Source: Dietzia sp.
GTDB taxonomy: Bacteria; Actinomycetota; Actinomycetes; Mycobacteriales; Mycobacteriaceae
DNA length: 64,000 nt
Reading direction: 5' to 3'
Assembly (NCBI RefSeq): GCF_036741115.1
Contig: NZ_DAINST010000002.1
Span: 2,463-66,462, forward strand
The translations under genes and the position numbers were made by a program. The notes beneath the pieces were generated by a model. That model worked only from the letters and a program-made list of their open reading frames with translations. It was not told the origin of the DNA and searched no databases. Shown one piece after another: positions 1 to 64,000 of this stretch. Numbering within the stretch: position 1 is the first letter of the stretch; each line of letters opens with the position of its first letter.

Positions 1-142
1 CGAGGTGGTCGGCAGCGAGGTCGCCGACGTCGTGGGCGCTGCCGTGCTCGAGGTGGTCGTGACCAGGGTTGACTGCGCAGTCGAGGGTTCGCGCACCGAC
101 GACGCGGCGGTCGACGTAGAAGTCACGGTAGTACTGCCGCAT
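1..142 (-). CDS. hypothetical protein, N-terminal fragment (gene runs off the left edge)
   Basis: The ATG at 142-140 lies next to the only A/T-rich patch of the first kb (143-175). It reads MRQYYRDFYVDRRVVGARTLDCAVNPGHDHLEHGSAHDVGDL, with mostly G/C at codon position 3. It is missing from the ORF track because there is no stop in the window. Other frames are also open here, so the call is tentative. Confidence 0.35.
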   Translation of the reverse strand, partial: MRQYYRDFYVDRRVVGARTLDCAVNPGHDHLEHGSAHDVGDLAADHL

Positions 143-304
143 ATTCTTTCGCCGGATTCGAAAACACAGAACGAGGGCCGATCCTTCTCCCGCGAGGTCG
201 AAGTGGAGGAAGATGGCGTTCGATCGTCGATTGCCATGTCTCCATCGACTGCACCGGCCAGCTGATCCGCAGGAACCTCGACGGGCGCATGTTCGCCCTC
301 TACC

Positions 305-1192
305 GTGCCGTTTCCGCTTCCATCCTGCGGCGAGCCCGGCACCTCGGGTGCGACGGGAGTTGCGGAATCGAAGTATGACGGCGGGAGGACGGAGTACCGG
401 TTATCGCGGGTATTCGGGGTGGCATTGCCCGAGGACGGGCTCATCGAGCCGCTCGTCGAAGTGCCTTGGGCCGCGCTCGTCGACGAGGTATCCGACGTGC
501 TCGTCGCGCTCGTTTCACTCGATTCGCTCGGCGAGGACGGCGCGCCGGAGGGAGACTGCTCCGGCCCCTGTCCGGTTTCCGGGTCGCTGCCGTCGTCGCC
601 GCTCGCCACGCCCGAGGGGGGCGAGTCCGGGCCGGTCTGGTCCGAGGACCCGCCGATCATCACGGCTCCGCCGACTGCGGTGGCCGCGACGAGGCCCACC
701 GCGCCCGTGATGGCGGTGATCGCCCCGAGGCCCAGCCCGCCTGCGGTCCCTGCGACTCCGGCTGCGCCTGCAGCGCCAGCCGCACCGACTCCGGCCGCGC
801 CCGCGGTCCCTGCGGCCGCCGTGGTCCCCGCGCCCGCGGTTCCCGCCGCAGCGCCTGCCGAACCGGCGGTCCCGGCAGCGCCGGCCGCCCCGCCGCCCGC
901 CGAGCTGTACGCAGCATGGCCGATGGCGCCCGCGAGCGCCGCGGACCCCGCCGCGCCGGCCACGAGCGTGAATCCCTCAGCCGAGGGCATGCCGGCGGAC
1001 GCGGACCCGAGTAGCCCGGAGAGCGGGGAGGCCGTCTCCCCGCTGCCCTCAAGCAAGTGCTCGAGGTCCTCGCCCGTCAAGGGCATGCCATCATTGTCCA
1101 CAGTTCTCCAGTTCACCAGAAGGCGAGATCGTTACACGTCGGGCGGTTTTTCCGGGCTCTTCGGCGCCCTTCTTCCGGTTTTTCGGCTATAA
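305..1192 (+). CDS. low-complexity Pro/Ala-rich ORF; strand assignment unresolved (the antisense frame from ATG 1086 down to position 1 is also open)
   Basis: Track ORF of 295 aa. Coordinates congruent to 1 mod 3 are nearly 100% G/C between about 420 and 1085, and that position is the third codon position of both this frame and the minus frame. The minus frame would place a Gly/Ala-rich TM-like segment and a Ser/Thr-rich protein directly downstream of the ECF sigma gene. However, it has no stop codon before the window edge and reads through the A/T-rich patch at 143-175. Confidence 0.3.
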   Translation: MPFPLPSCGEPGTSGATGVAESKYDGGRTEYRLSRVFGVALPEDGLIEPLVEVPWAALVDEVSDVLVALVSLDSLGEDGAPEGDCSGPCPVSGSLPSSPLATPEGGESGPVWSEDPPIITAPPTAVAATRPTAPVMAVIAPRPSPPAVPATPAAPAAPAAPTPAAPAVPAAAVVPAPAVPAAAPAEPAVPAAPAAPPPAELYAAWPMAPASAADPAAPATSVNPSAEGMPADADPSSPESGEAVSPLPSSKCSRSSPVKGMPSLSTVLQFTRRRDRYTSGGFSGLFGALLPVFRL

Positions 1193-1953
1193 CCCGCCGT
1201 CCCGGGATCCTTTCGGCTCTGCGAGCCGGCCCCTCGATCTCCCCCTGGCGGAGAGTTCCCCGAAGTCTCCGTAGCTTCGGCCTTGCGTTCCTCGAGAAGC
1301 TGCTTCTCGAGCGAGCGGAGACCGCGATGCGCCGACGTCCGCACGGCGCCGGGCTTCTTCTCGAGCACCTCTCCGGCGCTCGCCACGTCGAGGCCGACGA
1401 TGCTGCGTAGGAAGACGGCCTCGGCCTGCTCCTTGGGGAGCCGCGCGATCCGCGCCAGCGCCTCGGCCGTGGCGAACCTGTCCTCCACGGTCTGCGCGGT
1501 GTCGGTCTCCGCTGCCAGGACGCCGACGAAGTCGTCGACCGTCGCCACTGTCTTGGGGCGCGAGCTCTGCCGTCGGTAGTGGTTGAGCGCGCGGTTGCGG
1601 CCGATACCGATCACCCACGCGCCGATCGTGTCGGCGCCGCCGATGTAGCGCGGAAGACTCCGCATCACCTCGACCCATGTCTCCGAGGCGATATCGTCGG
1701 CCTCGCGACCGACCATGAGCACCAGGTATCGGGTCAGACGCGGGTTGAGTACCGAGAACAGGACGCCGATCGCACGACTCTCACCCATGACGGCGGCGGC
1801 CACCAGCGCATCGTTGATACCGGCGACGGCGCGCGGCGAATCACCGTCGCTCCGGGACTCGGGTTCCGGCGCGGTCGGCGCTTCGGCGGGGTCCACTGGG
1901 TCGACCTGGCTCGAATAGTCGGCCACATCGCCCCCCTTCCCCCGTCTGACCAC
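1132..1953 (-). CDS. ECF-type RNA polymerase sigma-70 family factor with a basic, low-complexity C-terminal tail
   Basis: Region 2-like DDIASETWVEVMRSLPRY...GAWVIGIGRNRALNHYRR and region 4 HTH LPKEQAEAVFLRSIVGLDVASAGEVLEKKPGAVRTSAHRGLRSL. The start could instead be the GTG at 1926, which is preceded by a GGGAAGGGGGG run. Confidence 0.85.
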   Translation of the reverse strand: MVRRGKGGDVADYSSQVDPVDPAEAPTAPEPESRSDGDSPRAVAGINDALVAAAVMGESRAIGVLFSVLNPRLTRYLVLMVGREADDIASETWVEVMRSLPRYIGGADTIGAWVIGIGRNRALNHYRRQSSRPKTVATVDDFVGVLAAETDTAQTVEDRFATAEALARIARLPKEQAEAVFLRSIVGLDVASAGEVLEKKPGAVRTSAHRGLRSLEKQLLEERKAEATETSGNSPPGGDRGAGSQSRKDPGTAGYSRKTGRRAPKSPEKPPDV

Positions 1954-2102
1954 GCGATCACATCATTCCACTGGATTGTTATGGCCCCGTTTCCGCTCGT
2001 CAAATCGGTATTCACATAGCGTGACTAACTATCGGCGGCGCCGAGCATGCTGGGGATGCAGCACTCGGAATCACACCGACCGAGCGGGTATTGTGTCTCG
2101 CC

Positions 2103-3335
2103 ATGGCTCGTTTCGTTCTCCTGTGTTGGCGCGACTGCGCGCACCCTCAGGGCGGCGGAAGCGAGCGATACCTCGAACACGTCGGCCGGCACCTCGCCTC
2201 CCGTGGCCACGACGTCGAGTTCCGCACCGCCCGCTACCGAGGCTCGGCCCGGCGGGAGCGGAGCGGCGGCGTCACCTACATCCGGGGCGGAAACCGGCTC
2301 GGCGTCTACCCGCGCGCATGGGCCTACCTGCTGCGACGCCGGCTATTCGCCGCTCTGGGCCGTGAGGCGCCGATCGACGCCGTGATCGACACGCAGAACG
2401 GCGTGCCCTTCTTCGCGGCACCGTTCTCCGGCGCGCCGACCATCGTGCTCACGCACCACTGCCACAGGGAGCAGTGGCCCGTCGCCGGGCCCGTGCTCGC
2501 GCGCATCGGCTGGTGGACCGAGTCCCGGCTCTCTCCGCTCGTGCATCGACGCCGGCAGTGGCTCACGGTGTCGGGGCCGTCGGCGGAAGAGCTCGCACGG
2601 CTGGGGGTACCCGCCGGAAATATCGCCATCGTGCGAAACGGGGTGGATCCGGTGCCGGCGGCCCTCGTGCCCGCCGAGCCGGCTGCGCCCTCGGATCCCT
2701 CCGCCCCACCCGATCCCGACGGTCCAACGGCGCCCGTACGACCGCCGCGGCTCGTCGTGCTCTCCCGCCTCGTCCCGCACAAGCACGTCGAGGACGCCCT
2801 CGACGCCCTCGCCGAGCTGCGCCCGGAGTTCCCCGGGCTGCGTCTCGACGTGATCGGCGACGGCTGGTGGGCCGAGAAGCTGCGCGAGCGGGCGGCGGAG
2901 CTAGGGGTGGGCGGCGACGTGGACTTCCACGGCCACGTCTCGGAGGAACGCAAACACGAGATCCTCTCGGGAGCGGATCTGCACCTCATGCCGTCGCGCA
3001 AGGAGGGCTGGGGGCTCGCGGTGATCGAGGCCGGCCAGCACGGCGTGCCGACGATCGGCTACATGCATGCGGCGGGCCTCTGCGATTCCGTCGACTCCGG
3101 CCGCACCGGCCTCCTCGTCGAGGATCTGCCGCAGCTCGTGTCCGCCGCGCGCGGTTTGCTCTCCGAGCCCGTCCGCCGCTCCGCGCTCGGCGCGGCCGCC
3201 CGGGCCAAGGCCGAGACTTTCTCTTGGACCGCCACGGGGGACGCGGTCGAGTGGCTGCTCGGCGAGGCGGCGGCGGGCCGCATCCACGCCGGCGATATCG
3301 CCGCACCCGCTGGCGGAGAGGGCGCCGAGGGATAG
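2103..3335 (+). CDS. GT4-family (group 1) glycosyltransferase, Rv0225-like position
   Basis: N-terminus MARFVLLCW...GGGSERYLEHVGRHLASRGHDV and the E-x7-E motif in PSRKEGWGLAVIEAGQHGVPTIGY. I chose the ATG at 2103 inside track ORF 2091..3335. Confidence 0.85.
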   Translation: MARFVLLCWRDCAHPQGGGSERYLEHVGRHLASRGHDVEFRTARYRGSARRERSGGVTYIRGGNRLGVYPRAWAYLLRRRLFAALGREAPIDAVIDTQNGVPFFAAPFSGAPTIVLTHHCHREQWPVAGPVLARIGWWTESRLSPLVHRRRQWLTVSGPSAEELARLGVPAGNIAIVRNGVDPVPAALVPAEPAAPSDPSAPPDPDGPTAPVRPPRLVVLSRLVPHKHVEDALDALAELRPEFPGLRLDVIGDGWWAEKLRERAAELGVGGDVDFHGHVSEERKHEILSGADLHLMPSRKEGWGLAVIEAGQHGVPTIGYMHAAGLCDSVDSGRTGLLVEDLPQLVSAARGLLSEPVRRSALGAAARAKAETFSWTATGDAVEWLLGEAAAGRIHAGDIAAPAGGEGAEG

Positions 3336-3347
3336 CTCGGAGTTCGT

Positions 3348-5534
3348 CTACTGTCCCCCGCCGGGCATAGACCGCCCGTGGGGGCCATTCCCTCTATGAC
3401 GGCGCGCGCCGCTCCTCCCCCGGCGCGTCACGGTAGCCCCTGGTGCCACCGCAATGCCGCCGAGGAGCAGTGCGCCCCAGGCGATGTGCGCCGCCACCGC
3501 CGCGGTTCGGGCCCCCGTCGAGGCCGCCGGCGCCTGGGGTTCGCCGTTGTTCGCGGGCAGGCGCCACAGCGACAGCTCGTCGTCCTGGAACACGAGCTCG
3601 GCGTGCGCCAACGTCTCGGCGGACTCGCCGCGCTCACCTGCGCTCGTGCGCTCCTCGAGCACCCAGCCGACCCCGAGCGCCGTGAGCCGCGCCGGGTGGG
3701 CCCCGGCGATTAGCTCGGTCTCCGCGACGCGCGCCTTCGTCCCCTCGCCCTCTACGGCCTGTCCACCGACGTAGAGGTCGCCGCTGGCGAGGACCGGCGC
3801 GTGGAGGAGGCGGGCGGCGGGATCGAGGACGGGCCGCCCGTCCGCCCACAACGGCGTCCTGCGGAACGAGCCGTCGGGGAGAACGAGCACGCCGGCGGCG
3901 GCACTCGCCCCGGCGCCGGCGCCGGTCCCCGCATCTGCGCCCGCCCCGGCATTCGCGCCCGCCCCGGCGCCGGATCCTTCCCAGTCCGCGACGATGCTGT
4001 CGACCTCCGTCCAGCCCTCGCCATACCGCGTGGCCTGGAACTGCTCGGCGAGGAACACCGGGGCGTCTGGCACAGCGAGCAGCGGTACGAGGCCGAAGGC
4101 GGCCGCCACGGCTCCCATGGCCCCGGTGCGCGGCGCCAGCGCCGTAGAGGCGCGCTCGACGCACAGAGTGAGCGCGACGACGAACCCGGGAATAGCGAGG
4201 CCCACCCATTTCTGCCCGTCGCGGACGACCCCCGCGGCGGGGAAGGAGTCGACGAAGGACGTGACCACCGTCTGGCCTAGCCCGGTCGCGGCGATCGCGA
4301 CGAGCAGGACGACCACGACGGCGCCCGTCACGGCGAAGCGGAGGGCAATGTCGCGGACGGGGTCGGCTGTCCCCGAGCGGCGCCGGGAGCCGATTATCGC
4401 GAGCACGGTCCCGACGCTGAACACGGCGATCAGCGCCGCCGAGAGTAGGAGCGCCCAGGCGCTGTGCCTGCTCCCCGGCACGGCGTCGGCGTTCCAGATC
4501 CCGCCGAGCGAACCGAGGGAGCCGAGCGTGCCGAGCAACGGCTCCGCGCGCGCCGCGAACGCCGCGACCCCGGCCGCCGATGAGGACAGGCCCAGGTCCG
4601 TCGCGCCGAGCTGCAGCCCGTCGCTCCCGCTGCCCCATCCGAAGGCCGTGGCGATGACGACGGGCAGCGCGCTGATGACGAGGGCGAGGACGGCGACGAG
4701 CTCGATGCGCCCCGGGCGGCCGACGACGATCGGCGAGTGCTGGTCCTCCTCGTCCGGGTCGTTGTCGCCGGTGTCGGTCGGTGCGAGCGCGGCCTCCCCG
4801 AATGCGCTGGCCCCGGGCTCGGGGACGAGAGCGACCTCGGAGTCCGTGTGCCATCGGGCGGCGCGGCTCATGCGGCCGGCGAAGGAGCCGATCCCGCAGG
4901 CGATCACCACCATCACGAGGCCCGTGGGAGTGAATGCCGCGAGGGCGATGAGCGCGGCGACACCGGCGTGGATCCGCAGGTCCCGCGGGAGCCGGTGGGC
5001 GCCGCGTTCCTCCGCCGTCAGGAAGAGAAGTGGGATGAGCGCCGCGGCCGCGACGCCCAGGAGCAGCGACCACGCGCCCTGCGCAAGGCGCTCGACGACG
5101 AACGGGTTCCACACCGCGAGCACGATCGCGGGGGCACGGAGCCAGAAGCTCCGCGCCGCCGCAGGGGCTGCGACGCGCGCCCAGCCGCGCCCGGCGACAC
5201 CGAGTAGAGCGAGCGCGAGAGCCACGAGTAGCGGAAGGACCAGCGCCTCCGGGAGGCCGAGCAGACGGAACACGCCCTGCACGGCCCACATCGCGGTGTC
5301 CTGGGGGACGGCGCGCGCGGCCTGCTGCCCCACGCCGAGCGCCCCGTCCGACAGCGGCGGGCGCGGAGTCGATACGGCGTCGCGGAGTAGCACGAAACCG
5401 CCGCGCTCTCCTCCCGCGGCGGCGGCCACGAGCACCTTGCCCCACAGTGCCGCGACGAGCACGGCGATGAGCAGCGCATCCGGGAGCCACGACCGGGCGA
5501 ACCGGCCGCCGCGCGCTCGTCGAATGGGCTGCAT
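3348..5534 (-). CDS. large polytopic membrane protein of unknown function with a C-terminal extracytoplasmic region (Rv0226c-like position)
   Basis: 728 aa with many hydrophobic helices (LPDALLIAVLVAALWGKVLVAAAAGG, LVLPLLVALALALLGVAG and others). A Gly/Ala-rich insert lies near residue 520. It is divergent from a flippase-like gene. No family motif was recognised. Confidence 0.75.
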   Translation of the reverse strand: MQPIRRARGGRFARSWLPDALLIAVLVAALWGKVLVAAAAGGERGGFVLLRDAVSTPRPPLSDGALGVGQQAARAVPQDTAMWAVQGVFRLLGLPEALVLPLLVALALALLGVAGRGWARVAAPAAARSFWLRAPAIVLAVWNPFVVERLAQGAWSLLLGVAAAALIPLLFLTAEERGAHRLPRDLRIHAGVAALIALAAFTPTGLVMVVIACGIGSFAGRMSRAARWHTDSEVALVPEPGASAFGEAALAPTDTGDNDPDEEDQHSPIVVGRPGRIELVAVLALVISALPVVIATAFGWGSGSDGLQLGATDLGLSSSAAGVAAFAARAEPLLGTLGSLGSLGGIWNADAVPGSRHSAWALLLSAALIAVFSVGTVLAIIGSRRRSGTADPVRDIALRFAVTGAVVVVLLVAIAATGLGQTVVTSFVDSFPAAGVVRDGQKWVGLAIPGFVVALTLCVERASTALAPRTGAMGAVAAAFGLVPLLAVPDAPVFLAEQFQATRYGEGWTEVDSIVADWEGSGAGAGANAGAGADAGTGAGAGASAAAGVLVLPDGSFRRTPLWADGRPVLDPAARLLHAPVLASGDLYVGGQAVEGEGTKARVAETELIAGAHPARLTALGVGWVLEERTSAGERGESAETLAHAELVFQDDELSLWRLPANNGEPQAPAASTGARTAAVAAHIAWGALLLGGIAVAPGATVTRRGRSGARRHRGNGPHGRSMPGGGQ

Positions 5535-5565
5535 ACCCCGACGTTATCGGCACCGGGCGGGTTCC

Positions 5566-6972
5566 GTGGGAGCGACTGGCACACTGTTTATCGTGTCCGA
5601 CGAGCCGAAGAACCCCGCCGGCGGCGAAGAGTCGGCCGCGGACCCGGTCGTATCTCGAGACTCGGCGCCGCCCTCGGTACCGGTCGAGGCCCCCTCCGAG
5701 ACACCAGCCTCGGCACCGGCACCGCAGAGCGGCTTCGGCCGCAGCGCTATCGTCGTGACGCTCGGCGCGATGATCGCCAACGTCGCCGCCTATCTCGTCC
5801 ACCTTCCCGCTTCGCGCTGGCTTGGCCCGGAGCTCTACGGCGAGTTCGCGGCGCTGCTGTCCGTCCAGCTCATCGCCTCGGTCCCGACGCTCGCCCTGCA
5901 GGCCGTCGTCGCCCGTGACCGCACGCAGTGCGCGGGGACGAGGCGCCTCCGCCGGGTCGGGTACTCCGCAGCCGTGGCGCTCGCCGTCATCGTCGCTCTC
6001 GCCGCGTGGCCGGTGGCATGGGCGCTGTCGACCTCGGTGTGGACCGTCACGGCCGCCGGGCTCGGTGCCCCGCTTCTCGCCGTTCTCGGCGTGGAGATGG
6101 GGCTCCTCCAGGCCGAGGGACGGTTCCGGCGCTTCTCCTTCTTCTCCGCGCTCACCGGGGTCGGCAAGGCGGCGCCCGCGGTGGCGGCCCTCGCGCTCAC
6201 GGGGCAACCGGCTCCAGCGCTCGCCGCCGAGGCTCTCGGCGTGGCACTCGTCTACGTGGCCGCACGGGCGAGTTCCCGGAGCAAGGAGGCGGCGGGCTCG
6301 GCAGCACCCGCAGAACAGTCCGCAGAGACCCCTGCCGAGCCACCCGCGCGCACTGATCTCGCGGCCGTCGCGCGCGCGAGCCAGGTCCAGCTCGCGCTCA
6401 TCGCGCTCACCTCGGCAGACCTCCTCATCGCCCGCAGCGTCCTCTCCCCCGGAGATGCCGGCCTCTACGCCCTCGGCTCCATCGCCACGAAGGTGGGCTT
6501 CTGGCTCCCCGCCGCGATCGCCACGGTGCTCTTCCCGCAGATGGCCCGCCCGGAAACGCATGCCCGCGCGCGCCGGCTCGCGCTCTCCGCGGTCGCGGCC
6601 ATCGGCGTGGTCCTCTGCGCGGCCGCCGCCCTCGTCGCGCCGCTCGTTCCCGTCGTGATCGGCGAGGACTACGCCCCCGTCTCCGGTCTCCTCTGGCTGT
6701 TCACCGCCCTCGGCGCCGTGCAGTCCATCCTCCAGGTCCTCCTGCTCGCCGGCATCGCAGCGCACCGCACACGCGAGTCCGGATTCGCCTGGCTCGGCGT
6801 GCTGTTCGTCGCCGCGCCCCCGCTCCTCGCGCACTCCGGCGTGCTGGGCGACGCCGCGCGGGACGCGCTCTCCGTCCCCGTACTGGCCGGCTGGGCCCTG
6901 GTATTTCTCCTCCTGACGGCAGGGCTCGCCGCGTTCGCCCTGCGGTCCCGCCCGGCGCGGGGCGCCGACTGA
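5566..6972 (+). CDS. polysaccharide/oligosaccharide flippase-like protein (MOP/Wzx-MurJ superfamily)
   Basis: This is the C-terminal 460 or so codons of track ORF 3994..6972; the upstream part is antisense to the membrane-protein gene. It is polytopic, with GLYALGSIATKVGFWLPAAIATVLFPQM typical of polysaccharide biosynthesis (Wzx-like) proteins. Start is the GTG at 5566 or 5593. Confidence 0.65.
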   Translation: MGATGTLFIVSDEPKNPAGGEESAADPVVSRDSAPPSVPVEAPSETPASAPAPQSGFGRSAIVVTLGAMIANVAAYLVHLPASRWLGPELYGEFAALLSVQLIASVPTLALQAVVARDRTQCAGTRRLRRVGYSAAVALAVIVALAAWPVAWALSTSVWTVTAAGLGAPLLAVLGVEMGLLQAEGRFRRFSFFSALTGVGKAAPAVAALALTGQPAPALAAEALGVALVYVAARASSRSKEAAGSAAPAEQSAETPAEPPARTDLAAVARASQVQLALIALTSADLLIARSVLSPGDAGLYALGSIATKVGFWLPAAIATVLFPQMARPETHARARRLALSAVAAIGVVLCAAAALVAPLVPVVIGEDYAPVSGLLWLFTALGAVQSILQVLLLAGIAAHRTRESGFAWLGVLFVAAPPLLAHSGVLGDAARDALSVPVLAGWALVFLLLTAGLAAFALRSRPARGAD

Positions 6973-6985
6973 TCGGCAGGCGCAA

Positions 6986-7028
6986 GAGCGGCCCCGTATC
7001 CCGGTGAGTCCGGGGTACGGGGCCGCTC
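6986..7028. terminator. bidirectional stem-loop between convergent genes
   Basis: gagcggccccgtatcccgg (6986-7004) pairs with ccggggtacggggccgctc (7010-7028). This gives a 19-bp stem with one G-U wobble and a 5-nt loop. There is no U-tract. Confidence 0.55.
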
Positions 7029-7141
7029 GCTGTGGGCCAGGGCGAAGTCGGCGTGCGCCGTCATGCACCCGAATCGTGCGCCGAGCCGGGCGCCGGGCCC
7101 AGCCGGCCGGGAATGGTGCCCGGCCGGCAGGGGCCGCCTAG

Positions 7142-8461
7142 CTAGCCTCGGCGCCGTGCGACGAGGACGCCGCCGATGACGAAGAGGAAGCCGATGATCC
7201 CGAGGCTGATCGGGAGGACGCGGCCAAACGTGTTGATCCGCGAGGCCGACTGGTTGGAGGAGTCGACGGCGCGATCGATGGACGGCTGGTCCCACTGCGC
7301 GACGAGGTCGATCGCGGTGCGGGTGGGCGTGTTGCGCTCCTGCTCGACCGCGGTCTTATCGTTCCAGAACTGATCCGCTTCGCCCTGGTTCTCGGCGAAG
7401 AACTGGAACTGCTCCTCGCGGCCGTCGAGGACTCGGCCGGTGACCTTCGAGACCTTGATGGTGCGGTGATTCGTGTAGAAGCGGCTCATCTGGACTTCAC
7501 GCGCCGCGTCACCGGGGAGGCCCCAGGCGCCCGCCGTGCCCTTGATCCGGTAGGAGGCGAGGATCGAGTTCGTGGTCTGCGAGAAGCCCGGGTTGATCGC
7601 CTGGAGGTGCGCGCCGATCGAGGTGTACATGTCGATCGGACCGATCTCTTGCTCGTAGACGTTGACCTTGACCCCATCGACCTCCGACTCCTCCTTGAAG
7701 TGGATGGGGTTCGTGGTGAACGTCGCCTGGTCGAAGTACGGGTAGTCCTCGTTCTTGGGATCGAAGGGCCACTTGTACTGCAGGCCGTCGCGGTGGAAGT
7801 CGCCGGGCGCCTCGCCGGTCGTGCCGGAATCGATGAGCTCGACCGAACCGTTGTTGTCGGCGACGGGCTCGGCGGTCTTGCGGTCGAGGGTCACGCGGTC
7901 CTTGGTCGCGCTGACGAGCGCGGCCTTCTCGTCGCCTGCGTCGAGGCGGTCCTCACGGACCACCGACTGCACAGCCTGAAAGGTCGTCTCGTCCTTGTTC
8001 CCGGGCTCCACGCCGTAGACCTGTCGCTGTGAGACCAGCGGCACCTTGGACATGAAGCAGGACATGGGGAGAACCGCGTTCTCCTTCGGCGTCTCCGCCT
8101 GGTCCTCGGCCGGCTCGTCCTCCCCCTCGGCGGGCTCCTCCGGCTTCGCCTCCTCGGCCGGCTTGCACTCGGATTTCTGGGCGTTGTCGCCCGTGGGCTT
8201 GCCTGATGCGAACGCTGCGGAGTCGAGCAGCGTGGCGTCGTCCTTCTCCGTCACGGACAGGGAGTCCACGTCCAGCGGTGTCACCTTGTTGGCCGGGACC
8301 ACGACGAACACGAGCATGAGGGCCGCGGCCAGCGCGAAGCCGCCGATGGCCATGAGGATCGCGGGGAGGAGGCCGGCGATCCGGCCGTTGGCGCGGCCTC
8401 GGCCGCTTCGGCTTCTGTCGCCGCCGCTAGTGGCGTTCGCCCCAGACGTGGGAGAGGACAT
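7142..8461 (-). CDS. DUF3068-type envelope membrane protein (Rv0227c/NCgl2760-like architecture and position)
   Basis: ATG at 8461 (MSSPTSGANATSGG...). It has an N-terminal TM (IAGLLPAILMAIGGFALAAALMLVFVVV), a large soluble domain and a C-terminal TM (LPISLGIIGFLFVIGGVLVARRRG). The 77 upstream codons of the track ORF look non-coding. Confidence 0.8.
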   Translation of the reverse strand: MSSPTSGANATSGGDRSRSGRGRANGRIAGLLPAILMAIGGFALAAALMLVFVVVPANKVTPLDVDSLSVTEKDDATLLDSAAFASGKPTGDNAQKSECKPAEEAKPEEPAEGEDEPAEDQAETPKENAVLPMSCFMSKVPLVSQRQVYGVEPGNKDETTFQAVQSVVREDRLDAGDEKAALVSATKDRVTLDRKTAEPVADNNGSVELIDSGTTGEAPGDFHRDGLQYKWPFDPKNEDYPYFDQATFTTNPIHFKEESEVDGVKVNVYEQEIGPIDMYTSIGAHLQAINPGFSQTTNSILASYRIKGTAGAWGLPGDAAREVQMSRFYTNHRTIKVSKVTGRVLDGREEQFQFFAENQGEADQFWNDKTAVEQERNTPTRTAIDLVAQWDQPSIDRAVDSSNQSASRINTFGRVLPISLGIIGFLFVIGGVLVARRRG

Positions 8462-8713
8462 TCTTGAAGCTCCTTTTCGGCGAATCCCGTCGCGCGATCC
8501 GCGGTGCCGGTGGGGCGCGTCCGGTGGATCGGCCGGGAGACCGTCGATTTTCAGGTCACGGGGCAGTATATGTGCGACCGTTGCCACAACCCGAACCGAC
8601 GCGGGCGCCACCGGCCAAATCGCGGCACGGTGCGGGCTCTTCCCGGGCGTCTGTGGCCCCTTCGCAGTGCCCGGCGCGGCTCCGAGTTCCACACGCGGCG
8701 CGGAGGTGCGACG

Positions 8714-9961
8714 ATGAGCATCACGATCATGAGCAACTCACCTCGCGCCAAGGGCGCCCTTCCGCAGCGCGCTGCAACCGGCTTCATCGCGCCCCTCGAG
8801 GGCATGCGCGCGATCGCCGCCGTCGGTGTTGTCACCACTCACGTCGCGTTCCTCACGGGCACGTCGACGGGCTCGGTGATCGCCCGGATCTGGGGCCGCT
8901 TCGACCTGTGGGTCGCTGTGTTCTTCGCGCTCTCGGGTTTCCTCATGTGGCGCGGGATCGCTCGCGCGGCGCGCGCCGACGCGCCCCCGCGCCCCGCGGG
9001 GAGCTACTTCCGTTCCCGCGCCGCACGCATCCTCCCCGCATACCTGGCCATGGCGCTGACGGCGCTCGTCCTCCTCCCCGGCAACGTCGGATTGCCCATC
9101 CGCGACTGGATCGCCAACCTGCTGCTCCTCCAGGTCTTCGTCCCCGGCTCCCTCGTCGACGGGCTCACGCACGCGTGGTCCCTATCCGTCGAGGCGACGT
9201 TCTACGTGGTGCTGCCCGTGCTGTGGCTTGCACTGCGCCCGCTGTCCGGGCGGGCGGCGCGGTGGCGGGCTCCGATCATCGCGGCGGTTGCCGTCATCTC
9301 TCTCGGCTGGGCCTACCTCCCGCTCGCCGCGTGGGGGCTGCCAGGGGAGGTCAATACGCACACCCTCCCGCCGGCCTTTGCTTCGTGGTTCGCCGCCGGG
9401 ATGTTGCTCGCCGAGTTCGTGGCGGCGCCGCCCGCGTGGCTGCTGAGGCTGTACGCGGCGCGCTGGTCGCGCTGGGCGTGGTGGGCGCTCGCGGCGGCCG
9501 TCTTCCTCACCACGACGAGCACACGCCTCTACACCGAGGGTTTCGTCCAGGCGACGCCGGCGGAGTTCGCGGGGCGCACGTTCTCGGGCGCGCTCATCGC
9601 ATGGTGCCTGCTCTCGCCGCTGGTGCTCGCGGCGCCCGGCGCGCGCTTCCGCGTGCTGTCCTCGCCGCCGATGCTCGCACTCGGCCGCTGGTCGTACGGG
9701 ATCTTCCTGTGGCACGTGCTCGTTCTGCAGCTGCTCTTCTCGCCGCTCGACGTGCCGATGTTCGGCGGGCACATGGCGCTCATGTGGGTGGCCACGCTGC
9801 TCGTGACCATCGTCGTCGCCGCCGCAAGCTACTCCTGGGTCGAGGAGCCGGCGCGCCGCTTCTGGTCCGCGCGCTCCGCCGCTCGCGCCGAGCGCTCCGC
9901 CGAGGAGTCGAGCGTCGCCCGGGCGAAGACCACCGAGAGCGCGGCGAGCCCGAAGAGCTGA
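8714..9961 (+). CDS. acyltransferase family 3 integral membrane protein (Rv0228/TmaT-like position)
   Basis: ATG at 8714 (MSITIMSNSPRAK). Motifs: GFIAPLEGMRAIAAVGVVTTHVAF, FFALSGFLMWRG, WSLSVEATFYVVLP and C-terminal SYSWVEEPARRFW. About 10 TM helices. Confidence 0.85.
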   Translation: MSITIMSNSPRAKGALPQRAATGFIAPLEGMRAIAAVGVVTTHVAFLTGTSTGSVIARIWGRFDLWVAVFFALSGFLMWRGIARAARADAPPRPAGSYFRSRAARILPAYLAMALTALVLLPGNVGLPIRDWIANLLLLQVFVPGSLVDGLTHAWSLSVEATFYVVLPVLWLALRPLSGRAARWRAPIIAAVAVISLGWAYLPLAAWGLPGEVNTHTLPPAFASWFAAGMLLAEFVAAPPAWLLRLYAARWSRWAWWALAAAVFLTTTSTRLYTEGFVQATPAEFAGRTFSGALIAWCLLSPLVLAAPGARFRVLSSPPMLALGRWSYGIFLWHVLVLQLLFSPLDVPMFGGHMALMWVATLLVTIVVAAASYSWVEEPARRFWSARSAARAERSAEESSVARAKTTESAASPKS

Positions 9962-12900
9962 GCGGTGATCGAGTCGCCGCCCCACACCGTTCCCGGCCAG
10001 GGCTGACGGCCCACGAGCGCCGCGCCCACGGCGAGCGCGCCCGCGGAGAGCAGCGGTGCGGCGCGCGGCGGGAGGCGACGCAGCCAGAGGATCGCGGCCC
10101 CGAACATCGCCAGCCCGGGGATGCCGCCGAGGAACAGCCCCGCGACCGCGCCGCCGATCGCCCAGCGGCGGCGGGTGCCCCGGATGGGCTCCGCCGCGGC
10201 ACCGGCGCGGTCGTGCCCGCGGGCGAAGAGCATCCACAAAACGAAGACCAGCGCGAATGGTCCAGTCGCGAGGGCCGCCCTGTACGGGGTGTCGAGGGGG
10301 AACGTGAGCACGACGCGCGCCCCTGCGGGGGCACCGGCAGGAAGCACGAAGCCCTGTTGCCAGCCGCCTACGGGCACCGCGGAGAGTGGCGTGGAGCCGT
10401 CGGCCGTGACGAGCCGCGCCGTCCATCCGGTGTTGTACGACTGCGGGACCACGAGGAGGCTCCCGGTGTCGCCCGTCGGCGAATCGAGCGAGAGCTCGCG
10501 GCGCGCCGGCGACCACTGTTCGACGGAAGTAGAGACGCGCTTCTGCTCGACCGCGCCGAGCGTCCGCCCCGCGAGCCCTGGAGGGCTCAGCTCGATGCCG
10601 TCGACGCTCAACGCGGGGCCCGGATCCACCTCGACCGTGGTGTGCCCGGCCGGCAGATCGAGGGCGGTGTCGGCCGTGGTCCCGCACGGCGCGGCGAGGA
10701 CGGGAGTGCCGCGGCGGAGGTCGTCGACGCTCGCGCGCAGGGTCATCCGCGTGGAGGACACGGTTTGTCCGCCGTCATCCACGACCTTCACCTCGGGCCC
10801 TGCGGAGCACGGCACCTCCACGAGGTCGCCAGACGAGCCGAGGGCCGGGGCGAGAGACTCGCCGCGCGCGCCGAGCACATCGACCTCGCCGAGAGCGACG
10901 GGGCGGGGCACGAAGCCCTCGCCGGCGTCATTGCGGACGTTGGACCACTCGGTGATCCGGAGGGTCACCTCGTCGTTCGTGGCCCGCGGCAGGTCGAGGA
11001 CCCACGAGCCGTCGGACTCGGCGGGCACGTCGGCGAGGTCGAACTCGGTGGTGCGGTCGCCGACCGCGACCTCGATCTTCTCGGGCTCGGCGCCGTCGAC
11101 GGCGGGGGCCGGGGTCACACGCACGGCGCCGACCGCGCCGCGCCGCGGCAGCGAGACCTTTAGCTCGGGTGTGGGGGTCTCGGCATCGGCGTCGGCGCCG
11201 TCCTTGCCGTCGCCCGAGCCCGAGCTGGTCGTCTCCCCCGCGACCACTCGGTCGCGCTCGGGGATCGTGTCGGTGGGGGCACGCCACGCAGTGAGCGGGT
11301 CGCCGTCCACGGCGGCGAGCGCGTTGCCCATCGGATCGTCGACATCCGAAGCACCGCTCGCCGTGCGCTCCGCGCGCCCGGCGGTGAGCAGCGAGTCCAG
11401 TTCGGCGCCGGGCCGCGCGCGCATCGTGAGCACAGGCCGCAGCTTTTCGGCGGCCGCCAGATCGAGGGTGCGCGAGAACGTGCCCGGCTCCTCCGCCGCC
11501 ATCTCGAGGCTCGAATCGCATGGCGTGGCGCGTTCGGCGCCCGGGCGGTTCCCCGGCCCGGCGATACGCCCGGCCTCGGGCAGGCACGCCGAGCGCCCCG
11601 GGTAGTCGGTCCCCAGCGACCAGCCGAGGACCTGCCCGTCGGCGCGCGGCACGTCGACCCCGCGGCGAGGGAGAACATCCTGCCCCGCGCTCGTGAGTCC
11701 GAGTTCGGAGACCTCGAACGCCGTGCCGCGCGTCCCGGACTCCGTGGCGGCGGCCCGGATCTCGATAAAAGTAGTGGGCCCGGCGGGGAGCGCCACCGAA
11801 GCGGCCGTGCCCGGGGTGATGCTCTGCAGCGCCGTGCCGTTGTCCGTGCGCACCTCGACCCGCACCACCGGCGAGCCCTTCTGTTCTTCGGCGGGCGGCG
11901 TGAGCATCCGCAGCAACAGGCGGTCTCGCGGCTGTGCGATGTCGATGCGCACGCTCTGCCCGAACGCGCCGTAGCCGGTCCGCGAGCGCCACGAGGTGCG
12001 CTCGTCGCGGTCGGCCAGCGCGGCGACGCCGAGCCCGATCTGCACGGGCCCGGGCTGGTTCGCGTCGCCTGCCGAGCTCGACACGCCGATCGAGCCGCCG
12101 CTCCAGCTCGCGGAGGTCCGGCCCCGTGCGCCCGCGGCCGCGTTGCCCTCGGAATCCTGGTCCGGATCCCCGACCTGCGCGGCGTAGTCGGGTAGCGGGC
12201 TCAGCGTTTCCCGCTCCTGCCCGGGCGTGCGCAGCTCGGAGGTGGATTGGGTCGCGCGCCCGAAGTCCGTCTCGCGGTTCGTCGGGGAATCCGTGCCGAT
12301 GACGGCGGTCGGCGCGATCCCCGCGCCGGCGGCGTCACCGGCGAGCAGCCGCGCGGTTGGATCGACTGGCCCTTGCGCGCGCAGTGCGGCGACGTCGTCG
12401 AGCCGCGCGAGGGATTCCGGCCCGCCGGCGACCTGCGGCACCTGGTCGAGCGGGACGGTGTAGGGCTGCTGCGCGGCGTCGGTTCCGGGGCCGACACGGT
12501 AGATCACGATCGGCGGCACCTCCGGGCGGAATCCGGAGTCCACGGTGGCCGTGGCCTCAGCACCGACCACGGGCTCGGAGCCGAGCGGCTCACCGAAACT
12601 CGCTACGGGCGTGAACCCGCCGGAGGAACGCAGCGCCTCGTGCACGAGCGCCGGCCGGGTGCGGCTCTGGTCGGGGACGAGATCGGCGCGGACCACGACA
12701 TAGCCGATGCCCTGCTGCTCGAGCGTCGCAGACAAGCCGGGCGCGGGCCGGCCGGAGTCGAAGACCCGCTGCACGGAATCGAGTGCACGGATCGCGGGCG
12801 CGGGTTGCAGGGGAATCGAGTCGCGGACGGCCCATGGCGATTTTGCGAGGGGCTGCAATGTCTCGTCCCTGCTCGTCCCCCACACCTGCACGCCGAACGA

Positions 12901-14418
12901 GGTTCCGGGGGCGACGAGCGTCCGCGAATCGGAGGCGTTCTCGGCGAGCCAGCCGGCGGCCTCGTCCCAGTACGAGGCGGGCGCGTCGTGCGGGCCGTTG
13001 TCGGCGAGCTCCCCCTTCCACACCGGCACGACCGCGAGCGCGAGCGCGAGGACCACCGCGAGCGCCGCAGCGAGCCCCGGGTAGGCCTCGACGTGCTCGA
13101 GCCGTCGCACCAGGCCGGGCGCGGCGCCCCGCTCGCCCGAGGCACCGTCCCTGTCCCCGGCACTGGCCCTGCCCCTGACGGCGGACGCCGCTCTCCCCAG
13201 CGCGTACGCGAGGCCGAGCACGATCGGGATCCTTCCGACGGGCTCCCATTTGTGAAGGTTCCGGAGCGGCGCGGCGGCGCCGTCGAGGAAATCGCGCACG
13301 GCGCTGGCGAGCGGGAAATGCGGGGCGAGGTGGGAGTCCCAGGTGCCCATGTAGGCCGCCGTCATCGCTAAGAGCCCCACCCCGAGCATGAGCGCGAGCC
13401 GGTCGCGGTGCGGGATGGCCGGGGCCGGGGCCCGATCGCGCCCATCGGCGCGCGCCTTGGCGGCCGGCCACGCGAGACCGGCGAGGCCGGCGCCGGCGAC
13501 GACGGCGGTCGCGACGATCACCAGCGGGGAAGAGACGAGCGGGGCGTTCGCCGGCACGGCCGGGGAGACGTAGGGGACCCAGGCGCTGGTGCCGCGCACG
13601 ACCTCGACGAGGGCGGCCCAGCGGGAGGTCACGGCCGAGGACTCGATGTAGTCGAGGAAGGGCGGCGCGACACCACCGAGCACGAAGAGCGGCACGATCC
13701 ACCACAGGCTGACCAGCGCGGAGAGCCCGATCCACCACGCGGCGACCCGCCGCCACGTCCTATTGGGCCGGCACGTGAGCAGCCAGATCAGCGCGGGGAG
13801 GCACGCGGCGACCGTGGCGACGGCGTTGACCGCGCCCATGAGCGCGAGCGCCAGCGCCCCCGCCGCCCCCGCTCGGCGCGGAGTCCAACGCCCGGTGAGC
13901 CCCGCGTGCACTGCGAGGAGCACCCACGGAGCGAACATCATGGGCCAGATCTCCGAGGAGATCGAGGTGAGCGAGGTGAGGACCTTCGGCGCGCCGACGT
14001 AGGCGAGCGCGGCTAGCACCCGCCACGGACCGGTAGCAATACCGAGTGCGCGGGCGAGCCGGTAGAGACCGGAGAAGCCGACCGTGAGCGCGATCGCCCA
14101 CCACAGGCGCTCCGTGAGCCACGGCGGGACGTGGGCGAGCTGCCCCAGCGCGAAGAAGGCGCCGTGGGGGAAGAGGTAGCCGTAGGCCTGGTTCTGCACC
14201 TGCCCGGAGAACGACTGGTCGGTCCAGACGTGCAGGCTGCGGCCGAGGAAGCCCGCCGGGTCGACGAGCAGGTCGTATTTCGTGTCCGAGACGATCTGGC
14301 CGGGCGATTGCAGCCCGACGACGATCAGGAAGAACGGGAAAGAAAAGAGGACATCCGCGAGCGGGACGCCGAGGAGGTTACAAACCCGGGCCCGGAGCGG
14401 CGCGGACGCCGTGCTCAC
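9829..14418 (-). CDS. aftD: alpha-(1->3)-arabinofuranosyltransferase AftD family (DUF3367) protein
   Basis: 1529 aa. The N-terminal GT-C block DTKYDLLVDPAGFLGRSLHVWTDQSFSGQVQNQAYGYLFPHGAFFALG matches the AftD signature. It has a huge periplasmic middle region and C-terminal TM helices. The DUF2613 gene lies directly upstream, as in M. tuberculosis Rv0236c/Rv0236A. Confidence 0.9.
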   Translation of the reverse strand: MSTASAPLRARVCNLLGVPLADVLFSFPFFLIVVGLQSPGQIVSDTKYDLLVDPAGFLGRSLHVWTDQSFSGQVQNQAYGYLFPHGAFFALGQLAHVPPWLTERLWWAIALTVGFSGLYRLARALGIATGPWRVLAALAYVGAPKVLTSLTSISSEIWPMMFAPWVLLAVHAGLTGRWTPRRAGAAGALALALMGAVNAVATVAACLPALIWLLTCRPNRTWRRVAAWWIGLSALVSLWWIVPLFVLGGVAPPFLDYIESSAVTSRWAALVEVVRGTSAWVPYVSPAVPANAPLVSSPLVIVATAVVAGAGLAGLAWPAAKARADGRDRAPAPAIPHRDRLALMLGVGLLAMTAAYMGTWDSHLAPHFPLASAVRDFLDGAAAPLRNLHKWEPVGRIPIVLGLAYALGRAASAVRGRASAGDRDGASGERGAAPGLVRRLEHVEAYPGLAAALAVVLALALAVVPVWKGELADNGPHDAPASYWDEAAGWLAENASDSRTLVAPGTSFGVQVWGTSRDETLQPLAKSPWAVRDSIPLQPAPAIRALDSVQRVFDSGRPAPGLSATLEQQGIGYVVVRADLVPDQSRTRPALVHEALRSSGGFTPVASFGEPLGSEPVVGAEATATVDSGFRPEVPPIVIYRVGPGTDAAQQPYTVPLDQVPQVAGGPESLARLDDVAALRAQGPVDPTARLLAGDAAGAGIAPTAVIGTDSPTNRETDFGRATQSTSELRTPGQERETLSPLPDYAAQVGDPDQDSEGNAAAGARGRTSASWSGGSIGVSSSAGDANQPGPVQIGLGVAALADRDERTSWRSRTGYGAFGQSVRIDIAQPRDRLLLRMLTPPAEEQKGSPVVRVEVRTDNGTALQSITPGTAASVALPAGPTTFIEIRAAATESGTRGTAFEVSELGLTSAGQDVLPRRGVDVPRADGQVLGWSLGTDYPGRSACLPEAGRIAGPGNRPGAERATPCDSSLEMAAEEPGTFSRTLDLAAAEKLRPVLTMRARPGAELDSLLTAGRAERTASGASDVDDPMGNALAAVDGDPLTAWRAPTDTIPERDRVVAGETTSSGSGDGKDGADADAETPTPELKVSLPRRGAVGAVRVTPAPAVDGAEPEKIEVAVGDRTTEFDLADVPAESDGSWVLDLPRATNDEVTLRITEWSNVRNDAGEGFVPRPVALGEVDVLGARGESLAPALGSSGDLVEVPCSAGPEVKVVDDGGQTVSSTRMTLRASVDDLRRGTPVLAAPCGTTADTALDLPAGHTTVEVDPGPALSVDGIELSPPGLAGRTLGAVEQKRVSTSVEQWSPARRELSLDSPTGDTGSLLVVPQSYNTGWTARLVTADGSTPLSAVPVGGWQQGFVLPAGAPAGARVVLTFPLDTPYRAALATGPFALVFVLWMLFARGHDRAGAAAEPIRGTRRRWAIGGAVAGLFLGGIPGLAMFGAAILWLRRLPPRAAPLLSAGALAVGAALVGRQPWPGTVWGGDSITAQLFGLAALSVVFARATLDSSAERSARAAERADQKRRAGSSTQE

Positions 14419-14424
14419 CGCCGG

Positions 14425-14595
14425 TTAGTTACGCGAGCCGTACTCGACCTGGCCGAACAAGGCCTGGTCCGCAGGCGGGGTGTCGAGCTCGGGGACCGAG
14501 TTCTGCGCGAAGGCCGCGCCTCCGATGAGGGCGACGGCCACGCCGACGACGGCTCCGGCCACCAGGCCGACCACGCCACTGGTCATTGACTTCAT
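14425..14595 (-). CDS. small secreted/membrane protein, DUF2613 (Rv0236A-like)
   Basis: Not in the track because it is under 60 aa. GGAGGA RBS, then ATG: MKSMTSGVVGLVAGAVVGVAVALIGGAAFAQNSVPELDTPPADQALFGQVEYGSRN. The single TM and the C-terminal VEYGxR motif resemble Rv0236A. It ends 6 nt before the aftD start. Confidence 0.8.
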   Translation of the reverse strand: MKSMTSGVVGLVAGAVVGVAVALIGGAAFAQNSVPELDTPPADQALFGQVEYGSRN

Positions 14596-14602
14596 CTAAG
14601 GA

Positions 14603-14664
14603 TCCTCCGCTGCGTTCGCACCGCCCTGCCTCCGGGCATTTCGAGGCGAGCGTCCTCCGCTGCG
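14603..14664. repeat. 12-nt direct repeat tcctccgctgcg (14603-14614 and 14653-14664)
   Basis: Exact duplication read directly. On the minus strand each copy contains GGAGGA. The proximal copy is the RBS of the DUF2613 gene, and the distal copy precedes a 15-codon uORF (14639..14592). Confidence 0.6.
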
Positions 14665-14898
14665 ACTTTAACAGCAGCACCGGCACGGACCCAACGGCAC
14701 GGCGCGGCGAGATGCGGGCGAGCAGCCCGGCGGGCGAGCATCGGCGGACCGCTTTCTCCCCATCCGGGTGACGCCGGATGTTACCGGCGGGTAATGTATG
14801 TCACAGCGCGGGCGCCCAGGGCTCCCGTAGAGGACAGTTCGCAGGCAGGGGCAACGGCCGAGCGCAGGCGAGGCGAGACCGAAGAGTCGGAGGTGCAC

Positions 14899-15633
14899 GT
14901 GGCGAGAAGGACTACGCTGGCGGCAACGAAACCGGCGCCGAGCGGCAAATCGCAGACGGGCAAACAGCCGACGGACAACTCGCAGTCCGGCAAAAGGCAG
15001 TCCGGAAAGTCCAAGAACGCCCGGACCTCCAAGCGCATCCCGCGCGCGATTCGCGAGCAGCAGATGCTCGATGCGGCGATCTCGATCTTCGCCGAGCACG
15101 GCTACCGCTCGACCTCGATGGATGCCATCGCGAAGGCGGCGGACACCTCGAAGCCTATGCTCTACCTCTACTTCGGCTCCAAGGAAGAGCTTTTCCTCGC
15201 GTGCGTCACCCGCGAGTCCGGGCGGCTCATCGACACCCTCAGCTCGCAGATCGCCCCGGACGACACGGGCAGAGAGCGCCTCCGCAAAGTCATCACCTCG
15301 TTCCTCGAGTTCGTCGAGACGAACGCGGATTCGTGGAACGTCGTCTACCGTCAGGCCGAAGCCGAGCCGCCGTTCCGCGAGACTGTTCAGTCGACCCGCA
15401 AGCTCTTCATCGAGCTCACCGCCGATCTCCTCGAACGCTCCACGGCAGAGACCTATTCGAGGGAGGACGCCGAACTCATCGCCGTCGCCCTCGTCGGCGC
15501 GGGCGAGTCCGTCGCCGACCGGGTCGCCTCGCACACGGTCGAGAAGAAGGCGGCCGCCGATCTCATCGTCCAGCTCGGCTGGTCCGGGCTCTCCGGCACA
15601 GAGTCCGCAGGCGTACCCCGCGCCCGCCGCTAG
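14899..15633 (+). CDS. TetR/AcrR family transcriptional regulator with a Lys/Gln/Ser-rich N-terminal extension
   Basis: HTH: MLDAAISIFAEHGYRSTSMDAIAKAADTSKPMLYLYFGSKEELF. The track ORF starts at 14794. I favour the GTG at 14899 or 14893, preceded by GGAGG, but the start is uncertain. Confidence 0.8.
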   Translation: MARRTTLAATKPAPSGKSQTGKQPTDNSQSGKRQSGKSKNARTSKRIPRAIREQQMLDAAISIFAEHGYRSTSMDAIAKAADTSKPMLYLYFGSKEELFLACVTRESGRLIDTLSSQIAPDDTGRERLRKVITSFLEFVETNADSWNVVYRQAEAEPPFRETVQSTRKLFIELTADLLERSTAETYSREDAELIAVALVGAGESVADRVASHTVEKKAAADLIVQLGWSGLSGTESAGVPRARR

Positions 15634-15674
15634 CGCCCCACCACGAAAGAATCGACACAGGGAGAGTCTTGTCC

Positions 15675-17558
15675 GTGAACCCGCAGCCCAAGCAACACAC
15701 GGAGAACCGATACAAGCGAGTGACCGCGCTCGACGTCGCCCGCGGGATTCCGGACATGATCCCCGACCTCCCCAGCGTGTTCCGCGGGCTCGTGCTTCTG
15801 CGCACCATCCGCAAGAGCCACCGCCGCTCCATCGGCCAGGTGTTCGAGAAAAACGTCGAACGCCACCCGGACTCGCCGTTCATCCGCTTCGCCGGCGAGA
15901 CCCTCACCTATGCCGAGTCCAACGCGCGGATCAACCGGATCGCCTCCGTGCTGACGGCGAAGGGCGTGGGTTCCGGGGACACCGTCGGCATCTGCATCAC
16001 CAATAGGCCCGAGGCGCTCCTCTCCGTCATCGCCACGGTCAAGCTCGGCGCCAACGCGGGGATGATCAACGTCAACCAGCGCGGCGACGTCCTCGACCAC
16101 TCGCAGAAGCTCCTCGGCTCGAAAGTCGTGCTCGTCGGGGCGGAGTGCGCCGAGGCCTTCGAGTCGCTCCCCTCCGGTTCGGAATGGGTCGGCGAAGTCA
16201 TCGGCGTCGAATCGGACCGCGACCTTCGCGTCGGCTCGTACACGGCCGGCGAGCGCACCGAGTCGATGGCCGCGCTGCCGTGGCTCGGGGAGACGATCTC
16301 CGAGTTGGGCGATCGCGCGAGCGCGGAGAACCCGCCGTCGACCGGCAAGGTGACGGCCGGCGAGACCGCTTACCAGATCTTCACCTCCGGAACCACGGGG
16401 ATGCCCAAGGCGTCGAAGATGTCGCACCTGCGGTGGAACAAGGCGATGGTCGCGTTCGGCCTCTCCGGGGCACGCCTGCGCCACACCGACGTGCTTTACT
16501 GCCCGCTGCCGCTGTATCACAACAACGCGCTGACGGTCGCGCTGTCCGCTGTGCTCGGTGGCGGGGGTTGCCTCGCGATCTCGGAGAAGTTCTCGGCACG
16601 CCGCTTCTGGTCGGAGATAGTCGACTCGCAGGCCACCGCCTTCATCTACATCGGCGAGCTGTGCCGCTATCTCCTCAACCAGGCCGAGCGCCCCGAGGAG
16701 CACGAGCATTCCCTGCGGATGATCCTGGGCAACGGCCTCCGCCCGGAAATTTGGAAGGAATTCCAGGAGCGCTTCCGGATTCCCCGCGTCTGCGAGTTCT
16801 ACGCCGCCTCCGAATCGCCCGTCGCATTCGTCAACGCGTTCAGCATCGACGCCACCGCAGGATTCACCACCGTCCCGCACAAGCTCGTCAAGGTCGATAC
16901 CGATACCGAAGAGCTCATTCGCGGTGCCGACGGCAAACTCGTCGAGGCCAAGCCGGGCGAGATCGGGCAGATGATCGGCCACATCACCAAGACCACGCCC
17001 TTCGACGGATACACCTCGAAGGAGGCGACGGAGAGGAAGATCGTCCGCGACGCCTTCAAGAAGGGCGATGCCTGGTTCCTCTCCGGCGACCTCATGTTCA
17101 ACCAGGGCTTCAACCACGTGGCCTTCGTGGACCGGCTGGGCGACACCTTCCGCTGGAAGGGCGAGAACGTCGCCACCACCGAGGTGGAGGGGGCGTTCGC
17201 CGGTATCGACGGCGTGGATACGGCGACCGTCTACGGAGTCCAGATCCCCGGCGCGGATGGCCGCGCCGGCATGGCCGCGCTCAAGCTCGTGGACGACGCG
17301 GAGTTCGACCCGGTCGCCACCGCACATGCGCTCACCGCGCGCCTCCCCGGCTACGCGGTACCGCTGTTCATCCGACTCGTCGACCAGGTCGCCCAGACCT
17401 CCACGTTCAAGGTGCAGAAGTCCTCGCTCAAGAAGGAGGGCTACGACGCCTCCGCGACGAAGGACCCCATCTACGTCTTCTGCCAGTCCGAGTGCACCTT
17501 CGTCCCGTACTACGAGGGCGCGGAGCTCGATGCGGCTGCGGGCTCGGTCTCCTCGTAA
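15675..17558 (+). CDS. very-long-chain acyl-CoA synthetase / fatty-acid transport protein family (FadD6-like)
   Basis: GTG at 15675 after GGAGAG. AMP-binding motif YQIFTSGTTGMPKAS and FATP signature DRLGDTFRWKGENVATTEVE. The upstream part of track ORF 14778..17558 overlaps the TetR gene in another frame. Confidence 0.85.
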   Translation: MNPQPKQHTENRYKRVTALDVARGIPDMIPDLPSVFRGLVLLRTIRKSHRRSIGQVFEKNVERHPDSPFIRFAGETLTYAESNARINRIASVLTAKGVGSGDTVGICITNRPEALLSVIATVKLGANAGMINVNQRGDVLDHSQKLLGSKVVLVGAECAEAFESLPSGSEWVGEVIGVESDRDLRVGSYTAGERTESMAALPWLGETISELGDRASAENPPSTGKVTAGETAYQIFTSGTTGMPKASKMSHLRWNKAMVAFGLSGARLRHTDVLYCPLPLYHNNALTVALSAVLGGGGCLAISEKFSARRFWSEIVDSQATAFIYIGELCRYLLNQAERPEEHEHSLRMILGNGLRPEIWKEFQERFRIPRVCEFYAASESPVAFVNAFSIDATAGFTTVPHKLVKVDTDTEELIRGADGKLVEAKPGEIGQMIGHITKTTPFDGYTSKEATERKIVRDAFKKGDAWFLSGDLMFNQGFNHVAFVDRLGDTFRWKGENVATTEVEGAFAGIDGVDTATVYGVQIPGADGRAGMAALKLVDDAEFDPVATAHALTARLPGYAVPLFIRLVDQVAQTSTFKVQKSSLKKEGYDASATKDPIYVFCQSECTFVPYYEGAELDAAAGSVSS

Positions 17559-17822
17559 ACTGGCATCTTCTCGTCAACCGATCTCTCATCTGCGGGCCTG
17601 CGCGCAGCGGTTCTCCCGCCGGCGCACCCAGCCGCGCGCGAGGAGCGTCACAGCGTGCCGCGCGGGCACGAGCGCACGCACCTCATTAGGATCAGCTCAA
17701 GCGTTTCGGCGTGCGCCGGCGCCCGGATCGGCCTCGTCGCCCGGGCTCGGTCACCGTCACGAGCCGGGAGTACTCGTCGAGCAACTACCGAGCTAAAGAG
17801 CCATCGAGCACAGCAGGGGGAG

Positions 17823-18884
17823 ATGAGCATGTCACGCCGTGGGGGCCCGAGCTGGCGACGCCCCGCGACCCGCAGACAGCTGCTCCTCGGAATGGCGGTG
17901 GGCATGGGCGGCGCCGCGGGACTGTCGCTGGCGCGGCACCAATCCGGCGGCGAAGGCCTCTCAGGCGCCGTCGCGGAGGAGGTCCGCGGCGTCGACAGGC
18001 CGAGCACCTTCCGCTATCAGCGGCCCGACGGGCCCGTCTCCGTGATCCCGCCGCGACGGGAGTTCTACATCGACGCCGAAGCCGGGGCGCAGCAGACCTT
18101 CGGGGACCTCTACCTCCCTGCCACGGCTAATCCGTCGTTGCCCGTCGTCATCCTCATCCACGGGGGCGGCTGGTCGAAGGAGCTGGGGCTCGAATACATG
18201 GGCAAGCTCGCCGAGGACCTTGCCTCGTTCGACGTGGCGGTGTGGAACATCGAGTACCGCCGCATCGGCTCCGGCGGCGGCTGGCCCACCACGGTCCAGG
18301 ACGTGTGCTCGGCCGTCGACTACCTGCAGGACATCGACAAGCAGATGGGCGGGCGCCTCGACCTCGAACGCGTGGCGGTGTGTGGGCACTCCTCCGGCGG
18401 GCACCTCGCGCTGTGGGTCGCGGGACGCGAACGTCTGCCCGCGAACCTGCCCGGCGGCAAGCCGAAGCAGGTCGTCAGCCACTGTGTCTCGCTCGCCGGG
18501 GTCGCCGACCTGGTCAGCGCCGAGGAGTCGGGCGACCGCTACCTCAAGGACCTGCTCGGCACCACACTCTCCGACAACCGGGATCTGTTCGTGCAGGCCA
18601 GCCCCATCGCGCATCTGCCCACCGGATGCCAGGTGGTCACCATCCACGGCGAGAACGACGACGTCGTGCTGCCCTCGCAATCGCGCGCCTACGTCGACGC
18701 CGCGCGGGCGGCCGGCGACGATGCTCGGCTCGAGATCGTCCCGGGCGGCAACCACGATCCGTGGACGGATATCCGGCAGTCACCGTGGAAGCGGGCGCGC
18801 ACGATCCTCTTGTCGCAGCTGCGCGTGCCGGGGTCCTCTCTCACTGTGACCACCCCGACCACCACGGCCCCGGCGAACCCCTGA
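17823..18884 (+). CDS. Tat-exported alpha/beta hydrolase (esterase/lipase type)
   Basis: ATG at 17823 after GGGGGAG. Twin-arginine leader SRRGGPSWRRPATRRQLLLGMAVGMGGAAGLSLA, oxyanion HGGGW, nucleophile elbow GHSSGGH. Confidence 0.8.
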   Translation: MSMSRRGGPSWRRPATRRQLLLGMAVGMGGAAGLSLARHQSGGEGLSGAVAEEVRGVDRPSTFRYQRPDGPVSVIPPRREFYIDAEAGAQQTFGDLYLPATANPSLPVVILIHGGGWSKELGLEYMGKLAEDLASFDVAVWNIEYRRIGSGGGWPTTVQDVCSAVDYLQDIDKQMGGRLDLERVAVCGHSSGGHLALWVAGRERLPANLPGGKPKQVVSHCVSLAGVADLVSAEESGDRYLKDLLGTTLSDNRDLFVQASPIAHLPTGCQVVTIHGENDDVVLPSQSRAYVDAARAAGDDARLEIVPGGNHDPWTDIRQSPWKRARTILLSQLRVPGSSLTVTTPTTTAPANP

Positions 18885-18892
18885 TCCGCCGG

Positions 18893-20245
18893 CTACGTCG
18901 TGTAGTCGGCGTTGATCGCGATGTACTCGCGCGTGAGGTCGCAGCCGTACACCGTCGCCGCGCCGGCCCCGGGCCCGTCGGCGACGCCGAGCTCCACCCC
19001 GATCTCGACTGTATCCGCGGCCATGATCCGCGTGAGCTCCGCGAGCTCCGCCTCACCCGCGAAACGCGGATAGGTCTCGAGGTCGCCGAATACGATCCGC
19101 ACCTTCTCGGGGTCGATGTCCTGGTCGGGCCCACCCGCGCGGCCCAGCTTGCCGATCGCCATGGCGACGCGGCCCCAGTTGGGATCGGCGCCGTGCACTG
19201 CGGTCTTGACCAGCGGCGAATTGAGCACCGCCTTCGCCACGCGCTTCGCCTGCTCGTCGTCGCGCGCCCCCGTGACCGAGACCGTGAGCAGCTTGCTCGC
19301 GCCCTCACCGTCGCGCGCGAGCTGCTTCGTGAGGTCGAGGCACACCGCACCGAGGGCCTCCTCGAACGCCTCGCGTTCGACCTCCCCCGCCTCCCCGGAA
19401 GCCAGGATGACGGCGGTGTCCGAGGTCGATGTGTCCGTATCGACGCTCAGGGCATTGAACGTGCGGTCGACGACGGAGCGGAACCCCGAGTCGAGCGTCT
19501 CCGCGGGCACCTGGGCATCGGTGCAGATCACGGCGATCATCGTCGCCATGTTCGGCTCGACCATTCCCACGCCCTTGGCGATCCCCACGATGCGGGCATC
19601 ACTCCCCGGGACCTGCGCCTCCGCGGTCTTGGGATGGGTGTCGGTGGTCATCATCGCCTCGGCGATCGCCCAGGCATCCGCCCCGTCGGCGCCGTCGGCG
19701 CCGTCACCCATACCGGCAAAGGCCGCGCGCAGCAGGTCCATGGGGTAGCGGCGGCCGATCACGCCGGTCGACGCGACGAGCACCTGCTCCGGCTCGACAC
19801 CGGCGACCCGCGCGGCGAGCTCGCGGAGCTCGCGGGCGTTCTCGAGACCGACCTCGCCCGTCGCGACGTTCGCGTTCTTCGCGACCGTGACCATCGCGCG
19901 CGCATCGCCGCGGCCCGCGATCTCCCGGCTGATCACCACCGACGCTCCCGCGAAGAGGCTCTGGGTGAACACGGCGGCCGAAGACGCGTGCCCGGCACCG
20001 GGCGAGATGGCGAGCACCGAGACGTCGGAGCCCTGCTCGCGCAGGCCCGCCGCCGTCACAAAGGAGCGGAATCCCCGCGGGAGCTCGAGTCGCCCACGCT
20101 CCGGCGACCGCGCCTCCCGGGCGGTCTGGCCGCCATCCGACGAGTCACGGTCCGACGTGCCCGGTTCCGCCGGAGCCCGATCCCGATCGGCAGGGATACC
20201 TTCGACACCGTCGCCGCTTTCCGCATGTGAGGACATGGGTGCCAT
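18893..20245 (-). CDS. argJ: ArgJ-family bifunctional glutamate N-acetyltransferase / amino-acid acetyltransferase homologue (not in an arg cluster)
   Basis: TTDTHPK...GIAKGVGMVEPNMATMIAVICTDA contains the autoprocessing ATM site. C-terminus DLTREYIAINADYTT. An acidic extension of about 50 aa precedes the conserved LPRGFR start. Confidence 0.8.
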   Translation of the reverse strand: MAPMSSHAESGDGVEGIPADRDRAPAEPGTSDRDSSDGGQTAREARSPERGRLELPRGFRSFVTAAGLREQGSDVSVLAISPGAGHASSAAVFTQSLFAGASVVISREIAGRGDARAMVTVAKNANVATGEVGLENARELRELAARVAGVEPEQVLVASTGVIGRRYPMDLLRAAFAGMGDGADGADGADAWAIAEAMMTTDTHPKTAEAQVPGSDARIVGIAKGVGMVEPNMATMIAVICTDAQVPAETLDSGFRSVVDRTFNALSVDTDTSTSDTAVILASGEAGEVEREAFEEALGAVCLDLTKQLARDGEGASKLLTVSVTGARDDEQAKRVAKAVLNSPLVKTAVHGADPNWGRVAMAIGKLGRAGGPDQDIDPEKVRIVFGDLETYPRFAGEAELAELTRIMAADTVEIGVELGVADGPGAGAATVYGCDLTREYIAINADYTT

Positions 20246-20352
20246 TGTGGCCCAGCCACGCGCACTCGCGCGATTCCCTCGCGGCGTTCCCTCGCCAGAT
20301 CCCGCACCTCGCGGCCATTCTCCGGCCGCCCGAGTTCTGGCAGGGTGGAGGC

Positions 20353-20805
20353 ATGGTCCACGTAGAGCTCGATCGGGTTGTCGAAGGCACGGGAGTCGCG
20401 GGGGCCTGGGAACGGCTCATCGACGTTTCCAGGTGGCCCGATTACTTTCCCGGCGTCGAGGAGGTCGCGCCCGTCGACGGAGGCGAGTTCGCCCCCGGCT
20501 TTTCTTGGCTCGAGAAGCGCTCGGCTGCGGGCTTTTCCGGGGAGCGGCGCTGGCAACTCGTCTCCGTTTCCCCCTACGCGGAGTTCACCGCCGAATCCCT
20601 CGATTCCGGGGAGCGCACCCGGATCACATGGGCCGTTGCTCCGCGGGGAGAGGACGGCGCGCTCCTCTCGACCCGCTACGAGCGGGAACTCGAGCACGCT
20701 CCGATGATCGTCGCGGTGGCGCAGCGCCTCACGGACCCGCTGCACGCGCGGGCTGTGGCGAAGGCTCTCCGGCGCGACCTGGAGGCTTTCGCCGCCCAGG
20801 CGTAA
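20353..20805 (+). CDS. SRPBCC (polyketide cyclase/START-like) family protein
   Basis: ATG at 20353 after GGTGGAGG. 150 aa with WERLIDVSRWPDYFPGVEEV, typical of SRPBCC proteins. Confidence 0.65.
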   Translation: MVHVELDRVVEGTGVAGAWERLIDVSRWPDYFPGVEEVAPVDGGEFAPGFSWLEKRSAAGFSGERRWQLVSVSPYAEFTAESLDSGERTRITWAVAPRGEDGALLSTRYERELEHAPMIVAVAQRLTDPLHARAVAKALRRDLEAFAAQA

Positions 20806-20868
20806 CGGGCGGGAGAATATCCGTGGCCACGGGTTTCGGACCGCGGCGCAAAGGTTAAGCTAATCCCC

Positions 20869-22047
20869 ATGAACTTCCGGACCAGGCTCCGCGCCGCGCC
20901 CCTGTGCGTCGTCCTGGCTGTGGCCTCCGGATGCTCGAGCCTCACCGCGCCGACGTCCGAGCCGACGGTTGCGCAGCCGACCGTCTCGGCGGCCTCGTCC
21001 ACCACCGAGCCCCCGACCACCTCGAACTCGAACTGCGCCGTGACCACCGAACTGGACTCGATGGAAGTGCGGACGAAGATCGCGCAGCTGCTCACCGTGG
21101 GCGTCTCGAGCCCCGAGGACGCGGCGTGGGCGGTCAACGATTTTCATGTGGGCGGCATATTTATCGGTTCAGAAGTCGCCGAGTCCGTTCTCTCGGCCGG
21201 GATATTGCCGCAGCTCCGCCGTCAGGCCCCCTTCCCCACGACCGTGACCATCGACGAGGAGGGCGGCCGGGTCACCCGCATGGACCAGGTCTCCGGCCCA
21301 CTGCCTTCGGCGCGGCAGATGGCGAGCATGCCCATCGACGACGTGCGCAACCTCGCCCGCGCGCGCGGCGAGGAGATGAACCGCCTGGGGATCACCGTCG
21401 ATTTCGCGCCCACGGTCGACGTCACGGATCGCCCCGACGACGACGTGATCGGTGACCGCTCGTTCTCCCCCGACCCGCAGGTGGTCACGGACTACGCGCG
21501 GGCCTTCGCCGAAGGGCTCCTCCAAGCCGGGATCACGCCGGTGTTCAAGCACTTCCCCGGGCACGGTCGGGGCTCCGGAGACTCGCATACGGGTTCGGTC
21601 ACGGTCCCGCCGCTCCCCGACCTCGCCGGCTACGAGCTCCGCCCGTTCGCGCAGCTCGCCGGGATGCCGGGCACGGCGGTGATGATGGGCCACCTCGAGA
21701 TCCCAGGGGTCACCGCGCCGGGCGAGCCGGCCTCGCTGTCGCCGGCGGCCTACCAGCTGCTGCGCTCCGGCGCCGAATACGGCGGGCAACCCTACGACGG
21801 GGTGATCTACACCGACGACCTCTCGGGCATGCGTGCGATCACGGATAACCACTCGATCCCCGATGCGGTGCTCCTCTCGCTCATCGCCGGGGCCGACGCC
21901 CCGCTGTGGATCAGCACCAACGATCTCGATGCGACGATCAGCACGATCGAGGCGGCGGTCGCGGACGGGCGCTATCCCGTCGAGCGACTCGACGAATCCG
22001 TGCGGAGGATCACCGAGCTCCGCGCTTCGAACTCCTGCGGCGAGTAG
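20869..22047 (+). CDS. lpqI: glycoside hydrolase family 3 lipoprotein, beta-N-acetylhexosaminidase (NagZ/LpqI-like)
   Basis: Lipobox LAVASGCSS. GH3 motifs DEEGGRVTRM and KHFPGHGRGSGDSHTG. LpqI sits near aftD in mycobacteria. Confidence 0.8.
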   Translation: MNFRTRLRAAPLCVVLAVASGCSSLTAPTSEPTVAQPTVSAASSTTEPPTTSNSNCAVTTELDSMEVRTKIAQLLTVGVSSPEDAAWAVNDFHVGGIFIGSEVAESVLSAGILPQLRRQAPFPTTVTIDEEGGRVTRMDQVSGPLPSARQMASMPIDDVRNLARARGEEMNRLGITVDFAPTVDVTDRPDDDVIGDRSFSPDPQVVTDYARAFAEGLLQAGITPVFKHFPGHGRGSGDSHTGSVTVPPLPDLAGYELRPFAQLAGMPGTAVMMGHLEIPGVTAPGEPASLSPAAYQLLRSGAEYGGQPYDGVIYTDDLSGMRAITDNHSIPDAVLLSLIAGADAPLWISTNDLDATISTIEAAVADGRYPVERLDESVRRITELRASNSCGE

Positions 22048-22100
22048 CGCCGACTAGCTCCGGGTAGCAGGTCCGTGGGGCCGCGCGCATAATCTACCGG

Positions 22101-22967
22101 GTGTCCACCATCGTGTTCTTCCACGCCCACCCCGACGACGAGTCCTCGCAGACTGCGGGAATGATGCATCGCGCCGCAGCCCTGGGGCACCGCGTCCTAC
22201 TACTCATCGCCACCGACGGACGGCACGGAACCCCGCCGGCCAAAGGCGGCGACATCGTGGCCCACCGGCGCGGGGAGGTCGAGGCCTCTACCCGCGCCCT
22301 CGGCATCGAGCCGCCGCTGTGGCTCGGCTACCACGACTCCGGGATGCTCGGCGACGAGAAGAATTCCGACCCCAGTGCCTTCGCCTCCGCCGATCTCTCC
22401 AACGCCGCGCAGCAGGTCGCGGAGATCCTCGCCGCCGAGTCCGCCGACGCCGTGGTCATCTACGATCACCACGGCGGCTACGGCCACCCCGATCACGTCA
22501 AGGTCCACGAGGTGGGCATGGCTGCCGTGGAGCTCGTGAGCCGCACCGACGGGCAGCCCGTCGAGGTGTTCATCATGTCCAATGACAACTCGGCGTTCGC
22601 CTCCGCATTCGCAGATCCCCAGCTCGTCGCCGTGCTCGAGCGGGAGGCGCCCGAGATGGCAAAAGCCTTCGCGGAGATCGATCCCGAGGAGCTCGGAAAG
22701 GGCTCGGACGGAGAGCTCATGGGCCTCCCCGCGTCCGACCTCGTCTGGCGGATCACGCTGTCGGAAGAGGAGCTCGCCGCGAAGCGCTCGGCCATGCAGT
22801 GCCACGCCTCGCAGACGAGTGACGTCGGGTTCATGCTCGCCCTGCCGCACGAGATCTACGCCCGCCAGTTCGGCGTCGAGCACCTCACGACGCCGGAATA
22901 CATCGGGGCCCGCGGCACCGTCGGCCCGCCATCGGAGGGCTGGCCATTCGGAGCCAAGGAAGGTTAG
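22101..22967 (+). CDS. PIG-L/LmbE family N-acetylglucosaminyl deacetylase
   Basis: GTG start. VFFHAHPDDESSQTAG motif, plus HGGYGHPDHVKVHE and the metal ligands. Confidence 0.8.
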   Translation: MSTIVFFHAHPDDESSQTAGMMHRAAALGHRVLLLIATDGRHGTPPAKGGDIVAHRRGEVEASTRALGIEPPLWLGYHDSGMLGDEKNSDPSAFASADLSNAAQQVAEILAAESADAVVIYDHHGGYGHPDHVKVHEVGMAAVELVSRTDGQPVEVFIMSNDNSAFASAFADPQLVAVLEREAPEMAKAFAEIDPEELGKGSDGELMGLPASDLVWRITLSEEELAAKRSAMQCHASQTSDVGFMLALPHEIYARQFGVEHLTTPEYIGARGTVGPPSEGWPFGAKEG

Positions 22968-22970
22968 TCC

Positions 22971-23747
22971 CTAGTCCAGCACCCCGAGCTGCACGAGGCG
23001 CACGACGGCCAGCGCCACTAGCGCGACGCCGACCACGATGGTCAGCCATCGCCCGAGCGTCTTCGCCTTGTCGAGGAATGCGTTGATGCGCGCGGTCGCT
23101 GCATCGACCCGCGAGCTGTCCACCCGGCTGAGGATCGCGATGAGCACTGCGCTCGGCGCGATGGCCACGAGCGCAAACACCACGATCTCCACGATCTGCT
23201 GCACGAGATTGGTCTCGGCGAACGAGATGATCACTACGCCACCGGCGAATGGCGCGGACGTCCCCGATTGGATGATCCCGAGCATGATCCCCGTGCCGAA
23301 CAGCCCGATCGACTGCATGATCGATTTCGGGATCGGGCTCTCCTCGGCGATGGTCTCTTCGAGCGCATCGACTGCCGCCGCGTCGTAGCCGGAGTTGCGG
23401 GAGTCCGCGAGTGTCGCCGCCGAGCGTTCGGCCCTCGGTTTCGGCGAGACCTTGAACCCGAGGACGAGCAGCACGATGCCGACCACTCCGGCGACGATTG
23501 CGGCGATGGGGTTGTCCCACAGCCGCCGCACGAGGTCCTGGTTCGAGCCGATGACCCACACCGACAGCGCCGCGAGCAGCAGGATCCCGATAAAGGCGCC
23601 GCCGGTGAACTGCGCGGCGCGCGGCGCGAACATTCCTTTCTTGTCGCGAAGGCTGAGCCACAGCCCGGCGATCACGGCGAACGCGAGGAGGTTGACGGAA
23701 TCGATGGCCGCCAGGCCCATGAGCTGGACGATGTGCCCGAGGATCAC
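22971..23747 (-). CDS. integral membrane protein (possibly GAP/Sap-like family)
   Basis: 258 aa with six hydrophobic segments and a central hydrophilic loop. The family assignment is only a resemblance. Confidence 0.7.
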   Translation of the reverse strand: MILGHIVQLMGLAAIDSVNLLAFAVIAGLWLSLRDKKGMFAPRAAQFTGGAFIGILLLAALSVWVIGSNQDLVRRLWDNPIAAIVAGVVGIVLLVLGFKVSPKPRAERSAATLADSRNSGYDAAAVDALEETIAEESPIPKSIMQSIGLFGTGIMLGIIQSGTSAPFAGGVVIISFAETNLVQQIVEIVVFALVAIAPSAVLIAILSRVDSSRVDAATARINAFLDKAKTLGRWLTIVVGVALVALAVVRLVQLGVLD

Positions 23748-23933
23748 GCGGCGGCACCTCCCTCTCGCTCCGCGGCTCCGCGCCGCAGCACCGACACGTC
23801 TTGACGCGTTTCGTCGACTTTCCAGTCAACCGTACCGGGGAAGCGCACAATGACCCTCAGAGCATCGATCGGTGCATCTGCCGGGCTCCACGGTGAGCGA
23901 AAGGACCGGCACGGCCGAAAGGACCCAGTCGCC

Positions 23934-24503
23934 ATGGTCTCTCCCCACCTCTCCCACCGACCGCGCGCGGCCTTCTTCGTAGCCGCCGTGTTGTCGTCCG
24001 CGGCCCTCTCCCTGGTTACCGCAGGCGAAGCCGCGGCAGCTCCCGGGGAAGCACCGAACCCCCGGGTGACGGCGAACGACGCACCTTCCGAGGGCGTCGA
24101 GGTATACCAGCAGCCGGCGAGGGTCGTCGGGCCGAACGCCGACCCGGGCGGCATCGCCGGGCCCGCGGTCCGCACCATCGCCGTCGCCGCCGACACCGCC
24201 CCGGACGCGGACCCGGCCGGCGCCGTCATCCTCTCGGCCCTTCCCGACGGCGAACCGTGCCCCGCCGCGGGCGCGACGCTCGTCATCACCTGGGTCAACA
24301 TCGATACCGGCGTGCGAGGTACGAGCGACGTCGATGCGTGTGGCGCGGACGGCGCCCTCGCCGAGACCGGGGTGGGGCAGACCGTCTTCTCCACGAGGAT
24401 CGAGGCGCCGGGGCATTCGCCGGTCGGCTCCTCGGGCTCGGTCGGCGACGCGAATCCCTCGCCCTATCTCTCGGGCAATGGCGCGTTCGAGGTATCCGCG
24501 TAG
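23934..24503 (+). CDS. secreted hypothetical protein
   Basis: ATG at 23934. Signal peptide MVSPHLSHRPRAAFFVAAVLSSAALSLVTAGEAAAAP. Strong G/C at third positions. Two Cys in the mature part. Confidence 0.65.
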   Translation: MVSPHLSHRPRAAFFVAAVLSSAALSLVTAGEAAAAPGEAPNPRVTANDAPSEGVEVYQQPARVVGPNADPGGIAGPAVRTIAVAADTAPDADPAGAVILSALPDGEPCPAAGATLVITWVNIDTGVRGTSDVDACGADGALAETGVGQTVFSTRIEAPGHSPVGSSGSVGDANPSPYLSGNGAFEVSA

Positions 24504-24537
24504 ACCGGTTCAGGGCGCGCGGTCGCGCTCCGGGCGC

Positions 24538-26025
24538 CTAGCGGAATTCGAGGTCGGGATCGTCGATCCGCCCTCGGGTGAGCACCCTGCGGTCGTCGAC
24601 GAAGCGGTTGCCCATCGTCCACGAGCCGGAGTCGAGGACCCGCGGCAGACGGTCCTCGTCGCGCTTGATGTACCCGGCGCCGAAATCGAGGAGCGGCCGC
24701 GTGGCGGAGAAATCGCCGTGGAAGCGCGGGGTCACCACCTCTGCGCCGCGGGAATCCATGTGGTCGAGGAGCCGCGCGAAGTGGGCGGCAAGCAGACCGA
24801 TCTTCAGCGTCCACGACGAATTCGTGTATCCGACGGCGAATACGAGATTGGGGACGTCGGAGAGCATCATGCCCTTGAAGGCCGCGTGGCGACCGACATC
24901 TACGGGATCACCGTCCACGGACAGGGCGATGCCGCCGAGCGGCGAGAGGATAAAGCCCGTCGCCGTGACGAAGAGGTCGCACGGGAGCTCCCGGCCGGCA
25001 CGGGTGAGCACGCCGTCCGGCGTCAGACGGTCGAGGTGATCCGTGACGATCTCGGCCTTCCCCTCGGCCAGCGTGCGGTAGAAATCCCCGCCGGGCGAGA
25101 TGCAGAGGCGCTGGTCCCAGGGATCGTAGGGCGGGTTAAAATCGACGTCGTAAGGGTAGCCGTCCGGCAGGTAGCGGCCGGCGAGGGCCTTGAGCACGGC
25201 GCGACCACCGCGCGGGAAGCGGCGGAACGCGGCGTACTGGGCGGCCTGGATCGCGATGTGGATGCGCCGCACTGCGCGGTGCCCGCGATGTGGGCCGAGC
25301 GCGCGGATGAGCGGACGCACGAACGGCGAGCGGCGGAACAGCGGCAGCACGTAGGACGGAGTGCGCTGGAGCATGGTCACCGAGGCGGCTTTCTCGGCGA
25401 GCGCGGGGATGAGCGTGATCGCGGTCGCGCCCGAACCGAGCACGACGATCCTCTTCCCGGAGTAGTCGAGATCGTCCGGCCAGTACTGCGGGTGGATGAT
25501 CTGCCCGCGGAAGTCCTCGCGGCCCGAGAGCTCCGGTTCGTTGGCGCGGTCGTAGCGGTAATAGCCGGAGGCGTTGAAGAACCACCGGGCACGCACGGTG
25601 GTGCGGCGGGGCGCCTCGCTGGGCGAGCCGGGCGCCGAGACCTCGCAGTCGATCTCCCACAGCCGCGCCTCGGAGTCCCAATTCGCCCCAACGACCCGGT
25701 GCCCGAAGCGAATCTTCTCGTCGATCCCGTACTCGCGCGCGGCTTCGCGGATGTAGTCGAGGATCTCGCCGCCGGGCGCGACGGCCTCGTCGCCCTCCCA
25801 GGGCTTGAACTCGTAGGAAAAGGTCTGGACATCCGAGTCCGAGCGCACGCCCGGATAGCGGAACAGGTCCCACGTGCCGCCGATGGCCTCTCGCGCCTCG
25901 AGCACGAGCACGCTCTTGCCCGCTTCGCGCCGCTCGAGCTCGATGGCCGTGCCGACGCCACTGATCCCCGCGCCGATGATCGCGATGTCGACGATTTCGC
26001 CGTTCTCGCCGTTCTCGAGAGACAT
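24538..26025 (-). CDS. FAD-dependent Baeyer-Villiger-type monooxygenase (EthA-like)
   Basis: DIAIIGAGISGVGTA dinucleotide fold, BVMO fingerprint FRGQIIHPQYWP, and a second GxGxxA (VVLGSGATA). Confidence 0.85.
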   Translation of the reverse strand: MSLENGENGEIVDIAIIGAGISGVGTAIELERREAGKSVLVLEAREAIGGTWDLFRYPGVRSDSDVQTFSYEFKPWEGDEAVAPGGEILDYIREAAREYGIDEKIRFGHRVVGANWDSEARLWEIDCEVSAPGSPSEAPRRTTVRARWFFNASGYYRYDRANEPELSGREDFRGQIIHPQYWPDDLDYSGKRIVVLGSGATAITLIPALAEKAASVTMLQRTPSYVLPLFRRSPFVRPLIRALGPHRGHRAVRRIHIAIQAAQYAAFRRFPRGGRAVLKALAGRYLPDGYPYDVDFNPPYDPWDQRLCISPGGDFYRTLAEGKAEIVTDHLDRLTPDGVLTRAGRELPCDLFVTATGFILSPLGGIALSVDGDPVDVGRHAAFKGMMLSDVPNLVFAVGYTNSSWTLKIGLLAAHFARLLDHMDSRGAEVVTPRFHGDFSATRPLLDFGAGYIKRDEDRLPRVLDSGSWTMGNRFVDDRRVLTRGRIDDPDLEFR

Positions 26026-26082
26026 TCCGCCCTCCCGCGGTTGCGTTCTCCGGTTACCGCCCGGTTGCCGTAACGCTACCTG

Positions 26083-28353
26083 TTATCCCCTGACCGCGGC
26101 ACGAAGATGCTCGCCGGTGATCGTCGGCTCGTCTGCATCGATCAGCGCGGCCGGGGTGCCCTCGAAAACGACCTCACCACCGCGCGAACCCGCCCCGGGG
26201 CCGATGTCGATGATCCAGTCGGCCGCGGCCATGACCGCCATGTTGTGCTCGATGGCGACGACGGTTCGACCTGCATCGGCGAGCCCCTGCATCATGTCGA
26301 CGAGGCGCCCGGTATCGGCGAGGTGGAGGCCCGTGGTCGGCTCGTCGAGGACGATGACGGGCTCGGATTCCGTGAGCCTCGCCGCGAGCTTGAGACGCTG
26401 CCGCTCGCCGCCGGAGAGCGTATTGAGCGGCTGGCCGAGGCGGAGATAGCCGAGCCCCACGTCGTTCATCCGCTTGACGATCTTCCCCGCCTCGCCCGTA
26501 CTGAACAGCTCGGCCGCGGCCTCGAAGGAGGTGGTGAGCACGTCGTAGATCGAGCGCCCCTCCAGCTGGTACTCGAGCACCTCGGGAAGGAAGCGCCGGC
26601 CCTCGCACTGCTCGCAGCGCGTGGCGACGCCGGCCTGCATCGCGAGGTCGGTGTAGACCACGCCGAGCCCGCCGCAGCCGGGACACGCGCCCTCGGAATT
26701 GAAGCTGAACAGCGCGGGCTTGACCCCGTTGGCCTTGGCGAACTGCTGGCGCACCTTGTCCATGACCCCGGTGTAGGTCGCCGGGGTCGAGCGGCGCGAG
26801 CCGCGGATCGGCGCCTGGTCGACGACGAGCGCCTCGGGGTGTCCGTCGAGCGCCGCGTGGATCAGAGAGGACTTGCCCGAGCCCGCGACGCCGGTGATCA
26901 CCGTGAGCGTCCCCCGCGGGATGCGGAGATCCTGCTCGTGGACGTTGTTCCGCGAGACCTTCTCCACGAGGAGCTCACCTTCGCCGAGGCGGGGCTCCTC
27001 GCGCAGTTCGAGGCCCGCCCGCAGGGAGCGCGCGGTGACGGTATCGGCGCCCGCGAGCTCCTCCCCGTCGCCGAGGAAACAGATCTCGCCGCCGTGCTCG
27101 CCCGAGCCTGGGCCGAGGTCGACGACGAGGTCGGCGCGGCGGATCACCTCCGGCTTGTGCTCGACCACGAGCACCGTGTTGCCCTTGTCGCGGATGCCCT
27201 CGAGGAGGTCGATGAGCCGGTTGATGTCGTGCGGGTGCAGGCCGATCGTCGGCTCGTCGAAGACGTAGGTGACGTCGGTGAGCGCGCTTCCCAGGTGTTT
27301 GACCATCTTGACGCGCTGGGCCTCGCCGCCCGACAGCGTTCCGGCCGCGCGGGAGAGGCTGAGATAGCCGAGGCCGACGGTGATCATCGAGTCGAGCATC
27401 GCGGCGAGGGCGTGCGCCGTCGGCGCGACCTGCTCGGCGTCGATTCCGCCGACCCACTCGCGGAGCTCGTCGATCTGGAGATCGAGGAGTTCTCCAATGG
27501 CCCTCCCGTCGACCGTCGCGGTACGTGGCGCCTCGGCGAGCCGGGTGCCGCCGCACTCGGGGCAGGCCTCACGGGCGGAGACCTTCTCGACGAAGTCGAG
27601 GATGTGCTTCTGCTTCGGCGGGGTGTCTCTATCGAGGTAGAGCTGCCGCAGTTTTTTCTCCAGGCCGAGGTAGGTCTGGTTCGAGGACCCGCGCTTCTCC
27701 TTGACCGGACCGCCGAACATGAACCAGTCCCACTCCTCCTCGGAGTAGTCCTCGATCTTCTTGTCGACGTCGAGCTTGGGGGTGGCCTCGTAGGCGGTCC
27801 AGTGCCAGTCGCCGACGTTGAAGCCGGGGGCGGAGATCGCGCCCTCGGCCAGCGATTTCGACGTGTCGAGGAAGACCGAGCGGTCGAGGACGGACACGGC
27901 GCCCACGCCCTCGCACGCGGGACACATTCCCTCTGGGGTGTTGAACGAGAACATGTAGCTCGCGCCCACGTGGGGCTCGCTGAGGCGCGAGAACAGCAGG
28001 CGCAGATAGGAGTTCGCATCGGTCGCCGTGCCCACGGTCGAGCGGACGTTGGCGCCCATGCGCTCCTGGTCGACCACGATGGCCGCCGTCAGATTCTCGA
28101 GACGATCCACTTCGGGTCGCGGGAGGGACGGCATGAATCCCTGGATGAAGCTCGAGTAGGTCTCGTCGATGAGCCGGCGCGATTCTGCCGCGACCGTGCC
28201 GAACACGAGGGAGGACTTGCCCGACCCTGAGAGGCCGGTGAAGACCGAGAAGCGCTTCTTCGGGATGTCGACGTCGACGCCCTTGAGGTTGTTGACGCGC
28301 GCTCCGCGCACGCGGATGTGGCCGTGGGAATCGGGGTCGGTGGGGCGCGCCAT
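26083..28353 (-). CDS. UvrA-like ABC ATPase, short (about 756 aa) class lacking the UvrB-binding insert (UvrA2/DrrC-like)
   Basis: ATG at 28353 (MARPTDPDSHGHIRVRGARVNNLKGVDVDIP). Walker A GLSGSGKSSL and GVAGSGKSSL. Signatures LSGGEAQRV and LSGGERQRL. Zn modules CPACEG, CPECGG, CPGCGG...CEQCEG. Confidence 0.85.
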   Translation of the reverse strand: MARPTDPDSHGHIRVRGARVNNLKGVDVDIPKKRFSVFTGLSGSGKSSLVFGTVAAESRRLIDETYSSFIQGFMPSLPRPEVDRLENLTAAIVVDQERMGANVRSTVGTATDANSYLRLLFSRLSEPHVGASYMFSFNTPEGMCPACEGVGAVSVLDRSVFLDTSKSLAEGAISAPGFNVGDWHWTAYEATPKLDVDKKIEDYSEEEWDWFMFGGPVKEKRGSSNQTYLGLEKKLRQLYLDRDTPPKQKHILDFVEKVSAREACPECGGTRLAEAPRTATVDGRAIGELLDLQIDELREWVGGIDAEQVAPTAHALAAMLDSMITVGLGYLSLSRAAGTLSGGEAQRVKMVKHLGSALTDVTYVFDEPTIGLHPHDINRLIDLLEGIRDKGNTVLVVEHKPEVIRRADLVVDLGPGSGEHGGEICFLGDGEELAGADTVTARSLRAGLELREEPRLGEGELLVEKVSRNNVHEQDLRIPRGTLTVITGVAGSGKSSLIHAALDGHPEALVVDQAPIRGSRRSTPATYTGVMDKVRQQFAKANGVKPALFSFNSEGACPGCGGLGVVYTDLAMQAGVATRCEQCEGRRFLPEVLEYQLEGRSIYDVLTTSFEAAAELFSTGEAGKIVKRMNDVGLGYLRLGQPLNTLSGGERQRLKLAARLTESEPVIVLDEPTTGLHLADTGRLVDMMQGLADAGRTVVAIEHNMAVMAAADWIIDIGPGAGSRGGEVVFEGTPAALIDADEPTITGEHLRAAVRG

Positions 28354-28459
28354 GCAGGCGAGGATACCGGCGCCCCAACCCCGCTGGACCCTATGATCGG
28401 GCGCCTCGCCCCTACACTGGGCCACGGCTCGGGCACCTCGCCCGGACGCTTCGAGGAGG

Positions 28460-29314
28460 ATGGACGATATGGCGGATTCCCCGATTCCCAAGGTGCATTC
28501 GCACGATGGGCTTGAGCTCCCGGCGATCGGCTTCGGGACATACAAGCTCAAGGGGCGCGAAGGCACCGATGCGATCGCGCGCGCGATCGGCAATGGGTAC
28601 TCGCTCCTCGACTCCGCGTTCAACTACGAGAACGAGGGCACCGTCGGCCAGGCCGTGCGGGCCGCGGGACGCGAGCGCGCCGGCCTCACGATCACATCGA
28701 AACTGCCGGGCCGGCACCACGAGTACGCCGCCGCGATGCAGACCATCGAAGAGAGCGTCTTCCGCACCGGGATCGGCTACATCGACCTCTACCTCGTGCA
28801 TTGGCCAAACCCGAAGCAGGGCAAGTTCGTCGACGCCTGGCGCGCGCTCATCGACGCGCGGGAGCGTGGGCTCGTCGGCGCCATCGGTGTGAGCAACTTC
28901 CTTCCCGAACACATCGAGACCCTCGAGCGGGAGACGGGCGTGCGGCCCGCCGTCAACCAGATCGAGCTGCATCCGCACTTCCCGCAGGAGGACATGGTCG
29001 CGTTCCACCGCGAGAACGGGATCATCACGCAGGCGTGGAGTCCCATCGGCCGGGCGAACGAGATCCTGTCCGAGCCGGTGATCGGCGAGATCGCCGAGAA
29101 AAAGGGCAAGGATCCTGCGGCGATCGTGCTCGCGTGGGACGTGGCGCGGCGCGTGGTGCCGCTCCCCAAGGCATCGTCCGACGAGCACCAGCTCTCCAAC
29201 CTCGCGGCGGGTTCCATCGAGCTGTCCGACGACGAGATCGCGGCAATCACGGCGCTCGGCCGCCTCGACGGACGGATCAAGGGCCAGGACCCGGAGACGT
29301 ACGAGGAGTTCTAG
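28460..29314 (+). CDS. aldo/keto reductase
   Basis: LPAIGFGTYKL, LLDSAFNYENE, IDLYLVHWPNP, LPKASSDEH. Confidence 0.85.
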   Translation: MDDMADSPIPKVHSHDGLELPAIGFGTYKLKGREGTDAIARAIGNGYSLLDSAFNYENEGTVGQAVRAAGRERAGLTITSKLPGRHHEYAAAMQTIEESVFRTGIGYIDLYLVHWPNPKQGKFVDAWRALIDARERGLVGAIGVSNFLPEHIETLERETGVRPAVNQIELHPHFPQEDMVAFHRENGIITQAWSPIGRANEILSEPVIGEIAEKKGKDPAAIVLAWDVARRVVPLPKASSDEHQLSNLAAGSIELSDDEIAAITALGRLDGRIKGQDPETYEEF

Positions 29315-29387
29315 GGTCCGGGAATTCGATGAATCGCAATTAACCCTTTTGGCACGATTGGGTGGAATTGTGATTACGATCACTGTC

Positions 29388-30917
29388 ATGTCGAATCTCG
29401 CCCGTGCCAATAGCGTCGACGCCGTCGTCCGGAGGTCCGCCGCGCGCACCCCGAACGCCGTCGCACTGCACTTCGCCGACCGCGCGCTCACCTACGCCGA
29501 GCTCGACGCAGCCGTCTCCCGCGCCGCCGGCCGCCTACTTTCCCTCGGCCTCGAGCCCGGAGACCGGATCGCCGCGTACGGCACGAATTCCGATGCCTAC
29601 GCGATCGCCTTCTTCGCCGCATCGCGCGCCGGGCTCATCCACGTGCCGATCAATTACGCCCTCCAGGGCGAGGAGTTGACCTACATCCTCGCGGACTCGG
29701 GCGCCACGGTCCTCGTGGTCGACGCCGCGCTCCGTCCCCGTTTCGAGGAGATCGCAGCCGACACCTCGGTCCGGCACGTCCTCGACTTCCGTGAGGGCCC
29801 GGATTCGCTCCTCGTGCAGGCCGGCTCCGGCGAGGTCCCCGAGCTCAGCCCTCCCGAAGGCGGGGACGAGCTGGTCCAGCTGATGTACACCTCGGGGACG
29901 ACGAGCAAGCCAAAGGGCACGAAGATCAGCCACAGCGGCCAGATCCACCACTATCTCTCCTGCTTGCAGGCGCTCGACTACACCCCGGACGACCGGCCCC
30001 TCGTGTGCATGCCGCTGTATCACACGGCAGCCATGCACGCGTTCCTCGTTCCCTACCTCGCGATCGGCGCCGAGGTTTTCCTCCACGAGCGCCCGGACAT
30101 CCCGACGCTCCTCGAGACGATCGAACGCGAGAGGATCGGTTCGATGTTCCTCGCGCCGACCGTATGGGTCCCCCTGGCGAACCACCCCGACCTCGACAAG
30201 CGCGACATCTCTTCGCTCAAGAAAGCCCAGTACGGCGCGTCGATCATGCCGACGCCCGTGCTCCAACGCCTGCGGAAGCGGTACCCGGAGCTCGGCTTCT
30301 ACAACGCCTTCGGGCAGACCGAGATCGGCCCGGTGGCCACCGTGCTCCGTCCCGAGGAACACGACGAGCGCCCGGCGAGCGCCGGCCGCCCCGTGATGTT
30401 CGTCGAGGCGAGAGTCATCGATCCAGAGGGCAACGACGTCGCCCCGGGCGAGCAGGGCGAGATCGTCTACCGCTCCCCCCAGCTGTGCCTCGGCTATTGG
30501 AACAAGCCGGAGGCGACCGACGAGGCCTTCAAGGGCGGCTGGTTCCACTCCGGCGATCTCGTCGTCCGTGACTCCGAGGGGTTCGTCACCGTCGTCGATC
30601 GCATCAAGGATGTGATCAACACCGGCGGCATTCTCGTCGCGTCCCGGGAGGTGGAGGAGGCCGTCTACGAGCACGAGGCCGTGGCCGAGGTGGCGGTAGT
30701 CGGCATGCCGCACGAGCGTTGGATCGAGCAGGTGACGGCGTTCATCGTGGTCAAGGACGGGATGGACGAACCGAGCGAGGACGAAATCATCGAGGTCGCA
30801 TCGCGACATCTCGCCTCGTTCAAGATGCCCAAACAGGTGATCGTCGTTCCACAGCTACCGCGGAATCAGAGCGGGAAGCTGCTCAAGCGCGTCCTTCGCG
30901 AGGGCGCCGAGGAATGA
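29388..30917 (+). CDS. AMP-dependent acyl-CoA synthetase/ligase
   Basis: ATG at 29388. MYTSGTTSKPKGT, GQTEIGP, WFHSGDL...DRIKDVINTGG, and C-terminal SGKLLKR. Confidence 0.85.
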   Translation: MSNLARANSVDAVVRRSAARTPNAVALHFADRALTYAELDAAVSRAAGRLLSLGLEPGDRIAAYGTNSDAYAIAFFAASRAGLIHVPINYALQGEELTYILADSGATVLVVDAALRPRFEEIAADTSVRHVLDFREGPDSLLVQAGSGEVPELSPPEGGDELVQLMYTSGTTSKPKGTKISHSGQIHHYLSCLQALDYTPDDRPLVCMPLYHTAAMHAFLVPYLAIGAEVFLHERPDIPTLLETIERERIGSMFLAPTVWVPLANHPDLDKRDISSLKKAQYGASIMPTPVLQRLRKRYPELGFYNAFGQTEIGPVATVLRPEEHDERPASAGRPVMFVEARVIDPEGNDVAPGEQGEIVYRSPQLCLGYWNKPEATDEAFKGGWFHSGDLVVRDSEGFVTVVDRIKDVINTGGILVASREVEEAVYEHEAVAEVAVVGMPHERWIEQVTAFIVVKDGMDEPSEDEIIEVASRHLASFKMPKQVIVVPQLPRNQSGKLLKRVLREGAEE

Positions 30918-30986
30918 GCTCGGAACCTCTAGCGGACTCCGGAGGGGCCGTGGTGTAGGCGCCGCGGGAGTGGATGGTCGAGCGAG

Positions 30987-31292
30987 GTCCGGCTCTGCTG
31001 CCTGCTGTGGGCGGTAGAGGGGATGGCCGACGCAATGGCCGAGTACGAGGACGCCGTTCTGGCGTTCGTGCCCGAGCACGGCGGCGCGGTGGTGTAGCGC
31101 GCCCGCAACGCACGCTCCACCGGGGATGACGGCGCAGGTCCCCACGGCACGCCGGACGAGGTCCAGTTCTTCCGCTTTTCTTCGCAGGCCGGGCTCGACG
31201 CATACCTCGCCGACCCGCGGCGTGCGGCGATATCCGCTGAGCGCGACAGTGTGGTCGCCCGGACCGAGCAATTTCCTGTGGCATTCGACTAG
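30987..31292 (+). pseudogene. small conserved-looking ORF interrupted by an in-frame TAG (31095-31097) and lacking a canonical start
   Basis: One frame reads ...RLCCLLWAVEGMADAMAEYEDAVLAFVPEHGGAVV*RARNARSTGDDGAGPHGTPDEVQFFRFSSQAGLDAYLADPRRAAISAERDSVVARTEQFPVAFD*. G/C-rich third positions continue on both sides of the TAG. Confidence 0.35.
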
Positions 31293-31391
31293 CGGCGGCC
31301 GATCAGCTCAGCCCCGCCCCGTTTGCACCCCACCCTTGCCCAATACTTCTAATTAATATAGAACTATTGGCGAAAGCGAAGGGAGGGCGCC

Positions 31392-31769
31392 ATGAGATTC
31401 ACGGTCGACACCGGCTCACCGGTCCCGCTCTACGAACAGCTGGTCCGGCAGGTATCCACGCGGGTCCACGACGGGACCCTGCAGCACGGTGCCCGCCTTC
31501 CCGCCGCGAAGCAACTCGCTGCCTCCCTCGACATCAACGTCCACACCGTCCTCCGCGCATACCAGGACCTCCGCGACGCCGGTCTCCTCGAACTCCGCCG
31601 CGGCCGCGGCGCGACCATCACCGGCCGCGCAGGCTCGCTCGCCACCGAGGTCTCCGATCTCCACGCCGCCACCGAACGCGCCCTCTCCGCCGGTCTCTCG
31701 CCGGCCGAGATCCGCGCCGCCATCGAAAACCAGATCTCCCGCTCCATCTCCACCCCACAGGAGGGCTGA
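31392..31769 (+). CDS. GntR family transcriptional regulator, short YtrA-like subtype
   Basis: wHTH LPAAKQLAASLDINVHTVLRAYQDLRDAGLLELRRGRGATI. Only 125 aa, with a short C-terminal helical region. Confidence 0.85.
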   Translation: MRFTVDTGSPVPLYEQLVRQVSTRVHDGTLQHGARLPAAKQLAASLDINVHTVLRAYQDLRDAGLLELRRGRGATITGRAGSLATEVSDLHAATERALSAGLSPAEIRAAIENQISRSISTPQEG

Positions 31770-31772
31770 GCC

Positions 31773-32249
31773 ATGTCCACGTCCACCGACCGCCAGCCGC
31801 TTCTCCGCGGGCCCCTGCGCCACGCCACCGCAGTGGCGACGTGCACAATCCCTCTACTTTTGTCCTGCGTCTACGCGGCCTGCGCGTTCGTATGGCGCGA
31901 CCGGCCCCCCACCGAGATGGCCACGCACTTCTCCGGCGGCGGAAACCCGGACGACTGGTCGTCCCGGACGTCCACGCTGTGGACCTTTACCGCGATCGTC
32001 GTTCTCCTGCTCGCCGTCCCGCTCACATTGACGCTCGCCGGGATCGTCCGCGGGGCCGCAGGAAGACTCCTCGCCGCGGTTCTATCCGGAGCAGCGGGCG
32101 CGACCGGCACCGTCTCGATCCTCGTGCTCTACGTTCAGCTCGATGGCAAGGATCCGTCGCTCGGATGGGTCCCGATGCTCCTCGTCGCCGCTGCAGCGAT
32201 CGTGTGCGGCGCCGTCGCTGCGCTCACCTTCCCTGCCCGAGCGACTTAG
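31773..32249 (+). CDS. DUF1648-type membrane protein (ends at a TAG that is in frame with the following ORF)
   Basis: Starts 4 nt after the GntR stop. Contains FSGGGNPDDWSSRTSTLWTF and four hydrophobic segments. Confidence 0.7.
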   Translation: MSTSTDRQPLLRGPLRHATAVATCTIPLLLSCVYAACAFVWRDRPPTEMATHFSGGGNPDDWSSRTSTLWTFTAIVVLLLAVPLTLTLAGIVRGAAGRLLAAVLSGAAGATGTVSILVLYVQLDGKDPSLGWVPMLLVAAAAIVCGAVAALTFPARAT

Positions 32250-32456
32250 TTACAGGCAGAGCCGGGGCTCGCAGAACGCGGGCCCGAGAACCGCCTCGCC
32301 GCAGGCGAGAAGGTCGCATTCTTCGGCGCCCAGAGCGGCAGCCCGTGGCTCATCGCAGGGATACTCCTCCTGCTCGTCGGCAGCGCTTTCGCCGCGTCGT
32401 TCGCCTCGATCTGGGCCTCGGTCGCCGTCCTCGCTCTCGCCGTTGTCATCTTCCCC

Positions 32457-32777
32457 ATGTCGACGCACCTCCGCGTCCGCATCGACTCCGCCGGCGTCGC
32501 GTGGGCCTTTGGTTTCGGCTTCCCCCGAGGCACGATCGCCCTCGCCGACATCGTCTCCGCGGAATCCACAGCGATCCACCCGCTGGAACACGGCGGCTGG
32601 GGACATCGAATCCGCCCCGCCGGGACCGGGATCATCGTCCGCAGCGGGCCGGGGATCCTGCTCCGCCTCCGCAGCGGAAGGAAGGTCGCGATCAGCGTCT
32701 CTCAGCGCGACGAGGCTGTAGAAACGCTTCACCAGCTGCTCAGCACAGACGGGGACGGACCCACTATTCGCCAGTGA
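32457..32777 (+). CDS. C-terminal PH-like soluble domain ORF; the frame is open from 32250 and looks like the continuation of the DUF1648 protein
   Basis: Track ORF of 106 aa ([30 protein letters not shown]...[11 protein letters not shown]...). The 69 codons upstream (32250-32456) encode two clean TM helices (WLIAGILLLLVGSAFAASFASIWASVAVLALAVVIF) but contain no ATG, GTG or TTG. Confidence 0.5.
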
Positions 32778-33567
32778 ACTGCGGGGTCTCCTTCGCCGCG
32801 AACGCGGCCGGCCCGATCTTCGCGTCGGCCGAGGCGAAGACCGCTCGCCCCTGCTCGGCATCGAACCGGAACGCCTCCTCCTCGTGCATCCCCTCGGTGG
32901 CGCGAACGGTCCGCATGATCGCCTGCACTGCGAGCGGCCCGTTCGCGGCGATGCGCTCGGCGGCCTCGATCGCCGCCTCGAGTGCCTCGCCATCCTCCAC
33001 GACCCGGCCCACGAGCCCATAGCCGAGCGCTTCCTCTGCAGAAACAGAGCGAGCAGTGAGCAGCAGGTCCATCGCCACCGTGTACGGGATCTGCCGCGGC
33101 AGGCGCACCGCGGACCCGGCGAGCGGATACAGTCCCCACTTCGCCTCGGCGACCCCGAAGCGGGCCGATCGCGCGGCGATCCGGATGTCCGTGCCCTGGA
33201 GGATCTCGGTACCGCCCGCAATCGCGGGCCCCTCGACCGCGGCGATAAGCGGCTTGGCGAGACGCCGCCCCTTGAGCAGCGCCGGGAGCCGAGCGAGGTC
33301 CCAGCCGCCCTCGGCGAATTTATCGCCGGGAGCCTTGTCGTTCATCGACTTGAGGTCCGCGCCGGCGCAGAAAAAGCCGCCCGCCCCCGTGAGCACGCAG
33401 GCACGGATCTCCGGATCCGAGTCGACGAGGTCCCACGCCTCCTCCATTCCCCGGAGCATCGCCGAGGACAAGGCGTTCCGCGCCTCGGGGCGGTTCATCG
33501 TCACGACGAGCACGTGTCCCCGCCTTTCCGTGAGCAGCTGGCGGTCCTCGGGCGTCGGTTCCGACAT
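32764..33567 (-). CDS. enoyl-CoA hydratase/isomerase (crotonase family, EchA19-like size)
   Basis: ATG at 33567 after [21 protein letters not shown] and [13 protein letters not shown]. 267 aa. Confidence 0.85.
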
Positions 33568-33652
33568 CGGCACTCCTCCTGGTCCGCGCGAGGCAGGCAT
33601 CGAACAGACCTCCGTAAACGTGACGAACATCACTCGTTCGGCTGCGGGAAAC

Positions 33653-33666
33653 GATAACACGTTCTA
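33653..33666. promoter_or_regulatory. possible KstR-type TetR operator (near match to TnnAACnnGTTnnA)
   Basis: gatAACacGTTctA lies 11 nt upstream of the acyl-CoA ligase ATG (33677), in the divergent echA/fadD intergenic region. The first position is G rather than T. Single occurrence. Confidence 0.25.
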
Positions 33667-33676
33667 GGTTTCGGGC

Positions 33677-35308
33677 ATGGCCTTCCACATCGCCGATCTG
33701 TTCGAGCACAGCGTGGACTTGGTGCCGGAACGCGCCGCCCTCGTCCAGGGCGAACGCACGCGCACGTACGCCCAACTCGAGCACCGCGCCAACCAGCTCG
33801 CCCACGCACTCCGCGACATGGGCGTCGGCCCCGGCGACCGCGTCGCCGTCTACAGCAGGAACACCATCGAGGCCATCGAGTCGATGCTCGCGATCTTCAA
33901 ACTCCGGGCGGTGATGGTGAACATCAACTATCGCTACGTGGCCGCCGAGCTCCTCCATATCCTCCACGACTCGCAGGCGCGGACCGTGATCTGCGAACGC
34001 AGGTACGCAGACGTCCTGACCGAAGCCCTTCCTCAGGCGCCGGACGTGCGCTCCGTGCTCGTGGTGGAGGACCGTTCTGACGCCGCTCCTCCCACCGGCG
34101 GGGCGGCCGCTGTCGTGGAGTACGAGGATGCGCTCGCGGCGTTCGGCGGCGGACGCGATTTCGGCCCACGCTCCGACGACGACGTCTACATGCTCTACAC
34201 CGGCGGCACGACCGGGAATCCCAAGGGCGTGATGTGGCGGCACGAGGACGTGTTCATGGTGCTCGGGGGCGGGATCGATTTCCTCACCCGCGAGACCGTC
34301 GCCGACGAATGGGAGCTCGCGAACAAGGGCGCCGCCGCCGATCCCATCGTGAGCCACGCGCTGCCGCCGCTGATCCACGGCGGCGCGCAATGGGCGATCC
34401 TCCAGGCGCTTTTCGGCGGCAGGAAATCCGTGATCGAGCCGGAGTTCGACGCGGCGACCGTGTGGCGGAACATCACGCGGCACGGGATTAACCTCATGTT
34501 CGTCACCGGGGACGCGATGGTGCGCCCGCTCCTCGACGCGTGGGATCCCGAAGAACACGACGCTTCGACGCTGTTCTACATCGGATCCTCCGCCGCGCTC
34601 CTCTCCCCGACGGTCAAGGAACAGTTCCTCGAGCTGTTCCCCAACGTTCTGCTCTCCGACAACATCGGCTCCTCGGAGACCGGTTTTTCTGGAATGGAGA
34701 AGGTCGAGAAGGGTACGGGGAAGTCAGGCGGCCCCCGGGTCTTCATCGACGCCGAGACCTCTGTAATCGATGCCGACGGCAAGCCCGTCGAGCCCGGATC
34801 GGGGAAGGTGGGCAAGCTCGCCCGGTCCGGTCACATCCCGCTCGGTTACTGGAGGGACGAGGCGAAGACCGCCAAGACTTTCCCCACCCTCGGCGGGAAG
34901 CGCTACGCCATCCCCGGCGACGACGCCCGAGTCGAGGCCGACGGCACCGTGACCATGCTCGGCCGCGGCTCGACCTCAATCAATACAGGCGGGGAGAAGG
35001 TCCACCCCGAGGAGGTCGAGGGCGCGCTCAAGGCGCATCCGGAAGTGATCGACGCGCTCGTCGTCGGCGTCCCTGACGAACGGATGGGGACGAAGGTCGC
35101 CGCCGTCGTCTCCACGCGCGGCGGGCCGGTGGCGCTCGCCGAGCTCAACGAGACCGCGCGTAAGTACGTGGCCCGCTACAAATGCCCGCGCGCGCTGTGG
35201 ATCGTCGACGAGATCCGGCGCAGCCCGGCAGGGAAGCCCGACTACCGCTGGGCTGCGGAGATCACGCAATCGCGCCCCGCCGACGATTCCATGGAGTTCT
35301 CGCGATGA
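33677..35308 (+). CDS. acyl-CoA synthetase (FadD17/FadD19-like steroid or lipid side-chain ligase type)
   Basis: YMLYTGGTTGNPKGVMWRHEDVF, GSSETG, and C-terminal PAGKPDYRWA. Confidence 0.85.
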   Translation: MAFHIADLFEHSVDLVPERAALVQGERTRTYAQLEHRANQLAHALRDMGVGPGDRVAVYSRNTIEAIESMLAIFKLRAVMVNINYRYVAAELLHILHDSQARTVICERRYADVLTEALPQAPDVRSVLVVEDRSDAAPPTGGAAAVVEYEDALAAFGGGRDFGPRSDDDVYMLYTGGTTGNPKGVMWRHEDVFMVLGGGIDFLTRETVADEWELANKGAAADPIVSHALPPLIHGGAQWAILQALFGGRKSVIEPEFDAATVWRNITRHGINLMFVTGDAMVRPLLDAWDPEEHDASTLFYIGSSAALLSPTVKEQFLELFPNVLLSDNIGSSETGFSGMEKVEKGTGKSGGPRVFIDAETSVIDADGKPVEPGSGKVGKLARSGHIPLGYWRDEAKTAKTFPTLGGKRYAIPGDDARVEADGTVTMLGRGSTSINTGGEKVHPEEVEGALKAHPEVIDALVVGVPDERMGTKVAAVVSTRGGPVALAELNETARKYVARYKCPRALWIVDEIRRSPAGKPDYRWAAEITQSRPADDSMEFSR

Positions 35309-36477
35309 GATCACAGGACGCACAGCCCGCGACGGCCTCCGCAGACGCGGAGAGCCGGCCGATCCGCACCGCGCTCACCGAGCGCTTCGGAATCGACTAC
35401 CCAGTCTTCGCCTTTACCCCGTCGAAAGTCGTCGCCGCAGCGGTGAGCCGCGCCGGCGGCCTCGGCGTGCTCGGTGCAGTCCGCTACAACGATCCCGGCG
35501 AGCTAGACGCGGCGCTGACCTGGATGGACCAGAACACCGACGGCCGCCCCTACGGCGTCGACGTCGTGATGCCGAACAAGGTCCCCACCGAGGGAACGCC
35601 GCAGGATCTCGCCGCCCTCGTCCCCGCCGAACACCGTGCGTTCGTCGACCGCGTGCTCTCCGACCTCGGGGTGCCGCCACTCGATCCGGCGGACGCCGAT
35701 CGCAACGCGGGCGTCCTCGGCTGGCTGCACTCGGTGGCGCATTCGCACGTCGAGGTCGCGCTGCGGCACCGGCCAGTGCTCATCGCCAACGCGTTGGGAT
35801 CCCCGCCGCCCGACGTCATCGAGCAAGCGCACGCCGGCGGCGTGCAGGTGGCCGCTCTGGCGGGGGCGGTCGAGCACGCGCTCGCGCACGTCGATGCGGG
35901 GGTGGATGTCGTGATCGCGCAGGGCGGAGAGGCAGGCGGGCACACCGGCGAGGTCGCGACGCTCGTGCTCGTACCGGAGATCGTGCGGGCGCTCGGCGGG
36001 CGCGCGCCCGTGCTCGCGGCCGGCGGAATCGGAAGCGGCGCGCAGCTCGCCGCCGTGATCGGGATGGGGGCCGAAGGGGCGTGGATGGGCTCGCGATGGC
36101 TCACCGCTCGCGAATATTCTGACGACGGAGGGTCGAAAGCGATGCAGCGCGCCCTCGTCGCCGCCTCCTCGCGGGACACGGTGCGAACGCGGATCTACTC
36201 CGGCAAGCCGGCGCGGCTACTGCGCTCTGCGTGGACGGATGCCTGGCAGGCGGACGGAGCGCCCGAGCCTCTACAGATGCCTCTACAAAATCTGCTCGTC
36301 GCCGAGGCGCATCAGCGGATCGCCGCCGTGCAAGACCCTCAGGTGGTGGCGATGCCCGCAGGGCAGATCATCGGTTCGCTGGACGGCGTCGTGCCGGTGA
36401 CGGAGACGATGGACGAGATCGTCGACGAGTACCACGCTGCGGTGGCGCGGATGCGAGGGACGGTCGAACGGGGATAG
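35305..36477 (+). CDS. nitronate monooxygenase / 2-nitropropane dioxygenase-like FMN oxidoreductase
   Basis: ATGA start/stop overlap with the ligase gene. FGIDYPVFAFTPSKVVAAAVSRAGGLGVLG and AQGGEAGGHTGEV. Confidence 0.85.
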   Translation: MRSQDAQPATASADAESRPIRTALTERFGIDYPVFAFTPSKVVAAAVSRAGGLGVLGAVRYNDPGELDAALTWMDQNTDGRPYGVDVVMPNKVPTEGTPQDLAALVPAEHRAFVDRVLSDLGVPPLDPADADRNAGVLGWLHSVAHSHVEVALRHRPVLIANALGSPPPDVIEQAHAGGVQVAALAGAVEHALAHVDAGVDVVIAQGGEAGGHTGEVATLVLVPEIVRALGGRAPVLAAGGIGSGAQLAAVIGMGAEGAWMGSRWLTAREYSDDGGSKAMQRALVAASSRDTVRTRIYSGKPARLLRSAWTDAWQADGAPEPLQMPLQNLLVAEAHQRIAAVQDPQVVAMPAGQIIGSLDGVVPVTETMDEIVDEYHAAVARMRGTVERG

Positions 36478-36501
36478 CCCGGGCGCGGGGTGCCGCAGAG
36501 G

Positions 36502-37635
36502 TCACGCCCAGGGGTCGCCGCTGTCGACGAGGATCCCGCCCAGCTCCGCGAGCTGCGTCGTCGTCCCACCCAGGCGGAACTCCGCGGCCTTCGCTGCGAG
36601 GAAGTACCGGTGCAGACCCTCGGAACGGTCGAGCCCGGTGCCGCCGTGGACGTGGACCGCCGTGTGTGACACGCGGTGCGCGGCCTCGCACGCCCAATAA
36701 TGCGCCGCGCCGACCGCGGCCCGCGCGGCGTCGCCGGGCTCACCTCCACAATTGTCGAGCTCGCTCGCCGCGCGGAGAACCGAAAGCCGGACCGCATCGA
36801 CATCTATGAGCCCGTCCGCGAGCCGCGCCGACACGGCCTGGAAGGTCCCGATCGCCCGACCAAACTGCTCGCGCCCCGAGGCGTACTCGGCCGTCCTGCG
36901 CAGCGCGGCATCTAGCACACCCCATTGATACGCGGCGAGGTGCATCCGCCGGCGCAGCACGAGCAATTCGAGCGCCGCCTCCGCGATCGGCGCCTCGTCC
37001 CCCGCGCCCTGGGCGAGGGTCACCCGGCCCGCGCACGAGAAGTCCACGGGCACGAGCCGCTCGATCTCCACTCCGGTCTCGGCGGCGCCGTCTCCCGCAG
37101 CCTCTCCCCCGCCGCCGAGCGGCACGATCCGCAGCATCCCCGAACCCAGCACGAGCAGCATGTCGGCAATTGGCGCCCACGGCACGCGGTGGAGAACCGC
37201 CTCACCTGACGCCGGAGCTCCGAGCCCCGCCGGGAGATCCGGTATCGACGCGATGCTCCGTCCCTCGGCGACGTCCGTGGCCTCGGCGACGTGCCCCGCC
37301 GCCGTCAGCGCATGAGAGCCGGACACGGCCGATTCCAGCGGAACCGGCGCGAGCGCCCTGCCGAGCTCGCGGAACACCAGGGCTTCGGCGACCGCGCCGA
37401 GCGCCGCCCCGCCGCATGCCTCGGGCGCGAGCGCCTGGGGAACGCCTGCCTCGAGCAGCGCCGACCACAGCGCCTCATTGATCCGGGCGGTCCCGCGCTC
37501 GGTGCCCGCCGCCTCGGAGCCCGGACCGAAACGGGCGTCGAGCTCGGCAAGCGAGTCCTCCCCCGCGAGCGCCGCGCACAGCTCTCGGACGAGGGCGACG
37601 AGCTCGGCCGCCTCGGGTGTGGGTTCGAAGTCCAT
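36502..37635 (-). CDS. acyl-CoA dehydrogenase-fold protein, non-catalytic beta-subunit type (FadE27/ChsE5-like)
   Basis: 377 aa with an ACAD fold. The C-terminal catalytic-base position reads LGGTTTQLAEL, where the partner gene has GGGTNEVQRD. The N-terminal and middle domains are degenerate. Confidence 0.75.
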   Translation of the reverse strand: MDFEPTPEAAELVALVRELCAALAGEDSLAELDARFGPGSEAAGTERGTARINEALWSALLEAGVPQALAPEACGGAALGAVAEALVFRELGRALAPVPLESAVSGSHALTAAGHVAEATDVAEGRSIASIPDLPAGLGAPASGEAVLHRVPWAPIADMLLVLGSGMLRIVPLGGGGEAAGDGAAETGVEIERLVPVDFSCAGRVTLAQGAGDEAPIAEAALELLVLRRRMHLAAYQWGVLDAALRRTAEYASGREQFGRAIGTFQAVSARLADGLIDVDAVRLSVLRAASELDNCGGEPGDAARAAVGAAHYWACEAAHRVSHTAVHVHGGTGLDRSEGLHRYFLAAKAAEFRLGGTTTQLAELGGILVDSGDPWA

Positions 37636-37647
37636 GAGTAGGCTCCT

Positions 37648-38883
37648 CTACTTCTGTCGACCGGCGGGCGCCACCCGCGGTGCCGCCGGTAGGCCGAGCC
37701 CGGCCATGGCCATGATGTCCCGCTGCACTTCGTTGGTCCCGCCGCCGAAGGTAAGGATCAGTGCGGAACGGTGCAGGCGTTCGATCCTGCCGCGCAGCAC
37801 GGCGGCCGGCGAGCCCGCGCGCTCGATGCCCGCGGGCCCGAGAACCTCCATGAGCAGCCGATACACCTCGCATGCCGCCTCGGTGCCGAACACCTTCGTC
37901 CCCGACGCCGAGACCTTCGCCGGCGCGTCGTCCCCGGCGGACACCACCTCGAGATTCCGCAGAGCGAGATACTCGGCCATCGCGTGGACGCGCGCGAAGT
38001 GGACGCGCACCCACTCGAGGTCGGCGACCCGCCCCACCCCGGGGATCCCCGCATCGGCGCACGTCGTCGCCCGCGCCCAGTCGAGGACCTGCCGCAGCGA
38101 GGCCTGCAGCGCCCCGGCTGTCGTCAGCGAGACCCGCTCGTGGTTGAGCTGGTTGGTGATCATCGCCCAGCCGCCATTCTCGGCGCCGATGAGGTTCTCC
38201 GCAGGCACCTCGACGGCGTCGTAGAACGTTGCCGACGTGTCCGGCCCGGCCATCGTGCGCACCGGCGTCCACGAGAATCCGGGCGCGTCCGTGGGCACCG
38301 CGAGGAGCGAGATCCCCTTGTGCCGAGGCGCCTCGGGATCCGTGCGCACGGCCAGCCACACCCAGTCCGCGTATGCGATCAACGAGGTCCACATCTTCTG
38401 CCCGTCCACCTTGTAGACGGGACGTCCGGCGTCATCCGTGGTGCGCACCGCACGCGTGCGCAGACCGGCGAGGTCCGTGCCCGCGCCGGGTTCGGAGTAG
38501 CCGATGGCGAAATGGAGCTCGCCTCGCGCGATCCGAGGCAGGAAGTACTCCTTCTGCTCGGCGGTGCCGAACGCCATGATCGTCGGCGCCACCGAGTTGA
38601 CCGTGAGAAACGGCACGGGCACCCCAGCAATCGCGGCCTCGTCGGCGAAGATCAGCTGCTCGATCGCGGGCCTCCCGCCGCCGCCGAATTCCTCCGGCCA
38701 GCCGAGTGCGAGCCACCCGTCGCGGCCGAGTTCGGCGACGACGTCGCGGTACGCGCTGCCGTGCCCGTACTCGCCGGTCGTCGCGGCGAACGCCTCGCGC
38801 CGCTCGGGGGTCATGAGCCGCTCGAAATACGCGCGCAGCTCGCGCCGCAGCTCGGCGTGTTCTGGCGAATAACGCAGGTCCAT
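37648..38883 (-). CDS. acyl-CoA dehydrogenase, catalytic alpha-subunit type (FadE26/ChsE4-like)
   Basis: 411 aa. YSEPGAGTDLAGLRT, WTSLIAYADWVWL, and C-terminal FGGGTNEVQRDIMA containing the catalytic Glu. Confidence 0.85.
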   Translation of the reverse strand: MDLRYSPEHAELRRELRAYFERLMTPERREAFAATTGEYGHGSAYRDVVAELGRDGWLALGWPEEFGGGGRPAIEQLIFADEAAIAGVPVPFLTVNSVAPTIMAFGTAEQKEYFLPRIARGELHFAIGYSEPGAGTDLAGLRTRAVRTTDDAGRPVYKVDGQKMWTSLIAYADWVWLAVRTDPEAPRHKGISLLAVPTDAPGFSWTPVRTMAGPDTSATFYDAVEVPAENLIGAENGGWAMITNQLNHERVSLTTAGALQASLRQVLDWARATTCADAGIPGVGRVADLEWVRVHFARVHAMAEYLALRNLEVVSAGDDAPAKVSASGTKVFGTEAACEVYRLLMEVLGPAGIERAGSPAAVLRGRIERLHRSALILTFGGGTNEVQRDIMAMAGLGLPAAPRVAPAGRQK

Positions 38884-38907
38884 CGCGTGCCTCCGGTCGT
38901 TCGTCCG

Positions 38908-40113
38908 CTAAGCGCGTGGCCCGGTGGGGTCTGTGGGTGCGGCCGCCCTCTCGGGCTCGTCGGCGCCGACCACCCACATCGAGAAGTACTGGCTCGCCCC
39001 GCCGTAGGCGTGCCCGAAGGCGAGGCGCGCGCCGGGGACCTGGTGCTCGTCTGCCCGTCCCATTACCTGCCGCGCCGCCTCGAGGAAGCGGATCAGGCCC
39101 GAGGCGCCGATGGGGTTCGAGGAGAGGACGCCGCCCGAGGGGTTGACGGGGAGGTCCCCGTCCGGCGCCGTCGCGCCCTCAGCGACGAGCTTCCAGCCGT
39201 CGCCGGCCGGGCAGAAGCCGAGGTTCTCGAGCCACATCGGTTCGAACCAAGAGAACGGTACGTAGATCTCGGCGACGTCGATCTCCGCGCGCGGATCGGC
39301 GATCCCGGCCTCCGCCCACAACGCTGCCGCGGCGTCACGCCCGGCGAGAGGGCTGCGGTGGTTTCGGCCCGAATACGTCCCCGCCTCGGTGCGCATGGAG
39401 GTCGCGTGGATCCATGCGACTCCGCGCCCTTCGGCCTCAACCGAGTGCGCGGCGTCGGCGTCGCCGATCACGATCGCGGCGGCGCCGTCGGAGGAGGGGC
39501 ACGTCTCGTCGTAGCGGATGGGGTCCCAGAGCATTTGGCCCGCCATGACCTTCTCGACCGTGAGGTCCGGCTGGTGGAGGTGCGCCTTGGGGTTCCGGGC
39601 ACCCGCCTGCCGGTCCTTGACCACGACCTTCGCGCCGGTATCGACGGGGGCCCCCGAGGTCTCGATGTACGAGCGGACGTGCGGCGCGAAGTGTCCGCCG
39701 GCGCCCGCGCCGACCGGCGCCGCGAACGGCACGGGCAGGCTGAGCCCCCACATCGCATTGGACTCGGACTGCTTTTCCCAGGCCAGCGCGAGCACGCGAC
39801 GGAAGCGCCCGGACTGGACGTGCGAGGCTGCCGCAATCGCGGTGGAGCCGCCCACCGAGCCGGCCGTGTGCACGCGGAGTAGCGGCTTCCCCACTGCTCC
39901 GAGCGCATCGGCGAGCATGAACTCGGGGATCATCACGCCCTCGAAGAGGTCGGGCGCCTTGCCGACGATGATGGCGTCGATATCGTCCCAGCCCACTCCG
40001 GCGTCCGCCATCGCCTCGTCGATCGCCTCGCGGCACAGGCCGGCCATCGAGACGTCGAGGCGTCTCGAGGTGTGCCTCGTCTGTCCGGTGCCGAGGACCG
40101 CTGCGGTGCTCAT
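38908..40113 (-). CDS. thiolase-fold lipid-transfer protein (SCP-x type, Ltp3-like)
   Basis: 401 aa. VHTAGSVGGSTAI, CPSSDGAAAIVIG, NPSGGVLSSNPIGASG. Confidence 0.85.
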   Translation of the reverse strand: MSTAAVLGTGQTRHTSRRLDVSMAGLCREAIDEAMADAGVGWDDIDAIIVGKAPDLFEGVMIPEFMLADALGAVGKPLLRVHTAGSVGGSTAIAAASHVQSGRFRRVLALAWEKQSESNAMWGLSLPVPFAAPVGAGAGGHFAPHVRSYIETSGAPVDTGAKVVVKDRQAGARNPKAHLHQPDLTVEKVMAGQMLWDPIRYDETCPSSDGAAAIVIGDADAAHSVEAEGRGVAWIHATSMRTEAGTYSGRNHRSPLAGRDAAAALWAEAGIADPRAEIDVAEIYVPFSWFEPMWLENLGFCPAGDGWKLVAEGATAPDGDLPVNPSGGVLSSNPIGASGLIRFLEAARQVMGRADEHQVPGARLAFGHAYGGASQYFSMWVVGADEPERAAAPTDPTGPRA

Positions 40114-41225
40114 CGCTCGTCCCTTCCCTCGAGGACTGCCACGAGGTTCTGCTGCAGGAGGTGCCCGCCCGTGGCGTGCCCGAGCGCCCTGTCCGCACGG
40201 CCCTCGTGGATCGCGCGGGCCGCGTACCCGATCCGCTCGAGGCCTGCGGAAAACAGCGGGTCCCCGAACATCGCGCCGCCGGACGGCGTGATCTCCACGC
40301 CGTCGCCGAGGCCGAGCTCGGAGCGCACGATGAGCTCCTGGTGGCTGTAAGGAGTGTGGAGCTCGGCGACGTCGACCGCGGCGGTGTCACCTGCCCCGGC
40401 AGCCGCCGCGAGCTCCGCCGCACGCCGCACGGAGAGGCTCGTGGCGAGGTCCCGGCCGCCGATCTCGGCGGAGTCGATGGCCTGCCCCATTCCCGCGATC
40501 CACGCGGGCCGCGCGCAGAGCTCTCGTGCTCTGTCGCCCGCGGCGAGGATCACGGCGCACGCCCCGTCGGTGACCGGCGGCACGTCCCATTGGCCGAGGG
40601 GCGGGGCGACGTCTTCGTCGCTTCCATACCCCTGGCCGGCGCCAGCGCCTTCCCCGGCGTCGGCCGCCCCGCGCCCGTGTACCCGTTCCACCACCGCGTC
40701 CATATCTTCCCGAGAGAATCGGCCCGAGTCGATGCCCGCCCGCGCCTGGAGCGCGGCGAGATGGTGGCGTCCCGGCCACAGCGGGGACTGTGTGTACGGG
40801 TCGAGGGACATCGCCATGGAGGCATCGAGGTCTCCGGAGGCGGAGGCCTTGCCGAATCCGTAGACGAGTGCCGTGTCCGCGTGGCCCGCGCCGATGGTGA
40901 GCCACGCCTCGAACAGCGCCCACGCGGCATCCCCCTCGACGTGCGATTCCTGCACCGGCGGGTGGGCACCGATGGAGTCGAGCGCGGAGATAAACGAGAA
41001 CGCGCGCCCGGCGAGGTAGTCCGACGAGCCGGAGCACCAGAAATCGATGCCCGTCCTGTCGAGCCCGGTCTGCTCGAAGCACCGCGCGAACACCGGGGCC
41101 AGCATCTCGACGCCGTTCGTGGTTCCCGGGGTCTCCGGAACGTACGCGGCGTGCGCGAAACCGACCACCGCCACCTCGCGCGGCCCGGCTCCGTTCGATC
41201 CGCCCATGTCGTTATCTCCCGCCAT
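40110..41225 (-). CDS. thiolase-fold protein (Ltp4-like partner)
   Basis: 371 aa. 4-nt overlap with the downstream ltp3-like gene. VVGFAHAAY..., PVTDGACAVILA, TPSGGAMFGDPLFSAGL. Confidence 0.8.
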   Translation of the reverse strand: MAGDNDMGGSNGAGPREVAVVGFAHAAYVPETPGTTNGVEMLAPVFARCFEQTGLDRTGIDFWCSGSSDYLAGRAFSFISALDSIGAHPPVQESHVEGDAAWALFEAWLTIGAGHADTALVYGFGKASASGDLDASMAMSLDPYTQSPLWPGRHHLAALQARAGIDSGRFSREDMDAVVERVHGRGAADAGEGAGAGQGYGSDEDVAPPLGQWDVPPVTDGACAVILAAGDRARELCARPAWIAGMGQAIDSAEIGGRDLATSLSVRRAAELAAAAGAGDTAAVDVAELHTPYSHQELIVRSELGLGDGVEITPSGGAMFGDPLFSAGLERIGYAARAIHEGRADRALGHATGGHLLQQNLVAVLEGRDER

Positions 41226-41240
41226 GTCTGTCGCGGCCCT

Positions 41241-42272
41241 CTACAGGTGTCGCTCGTAGCTCGAGGGATCGGCATCCGATTCCCCCGAGGGTTCGAAATA
41301 CTCGATGGACGCCATCGAATGCGTCCGCTCCGCCTCGGGCCGCCAGTGTGCGCGGACTCGCATCCCCATGCGCACCTCGGACGCCTCGCAGCCGAGCACG
41401 AGGTGTTGGATCGGCAGGTCGGCCCCGTCGAGGAGGATGTACGCCGTCACATAGGGCGGCGTGACCTTCTGCCCCGCGAACGGCACGTTGACGATCCCGA
41501 ACGTGGTCACGGTGCCGTGGTCGGCGACCTCGACATACTCGCCCATCGGCACGCCGTCCGAGGGGCAGTAATCGCGCGGTGGCACGTAGACCTCGGGCCC
41601 GTTCGACCGGCGCCGCCCCACGATCCGCCCCTCGACGAGCCCGCGGAGGAAGCGCCGCTCGGAGAAGCCGGCCGTGTGCGTGTAGTCGAGCTCTACGGGG
41701 GTCACGAGCCGTCCCGATTCGTCGAGCCCGGCACGGCTGGGAATGACGGCGGACGCCGCTTCTTCCTCGGGCCCGCCCGCGCTGCCCGCCGGGACGAAGT
41801 ACAGATCGCGGACCGTCCCCCGCGGCTCGGGGACCCAGCGCGCCTCGACGCGCATCCCGGTGGCCATGTCTGCGGCAGAGCCTGCGGCCACGACGTGGAG
41901 AAGCGAGGTATCCGCCCCGTCGAGGCGGATCAGTGCCAGCGCGTGCGGGGCGGACAGCTGCATCCGCGGGATCGGCGCCGACACCCAGGTCCAGGACTCG
42001 ACAGTGCCGCCCGAGCCCAGCTCGACGAGAGCATCCACCTGCAGACCCTCGTGCGTGGAGGGGTCGAACTCGACGGGCGGGGCGTGGACGCGGCCGGAGC
42101 GGTCGCGCACGCCCACGAGGCGTCGCTCGCGGAGCCCCGTGAAGAAGGCGCCGAGGATGGGGCCCGTCGATCGCGTGTAGTCGAAGGACGGCGCGAGAGG
42201 GGCTGCGAGTGGCTCACCCTCCGGGGGGACGATGTCGACTGCGGCGGGGGCGAGCGCGGAGCTGGGTGCCAT
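41241..42272 (-). CDS. tandem DUF35 OB-fold protein (Rv3521-like)
   Basis: ATG at 42272. Two repeats of the DUF35 pattern (FFTGLRERRLVGVRDRSGRVHAPP... and FLRGLVEGRIVGRRRSNGPEVYVPPRDYCP...). It sits upstream of the ltp pair, as in Rv3521-ltp4-ltp3. Confidence 0.75.
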   Translation of the reverse strand: MAPSSALAPAAVDIVPPEGEPLAAPLAPSFDYTRSTGPILGAFFTGLRERRLVGVRDRSGRVHAPPVEFDPSTHEGLQVDALVELGSGGTVESWTWVSAPIPRMQLSAPHALALIRLDGADTSLLHVVAAGSAADMATGMRVEARWVPEPRGTVRDLYFVPAGSAGGPEEEAASAVIPSRAGLDESGRLVTPVELDYTHTAGFSERRFLRGLVEGRIVGRRRSNGPEVYVPPRDYCPSDGVPMGEYVEVADHGTVTTFGIVNVPFAGQKVTPPYVTAYILLDGADLPIQHLVLGCEASEVRMGMRVRAHWRPEAERTHSMASIEYFEPSGESDADPSSYERHL

Positions 42273-42430
42273 ATTTCGCAGTGAACCACAGCCCGCGGCC
42301 GCCCGGACACGATTTCCGAACACCCGTACAGACAGGTGTCCATCGGTGTAGGAACGAGGAGAGGAACGAATCGAGGGCGGCGCGCTTCCGGCGTTCACGC
42401 CGCCACCGCAGCGCGCACCGGGAGAACACG

Positions 42431-44080
42431 ATGACCGCCGAGCAGGACGAACAGGCCACAGCGAACGATCGGCCAGAACAGACTCCGACCCCGCGCGTGC
42501 CGCCGGCCGCCGGCGTCCCCAACCCGGCGACGGGCACGAACGTGACCAGTGCTTTCGAGATCGCACGCGTCTCCCCCGAGCGCCCCGCTCTCATCGCCCC
42601 GGACGGAACCGAGGTCTCCTACGGCGAGTTCGCCTCCCGCACCCACCGCCTCGCCCACGGGCTCCGCGCGCTCGGCCTCGGCGCCGGGGACTCGATCGTC
42701 CTCCTCGCCCCGAACGGCCGCGAGTTCCTCGAGGTCTATTTCGCCGCGCTCGAGATCGGCCTCTACATCGCTCCGGCGAACTGGCACCTCGCGGGCCCCG
42801 AGGTCGCCTACATCCTCGACAACTCCGAGGCCGGCGCCTTCGTCGCGGCCGAGCGATTCGCGGAGGTCGCCGTCACCGCGCGCGAATCGGCCGCTCTCGA
42901 TCCCGCCCGCTGCTTCGCCATCGGCGAGGTCCCCGGCTTCCGCCCGATCGACGAGCTCGCCGCGGGCCACCCGGACACCCCGCCGGACGGGCGGACGCTC
43001 GGCGGGCCGATGCTCTACACGTCGGGCACGACCGGGCGCCCCAAGGGCGTGCGCCGCCCGCTCACCGGGGCGAGCCCGGACGAGATCACGGTCCCCAACT
43101 ACTTCTTCTTCGCCGGCTTCGGAATCGAGGCCCCGGACAACGTCCACATCTGTGGCTCGCCGCTGTACCACACGGCGGTGCTCAATTTCGTGGTCATCTC
43201 GCTGCAGCTCGGGCAGCTCGTCGTGCTCATGGACCGCTGGTCGCCGGAGGCCATGCTGCGACTCATCGAGCGCCACGGCGTGACCCATTCACACATGGTC
43301 CCCACGCAGTTCTCGCGCCTCCTCGAACTCCCCGAGGACGTCCGCGAACGGTACGATGTGTCGAGCCTGCGCACCGTGATCCACGGTGCTGCCCCGTGCC
43401 CTCTACATGTGAAGAGGGCGATGCTGGAGTGGTGGGGCCCGAAGCTCACGGAGTACTACGCGGGCACCGAGGGCGGCGGTTGCACGATCACCGGAGAGGA
43501 GTGGCTGCACAAGCCCGGCAGCGTGGGACGGCCGTGGGCCACCTCCGAGATCCGCATCCTCGATGACGACGGAGGTCCGCTCCCCACCGGCGAGATCGGC
43601 AACGTCTACGTGGAGATGCGCGGCTCGTCCTTCAGCTACTACAAGGACCCCGACAAGACCGAAGGTGCTCGGGTCGGGAAGATGTTCACCATGGGCGACC
43701 TCGGCTACCTCGACGCCGACGGCTATCTCTTCCTCTGCGATCGCAAGAACGACATGATCATCTCCGGCGGGGTCAACATTTATCCGGCCGAGGTCGAGTC
43801 CGAGCTCCTCGCGCTCCCCGAGGTCCGCGACGCCGCGGTGTTCGGCATTCCGCACCCGGATTGGGGCGAGGAGGTCAAGGCGGTCGTCGAGCCGTCTGCG
43901 GGCTCGGTGCCCCCCAACGAAGCCGCCGCGGCCGCTCTCGCCGAGTCGATTCTCTCCGGGCTCTCCGGCCGGCTCGCGCGGTTCAAGATGCCGCGCTCGG
44001 TCGATTTCGTCGAGGCTCTGCCACGGCAGGAGAACGGCAAGCTCGTCAAGCGCGTGCTCAAGGATCCGTACTGGACCTAA
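42431..44080 (+). CDS. acyl-CoA synthetase (FadD19-like size, 549 aa)
   Basis: ATG at 42431 after GGGAGAA. LYTSGTTGRPKGV, YYAGTEGGG, GDLGYLDADGYLFLCDRKNDMIISGGVNIYP, and C-terminal NGKLVKR. Confidence 0.85.
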   Translation: MTAEQDEQATANDRPEQTPTPRVPPAAGVPNPATGTNVTSAFEIARVSPERPALIAPDGTEVSYGEFASRTHRLAHGLRALGLGAGDSIVLLAPNGREFLEVYFAALEIGLYIAPANWHLAGPEVAYILDNSEAGAFVAAERFAEVAVTARESAALDPARCFAIGEVPGFRPIDELAAGHPDTPPDGRTLGGPMLYTSGTTGRPKGVRRPLTGASPDEITVPNYFFFAGFGIEAPDNVHICGSPLYHTAVLNFVVISLQLGQLVVLMDRWSPEAMLRLIERHGVTHSHMVPTQFSRLLELPEDVRERYDVSSLRTVIHGAAPCPLHVKRAMLEWWGPKLTEYYAGTEGGGCTITGEEWLHKPGSVGRPWATSEIRILDDDGGPLPTGEIGNVYVEMRGSSFSYYKDPDKTEGARVGKMFTMGDLGYLDADGYLFLCDRKNDMIISGGVNIYPAEVESELLALPEVRDAAVFGIPHPDWGEEVKAVVEPSAGSVPPNEAAAAALAESILSGLSGRLARFKMPRSVDFVEALPRQENGKLVKRVLKDPYWT

Positions 44081-44513
44081 TGCCCAAGTGTGTGAGCCGG
44101 AGTAAATGCGGCGAAAGGGCCTTTGATTTCAGGTGCCGCTGTCCTCGGGCGACTTCACGCTCGACGCCGCGGGCCCGCTGACTCGCTCGTCTCTTCCGGC
44201 GCGCACGTCTTCCTATGCTGCCGATCGCAGCTTAGTCCGGTGCATCGAGTGGCGCTCCTTGAGGCGTGTGTGCCGCCCGAGCGGCACCACGCCGAGCTGC
44301 CCTCCCCGCACGATGGGCTCGTCTGACGGCTGACGCCGCGGTCGACTCTTGCTCGGCGCCTAGTCGACCACAACGGCCACGCCGCCTACATGACCGTGTG
44401 GCCGAAAGAGTTTGATGTGCCAGAGCTACTCTTTGGCGACGCGTTGATCCTCACCGAAGGGAATGCCCGGCGAGCTAACTGGTTGATTCTCCGGACAGAT
44501 GCTGTCTGAGATC

Positions 44514-46547
44514 TCAATTGAGGTCCCTCCATACGCGATGCCGTTCTTGGGCAGATGACCTGAGAACCTCTCGCATCAACCGTCCGTGGTCGTCAATCTC
44601 GGCCTCGCCCCACATAGTCCTCGAATGGGTAATCGCCGCCATGATCTGGAACTTCAAGGACTCCCGGTCGGACCGGTACTGCTTCTCCTTCGCCGCAGCG
44701 GAAAGGTTATTGCGCTTGCTGTTCTCCGACCTTGACATAATCGCGAGGTTGCCGAAGCTGTCGAGAACCTCGGAGGGCAGCCGAACATGCCCGGCAGCTG
44801 TGTCAGGATTCTGTGGTTCGAAGTGTTCGATAGACGTGCGATAGCGAAAAGCGAAGCTGCCCGCATCGATCAATCTTTCATCGACAACAACTCCGTCGGT
44901 GAGCTCCGCCAAAGCTGAGTCCCCGGAATCGAGTCGGTTCCACAGCAGGTAGTCCAAGTAGTTGAAGAGGAAATGCGGCACGCCCACGCCCCGGTCGACC
45001 GCCTCCGGGCCTTCTGTTTCACCGATTTGGGGCCAGAGATATTCTGAGCGTCTGGACGCCAGAGCGTTCAAGGAATCGAGATAGCGCTCGCCGTCGACAT
45101 CCCCCTTGACGTGCTTAAACCAGAGGATTTCAAGGAAAGCGTAGAGGAAGTTCTTGTATGTTCGCCGCGAATCGGTGACCTGAAACATCGACTGTATGTG
45201 GATGATCCGATCATGCACACGTTCAGGCAGCTCATCTCCGTCACGCAAGGAACCGCCCGGGAAGGTGTTCCGCGGCGATAGTTTGTAACTGCCTCTCGAT
45301 CCCGTCCTGTGGGGCCGGTGAAGAACCCACAAAGAGTCATTTTCGCTCACATTCTTATTCTGGTCAGTCTTGATGACGTAGTTGTCGAATAAGAACCGCA
45401 CGATGAAGAGAGTCCACATAAAGCCCCGAACGTCTTCAGCGGTACGAACATATTCGTCAAAGAGATCGATGAGCCGCTTATCGTCGAGGCCGAACGGGCG
45501 GTCTGAATCCGCCCAGTCGAAGGTCGGCGAGGACGGATTCTTCTCTATTCTCAACGATACGTCGAGCCTAAGTGCGTGGAGCAAGAGGTTCGGGAAATCG
45601 ATAATTGACTCGTAACGATCGAGGTCTTTTTCTTGGCCATCCTCAACGACCGAGCACTCAGCATCGAGCACGCCTCCCAAGGTCGTCCCCACTGACTCTG
45701 CTGGCGTGACCTGTCCGCAATCCGCCACGAGTTCGTCCCACGAGTCAACTTCGATTCGATCCCAGTTCACGCCGAAGATGTCGCTTCGATTGTTCGAAAG
45801 GAAGCCCATTTGCAGATACCGTGTCATATCGGAGCACGCGTCCCATAGAGCCGTGAGCGTCGATCGCTCATTGTGGGATTCCTCCAGCTTGTTCAGCAGT
45901 CGCGCCTTAACGATCTCGTGCTTCGAGAGCTGCTCACCCCGGCTGTTCATGATCTCGAAATAGTGGTTGAGGTCCGTGTCGCCGGGGAGCGAAGCCCGCA
46001 CAACAACCACGGAATCTATTAGATACTCGAGATCATTCTTCTCTACAAAAACTGCCTCACCGTTCGCAGCCACAATGCAACGAGTGATCACCTGGATACC
46101 ATTCGCGATCTCGTCGGTAGCGAGAGTCCTCGCGGGCGACTCGAGTGTATAGAGGTCGTTCGGGTATTGAGCAAGGGCGGCGAGATCGGATTGCGACCGT
46201 TGTCGCCCCTCGAAGGTGATCGTCGTCGCCGGGACGACGGCGTCTCCGAGAAGTTCTCGGCATACCGGGTGGCTGAGAATCAATGCCAGCGTAGTGAGAC
46301 GCTGCTGGCCATCCACGACCTCCAGCCTCTCTACCGGAGCTCCGTCGATAATTCGAGTGTCGCTGTGGACAACTATGGTCCCGAGGTAGTAATTGGGGAC
46401 ACCCTTGATTCGCGCGTCGCGTACGTCCCTCAGTAGCTGCTCAATCTGCTCCTCTCCCCAGGCATAGGCGCGCTGGTAGACGGGGATAACGTAGCTGCTG
46501 TCCTCAAATAACGCCCGGACGGTGAGGTCTTCGGGTGGAGTGCTCAC
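44514..46547 (-). CDS. DUF262 (ParB-like NTPase/nuclease) + DUF1524 (His-Me finger) protein, GmrSD/BrxU/SspE class
   Basis: 677 aa. N-terminal IPVYQRAYAWGEEQIEQLL, VDGQQRLTTLALIL, FEIMNSRGEQLSKHEIVK. C-terminal FRYRTSIEHFEPQNPD ... FGNLAIMSRSENSKRNN. GTG start 2 nt after the upstream stop, with a GAGGGAG RBS. Confidence 0.9.
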   Translation of the reverse strand: MSTPPEDLTVRALFEDSSYVIPVYQRAYAWGEEQIEQLLRDVRDARIKGVPNYYLGTIVVHSDTRIIDGAPVERLEVVDGQQRLTTLALILSHPVCRELLGDAVVPATTITFEGRQRSQSDLAALAQYPNDLYTLESPARTLATDEIANGIQVITRCIVAANGEAVFVEKNDLEYLIDSVVVVRASLPGDTDLNHYFEIMNSRGEQLSKHEIVKARLLNKLEESHNERSTLTALWDACSDMTRYLQMGFLSNNRSDIFGVNWDRIEVDSWDELVADCGQVTPAESVGTTLGGVLDAECSVVEDGQEKDLDRYESIIDFPNLLLHALRLDVSLRIEKNPSSPTFDWADSDRPFGLDDKRLIDLFDEYVRTAEDVRGFMWTLFIVRFLFDNYVIKTDQNKNVSENDSLWVLHRPHRTGSRGSYKLSPRNTFPGGSLRDGDELPERVHDRIIHIQSMFQVTDSRRTYKNFLYAFLEILWFKHVKGDVDGERYLDSLNALASRRSEYLWPQIGETEGPEAVDRGVGVPHFLFNYLDYLLWNRLDSGDSALAELTDGVVVDERLIDAGSFAFRYRTSIEHFEPQNPDTAAGHVRLPSEVLDSFGNLAIMSRSENSKRNNLSAAAKEKQYRSDRESLKFQIMAAITHSRTMWGEAEIDDHGRLMREVLRSSAQERHRVWRDLN

Positions 46548-46549
46548 TA

Positions 46550-48019
46550 TTACGCTCCCTCAGCTACTTGGTCCATGATGTTCCAACTCCGCTCGAAGAA
46601 GTAGTGGAGATCCTCGTATCTTTCGAAAGACGCAGGGCTTGATACCCGGACGATGCGAACAAAATCCGCGGGATCTATTGATTGCCGGAGCTCGGAGAAC
46701 AGATTCACTGCCGGAAGGTTGCCTCGATCGGTGATACCAAGAGCGTAGTTATTCACCGTCGCCCGCTTAAGCGTGCGCATCTCGACTCGTAGTGCCATCG
46801 CATAGCGGACAAAGAGTGTCACGGCTCTGTCGAGGAGCTCGCCACCAAATCGATCAACGTAGTAGAAGGTCAGGCATCGGATGAGATCGAGAACGAACGC
46901 GAATCGTCTATCTCCCGAGAACCGAGCCATGTGGGAATTCAAGGCGTCGAGCACAGAAATGACATTCGCAGGTAGTCGGATCTCGCCAACAGGCCCCTCT
47001 GATCGATGAGCGTCATCGAAAAATCCGACGGCCCGACCGAGGCGATAGTAGTGACTAGTCATCTGGAAAAACGTCTCGCCGTTGATGATCGGCTGATCGA
47101 CCTGAAACGGAAAATCGATCGAACGAATAACCCCGTAGCGAAGCAGAGTGTCATTTGACGCTCGATAGCTATCCGTGAAGTTCTTCGCATAGAGGTACGG
47201 AAGCGACCAAGGCGCGCCCACTTGCGTACCGCCTTCTTCCCGGATCCCTTTGAATATGTCAACGTTACCGCTGGTGAATCCCTTTTCGGGCACATCGCGG
47301 CCGTTGGACCAGCGCTTGATCTTGAAGAGGACGTCGTTGAACAACATCGATACGGACGCCGCCGGCATCTCCTCCCAGAGCCTCACCATCTCGTCGCGCA
47401 TGTTGATCATGCCCGGCAGCGTCCTCATCTCCCTGAGGTGAAAAGCCTTGAGCAGATCTGTCGTGTACAGCTCCTTGCCTCGGGTGTTCTGGGAGTCGAA
47501 CATCTGGAATGCCGCGTCGAGGTCGTCGAGAGTCATGATCACGACCTCACACTTGCCGAGCAAAGTGTCGAGAAGTTCTTGCCGGTCGTCTTTTGACCAC
47601 GTTCCCAGCATTTCTCGAAGGTGAGCGAAATTCGCCGCGAGGTTGGCTACGCTCCGCCTTCGGCCGTGCTGGGGAACATCAATGCTACGTAGTCGATCGA
47701 GATCAGGAAAGGTTGACGAGCTTGAGTGGACGATCTCGGGCGACTCGCAGAGAGCGATGGCAAGGAGAGCGAACGTGAAGAAGCGTTGCTGTCCGTCAAC
47801 GATATCCGCGGAGCCTTCCGGCACAGTCCCGGGCGGACGATGAGTGATGATCGTGCCGACCCGGTACGAGCTCTTTTCTCGAAAGGCCCAGATGTCACGG
47901 ACGAGCTCATCAACGTTTCTTATAGACCACGAATAAGGCCGCTGGTAGTCCGGAATCGCCAATTCGGTCGCGAGCAGATCGCCAACGGACTTGAGTTGAG
48001 CCAGATTACTTCTTCCCAC
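46550..48019 (-). CDS. DUF262-only protein with a C-terminal region of about 300 aa of unknown fold
   Basis: 489 aa. IPDYQRPYSWSIRNVDELV, VDGQQRFFTFALLAIAL, FQMFDSQNTRGKELYTTDLLK. No His-Me/HNH motif was seen in the C-terminal part. Confidence 0.85.
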   Translation of the reverse strand: MGRSNLAQLKSVGDLLATELAIPDYQRPYSWSIRNVDELVRDIWAFREKSSYRVGTIITHRPPGTVPEGSADIVDGQQRFFTFALLAIALCESPEIVHSSSSTFPDLDRLRSIDVPQHGRRRSVANLAANFAHLREMLGTWSKDDRQELLDTLLGKCEVVIMTLDDLDAAFQMFDSQNTRGKELYTTDLLKAFHLREMRTLPGMINMRDEMVRLWEEMPAASVSMLFNDVLFKIKRWSNGRDVPEKGFTSGNVDIFKGIREEGGTQVGAPWSLPYLYAKNFTDSYRASNDTLLRYGVIRSIDFPFQVDQPIINGETFFQMTSHYYRLGRAVGFFDDAHRSEGPVGEIRLPANVISVLDALNSHMARFSGDRRFAFVLDLIRCLTFYYVDRFGGELLDRAVTLFVRYAMALRVEMRTLKRATVNNYALGITDRGNLPAVNLFSELRQSIDPADFVRIVRVSSPASFERYEDLHYFFERSWNIMDQVAEGA

Positions 48020-48025
48020 TGGCCG

Positions 48026-48031
48026 AGAGTA
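48026..48031 (-). promoter_or_regulatory. candidate -10 hexamer (TACTCT, TAnnnT) for a leaderless transcript of the island operon
   Basis: On the minus strand the sequence reads gagg-TACTCT-cggcca-GTG. The hexamer therefore ends 6 nt before the GTG start at 48019, the geometry seen for leaderless actinobacterial mRNAs. No SD sequence precedes the GTG. Confidence 0.25.
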
Positions 48032-48109
48032 CCTCGCCCGGGCCCGTGGCTTCCCGGATTCAGGCGCGTAATCAACGAGCCTAACGAGCGCCTATTCGAC
48101 CGTATCGGC

Positions 48110-49219
48110 TCAGCTCCCGACGTGCTTCGAGACCCGTTCCGGCAGATCCGCAGCCGCCGAATTCTCGTACGGCACCTCCTCGCCCGCGGGCACGGGACCG
48201 GGAGCGGTGCCGTCGCCGAATGGCGAACCACCGAGCTCCTCACGGTGATGCGGCGTGAGCAGCCCGGCGAGGCTCGGCCCCTTGGGAACCACACCGCGGG
48301 GATTGATCTCGTGGTGCACCACGTAGTAGTGCTCCTTGATCTGCGTGAAGTCGGTGGTGTCGCCGAATCCCGGGGTCTGGAACAGGTCACGGAGGTAGCC
48401 CCAGAGCGCCGGCATCTCGCTGATCTTGTTCCGGTTGACCTTGAAGTGCCCGTGGTAGACCGCGTCGAAACGGACGAGCGTGGTGAAGGTCCGGATATCG
48501 GCGGCGGTGATGTGGTCGCCCACGAGGTAGCGGCGGTTCGAGAGCCGCTCCTCGAGCCAATCGAGGGTGGCGAAGACCTCATCGAACGCCTCTTCGTGCG
48601 GTCCTTGGTCCGCAGCGAAGCCGGTGCGGTAGACGCCGTTGTTGAGCGAGGGGTAGACCCGGTCGTCGATCTCCGCGATCTCGTCCGCCTGCTCGTCCGG
48701 CAGCAGGTCGGGGGCACCTGCGCGGTGGAGCCCGCTCCATTCCCGGACGAAGTCCGTGTTCATCTTCGAGAAGCCGTTGGTCACCACGGACCGCGACTCG
48801 ATGTCGACGAGCGCCGGCACCGTGATCCCGCGCGGGTAATCGGGAATCCGATTGAAGTACGCCTCCTGGAGGCGCTCGATCCCGAGCACAGGGTCCCGGC
48901 CCTCGGGGTCGAGGTCGAAGATCCACGAGTTCTTGTCGTGCGTCGGGCCGGCCAGGGCGAGCGAGATCGAGTCCTCGAGGCCGAGGAGGCGCCGGGTGAT
49001 CACGGAGCGATGGGCCCACGGGCACGCGCGCGCGGCGGCGAGCCGGTAACGCCCCGCCTCGACGGGCCACTTCATTTCGCCGATGACGTCGCCCTGCGGG
49101 GCACTGCCCGGCTCGAGTGATGCCACCACCCGGTCGTTGATGTACGTGGTGTCCCGGACGTAGGCTCCGGTCTTCGGCAGGTTGTCGGGCTTGAGATCGG
49201 AAGCGTTCTCTTCGGCCAT
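48110..49219 (-). CDS. Xi-class glutathione S-transferase / glutathionyl-hydroquinone reductase (YqjG/ECM4-like)
   Basis: GRYRLAAARACPWAHRSVITRRL contains the CPWA active site. VPALVD, and a C-terminal helical GST domain. Confidence 0.85.
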   Translation of the reverse strand: MAEENASDLKPDNLPKTGAYVRDTTYINDRVVASLEPGSAPQGDVIGEMKWPVEAGRYRLAAARACPWAHRSVITRRLLGLEDSISLALAGPTHDKNSWIFDLDPEGRDPVLGIERLQEAYFNRIPDYPRGITVPALVDIESRSVVTNGFSKMNTDFVREWSGLHRAGAPDLLPDEQADEIAEIDDRVYPSLNNGVYRTGFAADQGPHEEAFDEVFATLDWLEERLSNRRYLVGDHITAADIRTFTTLVRFDAVYHGHFKVNRNKISEMPALWGYLRDLFQTPGFGDTTDFTQIKEHYYVVHHEINPRGVVPKGPSLAGLLTPHHREELGGSPFGDGTAPGPVPAGEEVPYENSAAADLPERVSKHVGS

Positions 49220-49337
49220 GGGTTCCTCCTACCGCGGTGGATGCGTCGTCGCGGGCCGTCCTGGCGGCGTCGCAATACAGTTTGTTGATACGTCAACCAC
49301 TATACGTCGCCTCTTCCCCGCGTGCCAGAATGTCCGC

Positions 49338-50381
49338 ATGGATTCCGCTCACGTGGTCGATGTCTCCGAACGCTACGCCCGCTTCGCCGAGTTCGAGGTC
49401 CGCGGCCGGAACCCCGTCTATGCGTCCTGGGCGACGGGGGTGGCAGGGGACCGCCGGACGGCGGACCTCATTGCGCAGCTCCCGCCCCTCCGGCGTCAAC
49501 CGGTCCTGGTCTTCGCCGTGGCGCGCTTCCTCGGCGCCGCAGAGACCACCGACTACGAGCAGTTCGCGGCGTTCCTCAACGAGCGCTGGGACGACGTCGA
49601 GACCGAGGCCCTCCGCCGCGCCACCCAGACCAACGAGGCCAAGCGCACCGCTTGCCTGCTCCCGTTCTTCTCCGCGGCCGCCGCGGGCGCGCCCGAACCG
49701 GGGGCGATCTCGCTGATCGAGGCCGGCGCCTCGGCGGGCCTGTGCCTCTATCCCGACCGCTACCGCTTCCGCTTCGCCGTCGAGGACTCGGCGACCACTC
49801 TCGCGCTCGACCCACCGGGCGCCGGTCCGGACGCACCCGTTCTCGAATGCTCTGTACGCGGGATGATCGCCCCGCCCCGCCGCGTCCCCGAGGTCCGCTG
49901 GCGCGGCGGCGTCGACCTCAACCCGCTCGATCCCGCCGACGCGGACTCCCGTCGCTGGCTCGAGGCCCTCGTGTGGCCGGGCCAGCCCGAGCGGATCGAC
50001 CGTCTCCGCGCCGCGCTCGACATCGCCGCCGCCGAGCCGGCCCACGTCCTCCGTGGCGACCTCGTCGAACGGATCGCCGATGCCGTCATCGAGGCCCGCA
50101 GGGCGGCACCAGAAGCGCGGCCCGTCGTCTTCCACACGGCCGTACTCGCCTACCTCGACCCCGACGACCGTGCCCGCTTCGCGGACACGATGGCCGAGCT
50201 CTCACGCTCGGAGGGCGCCGTGTGGATCTCCTCCGAGGGGGTCTCGATCCTCCCCGAGGTCGCCGATCGCCTCCCGGCCGCGATCCGGAAGAACAAGGGG
50301 ATGTTCGCCATCGCCGTCAACGGTCATCCACTCGCCACGACGCACGGCCACGGCGACTGGGTGCGTGCGATCGAACCCTGA
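49338..50381 (+). CDS. DUF2332 family protein
   Basis: ATG at 49338. YARFAEFEVRGRNPVYASWATGVAGD..., LIEAGASAGLCLYPDRY, WRGGVDLNPLD. Confidence 0.7.
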   Translation: MDSAHVVDVSERYARFAEFEVRGRNPVYASWATGVAGDRRTADLIAQLPPLRRQPVLVFAVARFLGAAETTDYEQFAAFLNERWDDVETEALRRATQTNEAKRTACLLPFFSAAAAGAPEPGAISLIEAGASAGLCLYPDRYRFRFAVEDSATTLALDPPGAGPDAPVLECSVRGMIAPPRRVPEVRWRGGVDLNPLDPADADSRRWLEALVWPGQPERIDRLRAALDIAAAEPAHVLRGDLVERIADAVIEARRAAPEARPVVFHTAVLAYLDPDDRARFADTMAELSRSEGAVWISSEGVSILPEVADRLPAAIRKNKGMFAIAVNGHPLATTHGHGDWVRAIEP

Positions 50382-50399
50382 GCCCGGACCCGGAACACG

Positions 50400-50439
50400 A
50401 CGACGCCCCCGCCCCGGAAATCCCTGGCGGGGGCGTCGT
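50400..50439. terminator. bidirectional stem-loop between DUF2332 and ectC
   Basis: acgacgcccccgcc (50400-50413) and ggcgggggcgtcgt (50426-50439) form a perfect 14-bp stem with a 12-nt loop. Confidence 0.5.
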
Positions 50440-50471
50440 GTCGAAAGACTGCGGCCGGATACCGGCGGTGA

Positions 50472-50867
50472 CTAGTCCTCCGTGATGAGCGGGTACACGC
50501 CGTTCTCGTCGTGGACCTCACGGCCGGTGACCGGCGGGTTGAAGACGCAGAGCATGACCATCTCCTCCTCGCAGATCACCTGGTGCTTCTCGTGACCGTT
50601 GAGCAGGTACATCGAGCCGGCGGCGAGCGGGTACTCGGTGTCGTTGTCGAGGTCGCGCAGCGTCCCCTTGCCCTTGACCAGCCACACGGCCTCGATGTGG
50701 TTGGCGTAGTGGAACTCGTTCTCGGTTCCGGCCGGGATGGTGGTCTCGTAGAAGCTGAAGCCCACCTTGTCGCCTCCGAGCACGATGCGCTTCGAGCGCC
50801 AGGTGTTCTCCTCGTTGGAAACGTCGCGGTCGGTTCCGGTGATCTCGTCGGTAGTACGGACGATCAT
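50472..50867 (-). CDS. ectC: L-ectoine synthase
   Basis: 131 aa cupin. MIVRTTDEITGTDRDV...WRSKRIVL...GFSFYETTIPAGTENEFHYANHIEAVWLVKGKG...HEKH. Confidence 0.95.
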   Translation of the reverse strand: MIVRTTDEITGTDRDVSNEENTWRSKRIVLGGDKVGFSFYETTIPAGTENEFHYANHIEAVWLVKGKGTLRDLDNDTEYPLAAGSMYLLNGHEKHQVICEEEMVMLCVFNPPVTGREVHDENGVYPLITED

Positions 50868-50945
50868 GTTGAGACTCCTTCTCGCATGTGTGTTACTACT
50901 TTTGTCTAGCGATTCGCGTCGCGGGGTTCCCCGGACGGCTCCCGA

Positions 50946-50981
50946 CGGCGGAGGCCGGAACTTTCCGGCCGGGCGCCGCCG
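50946..50981. other. compound stem-loop in the ectB-ectC intercistronic gap
   Basis: Inner stem ggccgga (50953-50959) / tccggcc (50964-50970) with a 4-nt loop. Outer stem cggcgg (50946-50951) / ccgccg (50976-50981). Confidence 0.4.
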
Positions 50982-50994
50982 CGGACCACCGAGG

Positions 50995-52314
50995 TTACGC
51001 CGAGAGCAGCTCGTCGATCACGTCGTAGCAGATCTTCGAGCCCTCTTCGAGGTCCTCTCGGGAGATGACCAGCGGCGCGAGGAACTTGACGACCTCGTCG
51101 TTCGGCCCCGCGGTCTCGACGAGTAGCTTGCGATCGAAGCAGCCGGCAAGGACCTCCTCGGCGAGCTCGGGCCGCTTGGTGAACGCGATGCCGAAGGCCA
51201 TGCCGCGGCCGCGCAGCTCCAGCTCCTCCGGGTACTTCTCGACGAGCTTGCCGAAGAACTCGCGGAGCCACTCGCCGTTGGCGAGGGTGTGCTTCTGCAG
51301 CTTGTCGTCCGACCAGAACTTGTCGAGGGCCTTAGCGGCGGTGACGAACGCGAGGTTGTTGCCGCGGAAGGTGCCGTTGTGCTCGCCGGCAGCCCAGACG
51401 TCGAGGTCCGGGCGGAAGAGGGTGAGCGCGAGCGGCAGGCCGTAGCCGCCGATCGACTTCGACAGTGTAACGATGTCCGGCTTGATCCCGGCGAACTCGA
51501 ACGAGAAGAACTCGCCCGTGCGGCCGCAGCCCATCTGGACGTCGTCGACGATGAGGAGGATGTCGTGGCGGACGCAGAGGTCGTTGAGGGCGCGCAGCCA
51601 CTCGGCGCGCGCGGCGTTGATGCCGCCCTCACCCTGGACGCACTCGACGATGACGGCGGCTGGCCGGTTGATGCCCGAGCCCGAGTCCTCGAGGACCCGC
51701 TCCATCCACTGGAAGTCCTCGGTGATGCCGCCGAAGTAGTTGTCGTACGGCATGGGGGTCGCGTGGACGAGGGGGACGCCGGCGCCCGCGCGCTTCATCG
51801 AGTTGCCTGTCACCGACAGCGAACCGAGGGTCATGCCGTGGAACGAGTTGGTGAAGTTGAGGATCGCCTCGCGGCCCGTGACCTTGCGGGCCAGCTTGAG
51901 CGCCGACTCCACGGCGTTCGTGCCCGTCGGTCCGGGGAACATGACCTTGTAGTCGAGGCCGCGCGGCTCGAGGATCTTGTCCGTGAACGTCTGGAGGAAC
52001 TCGCGCTTGGCGACGGTGAACTTGTCGAGCGAGTGGGTGATCCCGTCGCGCTCGATGTACTCGAGGAGCGCGGCCTTGAGATCGTCGTCGTTGTGGCCGT
52101 AGTTGAGCGCGCCGGCGCCGCCGAAGAAGTCGAGGTACTGCTCGCCGCTCTCGGTGGTGAGGCGCACGCCCTTCGAGGAATCGAAGACGTCGGGCCAGTT
52201 GCGCGAGTACGAGCGGACCTCGGACTCGCGATCGCCGAAGATCTGCACGTCCGAGTCGCCCTCGTAGGCGGCGATGTCCTCTGGAACCTCGTTGTCGTTC
52301 TGCTTGTCTGTCAT
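50995..52314 (-). CDS. ectB: diaminobutyrate--2-oxoglutarate transaminase
   Basis: ATG at 52314 after AAGGAG. SEVRSYSRNWPDVF, GAGALNYGHN, FHGMTLGSLSVTGN, DDVQMGCGRTG, and PLP-Lys region TLSKSIGGYGLP. Confidence 0.95.
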   Translation of the reverse strand: MTDKQNDNEVPEDIAAYEGDSDVQIFGDRESEVRSYSRNWPDVFDSSKGVRLTTESGEQYLDFFGGAGALNYGHNDDDLKAALLEYIERDGITHSLDKFTVAKREFLQTFTDKILEPRGLDYKVMFPGPTGTNAVESALKLARKVTGREAILNFTNSFHGMTLGSLSVTGNSMKRAGAGVPLVHATPMPYDNYFGGITEDFQWMERVLEDSGSGINRPAAVIVECVQGEGGINAARAEWLRALNDLCVRHDILLIVDDVQMGCGRTGEFFSFEFAGIKPDIVTLSKSIGGYGLPLALTLFRPDLDVWAAGEHNGTFRGNNLAFVTAAKALDKFWSDDKLQKHTLANGEWLREFFGKLVEKYPEELELRGRGMAFGIAFTKRPELAEEVLAGCFDRKLLVETAGPNDEVVKFLAPLVISREDLEEGSKICYDVIDELLSA

Positions 52315-52390
52315 CGAAATCAGCTCCTTGTGGGTAATTCCACGTGGTGAATCGTGATTAGCCGCAGCTCGCGCAGGCGCGCGGAAACCG

Positions 52391-52930
52391 TTAGGCGATG
52401 GTGTAGAGATCTTCCGGCTCGTGGCCCTCGCCCAGATCGGCGGCCGAGAGGTAGTCCTCCTTGACGAGCTCCTTGCCGCGATCGCGTGCGACGGAACCGA
52501 AGAGCTTCTGCGAAGCCTCGTTGTCCGGGCTGATCGTGGTGCGCAGGCGGACCACGCCTCCCGGCTCGAGGCGATCGAGGATAGCATGGACCATTCGCGC
52601 CGCGAGGCGCTTGCCGCGCTGGTCGGCGTCAACGCCGACCTGCCACAGGAAGAAGGTGTCCGACTCGGAGGGGCGGGAGAAGCCGGTGACGAAACCGACG
52701 ACCTTGCCCTCTACCTCCGCGACGACCGAGGTCTCGGCGAATTCCTTCGCCCACAGCGTATAGGCGTAGGTGGTGTTGAGGTCGAGCACCCCGGTATCCC
52801 GGGCAACCTCCCACATCCGCAGTCCATCGGCGACGACGGGCACCCGAAAGGTGACTCCATCTGATTCGCCGGAGCCGCCGTTTCCGGCTGCTCCGTTCTC
52901 GGATTCAGGTCCCTCTGTGAAGGTAGTCAT
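52391..52930 (-). CDS. ectA: L-2,4-diaminobutyrate acetyltransferase
   Basis: GNAT fold. FRVPVVADGLRMWEVARDTGVLDLNTTYAYTLWAKEF, WQVGVDADQRGKRLAARM. First gene of the ectABC order. Confidence 0.9.
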   Translation of the reverse strand: MTTFTEGPESENGAAGNGGSGESDGVTFRVPVVADGLRMWEVARDTGVLDLNTTYAYTLWAKEFAETSVVAEVEGKVVGFVTGFSRPSESDTFFLWQVGVDADQRGKRLAARMVHAILDRLEPGGVVRLRTTISPDNEASQKLFGSVARDRGKELVKEDYLSAADLGEGHEPEDLYTIA

Positions 52931-53330
52931 TTCCCCAACAACGTTATGTGACGAACTTTCTTATGCCACCCGGACCGGCCCGGGCTCGCCGAAAGCCCGC
53001 AGGAATACCCTTTGTATCCACAGCTTACCGCCCCCATGTGATGTTGCACACACGAAACGGATGCCGGTCGGATCAGGGCTCTCGCAGCTTCGACCGCAGC
53101 CGAGTCTAGTCGAGTTCCCTTCGCCACCCCCTGGGGGCGTGAGCCGCGGGGACCGGGGAGTCGCCCCGCCTGGCCCCAACGATGGAGCCATAGCCGTTGC
53201 GGGGCAATACTTGTCCCCTCGAATTCCGGCCCGTGGCGCCCTGGCGCAATGCACCCGCTACGATTCCGAGGCGTCGAGGCAGGCGGTTGCCGGCCCGAAT
53301 CCGGCACGACACCAGCCCGGAAAGGACTCC

Positions 53331-54197
53331 ATGTCCACCCCAGGGAATACGGAACCCGAACCGAAACCAGACCGATCCGGCAGCAGCGCCGGCGCCGGTT
53401 CCACATCCACACACAAGACTGACGGCGGAGGAAACGGGCGCGACCGCGGCCGGCGTCGCCGCCGGGTCTACGGAGGGAAGACTGCGAGCGAGCGCGAGAG
53501 CGCGCGGCGGCTGGCTCTTCTCGACGCCGCATTCCACCTCGTCGGCGCCAACGGCTACGGCGCTGCCACCGTGCGCGCGATTTGTCGGCAGGCAGGGCTG
53601 TCCGAACGCTATTTCTACGAGAGCTTCTCCTCGCGAGGTGACATCCTCGCGACTCTGTACGACCAGCACATCGAGGAGATCCGCGACCGCGTGCTCGCCG
53701 CGGTCGCCGAGGTCGCCGAGGACGACGTCGCGGAGGCCGAAAAGTCCGGAGCAGTCCATCCGCTCATCACCGCGGCGACCCGCGGCTATGTCGAGTACTG
53801 CCTCGAGGACCCGCTGCGCGCGAACATCACGGTGATCGACGCGACGACTGCGGGCGCGGACAGGGAGGACGGCCTCATCCCGTCGGCAAATTTCTCGTTC
53901 AGTCGGCTCATCGAGGACTACGCGGTCGCGCTCCTCGGCCGCCCGCACCCACGGCTGCGCGAGTGCTCGATCGGCATGGTCGGCTTCTCCTCGCGACTGC
54001 TCAACTGGTGGTACACGAGCGGCAAGCGCGGGGACGGCTCCGAGCTGGTCGAGCCGATCACGCTGATGCTCCAGGCGATGATCGACCGGATGGCCACCGA
54101 GCTCTCGTCGGAGGACGCCGGTGGCTCCGACGATTCCTTCACCTCGGTGCGCGAACACCTCAGCCGCCCGCGGCCCGCGCGCACCGAGGAGCCCTAG
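53331..54197 (+). CDS. TetR/AcrR family transcriptional regulator
   Basis: ATG at 53331. HTH LLDAAFHLVGANGYGAATVRAICRQAGLSERYFYESFSSRGD. Basic and disordered N-terminus. Confidence 0.8.
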   Translation: MSTPGNTEPEPKPDRSGSSAGAGSTSTHKTDGGGNGRDRGRRRRRVYGGKTASERESARRLALLDAAFHLVGANGYGAATVRAICRQAGLSERYFYESFSSRGDILATLYDQHIEEIRDRVLAAVAEVAEDDVAEAEKSGAVHPLITAATRGYVEYCLEDPLRANITVIDATTAGADREDGLIPSANFSFSRLIEDYAVALLGRPHPRLRECSIGMVGFSSRLLNWWYTSGKRGDGSELVEPITLMLQAMIDRMATELSSEDAGGSDDSFTSVREHLSRPRPARTEEP

Positions 54198-55351
54198 AGT
54201 CCGCGCGAGATCAGTTCCTTCATGATCTCGTTGGCGCCGCCGTAGATCCTCGCGACGCGGGCGGCGGCATACATCTGCGCGATGGGGTACTCCATCATGT
54301 AGCCGTAGCCGCCGAAGAGTTGGAGGCAGCGGTCGGTGACCTCCCCGAGCACCTCGGTGCAATGGAGCTTCATCATCGAGGCCGTCGCGGCGTCGAGTGT
54401 CCCGTCGAGGAGCATCTGGACGCCGAGGTCCGCCATGGTGCGCGCGGCGAGGACCTTGGACTTGCAGTCGGCGAGCTCGAACTTCGTGTTCTGGAAATCG
54501 AAGATCGTTTGCCCGAACGCGCCGCGCTCCTTGGTGTACGCAATGGTGTCGAGGATCGCGGCCTCGGCCATGCCCACCGAATCCACGGCGATGCTCAGGC
54601 GCTCGCGCGGCAGCTGCTTCATCAGCTGGTAGAAGCCCTGGCCCTCCTCCTCGCCGATGAGGTTCTCGGCCGGCACTCGGAGGTCGTTGAAAAAGAGCTC
54701 GGCCGTGTCTGCGCCCCGGCGGCCGATCTTGTCGAGCACCCGGCCCACCGAGTAGCCCTCGCTCTCGGCATCGACCACGAAGAGCGAAATCCCCTTGTGC
54801 CCGGCCTCTGCGTCGGTCTTCGCCACGACGACTACGGTGTCGGCCGATCCGCCGTTGGTGATAAACGTCTTGGACCCGTTGATCACGTAGGAATCGCCGT
54901 CGCGCTTCGCGGTGGTACGAACGCCCTTGAGGTCGGAGCCGGCCCCCGGCTCGGTCATGGCCACGGCGGCGATCTTCTCGCCGGAACCGATCGCCGGAAG
55001 CCAGGTCTTCTTCTGCTCCTCGGTGCCGTATTCGACGATGTAGTGCGGGGTGATGGTCGAGCCCACTCCGTAACCGAACGCCGTGTCCTTCGCCAGGCAC
55101 AGCTCGTCGGCGACGAGCATCTCCATCGCGGCGTCGCCGCCCTGCCCGCCGTACTCCTCGGGCATGTCCACGCCCACGAGGCCGGCGGCCGCGGTCTTGC
55201 GCCACGTCTCCCGATCGACGTAGTGCTGCTCCGCCCACTTCTCCTGGTTGGGGGTCATCTCCTTGGCGAAGAATTCGCGGGCGTGGGCGCGGAGGGCCTG
55301 GTGGTCCTCGCCTTCCCAGCTCGGGCGGTATTCGGGAAACAGTGCACCCAT
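54194..55351 (-). CDS. acyl-CoA dehydrogenase
   Basis: ATG at 55351. MTEPGAGSDLKGVRTTA, NGSKTFITNG, and C-terminal IYGGANEIMKELISR. 4-nt convergent overlap with the TetR stop. Confidence 0.85.
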   Translation of the reverse strand: MGALFPEYRPSWEGEDHQALRAHAREFFAKEMTPNQEKWAEQHYVDRETWRKTAAAGLVGVDMPEEYGGQGGDAAMEMLVADELCLAKDTAFGYGVGSTITPHYIVEYGTEEQKKTWLPAIGSGEKIAAVAMTEPGAGSDLKGVRTTAKRDGDSYVINGSKTFITNGGSADTVVVVAKTDAEAGHKGISLFVVDAESEGYSVGRVLDKIGRRGADTAELFFNDLRVPAENLIGEEEGQGFYQLMKQLPRERLSIAVDSVGMAEAAILDTIAYTKERGAFGQTIFDFQNTKFELADCKSKVLAARTMADLGVQMLLDGTLDAATASMMKLHCTEVLGEVTDRCLQLFGGYGYMMEYPIAQMYAAARVARIYGGANEIMKELISRGL

Positions 55352-55409
55352 GGTCGGCTCCAATCGGATCGTATGTGAGTAAGCCCACAATAACCCGCGA
55401 GCCGCCCGG

Positions 55410-56294
55410 CTACCTGCCCAGTGCCTCCCACGCCTGGGCGGCGAGCTCCGGGCTAGCGGCCGCGACGACCGTTCCTCCCGCGATGGGGCTCTGCCCCCCC
55501 GGGCCCTCGATCACCCCACCGGCGCCCTCGACGATGGGGATGAGCGCGACGATGTCGTGCGGCCCCAGCGTCGCCTCGACCACGAGGTCCACCCGTCCCG
55601 CCGCGAGCTGGCAGTAGGCATAGCAGTCGCCGCCGTAGCGGCCGAGCCGCACCGCTCCCGCGAGCGCCGCGTACTCCAGCCCGGAGCCGTCGAACATCGA
55701 CGGGTGGGTGGAGTACAGCACGGCATCGGAGAGCTCGGTGCAGCCGCTCACGCGCAGCTCCTCGCGCTCGGGGGCGCCGGCGTCGACGAGCGCTCCGCGG
55801 CGCAGCACCTCGGCGGTTCCGTCCACGGAGCGGTAAGTCTCGCCGAGCACCGGCTGGTCCATCCACCCGGCGACGGCGCGCCCGTCCTCGACGACCCCGA
55901 TGAGCGTGCCCCAGCCCGCCATGCCCGTGACGAACGCCTTGGTGCCGTCGATCGGGTCGAGGTACCAGCACCGGGCTGCGTCCTCGGCGCCCGAGGCGCC
56001 CTCTTCCTCGCCGATGATCCGATCGTCGGGCCAGCGCTCCTCGATCCCGGCGCGTAGGACCGCCTCGATCCGGGTGTCCGCTTCCGTCACCGGGTCGAAG
56101 GCGCGCGATCCGCTCGAGCCCCTGCCTTCGGCCCCCTTGTCCCGGGTGCCCTGTTCGCCGCCGCGGGCGAAGAAGTACCGCGCCGCGATGGCGCGCGTTT
56201 CGTCGAGCAGCTCGGTCACGGATTCCAGCGCGGGTTCGGGCTCCACCGCGGACTCGGCCCGCCTGATGCGCCCCGCCTGTTCGCCGTCACTCAT
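55410..56294 (-). CDS. inositol monophosphatase family protein (HisN/SuhB/CysQ-type phosphatase)
   Basis: DPVTEADTRIE, IIGEEEG, WYLDPIDGTKAF, and the GGDCYAY...VVE region. Confidence 0.8.
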   Translation of the reverse strand: MSDGEQAGRIRRAESAVEPEPALESVTELLDETRAIAARYFFARGGEQGTRDKGAEGRGSSGSRAFDPVTEADTRIEAVLRAGIEERWPDDRIIGEEEGASGAEDAARCWYLDPIDGTKAFVTGMAGWGTLIGVVEDGRAVAGWMDQPVLGETYRSVDGTAEVLRRGALVDAGAPEREELRVSGCTELSDAVLYSTHPSMFDGSGLEYAALAGAVRLGRYGGDCYAYCQLAAGRVDLVVEATLGPHDIVALIPIVEGAGGVIEGPGGQSPIAGGTVVAAASPELAAQAWEALGR

Positions 56295-56357
56295 GGCCGC
56301 GCTCCCTTCTCCGGGCCCGCGGGGCCCGGTTCGCCTGTGGAGAGTAAACCAGTAATC

Positions 56358-57455
56358 ATGACGACGGACGCCACAACCCCCTCGCCCTCCGAACCCCCGA
56401 CCGACGCCGCCGCGCTCGGCGATTTCACGGACGCCGCCGCCCGCTCGCGCAAGGGCGTGCCGCTATCGGTCCTCGACCTCGTCGGCGTCTCCACCGATGC
56501 CGGGACGGCGCTCGGCGCCTCGATGGAATCCATCGCCGCGGCCGAGGACGCCGGCTACTTCCGCTACTGGTACGCCGAGCACCACAACACCGAGGGCGTG
56601 GCGAGCTCGGCGACCTCGGTGATCATCGCGAGGGCCGCCGCGGCGACGGAGTCGATCCGCGTGGGCTCCGGCGGGATCATGCTGCCGAACCACGCGCCGC
56701 TGCAGGTCGCCGAGGATTTCGGGACGATCGCCCAGCTCGAGCCCGGTCGCATCGACCTCGGCCTAGGGCGCGCGCCCGGCACGGATCCGATGACCTCCTC
56801 GCTTATCAACCACTTCACCCCCGAGCCGCAGGCCTTCGCGCAGGCGCTCTACGACCTCCAGGGCTGGTTCTCCGCTCGCGGCACCGGCCATTCGACACCG
56901 GTGTCCTCGGTGGCCTCGAAGGGCACCGAGGTCCCGCTGTGGGTGCTGGGCTCGACCGTCAACGGCGCCGGAATCGCGGGGCAGCTCGGCCTCCCGTTCG
57001 CGGTAGCGAGCCACTTCCAGCCCGAGGGCTTCGAGGACGCGATCGCGCAATACCGCGAGACGTTCTCCACCGAGGCTCCGACTGCCCGGCTGGAGAAGCC
57101 GCACGTCATGGTCGCGGTCAACGTCTTCGTCGCGGACACTACCGAGGAGGCGCGCCGGCAGTTCACCACCACCCAGCGCATGTTCCTCGGCATCCGCCGC
57201 GGTCGACAGACACGGCTGTCGAAGCCGATCCCCGATCTCGCCGAGGTCGCCACGCCGATGGAGATCGCGATGCTCGATTCGGCGCTGCGGATCAGCGCCG
57301 TCGGAACCGCGGACGAGGTGGTCGCCGAGCTCGACGCCCTCGTCGAGCAAACGGGCGCGGACGAGCTCATCACCGTGACCTACGCGCACGATCCGGCCGA
57401 CAGGATCCGCTCGATGCAGCTCCTCGCCGAGGCCTGGATCGACCGGGAGGCCTAG
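56358..57455 (+). CDS. LLM-class flavin-dependent oxidoreductase (luciferase-like)
   Basis: YFRYWYAEHHN, IRVGSGGIMLPNHAPLQVAEDFGTIAQLEPGRIDLGLGRAPG. ATG at 56358 (the track ORF starts at the GTG at 56337). Confidence 0.85.
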   Translation: MTTDATTPSPSEPPTDAAALGDFTDAAARSRKGVPLSVLDLVGVSTDAGTALGASMESIAAAEDAGYFRYWYAEHHNTEGVASSATSVIIARAAAATESIRVGSGGIMLPNHAPLQVAEDFGTIAQLEPGRIDLGLGRAPGTDPMTSSLINHFTPEPQAFAQALYDLQGWFSARGTGHSTPVSSVASKGTEVPLWVLGSTVNGAGIAGQLGLPFAVASHFQPEGFEDAIAQYRETFSTEAPTARLEKPHVMVAVNVFVADTTEEARRQFTTTQRMFLGIRRGRQTRLSKPIPDLAEVATPMEIAMLDSALRISAVGTADEVVAELDALVEQTGADELITVTYAHDPADRIRSMQLLAEAWIDREA

Positions 57456-57521
57456 CCCGGCCGACCGATTCGGATTTCACGGCCTATTCGGACGGCCGAC
57501 CCGTCTCGCGCTGCACGGCCC

Positions 57522-57776
57522 CTATGCCGGATTGAGATGCAGCGTGATCGCCGTCGACACCCCGAACACGATGATCGCCGCAATGCCGAGCGCGAGGCCG
57601 ATGTTCGCGCGTCGCATGTTCGGCTCGATGTCGACGGCCGTATTCGGCACGCGCACGAACAGCGAGAACGCGATGGTGATGAGCGCAGCGACGAGCCCAA
57701 TGATGTTGAGCACGGGGATCCAGCTGATGAGCAGCGCACCGATGCCATAGACCACGGATTTCGTGCCGAGGTCCAT
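57522..57776 (-). CDS. small two-TM membrane protein (DUF4190-like)
   Basis: This is the tail of track ORF 57522..58757. MDLGTKSVVYGIGALLISWIPVLNIIGLVAALITIAFSLFV...IGLALGIAAIIVFGVSTAITL. An in-frame GTG at 57899, 4 nt after the HAD stop, could extend it to 125 aa. Confidence 0.55.
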   Translation of the reverse strand: MDLGTKSVVYGIGALLISWIPVLNIIGLVAALITIAFSLFVRVPNTAVDIEPNMRRANIGLALGIAAIIVFGVSTAITLHLNPA

Positions 57777-57903
57777 CGGGGTCTTCCCCGGCCGGCCGCG
57801 CCGCGCGGAGCGGTCGTAGCGCGAGTTCTCGCCGCCGTCTGCGGCGTCCTCCTCGCCGCGCGGCGAGCGGTAGCGCGGCCCGAAGCCCTTGATCGCCACC
57901 GCG

Positions 57904-58809
57904 CTAGCCCCGCGCCCCGCGCTCGAGCGGGCCGGTGTAGCCGATGTGCGGACCGACGAGGAACTCGAGGATCTGCGCCACCCCGTCGACGTCGTTCGCC
58001 GGCGCGACGTACCGGGCCCTGTCGATGACGGCGGGGTGCGCGTTCGCCATGGCGAACGACATCTCGGCGCGGTCGAGCATCTCGAGGTCGTTGAGGTAGT
58101 CCCCGAAGGCCATGGTCTCGGCAGGCGTGATGCCGAGGCGGTTCTGCAGGCGCTCGAGGGCGACGCCCTTGTCGACGCCGGGCGGCATGAGGTCGACCCA
58201 GTGCTTGCCAGAGACCACGACCTCCGCGATATCCGGGAGCCCGGCGGAGCGCAGCGGCGGGGCGAGCACGGTCTCGGCGTCGTCGAAGGTGAACACGGCG
58301 ACCTTGATCGCTTCTCCCTCGCCGATTTCCAGCAGGTCCGGGACCACCTCGAGTGCGTGGTAGTAGTGGCGCACCTCGCGGAGGAAGTCGGGATCCCCTC
58401 GCTCGACATACGCCATGGTCGGCGTGCACACGACGACCCCCGCGCCATCGCGCCCTGTGTAGGAGCCGAACGACCGTGCGACCTCGACCGCGGCGGGTAC
58501 GACGCCGGCGGGAAGCGGGGAGATCGCGAGGGGCTGGCCGTCGCGCATGACAACGGTGCCGTTCTCGGCGATGACGGTGAGCCCGGCGTGGATGTCGGCG
58601 AAGATGCCGGCAAGCGTGGAGTACTGGCGCCCGCTGGCCGGAGCAAAGGCGATCCCGGCGTCGCGCATCGCGCGGATCGCCTCCCATGTGCGCAGGGAGA
58701 TCTTCCCATCGGCGCCGAGCAGCGTGCCGTCCATATCGCACACCACGAGCCGGACATCGGCGCCCGAGGGCAGCTCGCGGACTGGGGTGGGTTCGGCCTT
58801 CGCCGTCAT
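57904..58809 (-). CDS. Cof-type HAD-IIB family hydrolase (sugar-phosphate phosphatase type)
   Basis: ATG at 58809. LVVCDMDGTLL, APASGRQY, KGVALERL, AFGDYLNDLEML. Confidence 0.85.
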   Translation of the reverse strand: MTAKAEPTPVRELPSGADVRLVVCDMDGTLLGADGKISLRTWEAIRAMRDAGIAFAPASGRQYSTLAGIFADIHAGLTVIAENGTVVMRDGQPLAISPLPAGVVPAAVEVARSFGSYTGRDGAGVVVCTPTMAYVERGDPDFLREVRHYYHALEVVPDLLEIGEGEAIKVAVFTFDDAETVLAPPLRSAGLPDIAEVVVSGKHWVDLMPPGVDKGVALERLQNRLGITPAETMAFGDYLNDLEMLDRAEMSFAMANAHPAVIDRARYVAPANDVDGVAQILEFLVGPHIGYTGPLERGARG

Positions 58810-59345
58810 AGACGATTCACTTCCTCGCCGCGGAGCGGGCACGGGTAGCCGCGCGCGCCTCCCGTGGTGTCGGGAATTGGCGCGCGCGGCGGGTTGTATA
58901 TCTACAGCGCGGGCGGGAGGTGGCGGGCGGGCCCGTATGGAGGCCGGTCGGGCCGGCCGGGCTCGGGCCTGCGCTCACCCGCAGGAGCTGTGGACTACGG
59001 GCCCTCGATGTTCGCCGTGATCGGGTCGAGCGAACCGGCGAGGGGAAGGCGGATCGCGTTGAAGATGGCGTCCCAGGCCTGCACCAGCATGTCGTAAGGC
59101 ATCTGTCGATCATCCCTTTGATTCGTAAGTCAATTCCGGCGGCGGAGGCCACCGAATCCCCACCATTGCGCTGCTCGCGCAGAAACGCAAGGTGATGAGG
59201 CACACCATAGTATGGATTTCGCTTTATACGACCTGCTCACCGAATTCAGGGGAGACACGATTTGCTCCCGGAGGGCGGGATCGTTGCCTTCTCGTGATCC
59301 GGAAGCGCACCCCGCCGGCCCCCTCGCCTCGGTAGCCTGGGGACC

Positions 59346-59777
59346 ATGCCCGCACTCATTTGGCTGGCCGGAGCCGGACTACTCGCGCTTGCCGAAACGG
59401 CGAGCGGGGACCTGTTCTTGCTCATGCTCGCCGGTGGCGCGCTCGGCGGGGCGGGTGCCGCGGCGCTCGGGGCTCCGATCTGGTTGCAGGGCATAGTGTT
59501 CGCGATCGTCTCCATCGTGCTCGTGCTCGGCGTGCGCCCGCTGGCGAAGAGCCGGCTGCTCGCCGGCACAGGGGCGCACACCAACGTCGATGCACTCACG
59601 GGCCGCGAGGCCGAGATCACGGGCGCGATCTCCGGGGCCCCCGGGCTGGTCACGATCGGCGGGGACGAGTGGACGGCGCGGGCGCTGGTCCCGGGCGAGG
59701 AATTCGCGGTGGGCGAGCACGTGTGGATCCACGAGATCGACGGCGCCACGGCCATCGTCGCGAAGAAATACGTCTAG
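59346..59777 (+). CDS. NfeD family membrane protein
   Basis: Three N-terminal TM helices plus a C-terminal OB-like TGREAEITGAI...GLVTIGGDEWTARA. It lies upstream of an SPFH gene. Confidence 0.8.
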   Translation: MPALIWLAGAGLLALAETASGDLFLLMLAGGALGGAGAAALGAPIWLQGIVFAIVSIVLVLGVRPLAKSRLLAGTGAHTNVDALTGREAEITGAISGAPGLVTIGGDEWTARALVPGEEFAVGEHVWIHEIDGATAIVAKKYV

Positions 59778-59872
59778 GAACATTCTCCCGGGAAACGCAT
59801 CCAGGACTTGAGGCAGAAGTAGAGAACCGCCGGAACCTCCGGCCGAAGCGTTGGGTTAGGACTGATGCGCCA

Positions 59873-61315
59873 ATGAGCTCCGCACTGATATTCCTGCTGG
59901 TCGTGGTGATCCTCGCGGTCGTCATCGTGGCCGGCACGATCAAGCTCATCCCCCAGGCCGAGGCGGCGGTGATCGAGCGCCTCGGCCGCTACCACCGCAC
60001 GGTCAACGGCCAGCTCACGCTGCTCCTGCCGTTCATCGACCGGATCCGCGCGAAGGTCGACCTCCGCGAGCGCGTCGTCGCGTTCCCTCCCCAGTCGATG
60101 ATCACCCAGGACAACCTCACGCTGTCCATCGACACGGTCGTGTATTTCCAGGTCACCGATCCCAAGGCGGCAGTGTACGAGATCAACAACTACATCGTCG
60201 CCGTCGAGCAGCTCGCGACGACCACCCTGCGCAACGTCGTCGGCGGGCTCACGCTCGAGCAGACGCTCACGAGCCGCGACATGATCAACAAGCAGCTCCG
60301 CGGCGTCCTCGATTCCGAGACCGGCCGCTGGGGCCTGCGCGTCGCCCGCGTCGAGCTCCGCTCGATCGACCCGCCGCCCTCCATCCAGGAGTCGATGGAG
60401 AAGCAGATGAAGGCCGACCGGGAGAAGCGCGCGATGATCCTCACGGCCGAGGGCCAGCGCGAGGCCTCGATCAAGACCGCCGAGGGCGCGAAGCAGGCGG
60501 CGATCCTCGACGCGGAGGGCGCCAAGCAGTCCGCGATCCTCTCGGCCGAGGCCGAGCGGCAGTCTCTCATGCTGCGCGCACAGGGCCAGCGCGCCGCCAA
60601 GTACCTCACCGCCGAGGGCGAGGCGGCGGCGATCGCGAAGGTCAACTCCTCGATCAAGGCCTCGAAGCCGAGCCCCGAGATGCTCGCCTACCAGTACGTC
60701 CAGAATCTCCCCGAGATGGCGAAGGGCGATGCGGCGACCATGTGGATGGTCCCCTCGCAGTTCGGCGACTCCCTCGAGAAGTTCGCGCGCGCGATGGCCA
60801 AGGAGGAGGAGCCGGGCGTCTTCCGCTACGAACCCTCGGACGAGCCGGTGGTCGAGCCCGAGGCGGCGAGTCCACCGGAGGCCTGGTTCGACACCTCCAC
60901 CGATCCCTCGATCGTCGAGAGCGTCAAGCAGGCCGAGGCCGCGGCCCGCACCACCACCGAGGTGGACGACGCCGCACCTCGTGGTCGCGCCACCCCTCCG
61001 CGCCCCGAGGTGTTCGACATGGTCCCGGCGGACGAGGGCGGCTCGGCGACCGGGCGCCCCGGCGCCGCTGCGCCTGGCGGCGCCCAGAGCCAGCAGGGCC
61101 CCGATCAGCGAGAACTCGGCCGCCAGGCACCGCAGGATCAGAGCGGCCCGGAATACGGCCGCCACGCGGATCCCGGCGCTGCCGGAGATCCGCGGCAGGC
61201 TCCGCAGCGCGAGCCGCAGTTCCGCGGCAATCCCTACGGCCAGGGCCAGCAGGGCATGCCGGGGAATCCGGGGCAGCCCGGCGGCGGCTTCCCCCAGGGT
61301 GGCCCGGGACGCTAG
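59873..61315 (+). CDS. SPFH/band 7 (stomatin-like) protein with a long disordered Gln/Gly/Pro-rich C-terminal tail
   Basis: ATG at 59873. TM, then IPQAEAAVIERLGRYHRT, TQDNLTLSIDTVVYFQVTDP, GLRVARVELRSIDPP, a coiled-coil AEG repeat region, then about 170 aa of low complexity. Confidence 0.9.
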   Translation: MSSALIFLLVVVILAVVIVAGTIKLIPQAEAAVIERLGRYHRTVNGQLTLLLPFIDRIRAKVDLRERVVAFPPQSMITQDNLTLSIDTVVYFQVTDPKAAVYEINNYIVAVEQLATTTLRNVVGGLTLEQTLTSRDMINKQLRGVLDSETGRWGLRVARVELRSIDPPPSIQESMEKQMKADREKRAMILTAEGQREASIKTAEGAKQAAILDAEGAKQSAILSAEAERQSLMLRAQGQRAAKYLTAEGEAAAIAKVNSSIKASKPSPEMLAYQYVQNLPEMAKGDAATMWMVPSQFGDSLEKFARAMAKEEEPGVFRYEPSDEPVVEPEAASPPEAWFDTSTDPSIVESVKQAEAAARTTTEVDDAAPRGRATPPRPEVFDMVPADEGGSATGRPGAAAPGGAQSQQGPDQRELGRQAPQDQSGPEYGRHADPGAAGDPRQAPQREPQFRGNPYGQGQQGMPGNPGQPGGGFPQGGPGR

Positions 61316-61343
61316 CCGTCATCGGCGAGAAGCGGTCCGGAAG

Positions 61344-61384
61344 CGAGCCCGGCCCCGGCGACGTGGCGTCGCCGGGGCCGGGCT
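61344..61384 (+). terminator. strong stem-loop after the SPFH gene
   Basis: gagcccggccccggcgac (61344-61361) and gtcgccggggccgggctc (61367-61384) form a perfect 18-bp stem with a 5-nt loop, 29 nt after the stop. Confidence 0.7.
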
Positions 61385-61547
61385 CGTAAGGTCTCGGGTG
61401 GACACGGCGCCGCACCCAGGCGGCGCCGGCCGGGACCGAGACGCCACCGGCGCCTCCGCCTCCGGGCGCTCCGGACACTTCGGAAACCCCGCGTCCGGCG
61501 TGGCGGCCGGACAACGCCATTACTGCACAGCACGAAGAGGAACGCCC

Positions 61548-62156
61548 TTGTCGTCGACCGATTGGACCGAGCGCTACCTCGCGCACCCCGATCCCTGGGG
61601 GATCACGCCCGCGGCGACGATCGTCTCGCAGGTCGCTTCTGCGCAGGAGGCCGGCCTCGAGCCGGGGACGGCCGTGGACCTCGGCTCCGGCGACGGCCGC
61701 CACGCGCGTTGGCTCGCCGGGCTCGGCTGGAACGTGTCGGCGGTGGACATCTCCGCGGAGGTCATCGACAGCGCACGCGAGCGCGATTCGGACGAAGGCA
61801 GGCCCGGGCACGTCGAATGGATCGCCGCCGACGGTCTGGAATGGGAGCCCGAGAGCCCCGTCGACCTCGTGGTCGTCGGATTCCTCCAGCTCCCCGCCGA
61901 TACGCTCGGGGCGATACTGCGCCGCGCCGCGGGCTGGCTCGCGCCCGGCGGGCATCTCGTCTACCTCGGGCACGCGGCAGAGAACATGCGCCGCGGCGTC
62001 GGCGGGCCGCAGGACCCGAGCACGCTTCCGTCGATCGAGGAGCTCGCGGCCGCAGCGAAAGGACTGCGCGTGCTCTCGCTGCGGCACGATATCCGTCCGG
62101 CCGGCACTGCCGTGGCGGTCGACGTCATCCTCCATGCCGCCGCCTGGGCGGACTAG
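61548..62156 (+). CDS. class I SAM-dependent methyltransferase
   Basis: TTG at 61548 after GAAGAGGA. Motif I AVDLGSGDGRHARWLA, motif II VDLVVVGF, post-I VSAVDIS. Confidence 0.75.
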   Translation: MSSTDWTERYLAHPDPWGITPAATIVSQVASAQEAGLEPGTAVDLGSGDGRHARWLAGLGWNVSAVDISAEVIDSARERDSDEGRPGHVEWIAADGLEWEPESPVDLVVVGFLQLPADTLGAILRRAAGWLAPGGHLVYLGHAAENMRRGVGGPQDPSTLPSIEELAAAAKGLRVLSLRHDIRPAGTAVAVDVILHAAAWAD

Positions 62157-62830
62157 CCGGACCGGCGACCCACGCGCAACCACACGACGAATCCCCACAC
62201 CACGAACGCCGCGTACACCAGGTACAGCGCGGCCGAGGGGTAGTACCCGGCCTTGAGCAGCAGCGGGACACCGACCACGTCGACCGCGATCCACAGTAAC
62301 CAGAACTCTGTCCAGCCGCGCGCCATCCCGTAGGTCGCGAGAAGGGATCCCATGAAGATCCACGCGTCGGCGACGGGCCCCCACGAGCCGAGGGCGGAGA
62401 AGAGGAAGGACAGCGCGGCGGTGCCCACGGCCATCGCCACGACGATGCCGATCCGCTGCCGGTTCGTCGCCCAGTGCGGGACGACATCGGTGCCCACGCC
62501 GGGCGCGATCCCCGTCCGTCGCGCACGCCTGCGCGTCGACGTCCACGCCCACCAGCCGTAGATGCTCACGGCGCAGAACATCACCTGCCGCCCGGCCTGC
62601 CCGTAGAGGTCGAGGTCCTGCGGGGTGTGGAAGACGCCGCCGAGGAAGACCGTGAAGAGCAGGAGATTCCCGACGATCCCCACCGGCCAGGCCCACGACT
62701 GCCGGCGCATCCCTCCGATCGCGGAGGCGACGCCGAAGACGTTGCCGACGATCTCGCGCCACAGGATCGGCACGCCGCCGATCGTGAGCTGCGCGTCGAG
62801 GAAATCGAAGAGGAGGCCCTGGGGGCTCAT
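62153..62830 (-). CDS. pnuC: nicotinamide riboside transporter PnuC
   Basis: 225 aa with 7 TM. WREIVGNVFGVASAIGGMRRQSWAWPVGIVGNLLLF, YGWWAW, WLLWIAVDVVGVPLL. Confidence 0.85.
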   Translation of the reverse strand: MSPQGLLFDFLDAQLTIGGVPILWREIVGNVFGVASAIGGMRRQSWAWPVGIVGNLLLFTVFLGGVFHTPQDLDLYGQAGRQVMFCAVSIYGWWAWTSTRRRARRTGIAPGVGTDVVPHWATNRQRIGIVVAMAVGTAALSFLFSALGSWGPVADAWIFMGSLLATYGMARGWTEFWLLWIAVDVVGVPLLLKAGYYPSAALYLVYAAFVVWGFVVWLRVGRRSG

Positions 62831-62900
62831 CGGGCGCTCACCGGCACGGATGCTGAGACAGCGATGGCGATGGCGCCGATTCTGATGTCGGCGATGCCCA

Positions 62901-63389
62901 TCACGCCCCGAGGACCAGGCGGTCCCCCTGCACGGCGACGGGTACCACGTCGAGCGGGCGCTGCGCCGGCGGGTTGGTCACCTTCCCCGTCGCGGCGTCG
63001 AACTGCGAGCCGTGGAGCGGGCACCGCAGCGACATCCCGTCGGCGACCTTGATCCGCGCGCCCTGGTGCGTGCACGACGCGGAGAACGCGACGAACTCGC
63101 CTTCGCTCGGCTGCGCGACGACGACCCCGGCGCCTCCCGCGTCGACCACCTTCGCGGTGCCCACGGGGATGTCGGCGGCGGCGATGGAGGTCGACGGCGC
63201 CGTGGTCGTGGCCTGGGCCGTCGACTGCGGCTCCCGGTTGGTCATCGGCCCCGAGCACGCCGCGAGGGTTCCGGGAAGGAGGATGACGCCGGGCAACGCG
63301 GCCAGCACGGCTCGCCGCGATTGCCCGCAGCCGGTTGCCGGTCGGTCGGCGGGCGCTCCGGAATCGGCGGAGGATGGGTTCTCTCGCAT
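62901..63389 (-). CDS. Tat-exported Rieske (2Fe-2S) domain protein, probable lipoprotein
   Basis: SRRAVLAALPGVILLPGTLAAC leader. Cluster ligands CTHQG ... CPLHGS. ATG at 63389 (the track ORF starts at the TTG at 63428). Confidence 0.8.
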   Translation of the reverse strand: MRENPSSADSGAPADRPATGCGQSRRAVLAALPGVILLPGTLAACSGPMTNREPQSTAQATTTAPSTSIAAADIPVGTAKVVDAGGAGVVVAQPSEGEFVAFSASCTHQGARIKVADGMSLRCPLHGSQFDAATGKVTNPPAQRPLDVVPVAVQGDRLVLGA

Positions 63390-63497
63390 GGAATTTATGC
63401 TAGACCCCGCAGAAGCGGATCCGGACAACGAGACCGTCCGGTTACTACGAGACCGCCCAGCGATTCAGTTCCCGGCGGCCGGTGAGGAGAACAGCCC

Positions 63498-64000
63498 ATG
63501 ATGGTCGACCGGCTGCGGCCGCACGCGCAGACGATCTTCGCCGAGGTCTCGGAGGCCGCGGTGCGGCACGGGGCGATCAACCTCGGACAGGGCTTCCCCG
63601 ATACCGACGGCCCCGCCGGGATGCTTGAGGTGGCCGCGGAGGCGATCACGGGCGGCGGCCACAACCAGTACCCGCCGGGCCGCGGAACGCCCGAGCTGCG
63701 CGCCGCCGTCGCGCGGCAGGTCCTCCGCGACCAGGGGCTCTCCTACGATCCGGACGGCGAGATCATCGCCACGGTCGGCGCCACCGAGGGCATCGCCGCG
63801 GCGCTCCTCGGGCTCGTCGAACCCGGCGAAGGCGTGGTGCTCATAGAGCCGTACTACGACTCGTATTCGGCCGTCGTTGACCTCGCGGGCGCGCGCAAGC
63901 TCACCGTCCCCCTGGTGCCCGCAGACGGCGGATTCGCCCTCGACAGGGACGCGCTGGCGGCGGCCTGCGCGCGGAAGGGGACGTCCGCCGTCATCGTCAA
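63498..64000 (+). CDS. class I/II PLP-dependent aminotransferase (DapC/kynurenine-aminotransferase-like), 5' part; runs off the right edge
   Basis: ATG at 63498 after GAGGAGA. FAEVSEAAVRHGAINLGQGFPDTDGP, NQYPPGRGTPELR, TVGATEGIAAA, LIEPYYDSY. Not in the track because there is no stop in the window. Confidence 0.8.
   Translation, partial: MMVDRLRPHAQTIFAEVSEAAVRHGAINLGQGFPDTDGPAGMLEVAAEAITGGGHNQYPPGRGTPELRAAVARQVLRDQGLSYDPDGEIIATVGATEGIAAALLGLVEPGEGVVLIEPYYDSYSAVVDLAGARKLTVPLVPADGGFALDRDALAAACARKGTSAVIV

Follow-up and report, generated by a model that had tools for sequence, protein, structure and literature searches.

The segment under study lies between an acyl-CoA ligase gene and a GST gene within a 64-kb window, which is the whole stretch of DNA analysed, and it holds two genes, orfA and orfB, that run in the same direction as the GST gene on the minus strand. 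The ligase gene closes a cluster with ChsH2, thiolase-like and acyl-CoA dehydrogenase genes; the presence of an AftD gene in the window suggests a host within the Mycobacteriales. The features of the interval are as follows.

42431–44080, plus strand: AMP-dependent acyl-CoA ligase, 549 aa as called (Pfam AMP-binding 2.7e-67 and AMP-binding_C; gene call in L010)
44081–44146, no strand: 66-bp spacer between the ligase stop and the hmp remnant, a putative deletion junction (comparison with L098)
44147–44326, plus strand: hmp (flavohaemoglobin) pseudogene remnant, the last 59 codons and stop, of host-like G+C (tblastn)
44385–44513, minus strand: left end of the foreign low-G+C DNA, ~130 bp non-coding 3' of orfB (fall in G+C; boundary approximate)
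44514–46547, minus strand: orfB, TgvB-like, 677 aa (Pfam GmrSD_N and GmrSD_C)
46550–48019, minus strand: orfA, TgvA-like, 489 aa (Pfam GmrSD_N and DUF7834)
48020–48109, minus strand: 90-bp spacer between the GST stop and the orfA start (sequence)
48110–49219, minus strand: Xi-class GST / glutathionyl-hydroquinone-reductase-like gene (Pfam GST_C_2 and GST_N_2)

Next to the ligase gene lies what is left of a host flavohaemoglobin gene. In one relative (L098) the order is ligase, rrf2, hmp and GST, with an intact hmp and an Rrf2 regulator gene occupying the interval, and residues 372–430 of this hmp find the remnant when compared with the whole window (tblastn, 42% identity, E = 1.5e-6). The match is ungapped, with the stop codon at the identical position (pairwise BLASTP, 2e-10); nucleotide identity is 54%, and 0.41 at third positions as against 0.64 in the flanking orthologues. 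The 66-bp junction corresponds in relatives to rrf2 and the first ~371 hmp codons, ~1.7 kb in all, and a deletion has probably taken place here. The non-coding DNA at 44385–44513 has no similarity to any compared locus other than L010, the 90-bp spacer contains neither a consensus promoter nor a terminator excess, and no Rfam match was obtained.

The compositional trough described in the initial annotation is present at that place, positions 44081–48109 having a G+C content of 0.569 compared with 0.700 elsewhere in the window, the minimum among 4-kb windows of the 64 kb (z = −6.2 against all non-overlapping 4-kb windows). The accompanying hand counts, 45–52% inside and about 75% outside, exaggerated the contrast, with 300-nt windows at 0.50–0.60 within the segment and mostly 0.63–0.77 outside. 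The fall was also placed directly after the ligase stop at 44080, but the first ~300 bp past the ligase are host-like (0.62–0.77 in the 60-nt lines from 44141 to 44380) and 60-nt G+C goes from 0.68–0.77 to 0.57 at ~44381. Because the drop begins there and not at the ligase stop, the foreign segment is taken as ~44385–48110, or ~3.7 kb. GC3 is 0.686 in orfB and 0.659 in orfA, compared with 0.877 in the ligase gene, 0.886 in the GST gene and 0.80–0.94 in the other likely genes of the window. Codons ending in A or T are indeed raised in the two segment ORFs (31–34% versus 6–11% in the flanks), but a description of their codon usage as A/T-ending is overstated, the majority being G/C-ending. A tetranucleotide comparison, also proposed at the outset, divides in the same manner: the uncorrected L1 distance of the segment stands out (z = 13.5) but, once base composition is corrected for, the signature is no outlier (z = 0.9). 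The foreignness of the segment is thus essentially a G+C effect.

Both orfA and orfB are intact, as are all of their catalytic motifs. The product of orfB combines in one chain a DUF262 NTPase/sensor domain (GmrSD_N, 1e-30), a helical middle region and a DUF1524 His-Me finger nuclease (GmrSD_C, 9.9e-10), with motifs at YQR24, DGQQR79, H575 (IEH575FEP), N600 (GN600L) and N609 (EN609SKRNN). The third DUF262 motif, FxxxN, is represented by YFEIMNSRGEQL, which was read by eye in the translation, the pattern scan having given no match, and which aligns with the Bifidobacterium TgvB homologue. The product of orfA contains GmrSD_N (DUF262, 1.6e-25) and the helical domain DUF7834 (4.3e-47), lacks a nuclease domain and carries YQR25, DGQQR75 and FQMFDSQN171 (FxxxN). 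It begins at a GTG at 48019 (489 aa), the public gene call using a TTG at 47962 (470 aa). Its TAA stop is followed after 2 nt by the GTG of orfB, which is preceded by a Shine-Dalgarno-like GAGGGAG run; in the homologous actinobacterial pairs the genes overlap by 4 nt. No homology between DUF7834 and the remainder of orfB was detected.

This combination points to TgvAB (VC1767/VC1766) of V. cholerae VPI-2, a two-protein type IV restriction system of the GmrSD family (Vizzarro et al., J Bacteriol 2024, PMC11411939; PMC11014532). TgvA and TgvB were compared as the first 399 residues given in Table S5 of PMC11411939, from whose TgvAB matches the Bifidobacterium pair was also taken; since the TgvB sequence ended at residue 399, its nuclease domain was compared through Pfam and motifs alone. 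Residues 1–399 of TgvA contain the same two domains as orfA (GmrSD_N 6e-29, DUF7834 3.4e-38), and orfA aligns with them over the DUF262 domain only (26% identity, 6e-16) and with the Bifidobacterium TgvA homologue over 447 aa from residue 6 (32%, 4e-58). For orfB, identity is 28% over 422 aa to TgvB (4e-34) and 36% to the Bifidobacterium TgvB homologue (3e-63). The A-then-B adjacency recurs at all 12 other evaluable loci (4/4 other actinobacterial contexts and 8/8 evaluable distant ones). The H...N...N motif of orfB is kept in four of five actinobacterial homologues; in the remaining one (L011) Arg replaces the catalytic His, and family members therefore need not all be active nucleases. No NCBIfam model matches the pair.

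The surroundings of the segment vary between relatives. In those with ~80% nucleotide identity both flanks are collinear (the ligase gene with L097–L099 up to 44074); homology stops at the ligase stop and resumes at 48171, within the GST gene and ~60 nt short of its 3' end, and the last ~20 GST codons differ in each relative. Alignment of the ligase–GST interval found it filled by other genes, and the pair missing, in every syntenic relative examined, which bears out the earlier view of a foreign inserted segment. Five states were found beside GST in five lineages: hmp and rrf2; 5-oxoprolinase-type genes; these same genes together with a Fic/Doc toxin-antitoxin pair; a GDSL lipase; and the cassette. 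Because relatives carry five different contents adjoining GST the interval is variable, as the idea of a hotspot had implied, but the four non-cassette states consist of metabolic genes whose composition is that of the host, one lineage having a toxin-antitoxin pair in addition. The interval is, in other words, a junction of variable synteny and not a hotspot dedicated to defence. No genome at least 95% identical but without the cassette was found. As first reported, mobility functions are lacking: no integrase or transposase domain occurs among the genes at ~37.6–55.4 kb, the window as a whole contains no tRNA according to ARAGORN, and flanking direct or inverted repeats are neither convincing nor longer than chance. 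With no integrase or transposase, tRNA/att site or flanking repeats, a classical integrative genomic island was rejected.

The best account of these observations is that ~44385–48110 came in by horizontal transfer as a stand-alone type IV (modification-dependent) restriction cassette with two genes, of the TgvAB kind, a reading that we consider probable. Directly observed are the domain architecture, the intactness of the motifs, the homology to both TgvA and TgvB and the strictly conserved pairing of the genes; complex formation, a need for both proteins and the target modification are extrapolated from V. cholerae, and the modification recognised in an actinobacterial host may differ from glucosyl-5hmC. 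By this analogy, orfA and orfB would be translated from one operon and their products would act jointly, the DGQQR nucleotide-binding pockets of both proteins being required to sense hypermodified phage DNA. Sensing would then license the orfB nuclease to cut the incoming DNA, and unmodified host DNA would be spared, making a methylase unnecessary. The ancestral order was presumably ligase, rrf2 and hmp on the plus strand facing GST on the minus strand, with the cassette placed between the 3' ends of hmp and GST, downstream of and co-directional with GST, and with rrf2 and the first ~86% of hmp deleted in a separate event. The cassette borders carry no site-specific recombination signature, and its likeliest arrival would have been integrase-independent, through end-joining capture or homologous-recombination import from a cassette-bearing relative. 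The nearest homologue of the cassette shares only 50% identity with it, so that a donor cannot be named.

Several other explanations have to be weighed against this one. The complete GmrSD architecture of orfB, and the ability of single-chain GmrSD enzymes such as Eco94GmrSD, BrxU and HEC-06 to function alone (PMC4437046, PMC8565348), would allow orfB to be self-sufficient and orfA to be an accessory decoy, specificity or regulatory subunit; the authors of the TgvAB studies themselves raised the idea of an inhibitor decoy against phage anti-restriction proteins (PMC11411939; PMC11014532). In V. cholerae, however, neither protein protects singly, even when over-expressed, and TgvA DGQQR mutants abolish defence (PMC11411939; PMC11014532); an A gene moreover accompanies this B clade at each of the other loci, and here it is translationally coupled to orfB, so that an orfB acting alone is unlikely. 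That the pair instead forms the restriction arm of a phosphorothioate-dependent system, sensing a host DNA backbone modification in the manner of SspE or DndI, is suggested by the best PDB matches in sequence and fold, DndI (9jfl) and SspE (6jiv), which are also the top fold matches of the orfA AF2 model (pLDDT 88.9), by PADLOC (2023) models for SspE and 'Orf5' and by a weak match to DndB (0.0014, below cut-off). The PADLOC matches cover the N-terminal DUF262 region and, like the others, are confined to this common domain; the ssp (sspABCD) and dnd (dndBCDE) modification genes are absent both from 37.6–55.4 kb and from beside the homologues, and a DUF7834 partner is the signature of TgvA. We regard this explanation as very improbable.

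The origin of the segment is open to alternatives of its own. In other hosts the pair lies inside larger, lower-G+C defence neighbourhoods, and relatives are found on 876 plasmids and in 10 predicted proviral contigs, as might be expected if the segment were all that survives of a prophage, ICE or genomic island after decay of its integrase and ends. Such decay, which had been offered as one origin of the segment, fits poorly with two intact genes around which foreign non-coding sequence amounts to only ~220 bp (~130 bp and 90 bp), where element pseudogenes, repeats and tRNA are lacking and the sole gene fragment is the host hmp; nor do sequenced phage genomes give any match. A decayed larger element is accordingly improbable. 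Vertical inheritance of a native pair, the low G+C of which would reflect its own sequence constraints, could appeal to the homologous pairs of other actinobacteria, which are likewise somewhat G+C-poorer than core genes (0.59–0.64), and to the non-deviant G+C-normalised tetranucleotide signature. Against it, syntenic relatives have other genes at the site, a host gene remnant adjoins the pair, homologues are patchily distributed across phyla and plasmids, and GC3, on which protein constraint has little bearing, lies 0.2 below that of all neighbours, leaving a native origin hardly credible.

On the preferred reading of a horizontally acquired TgvAB-type cassette, the pair is apparently an ordinary defence-gene insertion, a complete system that is predicted to be active. 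The TgvAB family, its architecture and its wide distribution, which includes Actinobacteria, have already been published, and current understanding is unchanged by this pair. A compositional anomaly nevertheless gains a predicted function, namely modification-dependent restriction in an uncultured, high-G+C actinobacterium, and for work on actinobacterial phages resistance to those with hypermodified DNA is predicted. Pfam DUF7834 can now be tied to the TgvA partner protein, a connection for which nothing was found in the searchable literature. The locus also provides a clean case from nature in which a minimal defence cassette has been installed without mobility machinery, with the hmp remnant recording earlier content of the site. 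An actinobacterial TgvAB clade that recognises a modification other than glucosyl-5hmC is possible. More speculatively, and with a low likelihood in our estimation, the GST 3' end and the ectC|DUF2332 junction could be recurrent, integrase-independent landing pads of this actinobacterial clade for small defence/addiction cassettes at gene 3' ends, which would pass from one relative to another through homologous recombination in the flanks; this draws on tgvAB here, the Fic/Doc-RHH pair in L110–L112 and the low-G+C Eco57I-like module in L097.

In common with TgvAB, the cassette has co-oriented genes that abut or overlap, with A before B, an A protein with DUF262 and DUF7834 but no nuclease, a B protein with DUF262 and DUF1524, QR and DGQQR motifs in A and B alike, the FxxxN motif (in orfB as read by eye) and a His-Me H...N...H/N motif in B (H571 and N602 in TgvB; H575, N600 and N609 in orfB). 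The two differ in that identity is only 26–28%, that the genes are separated here by 2 nt but overlap by 8 bp in V. cholerae, that the present host is a 70% G+C actinobacterium and that its pair stands alone in the chromosome between metabolic genes, whereas that of V. cholerae is embedded in a type I R-M operon and a pathogenicity island. The stand-alone arrangement is the commoner one, with 1744 matches as against 102 (PMC11411939). With Eco94GmrSD, BrxU, HEC-06 and the split GmrS/GmrD of E. coli CT596, orfB has in common both its catalytic motifs and the order DUF262, helical linker, DUF1524; however, the first three act alone and the CT596 proteins are a DUF262-only and DUF1524-only pair, whereas the full-length GmrSD-like protein found here always comes with a partner, a second DUF262 protein bearing DUF7834. 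A BrxU-type, BREX-linked GmrSD was rejected, there being no BREX genes nearby (37.6–55.4 kb) and the fold matching 7p9m only weakly (E = 0.11). SspE and DndI have the DUF262 NTPase domain in common with the pair, but beyond that domain and general helical content the similarity is unconvincing (TM 0.28–0.43). Lastly, the locus resembles integrase-free defence insertions in being a small, low-G+C defence cassette between core genes, at a site differently filled in relatives, and differs from defence islands in that most alternative occupants are ordinary metabolic genes of host composition, the evidence of recurrent defence cargo being confined to the present cassette, a single Fic/Doc toxin-antitoxin pair and a single low-G+C, restriction-type Eco57I-like insertion 2.4 kb away at the ectC|DUF2332 junction of L097.

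The base composition of the window drops once, between an AMP-dependent acyl-CoA ligase gene (42431-44080, plus strand) and a Xi-class glutathione S-transferase (GST) gene (48110-49219, minus strand). In 300-nt windows G+C is 0.50-0.60 between about 44,400 and 48,000 and mostly 0.63-0.77 on both sides, and at 2-kb resolution there is only one such trough in the 64-kb window. The interval 44081-48109 has a G+C of 0.569 versus 0.700 for the rest of the window, the lowest among all 4-kb windows and 6.2 SD below the non-overlapping ones. GC3 is 0.686 and 0.659 in the two long ORFs inside, versus 0.877 in the ligase gene and 0.886 in the GST gene, and 0.80-0.94 in the other gene-like ORFs of the window. 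The raw tetranucleotide distance of the segment is high (z = 13.5), while the base-composition-normalised distance is unremarkable (z = 0.9). The low-G+C island of the initial annotation is therefore borne out by sliding G+C, GC3 and raw tetranucleotide distance. Its hand counts, 45-52% inside against 75% outside, nevertheless made the contrast too large, and the description of the codons as A/T-ending was too strong, such codons making up 31-34% inside versus 6-11% in the neighbours. Nor does composition fall at the ligase stop codon (44080), where the drop had been placed: the 60-nt lines of 44141-44380 are still host-like (0.62-0.77), and the fall to 0.57 starts at about 44381. Elsewhere, a mild dip at 14001-17600 (0.66-0.67), which holds another AMP-binding enzyme ORF (14778-17558), appears ordinary and no second island. 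A 1529-aa AftD-type arabinofuranosyltransferase (GT-C_AftD, 2.3e-224) is encoded at 9829-14418 on the minus strand, which suggests a host among the Mycobacteriales that make arabinogalactan.

The trough is occupied by two minus-strand ORFs:

46550-48019, minus strand: orfA, 489 aa, with GmrSD_N/DUF262 (1.6e-25) and DUF7834 (4.3e-47)
44514-46547, minus strand: orfB, 677 aa, with GmrSD_N (1e-30) and GmrSD_C/DUF1524 (9.9e-10)

Both are full length when compared with their homologues, and share their reading direction with the upstream GST gene. Between the stop codon of orfA and the GTG of orfB there are 2 nt, and GAGGGAG lies ahead of that GTG. Since homologue alignment begins at residue 6 of the 489-aa ORF, GTG 48019 is the more likely predicted start of orfA than TTG 47962, which is the start of the 470-aa public call P0001. 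Two of the three DUF262 motifs, YQR and DGQQR, are present in both proteins. For the third, FxxxN, the pattern scan matched orfA and returned no match in orfB, where the corresponding stretch, YFEIMNSRGEQL, was read by eye from the translation; the His-Me finger residues of orfB are H575, N600 and N609. An AlphaFold model of orfA (pLDDT 88.9) matches SspE, DndI and, weakly, BrxU. In profile-profile comparison the two families are homologous only within DUF262. DUF7834 is thus a domain in its own right, and its origin by degeneration from the C-terminal part of orfB, be it the middle or the nuclease region, was rejected by the same test. The term 'DUF7834' is absent from the searchable literature, and NCBIfam holds no model for either protein. 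PADLOC matches to Orf5, HEC-06 and SspE are partial and N-terminal only, and were not taken as membership.

Contigs of relatives were fetched from a GST protein search (GST identity 74-88%), and the sequence next to the GST 3' end falls into five states:

Window: hmp (flavohaemoglobin gene) remnant and the orfA-orfB pair; pair GC3 0.66-0.69
L097-L099, GST 84%: hmp and an Rrf2 regulator gene (rrf2); host-like, GC3 0.94 / 0.90
L100/L101, GST 81%: three 5-oxoprolinase-type genes; host-like
L110-L112, GST 74%: Fic/Doc-RHH toxin-antitoxin pair, then 5-oxoprolinase-type genes; host-like
L102-L104, GST 88%: GDSL lipase gene; host-like

These five different contents show the interval to be variable, and only the cargo of the window is a compositional outlier among them. 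The Fic/Doc-RHH pair, a 119-aa toxin and a 67-aa antitoxin directly 3' of the GST stop codon (L110:10065-10624, also in L111 and L112), occupies the same junction as the orfA-orfB pair. On either side of the interval, at 56000-48171 and 44074-36006, the window aligns collinearly with L097-L099 at about 80% nucleotide identity. Homology breaks at the stop codon of the ligase gene and, on the other side, about 60 nt within the 3' end of the GST gene. The C-terminal tail of the GST (window 48110-48171, the last ~20 codons) differs in every relative examined, in proteins of 352-369 aa, and on these alignments the GST 3' end is itself part of the variable junction. A genome-contig search with the GST gave only ~60%-identical homologues without synteny. 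In the metagenome-contig search with the ligase, the best match was 74% (L017, in which the next gene, read by eye, begins acyl-CoA-dehydrogenase-like), and none of 80 loci had ligase and GST adjacent. Exact sequence look-ups of orfB and ectC found nothing, a further one (P0122) stopped at the end of the GST gene and was uninformative, and no close strain without the cassette emerged from the GST, ligase and exact-sequence searches. The JGI metagenome 3300014092 contig Ga0121367_100082 carries the same sequence, with one mismatch across the 4029-bp island interval compared.

An earlier state of the site is preserved beside the ligase gene. When the L098 hmp protein was compared with the whole window by tblastn, a match was found at 44147-44323 on the plus strand (E 1.5e-6; pairwise E 2e-10), covering the last 59 residues gap-free at 42% identity, with a stop codon (44324-44326) at the homologous position. 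Pfam returned nothing for this 76-aa remnant, and no second copy of hmp was found within the 64 kb. The remnant implies that the ancestor of the window had ligase(+), rrf2(+) and hmp(+) facing GST(-), as L097-L099 have now. Missing in comparison with these contigs are rrf2 and the first ~371 hmp codons, about 1.7 kb, and the organism has, as read from this comparison, lost the rrf2-hmp module at this site. The nucleotide identity of the remnant is 54%, and its low identity at third positions (0.41 versus 0.64 in flanking orthologues) indicates that it has long been in decay. The foreign DNA is bracketed by the stop codons of the old hmp and of the GST gene. Deletion and insertion have about 240 bp of host-like sequence between them and are most simply regarded as separate events.

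A second low-G+C insert is found in L097 (5999-8857; 2.86 kb, G+C 0.49-0.51, GC3 0.57-0.61), with the ectC terminator hairpin on one side and the stop codon of DUF2332 on the other. Its content is an Eco57I-like gene of the N6-adenine methylase/restriction type (496 aa) and an ORF of 175 aa. L098, 99.4% identical to L097 elsewhere, and L099 are without it; 16 nt of the empty site (L098:8842-8857) are replaced in L097, with neither target duplication nor mobility gene. Over the final 1 kb of the left flank L097 and L098 differ by 29 mismatches, versus 0-6 per 500 nt elsewhere, an enrichment which hints that homologous recombination may have brought in this insert along with part of the flank of a diverged relative. 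The data also hint at repeated uptake of small accessory cassettes at 3'-end junctions of this neighbourhood.

How the cassette of the window arrived can be narrowed from its borders and content. The initial annotation had reported no integrase, transposase, tRNA or convincing flanking repeat, and the tRNA, domain and repeat searches agree: there is no tRNA or tmRNA in the 64-kb window, no integrase or transposase domain among the genes of about 37.6-55.4 kb, and only short, imperfect, chance-level direct or inverted matches at the borders of the segment. No Rfam family matched, and a promoter/terminator scan gave no excess over shuffles. A 10-nt match, CGCCGCCTAC, at window 44378-44387 and at the L098 GST stop codon was considered as a target remnant and rejected as too short. 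The segment is no classical integrative island. Old decay of a larger element, which had been proposed as one origin, is unlikely, as the foreign segment consists of two intact genes with about 130 bp and 90 bp of non-coding sequence and no element debris. No signs of site-specific integration were found. By analogy with the L097 insert, we infer that the cassette would have been captured without an integrase, in an end-joining or illegitimate recombination event, or alternatively have come by flank-mediated recombination from a relative.

The nearest relatives of orfA are only 50% identical. Those with a source name are mostly from Actinobacteria (Nocardioidaceae, Demequina, Dietzia, Arthrobacter, Agrococcus, Serinicoccus, Brevibacterium, where the relative is named 'RloF', and Kocuria), with more distant ones in Geobacter and Bacteroidales. 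The B gene lies directly 3' of the A gene in every context fetched; the two overlap by 4 nt in four other actinobacterial settings, and A-then-B order is kept in 8/8 evaluable low-G+C-host loci from a viral-contig collection. In other actinobacterial hosts the pair has a G+C of 0.59-0.64 and defence-like neighbours, including a second GmrSD with RAMA, Mrr, toxin-antitoxin pairs and AAA_14. In two unrelated actinobacterial contexts (L105:427-5832 and L108:2373-7820) a ~1800-aa AAA_11/AAA_12/MTES_1575 helicase gene is directly upstream, which may be a recurrent association; L105 also has a divergent GmrSD+RAMA+DUF4357 gene. One homologue of orfB, from a Nocardioidaceae MAG (L011:9689-11593), has Arg where the His-Me finger should have its catalytic His (SIERF versus SIEHF); the nuclease may be inactive, or the change may be a sequencing variant. 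Relatives of orfA at ~34% identity occur on 876 PLSDB plasmids, 840 from Klebsiella and 751 predicted conjugative (e.g. NZ_CP055414.1:120900-122174). Sequenced phage genomes gave no match.

Among known systems, no ssp, dnd or BREX genes are linked to the pair. In V. cholerae VPI-2, TgvA (VC1767) has DUF262 only, and TgvB (VC1766), which comes next, has DUF262+DUF1524. Neither protects singly, defence is lost in DGQQR mutants of either protein and in TgvB H571A and N602A, and the target is the glucosylated 5-hydroxymethylcytosine of T-even phages; SspE and BrxU were the best structural matches of the authors' own models (PMC11411939, PMC11014532). Homologues outside type I R-M operons are already described as common, with 1744 hits, and Bifidobacterium and Arthrobacter pairs are among those in Table S5 (PMC11411939). 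The first 399 residues each of TgvA, TgvB and several listed homologues were taken from that table. V. cholerae TgvA has GmrSD_N and DUF7834 (3.4e-38), as does orfA; this tie, with the tidy reconstruction of the site's history, is of modest interest. orfA is 26% identical to TgvA over DUF262 (6e-16) and 32% identical to the Bifidobacterium longum homologue over 447 aa (4e-58), and orfB is 28% identical to TgvB over 422 aa (4e-34) and 36% identical to the Bifidobacterium homologue over 398 aa (3e-63). The order of a DUF262-only and then a DUF262+DUF1524 protein is common to both pairs and, judged by architecture, motifs, homology and pair conservation, orfA-orfB belongs to the TgvAB family, part of the GmrSD superfamily.

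What the first reader, a model, noticed from the sequence alone, without database searches (positions are those of the whole stretch)
44514..48019. Paired-DUF262 cassette: a DUF262-only protein translationally coupled to a DUF262+DUF1524 nuclease, a candidate undescribed defence system
Two adjacent minus-strand genes both open with the DUF262 signatures: (I)P-x-YQR-x-Y-x-W, DGQQR, and F-x-x-x-N/D-x-x-G-x-x-L.
- The downstream 677-aa protein also ends in a DUF1524-type His-Me finger (SIEHFEPQ ... GNLAIMSRSENSKRNN).
- The upstream 489-aa protein instead has about 300 aa with no motif I recognise.
- The genes are separated by 2 nt (TAA-TA-GTG), with a GAGGGAG RBS inside the upstream gene, so stoichiometric co-expression is likely.

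Established knowledge: fused DUF262-DUF1524 proteins (GmrSD, BrxU, SspE) are modification-dependent or phosphorothioate-sensing nucleases. The original GmrS/GmrD is a DUF262 + DUF1524 pair. A DUF262 paralogue paired with an already complete DUF262-DUF1524 enzyme, standing alone without BREX, Ssp/Dnd or methyltransferase genes, is not an arrangement I know to be characterised.

Inference: the extra subunit could be a sensor, regulator or specificity subunit, or a decoy against phage inhibitors.
Basis: partly seen in the sequence, partly recalled or inferred. Interest (0 to 1): 0.85.

Follow-up and report, generated by a model that had tools for sequence, protein, structure and literature searches.

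The report
TgvAB-type two-gene restriction system
The two genes are real and clearly work as a pair, but they belong to the TgvAB family, a two-protein enzyme that cuts chemically modified phage DNA; it was characterised in 2024 and is already catalogued, so this is an ordinary new member.

Summary
Two intact, tightly linked minus-strand genes lie in a 3.6-kb low-GC islet (about 55% against about 70% GC).

- **Gene A (489 aa):** DUF262 plus Pfam DUF7834.
- **Gene B (677 aa):** DUF262, a helical linker and a DUF1524 His-Me nuclease. All catalytic residues are intact.

The claim that the system is undescribed does not hold. This architecture and gene order are those of TgvAB from Vibrio cholerae VPI-2. 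There, both genes, both DGQQR motifs and the TgvB His-Me site are needed to restrict phages with glycosylated 5-hydroxymethylcytosine.

- **Link to TgvA:** TgvA itself scores as DUF262 + DUF7834. Profile comparison of the A family with TgvA gives 99.9% probability.
- **Link to TgvB:** B aligns with TgvB through the linker.
- **Link to the published homologue list:** both proteins are 32-36% identical to a pair in the authors' own TgvAB list.
- **Co-occurrence:** a B-type gene directly follows the A-type gene in all 77 informative genomes of 80 examined.
- **Context:** stand-alone operons are the norm (1,341 against 79 embedded in Type I R-M), and DefenseFinder reports TgvAB.

What stays open is the target modification in this actinobacterium and the role of DUF7834, which has no solved structural relative. 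Verdict: new member of a known kind, low interest.

The parts
46550..48019 (-). tgvA-like gene (489 aa): DUF262 NTPase/sensor domain plus DUF7834 all-helical domain, no nuclease
   Evidence: ORF. Pfam GmrSD_N + DUF7834. The A family against V. cholerae TgvA by hhalign gives probability 99.9%, E=7e-35. AF2 model pLDDT 90.2.
47438..47962 (-). DUF262 (GmrSD_N) domain of A, residues 20-194, with Q26-R27, D75-G-Q-Q-R79 and F174...N178
   Evidence: These residues are invariant in 71 homologues.
46649..47398 (-). DUF7834 domain of A, residues 208-457, conserved all-alpha domain of unknown role
   Evidence: Pfam E=4e-47. The same domain is found in TgvA VC1767, E=3.4e-38. The AF2 model of this region alone has pLDDT 91.6 and no PDB match with E<8. 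No profile similarity to B.
46548..46561 (-). A/B junction: GAGGGAG (46555-46561), stop TAA (46550-46552), 2-nt spacer TA (46548-46549), then the GTG start of B
   Evidence: Sequence. In 67 homologous loci the junction is an overlap of 8 nt (31), 4 nt (15), 11 nt (8) and similar. tgvA/tgvB overlap by 8 bp.
44514..46547 (-). tgvB-like gene (677 aa): DUF262, helical linker and DUF1524 His-Me nuclease (GmrSD architecture)
   Evidence: ORF. Pfam. BLASTP against TgvB residues 1-399: 28% identity over 422 columns, E=4e-34. Against the B. longum TgvB-list hit: 36%, E=3e-63.
45894..46514 (-). DUF262 domain of B, residues 12-218 (Q25-R26, D79-R83, F197...N201)
44568..44957 (-). DUF1524 (GmrSD_C) His-Me finger nuclease domain of B, residues 531-660. 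Catalytic H575 lies in SIEHFEPQ; N600, N609 and N614 lie in GNLAIMSRSENSKRNN
   Evidence: Pfam. H575, N600 and N609 are invariant in 59/59 homologues and N614 in 56/59.
44400..48100 (.). Low-GC islet (about 51-61% in 200-nt windows against about 70% in flanks) holding only the two genes. No integrase, tRNA or flanking repeats
   Evidence: Neighbours are metabolic genes: AMP-binding ligase, GST-like, DUF2332, ectC/ectB.

Best explanation
The cassette is a stand-alone member of the TgvAB family, a two-subunit GmrSD-like Type IV (modification-dependent) restriction system. A high-GC actinobacterium acquired it horizontally as a 3.6-kb islet.

**Shown here**
- The domain architectures, intact motifs, gene order and tight coupling.
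- Homology of both proteins to TgvA and TgvB and to the authors' homologue set.
- Strict co-occurrence of the two genes across bacteria and at least one archaeon.

**Taken from the experiments on TgvAB**
- Neither protein works alone.
- The DGQQR (NTP-binding and hydrolysis) motifs of both DUF262 domains are required, and so is the His-Me site of the B subunit.
- The system restricts phages whose DNA carries glycosylated 5-hydroxymethylcytosine. Phages that lose the modification escape.

**Inferred for this locus**
- A and B are made in near-equal amounts from one transcript and assemble into a hetero-complex.
- The two DUF262 NTPase domains sense modified DNA and license the DUF1524 nuclease of B to cut incoming phage DNA.
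- A (DUF262 + DUF7834) is the nuclease-less partner that B needs for activity.
- The base modification recognised in this host is unknown.
For: **Architecture and integrity**
- A is DUF262 + DUF7834 and B is DUF262 + DUF1524.
- every family-invariant catalytic residue is present in both window proteins.

**Homology to TgvAB**
- V. cholerae TgvA (VC1767) has the same DUF262 + DUF7834 architecture (E=3.4e-38), as do two other proteins from the authors' TgvA list.
- hhalign of the A family against TgvA gives probability 99.9%, E=7e-35, over A 20-429. The C-terminal region alone gives 95.3%, E=2e-8.
- B against TgvB, 28% over 422 columns, E=4e-34.
- A and B against the Bifidobacterium longum pair in the authors' Table S5, 32% (E=4e-58) and 36% (E=3e-63).

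**Co-occurrence and coupling**
- the A family occurs in at least 590 species. A B-type gene lies directly downstream in all 77 informative loci of 80.
- junctions are mostly 8- or 4-nt overlaps, as in tgvAB.

**Published function**
- both genes and both motif sets are required, and the target is glucosyl-5hmC DNA.
- 1,341 stand-alone operons against 79 embedded in Type I R-M.
- DefenseFinder reports TgvAB.

**Second functional example**
- the E. coli homologue (34% and 32% identical to A and B) carries its His-Me motif at E582/H583. These are the residues mutated in the ECOR17 GmrS1/GmrSD2 doublet, which independently needs both genes.

**Horizontal acquisition**
- GC trough.
Against: - Identity to V. 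cholerae TgvA is low: 26% by BLASTP, confined to DUF262, and 20% over the profile alignment.
- The window protein belongs to a different subclade (FDSQNTRG motif) from TgvA (FFETQNTGG).
- The available TgvA and TgvB sequences were cut at about 400 aa, so the TgvB nuclease domain could not be aligned directly.
- No experiment exists for any actinobacterial member.
- Glucosyl-hmC phages are, to my knowledge, not described for actinobacteria, so the substrate may differ.
- The junction here is a 2-nt spacer rather than the usual overlap.
- The DefenseFinder TgvAB model could not be run. The PADLOC 2023 library only gives N-terminal DUF262 matches to HEC-06, Orf5 and SspE models.
- No physical A-B complex has been shown for any family member.
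Confidence: 0.9

Rival explanations
1. A genuinely undescribed defence system. On this view a DUF262 paralogue paired with a complete GmrSD enzyme is a new arrangement, mechanistically distinct from known systems.
For: - The PADLOC-DB 2023 and NCBIfam libraries give no specific system-level match.
- DUF7834 has no solved structural relative, and no paper in the held library mentions it by that name.
Against: - The arrangement is TgvAB.
- TgvA carries DUF7834, and profile homology spans the whole protein.
- The authors' own homologue table contains pairs 32-36% identical to A and B.
- DefenseFinder reports the system.
- Two further two-gene GmrSD systems are published.
Confidence: 0.03
2. B is a self-sufficient single-chain GmrSD/BrxU-type enzyme, and A is an independent or accessory DUF262 protein. 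A might be a regulator or an anti-inhibitor decoy, not needed for catalysis.
For: - B has the complete GmrSD architecture and resembles single-chain enzymes.
- The TgvAB authors themselves raise the possibility that TgvA counters a phage inhibitor.
Against: - In TgvAB and in the ECOR17 doublet, the GmrSD-like subunit alone gives no protection, even when overexpressed.
- DGQQR mutations in TgvA abolish defence.
- No informative locus has A without an adjacent B-type gene (0 of 77), and start and stop codons mostly overlap.
Confidence: 0.05
3. A GrwAB-type or SspE/DndI-type system: a relative that senses 7-deazaguanine or phosphorothioate rather than a TgvAB-type enzyme.
For: - The best structural and PDB sequence matches for the DUF262 part are SspE and DndI.
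- GrwAB is also a two-gene DUF262 pair.
Against: - Gene order is the reverse of GrwAB, where the GmrSD-like gene comes first. GrwB's C-terminus is reported to be distinct from TgvA's, whereas A shares DUF7834 with TgvA.
- No ssp, dnd or methyltransferase genes appear among the called neighbours, and no hsd genes anywhere in the window.
- The matches to SspE and DndI cover only about 90 N-terminal residues.
Confidence: 0.02

Closest known systems
TgvAB (VC1767/VC1766) of Vibrio cholerae VPI-2, a two-protein GmrSD-family Type IV restriction system (PMC11411939; bioRxiv 10.1101/2024.04.05.588314)
   Same: - Gene order A then B on one strand with coupled ORFs.
- A is DUF262 + DUF7834 and B is DUF262 + linker + DUF1524.
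- QR, DGQQR and FxxxN motifs occur in both proteins, and the His-Me H...N...N motif in B.
- The catalytic His of B is at residue 575, against 571 in TgvB.
- Profile homology covers essentially the whole of A and at least the first 400 aa of B.
   Different: - Stand-alone rather than embedded between hsdS and hsdR. This is the commoner situation.
- A 2-nt spacer instead of an 8-bp overlap.
- A different subclade of the A family, 20-26% identical to TgvA.
- High-GC actinobacterial host.
- Substrate untested.
GmrS1/GmrSD2 doublet of E. coli ECOR17 ('GmrSD-ECOR17', PMC12373910)
   Same: - A DUF262-only protein plus a DUF262-nuclease protein, both required.
- The E. coli homologue of the window pair (483 + 680 aa, 8-nt overlap) is 34% and 32% identical to A and B.
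- Its EH active site lies at residues 582/583, the positions mutated in GmrSD2.
- It belongs to the same FDSQN(T/A)RG subclade as the window's A.
   Different: - Identity of ECOR17's genes with the E. coli locus examined here is inferred from residue numbering only.
- The E. coli copy lies in a defence island beside hsdR and Hhe.
- It is inhibited by T4 Ip3, and no comparable inhibitor is known for actinophages.
GrwAB of WASA-lineage V. cholerae (PMC12137116)
   Same: A two-gene GmrSD-like system with DUF262 in both proteins. Both are required, and it depends on DNA modification.
   Different: - The gene order is reversed, with the GmrSD-like GrwA first.
- GrwB carries several other unknown domains that the authors report as distinct from TgvA.
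- It also targets 7-deazaguanine DNA.
Single-chain GmrSD / BrxU / SspE / HEC-06
   Same: B has their DUF262-linker-DUF1524 architecture. The Foldseek and PDB sequence matches of the DUF262 part are to SspE, DndI and BrxU.
   Different: - Those enzymes act as single proteins (homodimers).
- Here an obligate DUF262 + DUF7834 partner gene is always present.
- PADLOC HEC-06, Orf5 and SspE models align only with about 90 N-terminal residues.

Membership tests
TgvAB (two-gene GmrSD-like Type IV restriction) | Upstream subunit with an N-terminal DUF262 carrying QR, DGQQR and FxxxN motifs and no nuclease domain | tested here: met
   Pfam GmrSD_N residues 20-194, E=1.6e-25, with no nuclease family hit. 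Q26-R27, D75-R79 and F174/N178 are present and invariant in the family.
TgvAB (two-gene GmrSD-like Type IV restriction) | C-terminal region of the upstream subunit homologous to that of TgvA (VC1767) | tested here: met
   Both carry Pfam DUF7834: window A at E=4e-47 and TgvA at E=3.4e-38. hhalign of the C-terminal region alone gives probability 95.3%, E=2e-8; the full length gives 99.9%.
TgvAB (two-gene GmrSD-like Type IV restriction) | Downstream subunit with DUF262 + helical linker + DUF1524 His-Me nuclease, homologous to TgvB | tested here: met
   Pfam. BLASTP against TgvB residues 1-399 gives 28% over 422 columns, E=4e-34, including the linker. H575, N600, N609 and N614 are conserved. The TgvB nuclease domain itself was not available, because the sequence was cut at about 400 aa.
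TgvAB (two-gene GmrSD-like Type IV restriction) | Adjacent same-strand genes in the order A then B, with overlapping or nearly abutting ORFs, conserved as a pair | tested here: met
   TAA-TA-GTG junction. The pair is conserved in all 77 informative loci, and junction overlaps of 8 or 4 nt dominate.
TgvAB (two-gene GmrSD-like Type IV restriction) | Detected by the authors' MacSyFinder models or by DefenseFinder TgvAB models | not testable with these tools
   The models are not available here. As a proxy, A and B are 32% and 36% identical (E=4e-58 and 3e-63) to hit 7 of the authors' Table S5, from Bifidobacterium longum.
TgvAB (two-gene GmrSD-like Type IV restriction) | Both genes required, and restriction depends on a phage DNA modification (glycosylated 5hmC for TgvAB) | not testable with these tools
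   This needs experiments. It is known only for V. cholerae TgvAB and the ECOR17 doublet.
TgvAB (two-gene GmrSD-like Type IV restriction) | Embedded in a Type I R-M operon (origin of the name, not a requirement) | tested here: not met
   There are no HsdR, HsdM or HsdS homologues anywhere in the window. The authors found 1,341 stand-alone operons against 79 embedded. Here 27 of 80 loci have hsd genes nearby, which is a lower bound.
GrwAB | GmrSD-like gene first; second gene has DUF262 followed by several domains distinct from TgvA | tested here: not met
   The order here is DUF262-only first and GmrSD-like second. A's C-terminus is the TgvA-type DUF7834. GrwB sequences were not retrievable, so the distinction from GrwB rests on the authors' statement.
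Single-chain GmrSD / BrxU / HEC-06 | One DUF262-DUF1524 protein that is sufficient on its own, with no dedicated partner gene | tested here: not met
   A dedicated DUF262 + DUF7834 partner gene lies directly upstream here and in all 77 informative homologous loci. Whether B alone is sufficient was not testable.
SspE / DndI (phosphorothioate-sensing) | Association with sspBCD or dndBCDE modification genes; similarity beyond the DUF262 core | tested here: not met
   Neighbours are metabolic genes. PADLOC SspE and PDB SspE/DndI matches cover only about 70-110 N-terminal residues.

The most novel reading that the evidence does not exclude
The actinobacterial branch of the TgvAB family may recognise a DNA hypermodification other than glycosylated 5-hydroxymethylcytosine, for example one used by actinophages. 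On this reading DUF7834, a confidently modelled all-alpha domain with no solved structural relative, would be the module that sets substrate specificity or gates the partner's nuclease. That would make this clade a handle on how two-subunit GmrSD enzymes read modified DNA.
Probability: 0.3. Interest if true: 0.45.

Novelty: new member of a known kind. Interest (0 to 1): 0.15.

Why it matters
The locus adds a stand-alone, horizontally acquired TgvAB-type system in a high-GC actinobacterium, found on a metagenome contig. It also shows that Pfam DUF7834 is the TgvA-specific domain. The A-B pairing is obligate in all 77 informative loci examined, drawn from a family found in at least 590 species.

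None of this changes current understanding. The open questions are general to the family and were already raised by its discoverers:
- why the GmrSD-like subunit needs a nuclease-less paralogue;
- what DUF7834 does;
- which modifications are read.

The locus could serve as an actinobacterial test case, but it is not a discovery in itself.

Tried and rejected
- **PADLOC-DB 2.0 and NCBIfam scans.** These gave only N-terminal DUF262 matches to HEC-06, Orf5 and SspE models, and nothing in NCBIfam. The 2023 library predates TgvAB, so the absence of a system-level hit says nothing about novelty.
- **Literature search for 'DUF7834'.** No paper.
- **Is DUF7834 a nuclease-less copy of the GmrSD linker?** hhalign of the A C-terminal family against the B family gave probability 0.2%. 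Foldseek of the isolated domain against the PDB gave no hit with E<8. The idea is not supported.
- **Finding V. cholerae TgvA by profile search.** The top 120 hits and the largest clusters were other Vibrio species, Klebsiella, E. coli, Salmonella and Citrobacter. The sequence came instead from Table S5 of PMC11411939.
- **GrwB sequence for a direct comparison.** The stored supplement was cut, so it was not available.
- **Mobile-element signatures around the islet.** There are no flanking direct or inverted repeats beyond chance, no Rfam family match, and promoter and terminator matches at the level seen in shuffled sequence.
- **Pseudogene or decayed remnant.** Rejected, because both ORFs are intact and keep all family-invariant residues.
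- **A:B complex model.** Not attempted, because the structure tool takes single chains only.


Full report
**1. The observation**

The window contains two intact minus-strand ORFs: A at 46550-48019 (489 aa) and B at 44514-46547 (677 aa).

Pfam assigns these domains:
- A has GmrSD_N/DUF262 (residues 20-194, E=1.6e-25) and DUF7834 (residues 208-457, E=4e-47).
- B has GmrSD_N (residues 12-218, E=1e-30) and GmrSD_C/DUF1524 (residues 531-660, E=1e-9).

The two genes exactly fill a GC trough, about 51-61% GC in 200-nt windows against about 70% outside. I found no flanking repeats, no Rfam family and no mobility genes. The neighbours are metabolic genes: an AMP-binding ligase, a GST-like protein, DUF2332 and ectC/ectB. 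The same sequence occurs on a JGI metagenome contig. There A is called 19 codons shorter, but the conserved L16 and the structure model favour the GTG at 48019.

**2. The pair is an obligate, widespread module**

- The A architecture (DUF262 + DUF7834) was found in at least 590 species genomes across many bacterial phyla and in a Methanobrevibacter.
- In the best 80 loci, a same-strand homologue of B lies directly downstream of the A homologue in all 77 loci that have enough downstream sequence. In five of these it is split or truncated. The other three loci end at a contig edge.
- The stop of A and the start of B usually overlap: by 8 nt in 31 of 67 loci, by 4 nt in 15 and by 11 nt in 8.
- All family-invariant residues are present in the window proteins. 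In A these are Q26-R27, D75-R79, F174/N178 and the DUF7834 positions W215, W237, F256-K257-G258, G314, F317-F318, Y324, D389 and R411. In B they are Q25-R26, D79-R83, F197/N201 and the His-Me residues H575, N600, N609 and N614. The genes therefore look functional.

**3. What it is**

The literature holds this exact arrangement. TgvAB of V. cholerae VPI-2 comprises TgvA (VC1767, DUF262 only) followed by TgvB (VC1766, DUF262 + DUF1524), with ORFs that overlap by 8 bp. Findings on TgvAB:
- Neither gene protects alone, even when overexpressed.
- DGQQR substitutions in either protein abolish defence, and so do TgvB H571A and N602A.
- The system restricts T-even phages that carry glucosylated or arabinosylated 5hmC. 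T2 and T4 mutants that lose glucosylation escape.

[quoted passage not shown] A third report describes an E. coli ECOR17 GmrS1/GmrSD2 doublet. It needs both genes, is blocked by T4 Ip3 and has its active site at E582/H583. DefenseFinder outputs 'TgvAB' as a system. As early as 2015, DUF262 genes were noted to be enriched next to GmrSD genes, and RloF of Campylobacter Type I loci was recognised as such a protein. One A homologue in the database is in fact named RloF.

**4. Membership tests**

Table S5 of the TgvAB paper supplies TgvA, TgvB and their detected homologues, each cut at about 400 aa.
- TgvA scores as GmrSD_N + DUF7834 (E=3.4e-38), as do the Pasteurella and Bifidobacterium proteins from that table.
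- BLASTP of A against TgvA finds only the DUF262 part (26%, E=6e-16). Profile comparison of the A family with TgvA plus its Cytophaga orthologue gives probability 99.9%, E=7e-35, over A 20-429. The DUF7834 region alone gives 95.3%, E=2e-8.
- B aligns with TgvB over 422 columns, including the linker (28%, E=4e-34).
- A and B are 32% and 36% identical (E=4e-58 and 3e-63) to the B. longum pair listed by the authors as a TgvAB hit.
- The E. coli homologue is present in 304 of 5,426 complete genomes. It comprises 483 + 680 aa with an 8-nt overlap and lies beside hsdR and Hhe. It is 34% and 32% identical to A and B, and its SVEHFSP motif places E and H at residues 582/583. These match the ECOR17 GmrSD2 mutant numbering, so that doublet is very probably the same family. 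This last link is an inference.
- Embedding in a Type I R-M operon is not met here: there is no hsd homologue in the window. It is not a defining feature, because the authors count 1,341 stand-alone operons against 79 embedded. In my sample, 27 of 80 loci have hsd genes nearby, and none of the actinobacterial loci do.
- GrwAB is excluded by gene order and by A's TgvA-type C-terminus.

**5. Mechanism**

- **Shown here:** the architecture, the intact motifs, the tight coupling and the obligate pairing.
- **From experiments on relatives:** both subunits and both NTPase motifs are needed, together with the His-Me site, and restriction depends on DNA modification.
- **Inferred:** A and B form a hetero-complex in which two DUF262 NTPase/sensor domains control the single DUF1524 nuclease of B.

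The AF2 model of A is confident (pLDDT 90.2). Its whole-chain structural neighbours are SspE, DndI and BrxU, matched through the DUF262 part. DUF7834 modelled alone (pLDDT 91.6, all-alpha) has no PDB neighbour and no profile similarity to B's linker, so its role remains unknown. The target modification in this host also remains unknown.

**6. Verdict**

However, the system is already characterised, named and catalogued. This is a new, stand-alone, horizontally acquired member of a known kind, and interest is low. The residual novelty lies in a possibly different substrate in actinobacteria and in the function of DUF7834. Both are open questions for the family as a whole, not features of this locus.

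Noticed in passing
window 47962-48019: The public metagenome gene call for A (JGI 3300014092, contig Ga0121367_100082) starts at the TTG 19 codons downstream of the GTG, giving 470 aa. That start removes a conserved N-terminal segment (L16) and a predicted beta-strand, so it is probably too short.
   Followed up: partly
window 50472-52632 (-) and upstream: An ectoine biosynthesis cluster (ectC at 50472-50867, an ectB-type aminotransferase, then an acetyltransferase) lies about 2.5 kb from the islet. The mechanical ORF for ectB (545 aa) is over-extended compared with the 439-aa gene call.
   Followed up: no
window 38908-44080: There are two thiolase-like genes, a gene I took from its translation alone to encode a DUF35/OB-fold-type protein, and a divergent AMP-binding acyl-CoA ligase. 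These look like a lipid or steroid side-chain degradation cluster bordering the islet. The 434-nt gap between the ligase gene and the end of B has host-like GC and no recognisable feature.
   Followed up: no
L082 (E. coli LST200A, NZ_CP110858.1 2061931-2076959): In E. coli the homologous pair lies in a defence island between a Type I hsdR / M48 peptidase pair, IS remnants and the anti-phage gene hhe. RefSeq annotates both genes only as 'DUF262 domain-containing protein', so public annotation does not yet carry the TgvAB name.
   Followed up: partly
L056:5715-7635; also L016, L019, L024, L055: In five of the 77 informative loci the B-type gene is truncated or split by frameshifts while the A-type gene stays intact. 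This may reflect decay, possibly linked to the toxicity reported for overexpression of the ECOR17 doublet.
   Followed up: no
family-wide (Table S5 of PMC11411939; loci L001-L080): The TgvA-type family splits into at least two sequence subclades: FFETQNTGG (V. cholerae, Cytophaga) and FDSQN(T/A)RG (the window, E. coli, Bifidobacterium and most loci). Both are covered by Pfam DUF7834. Whether the subclades differ in substrate is unknown.
   Followed up: partly
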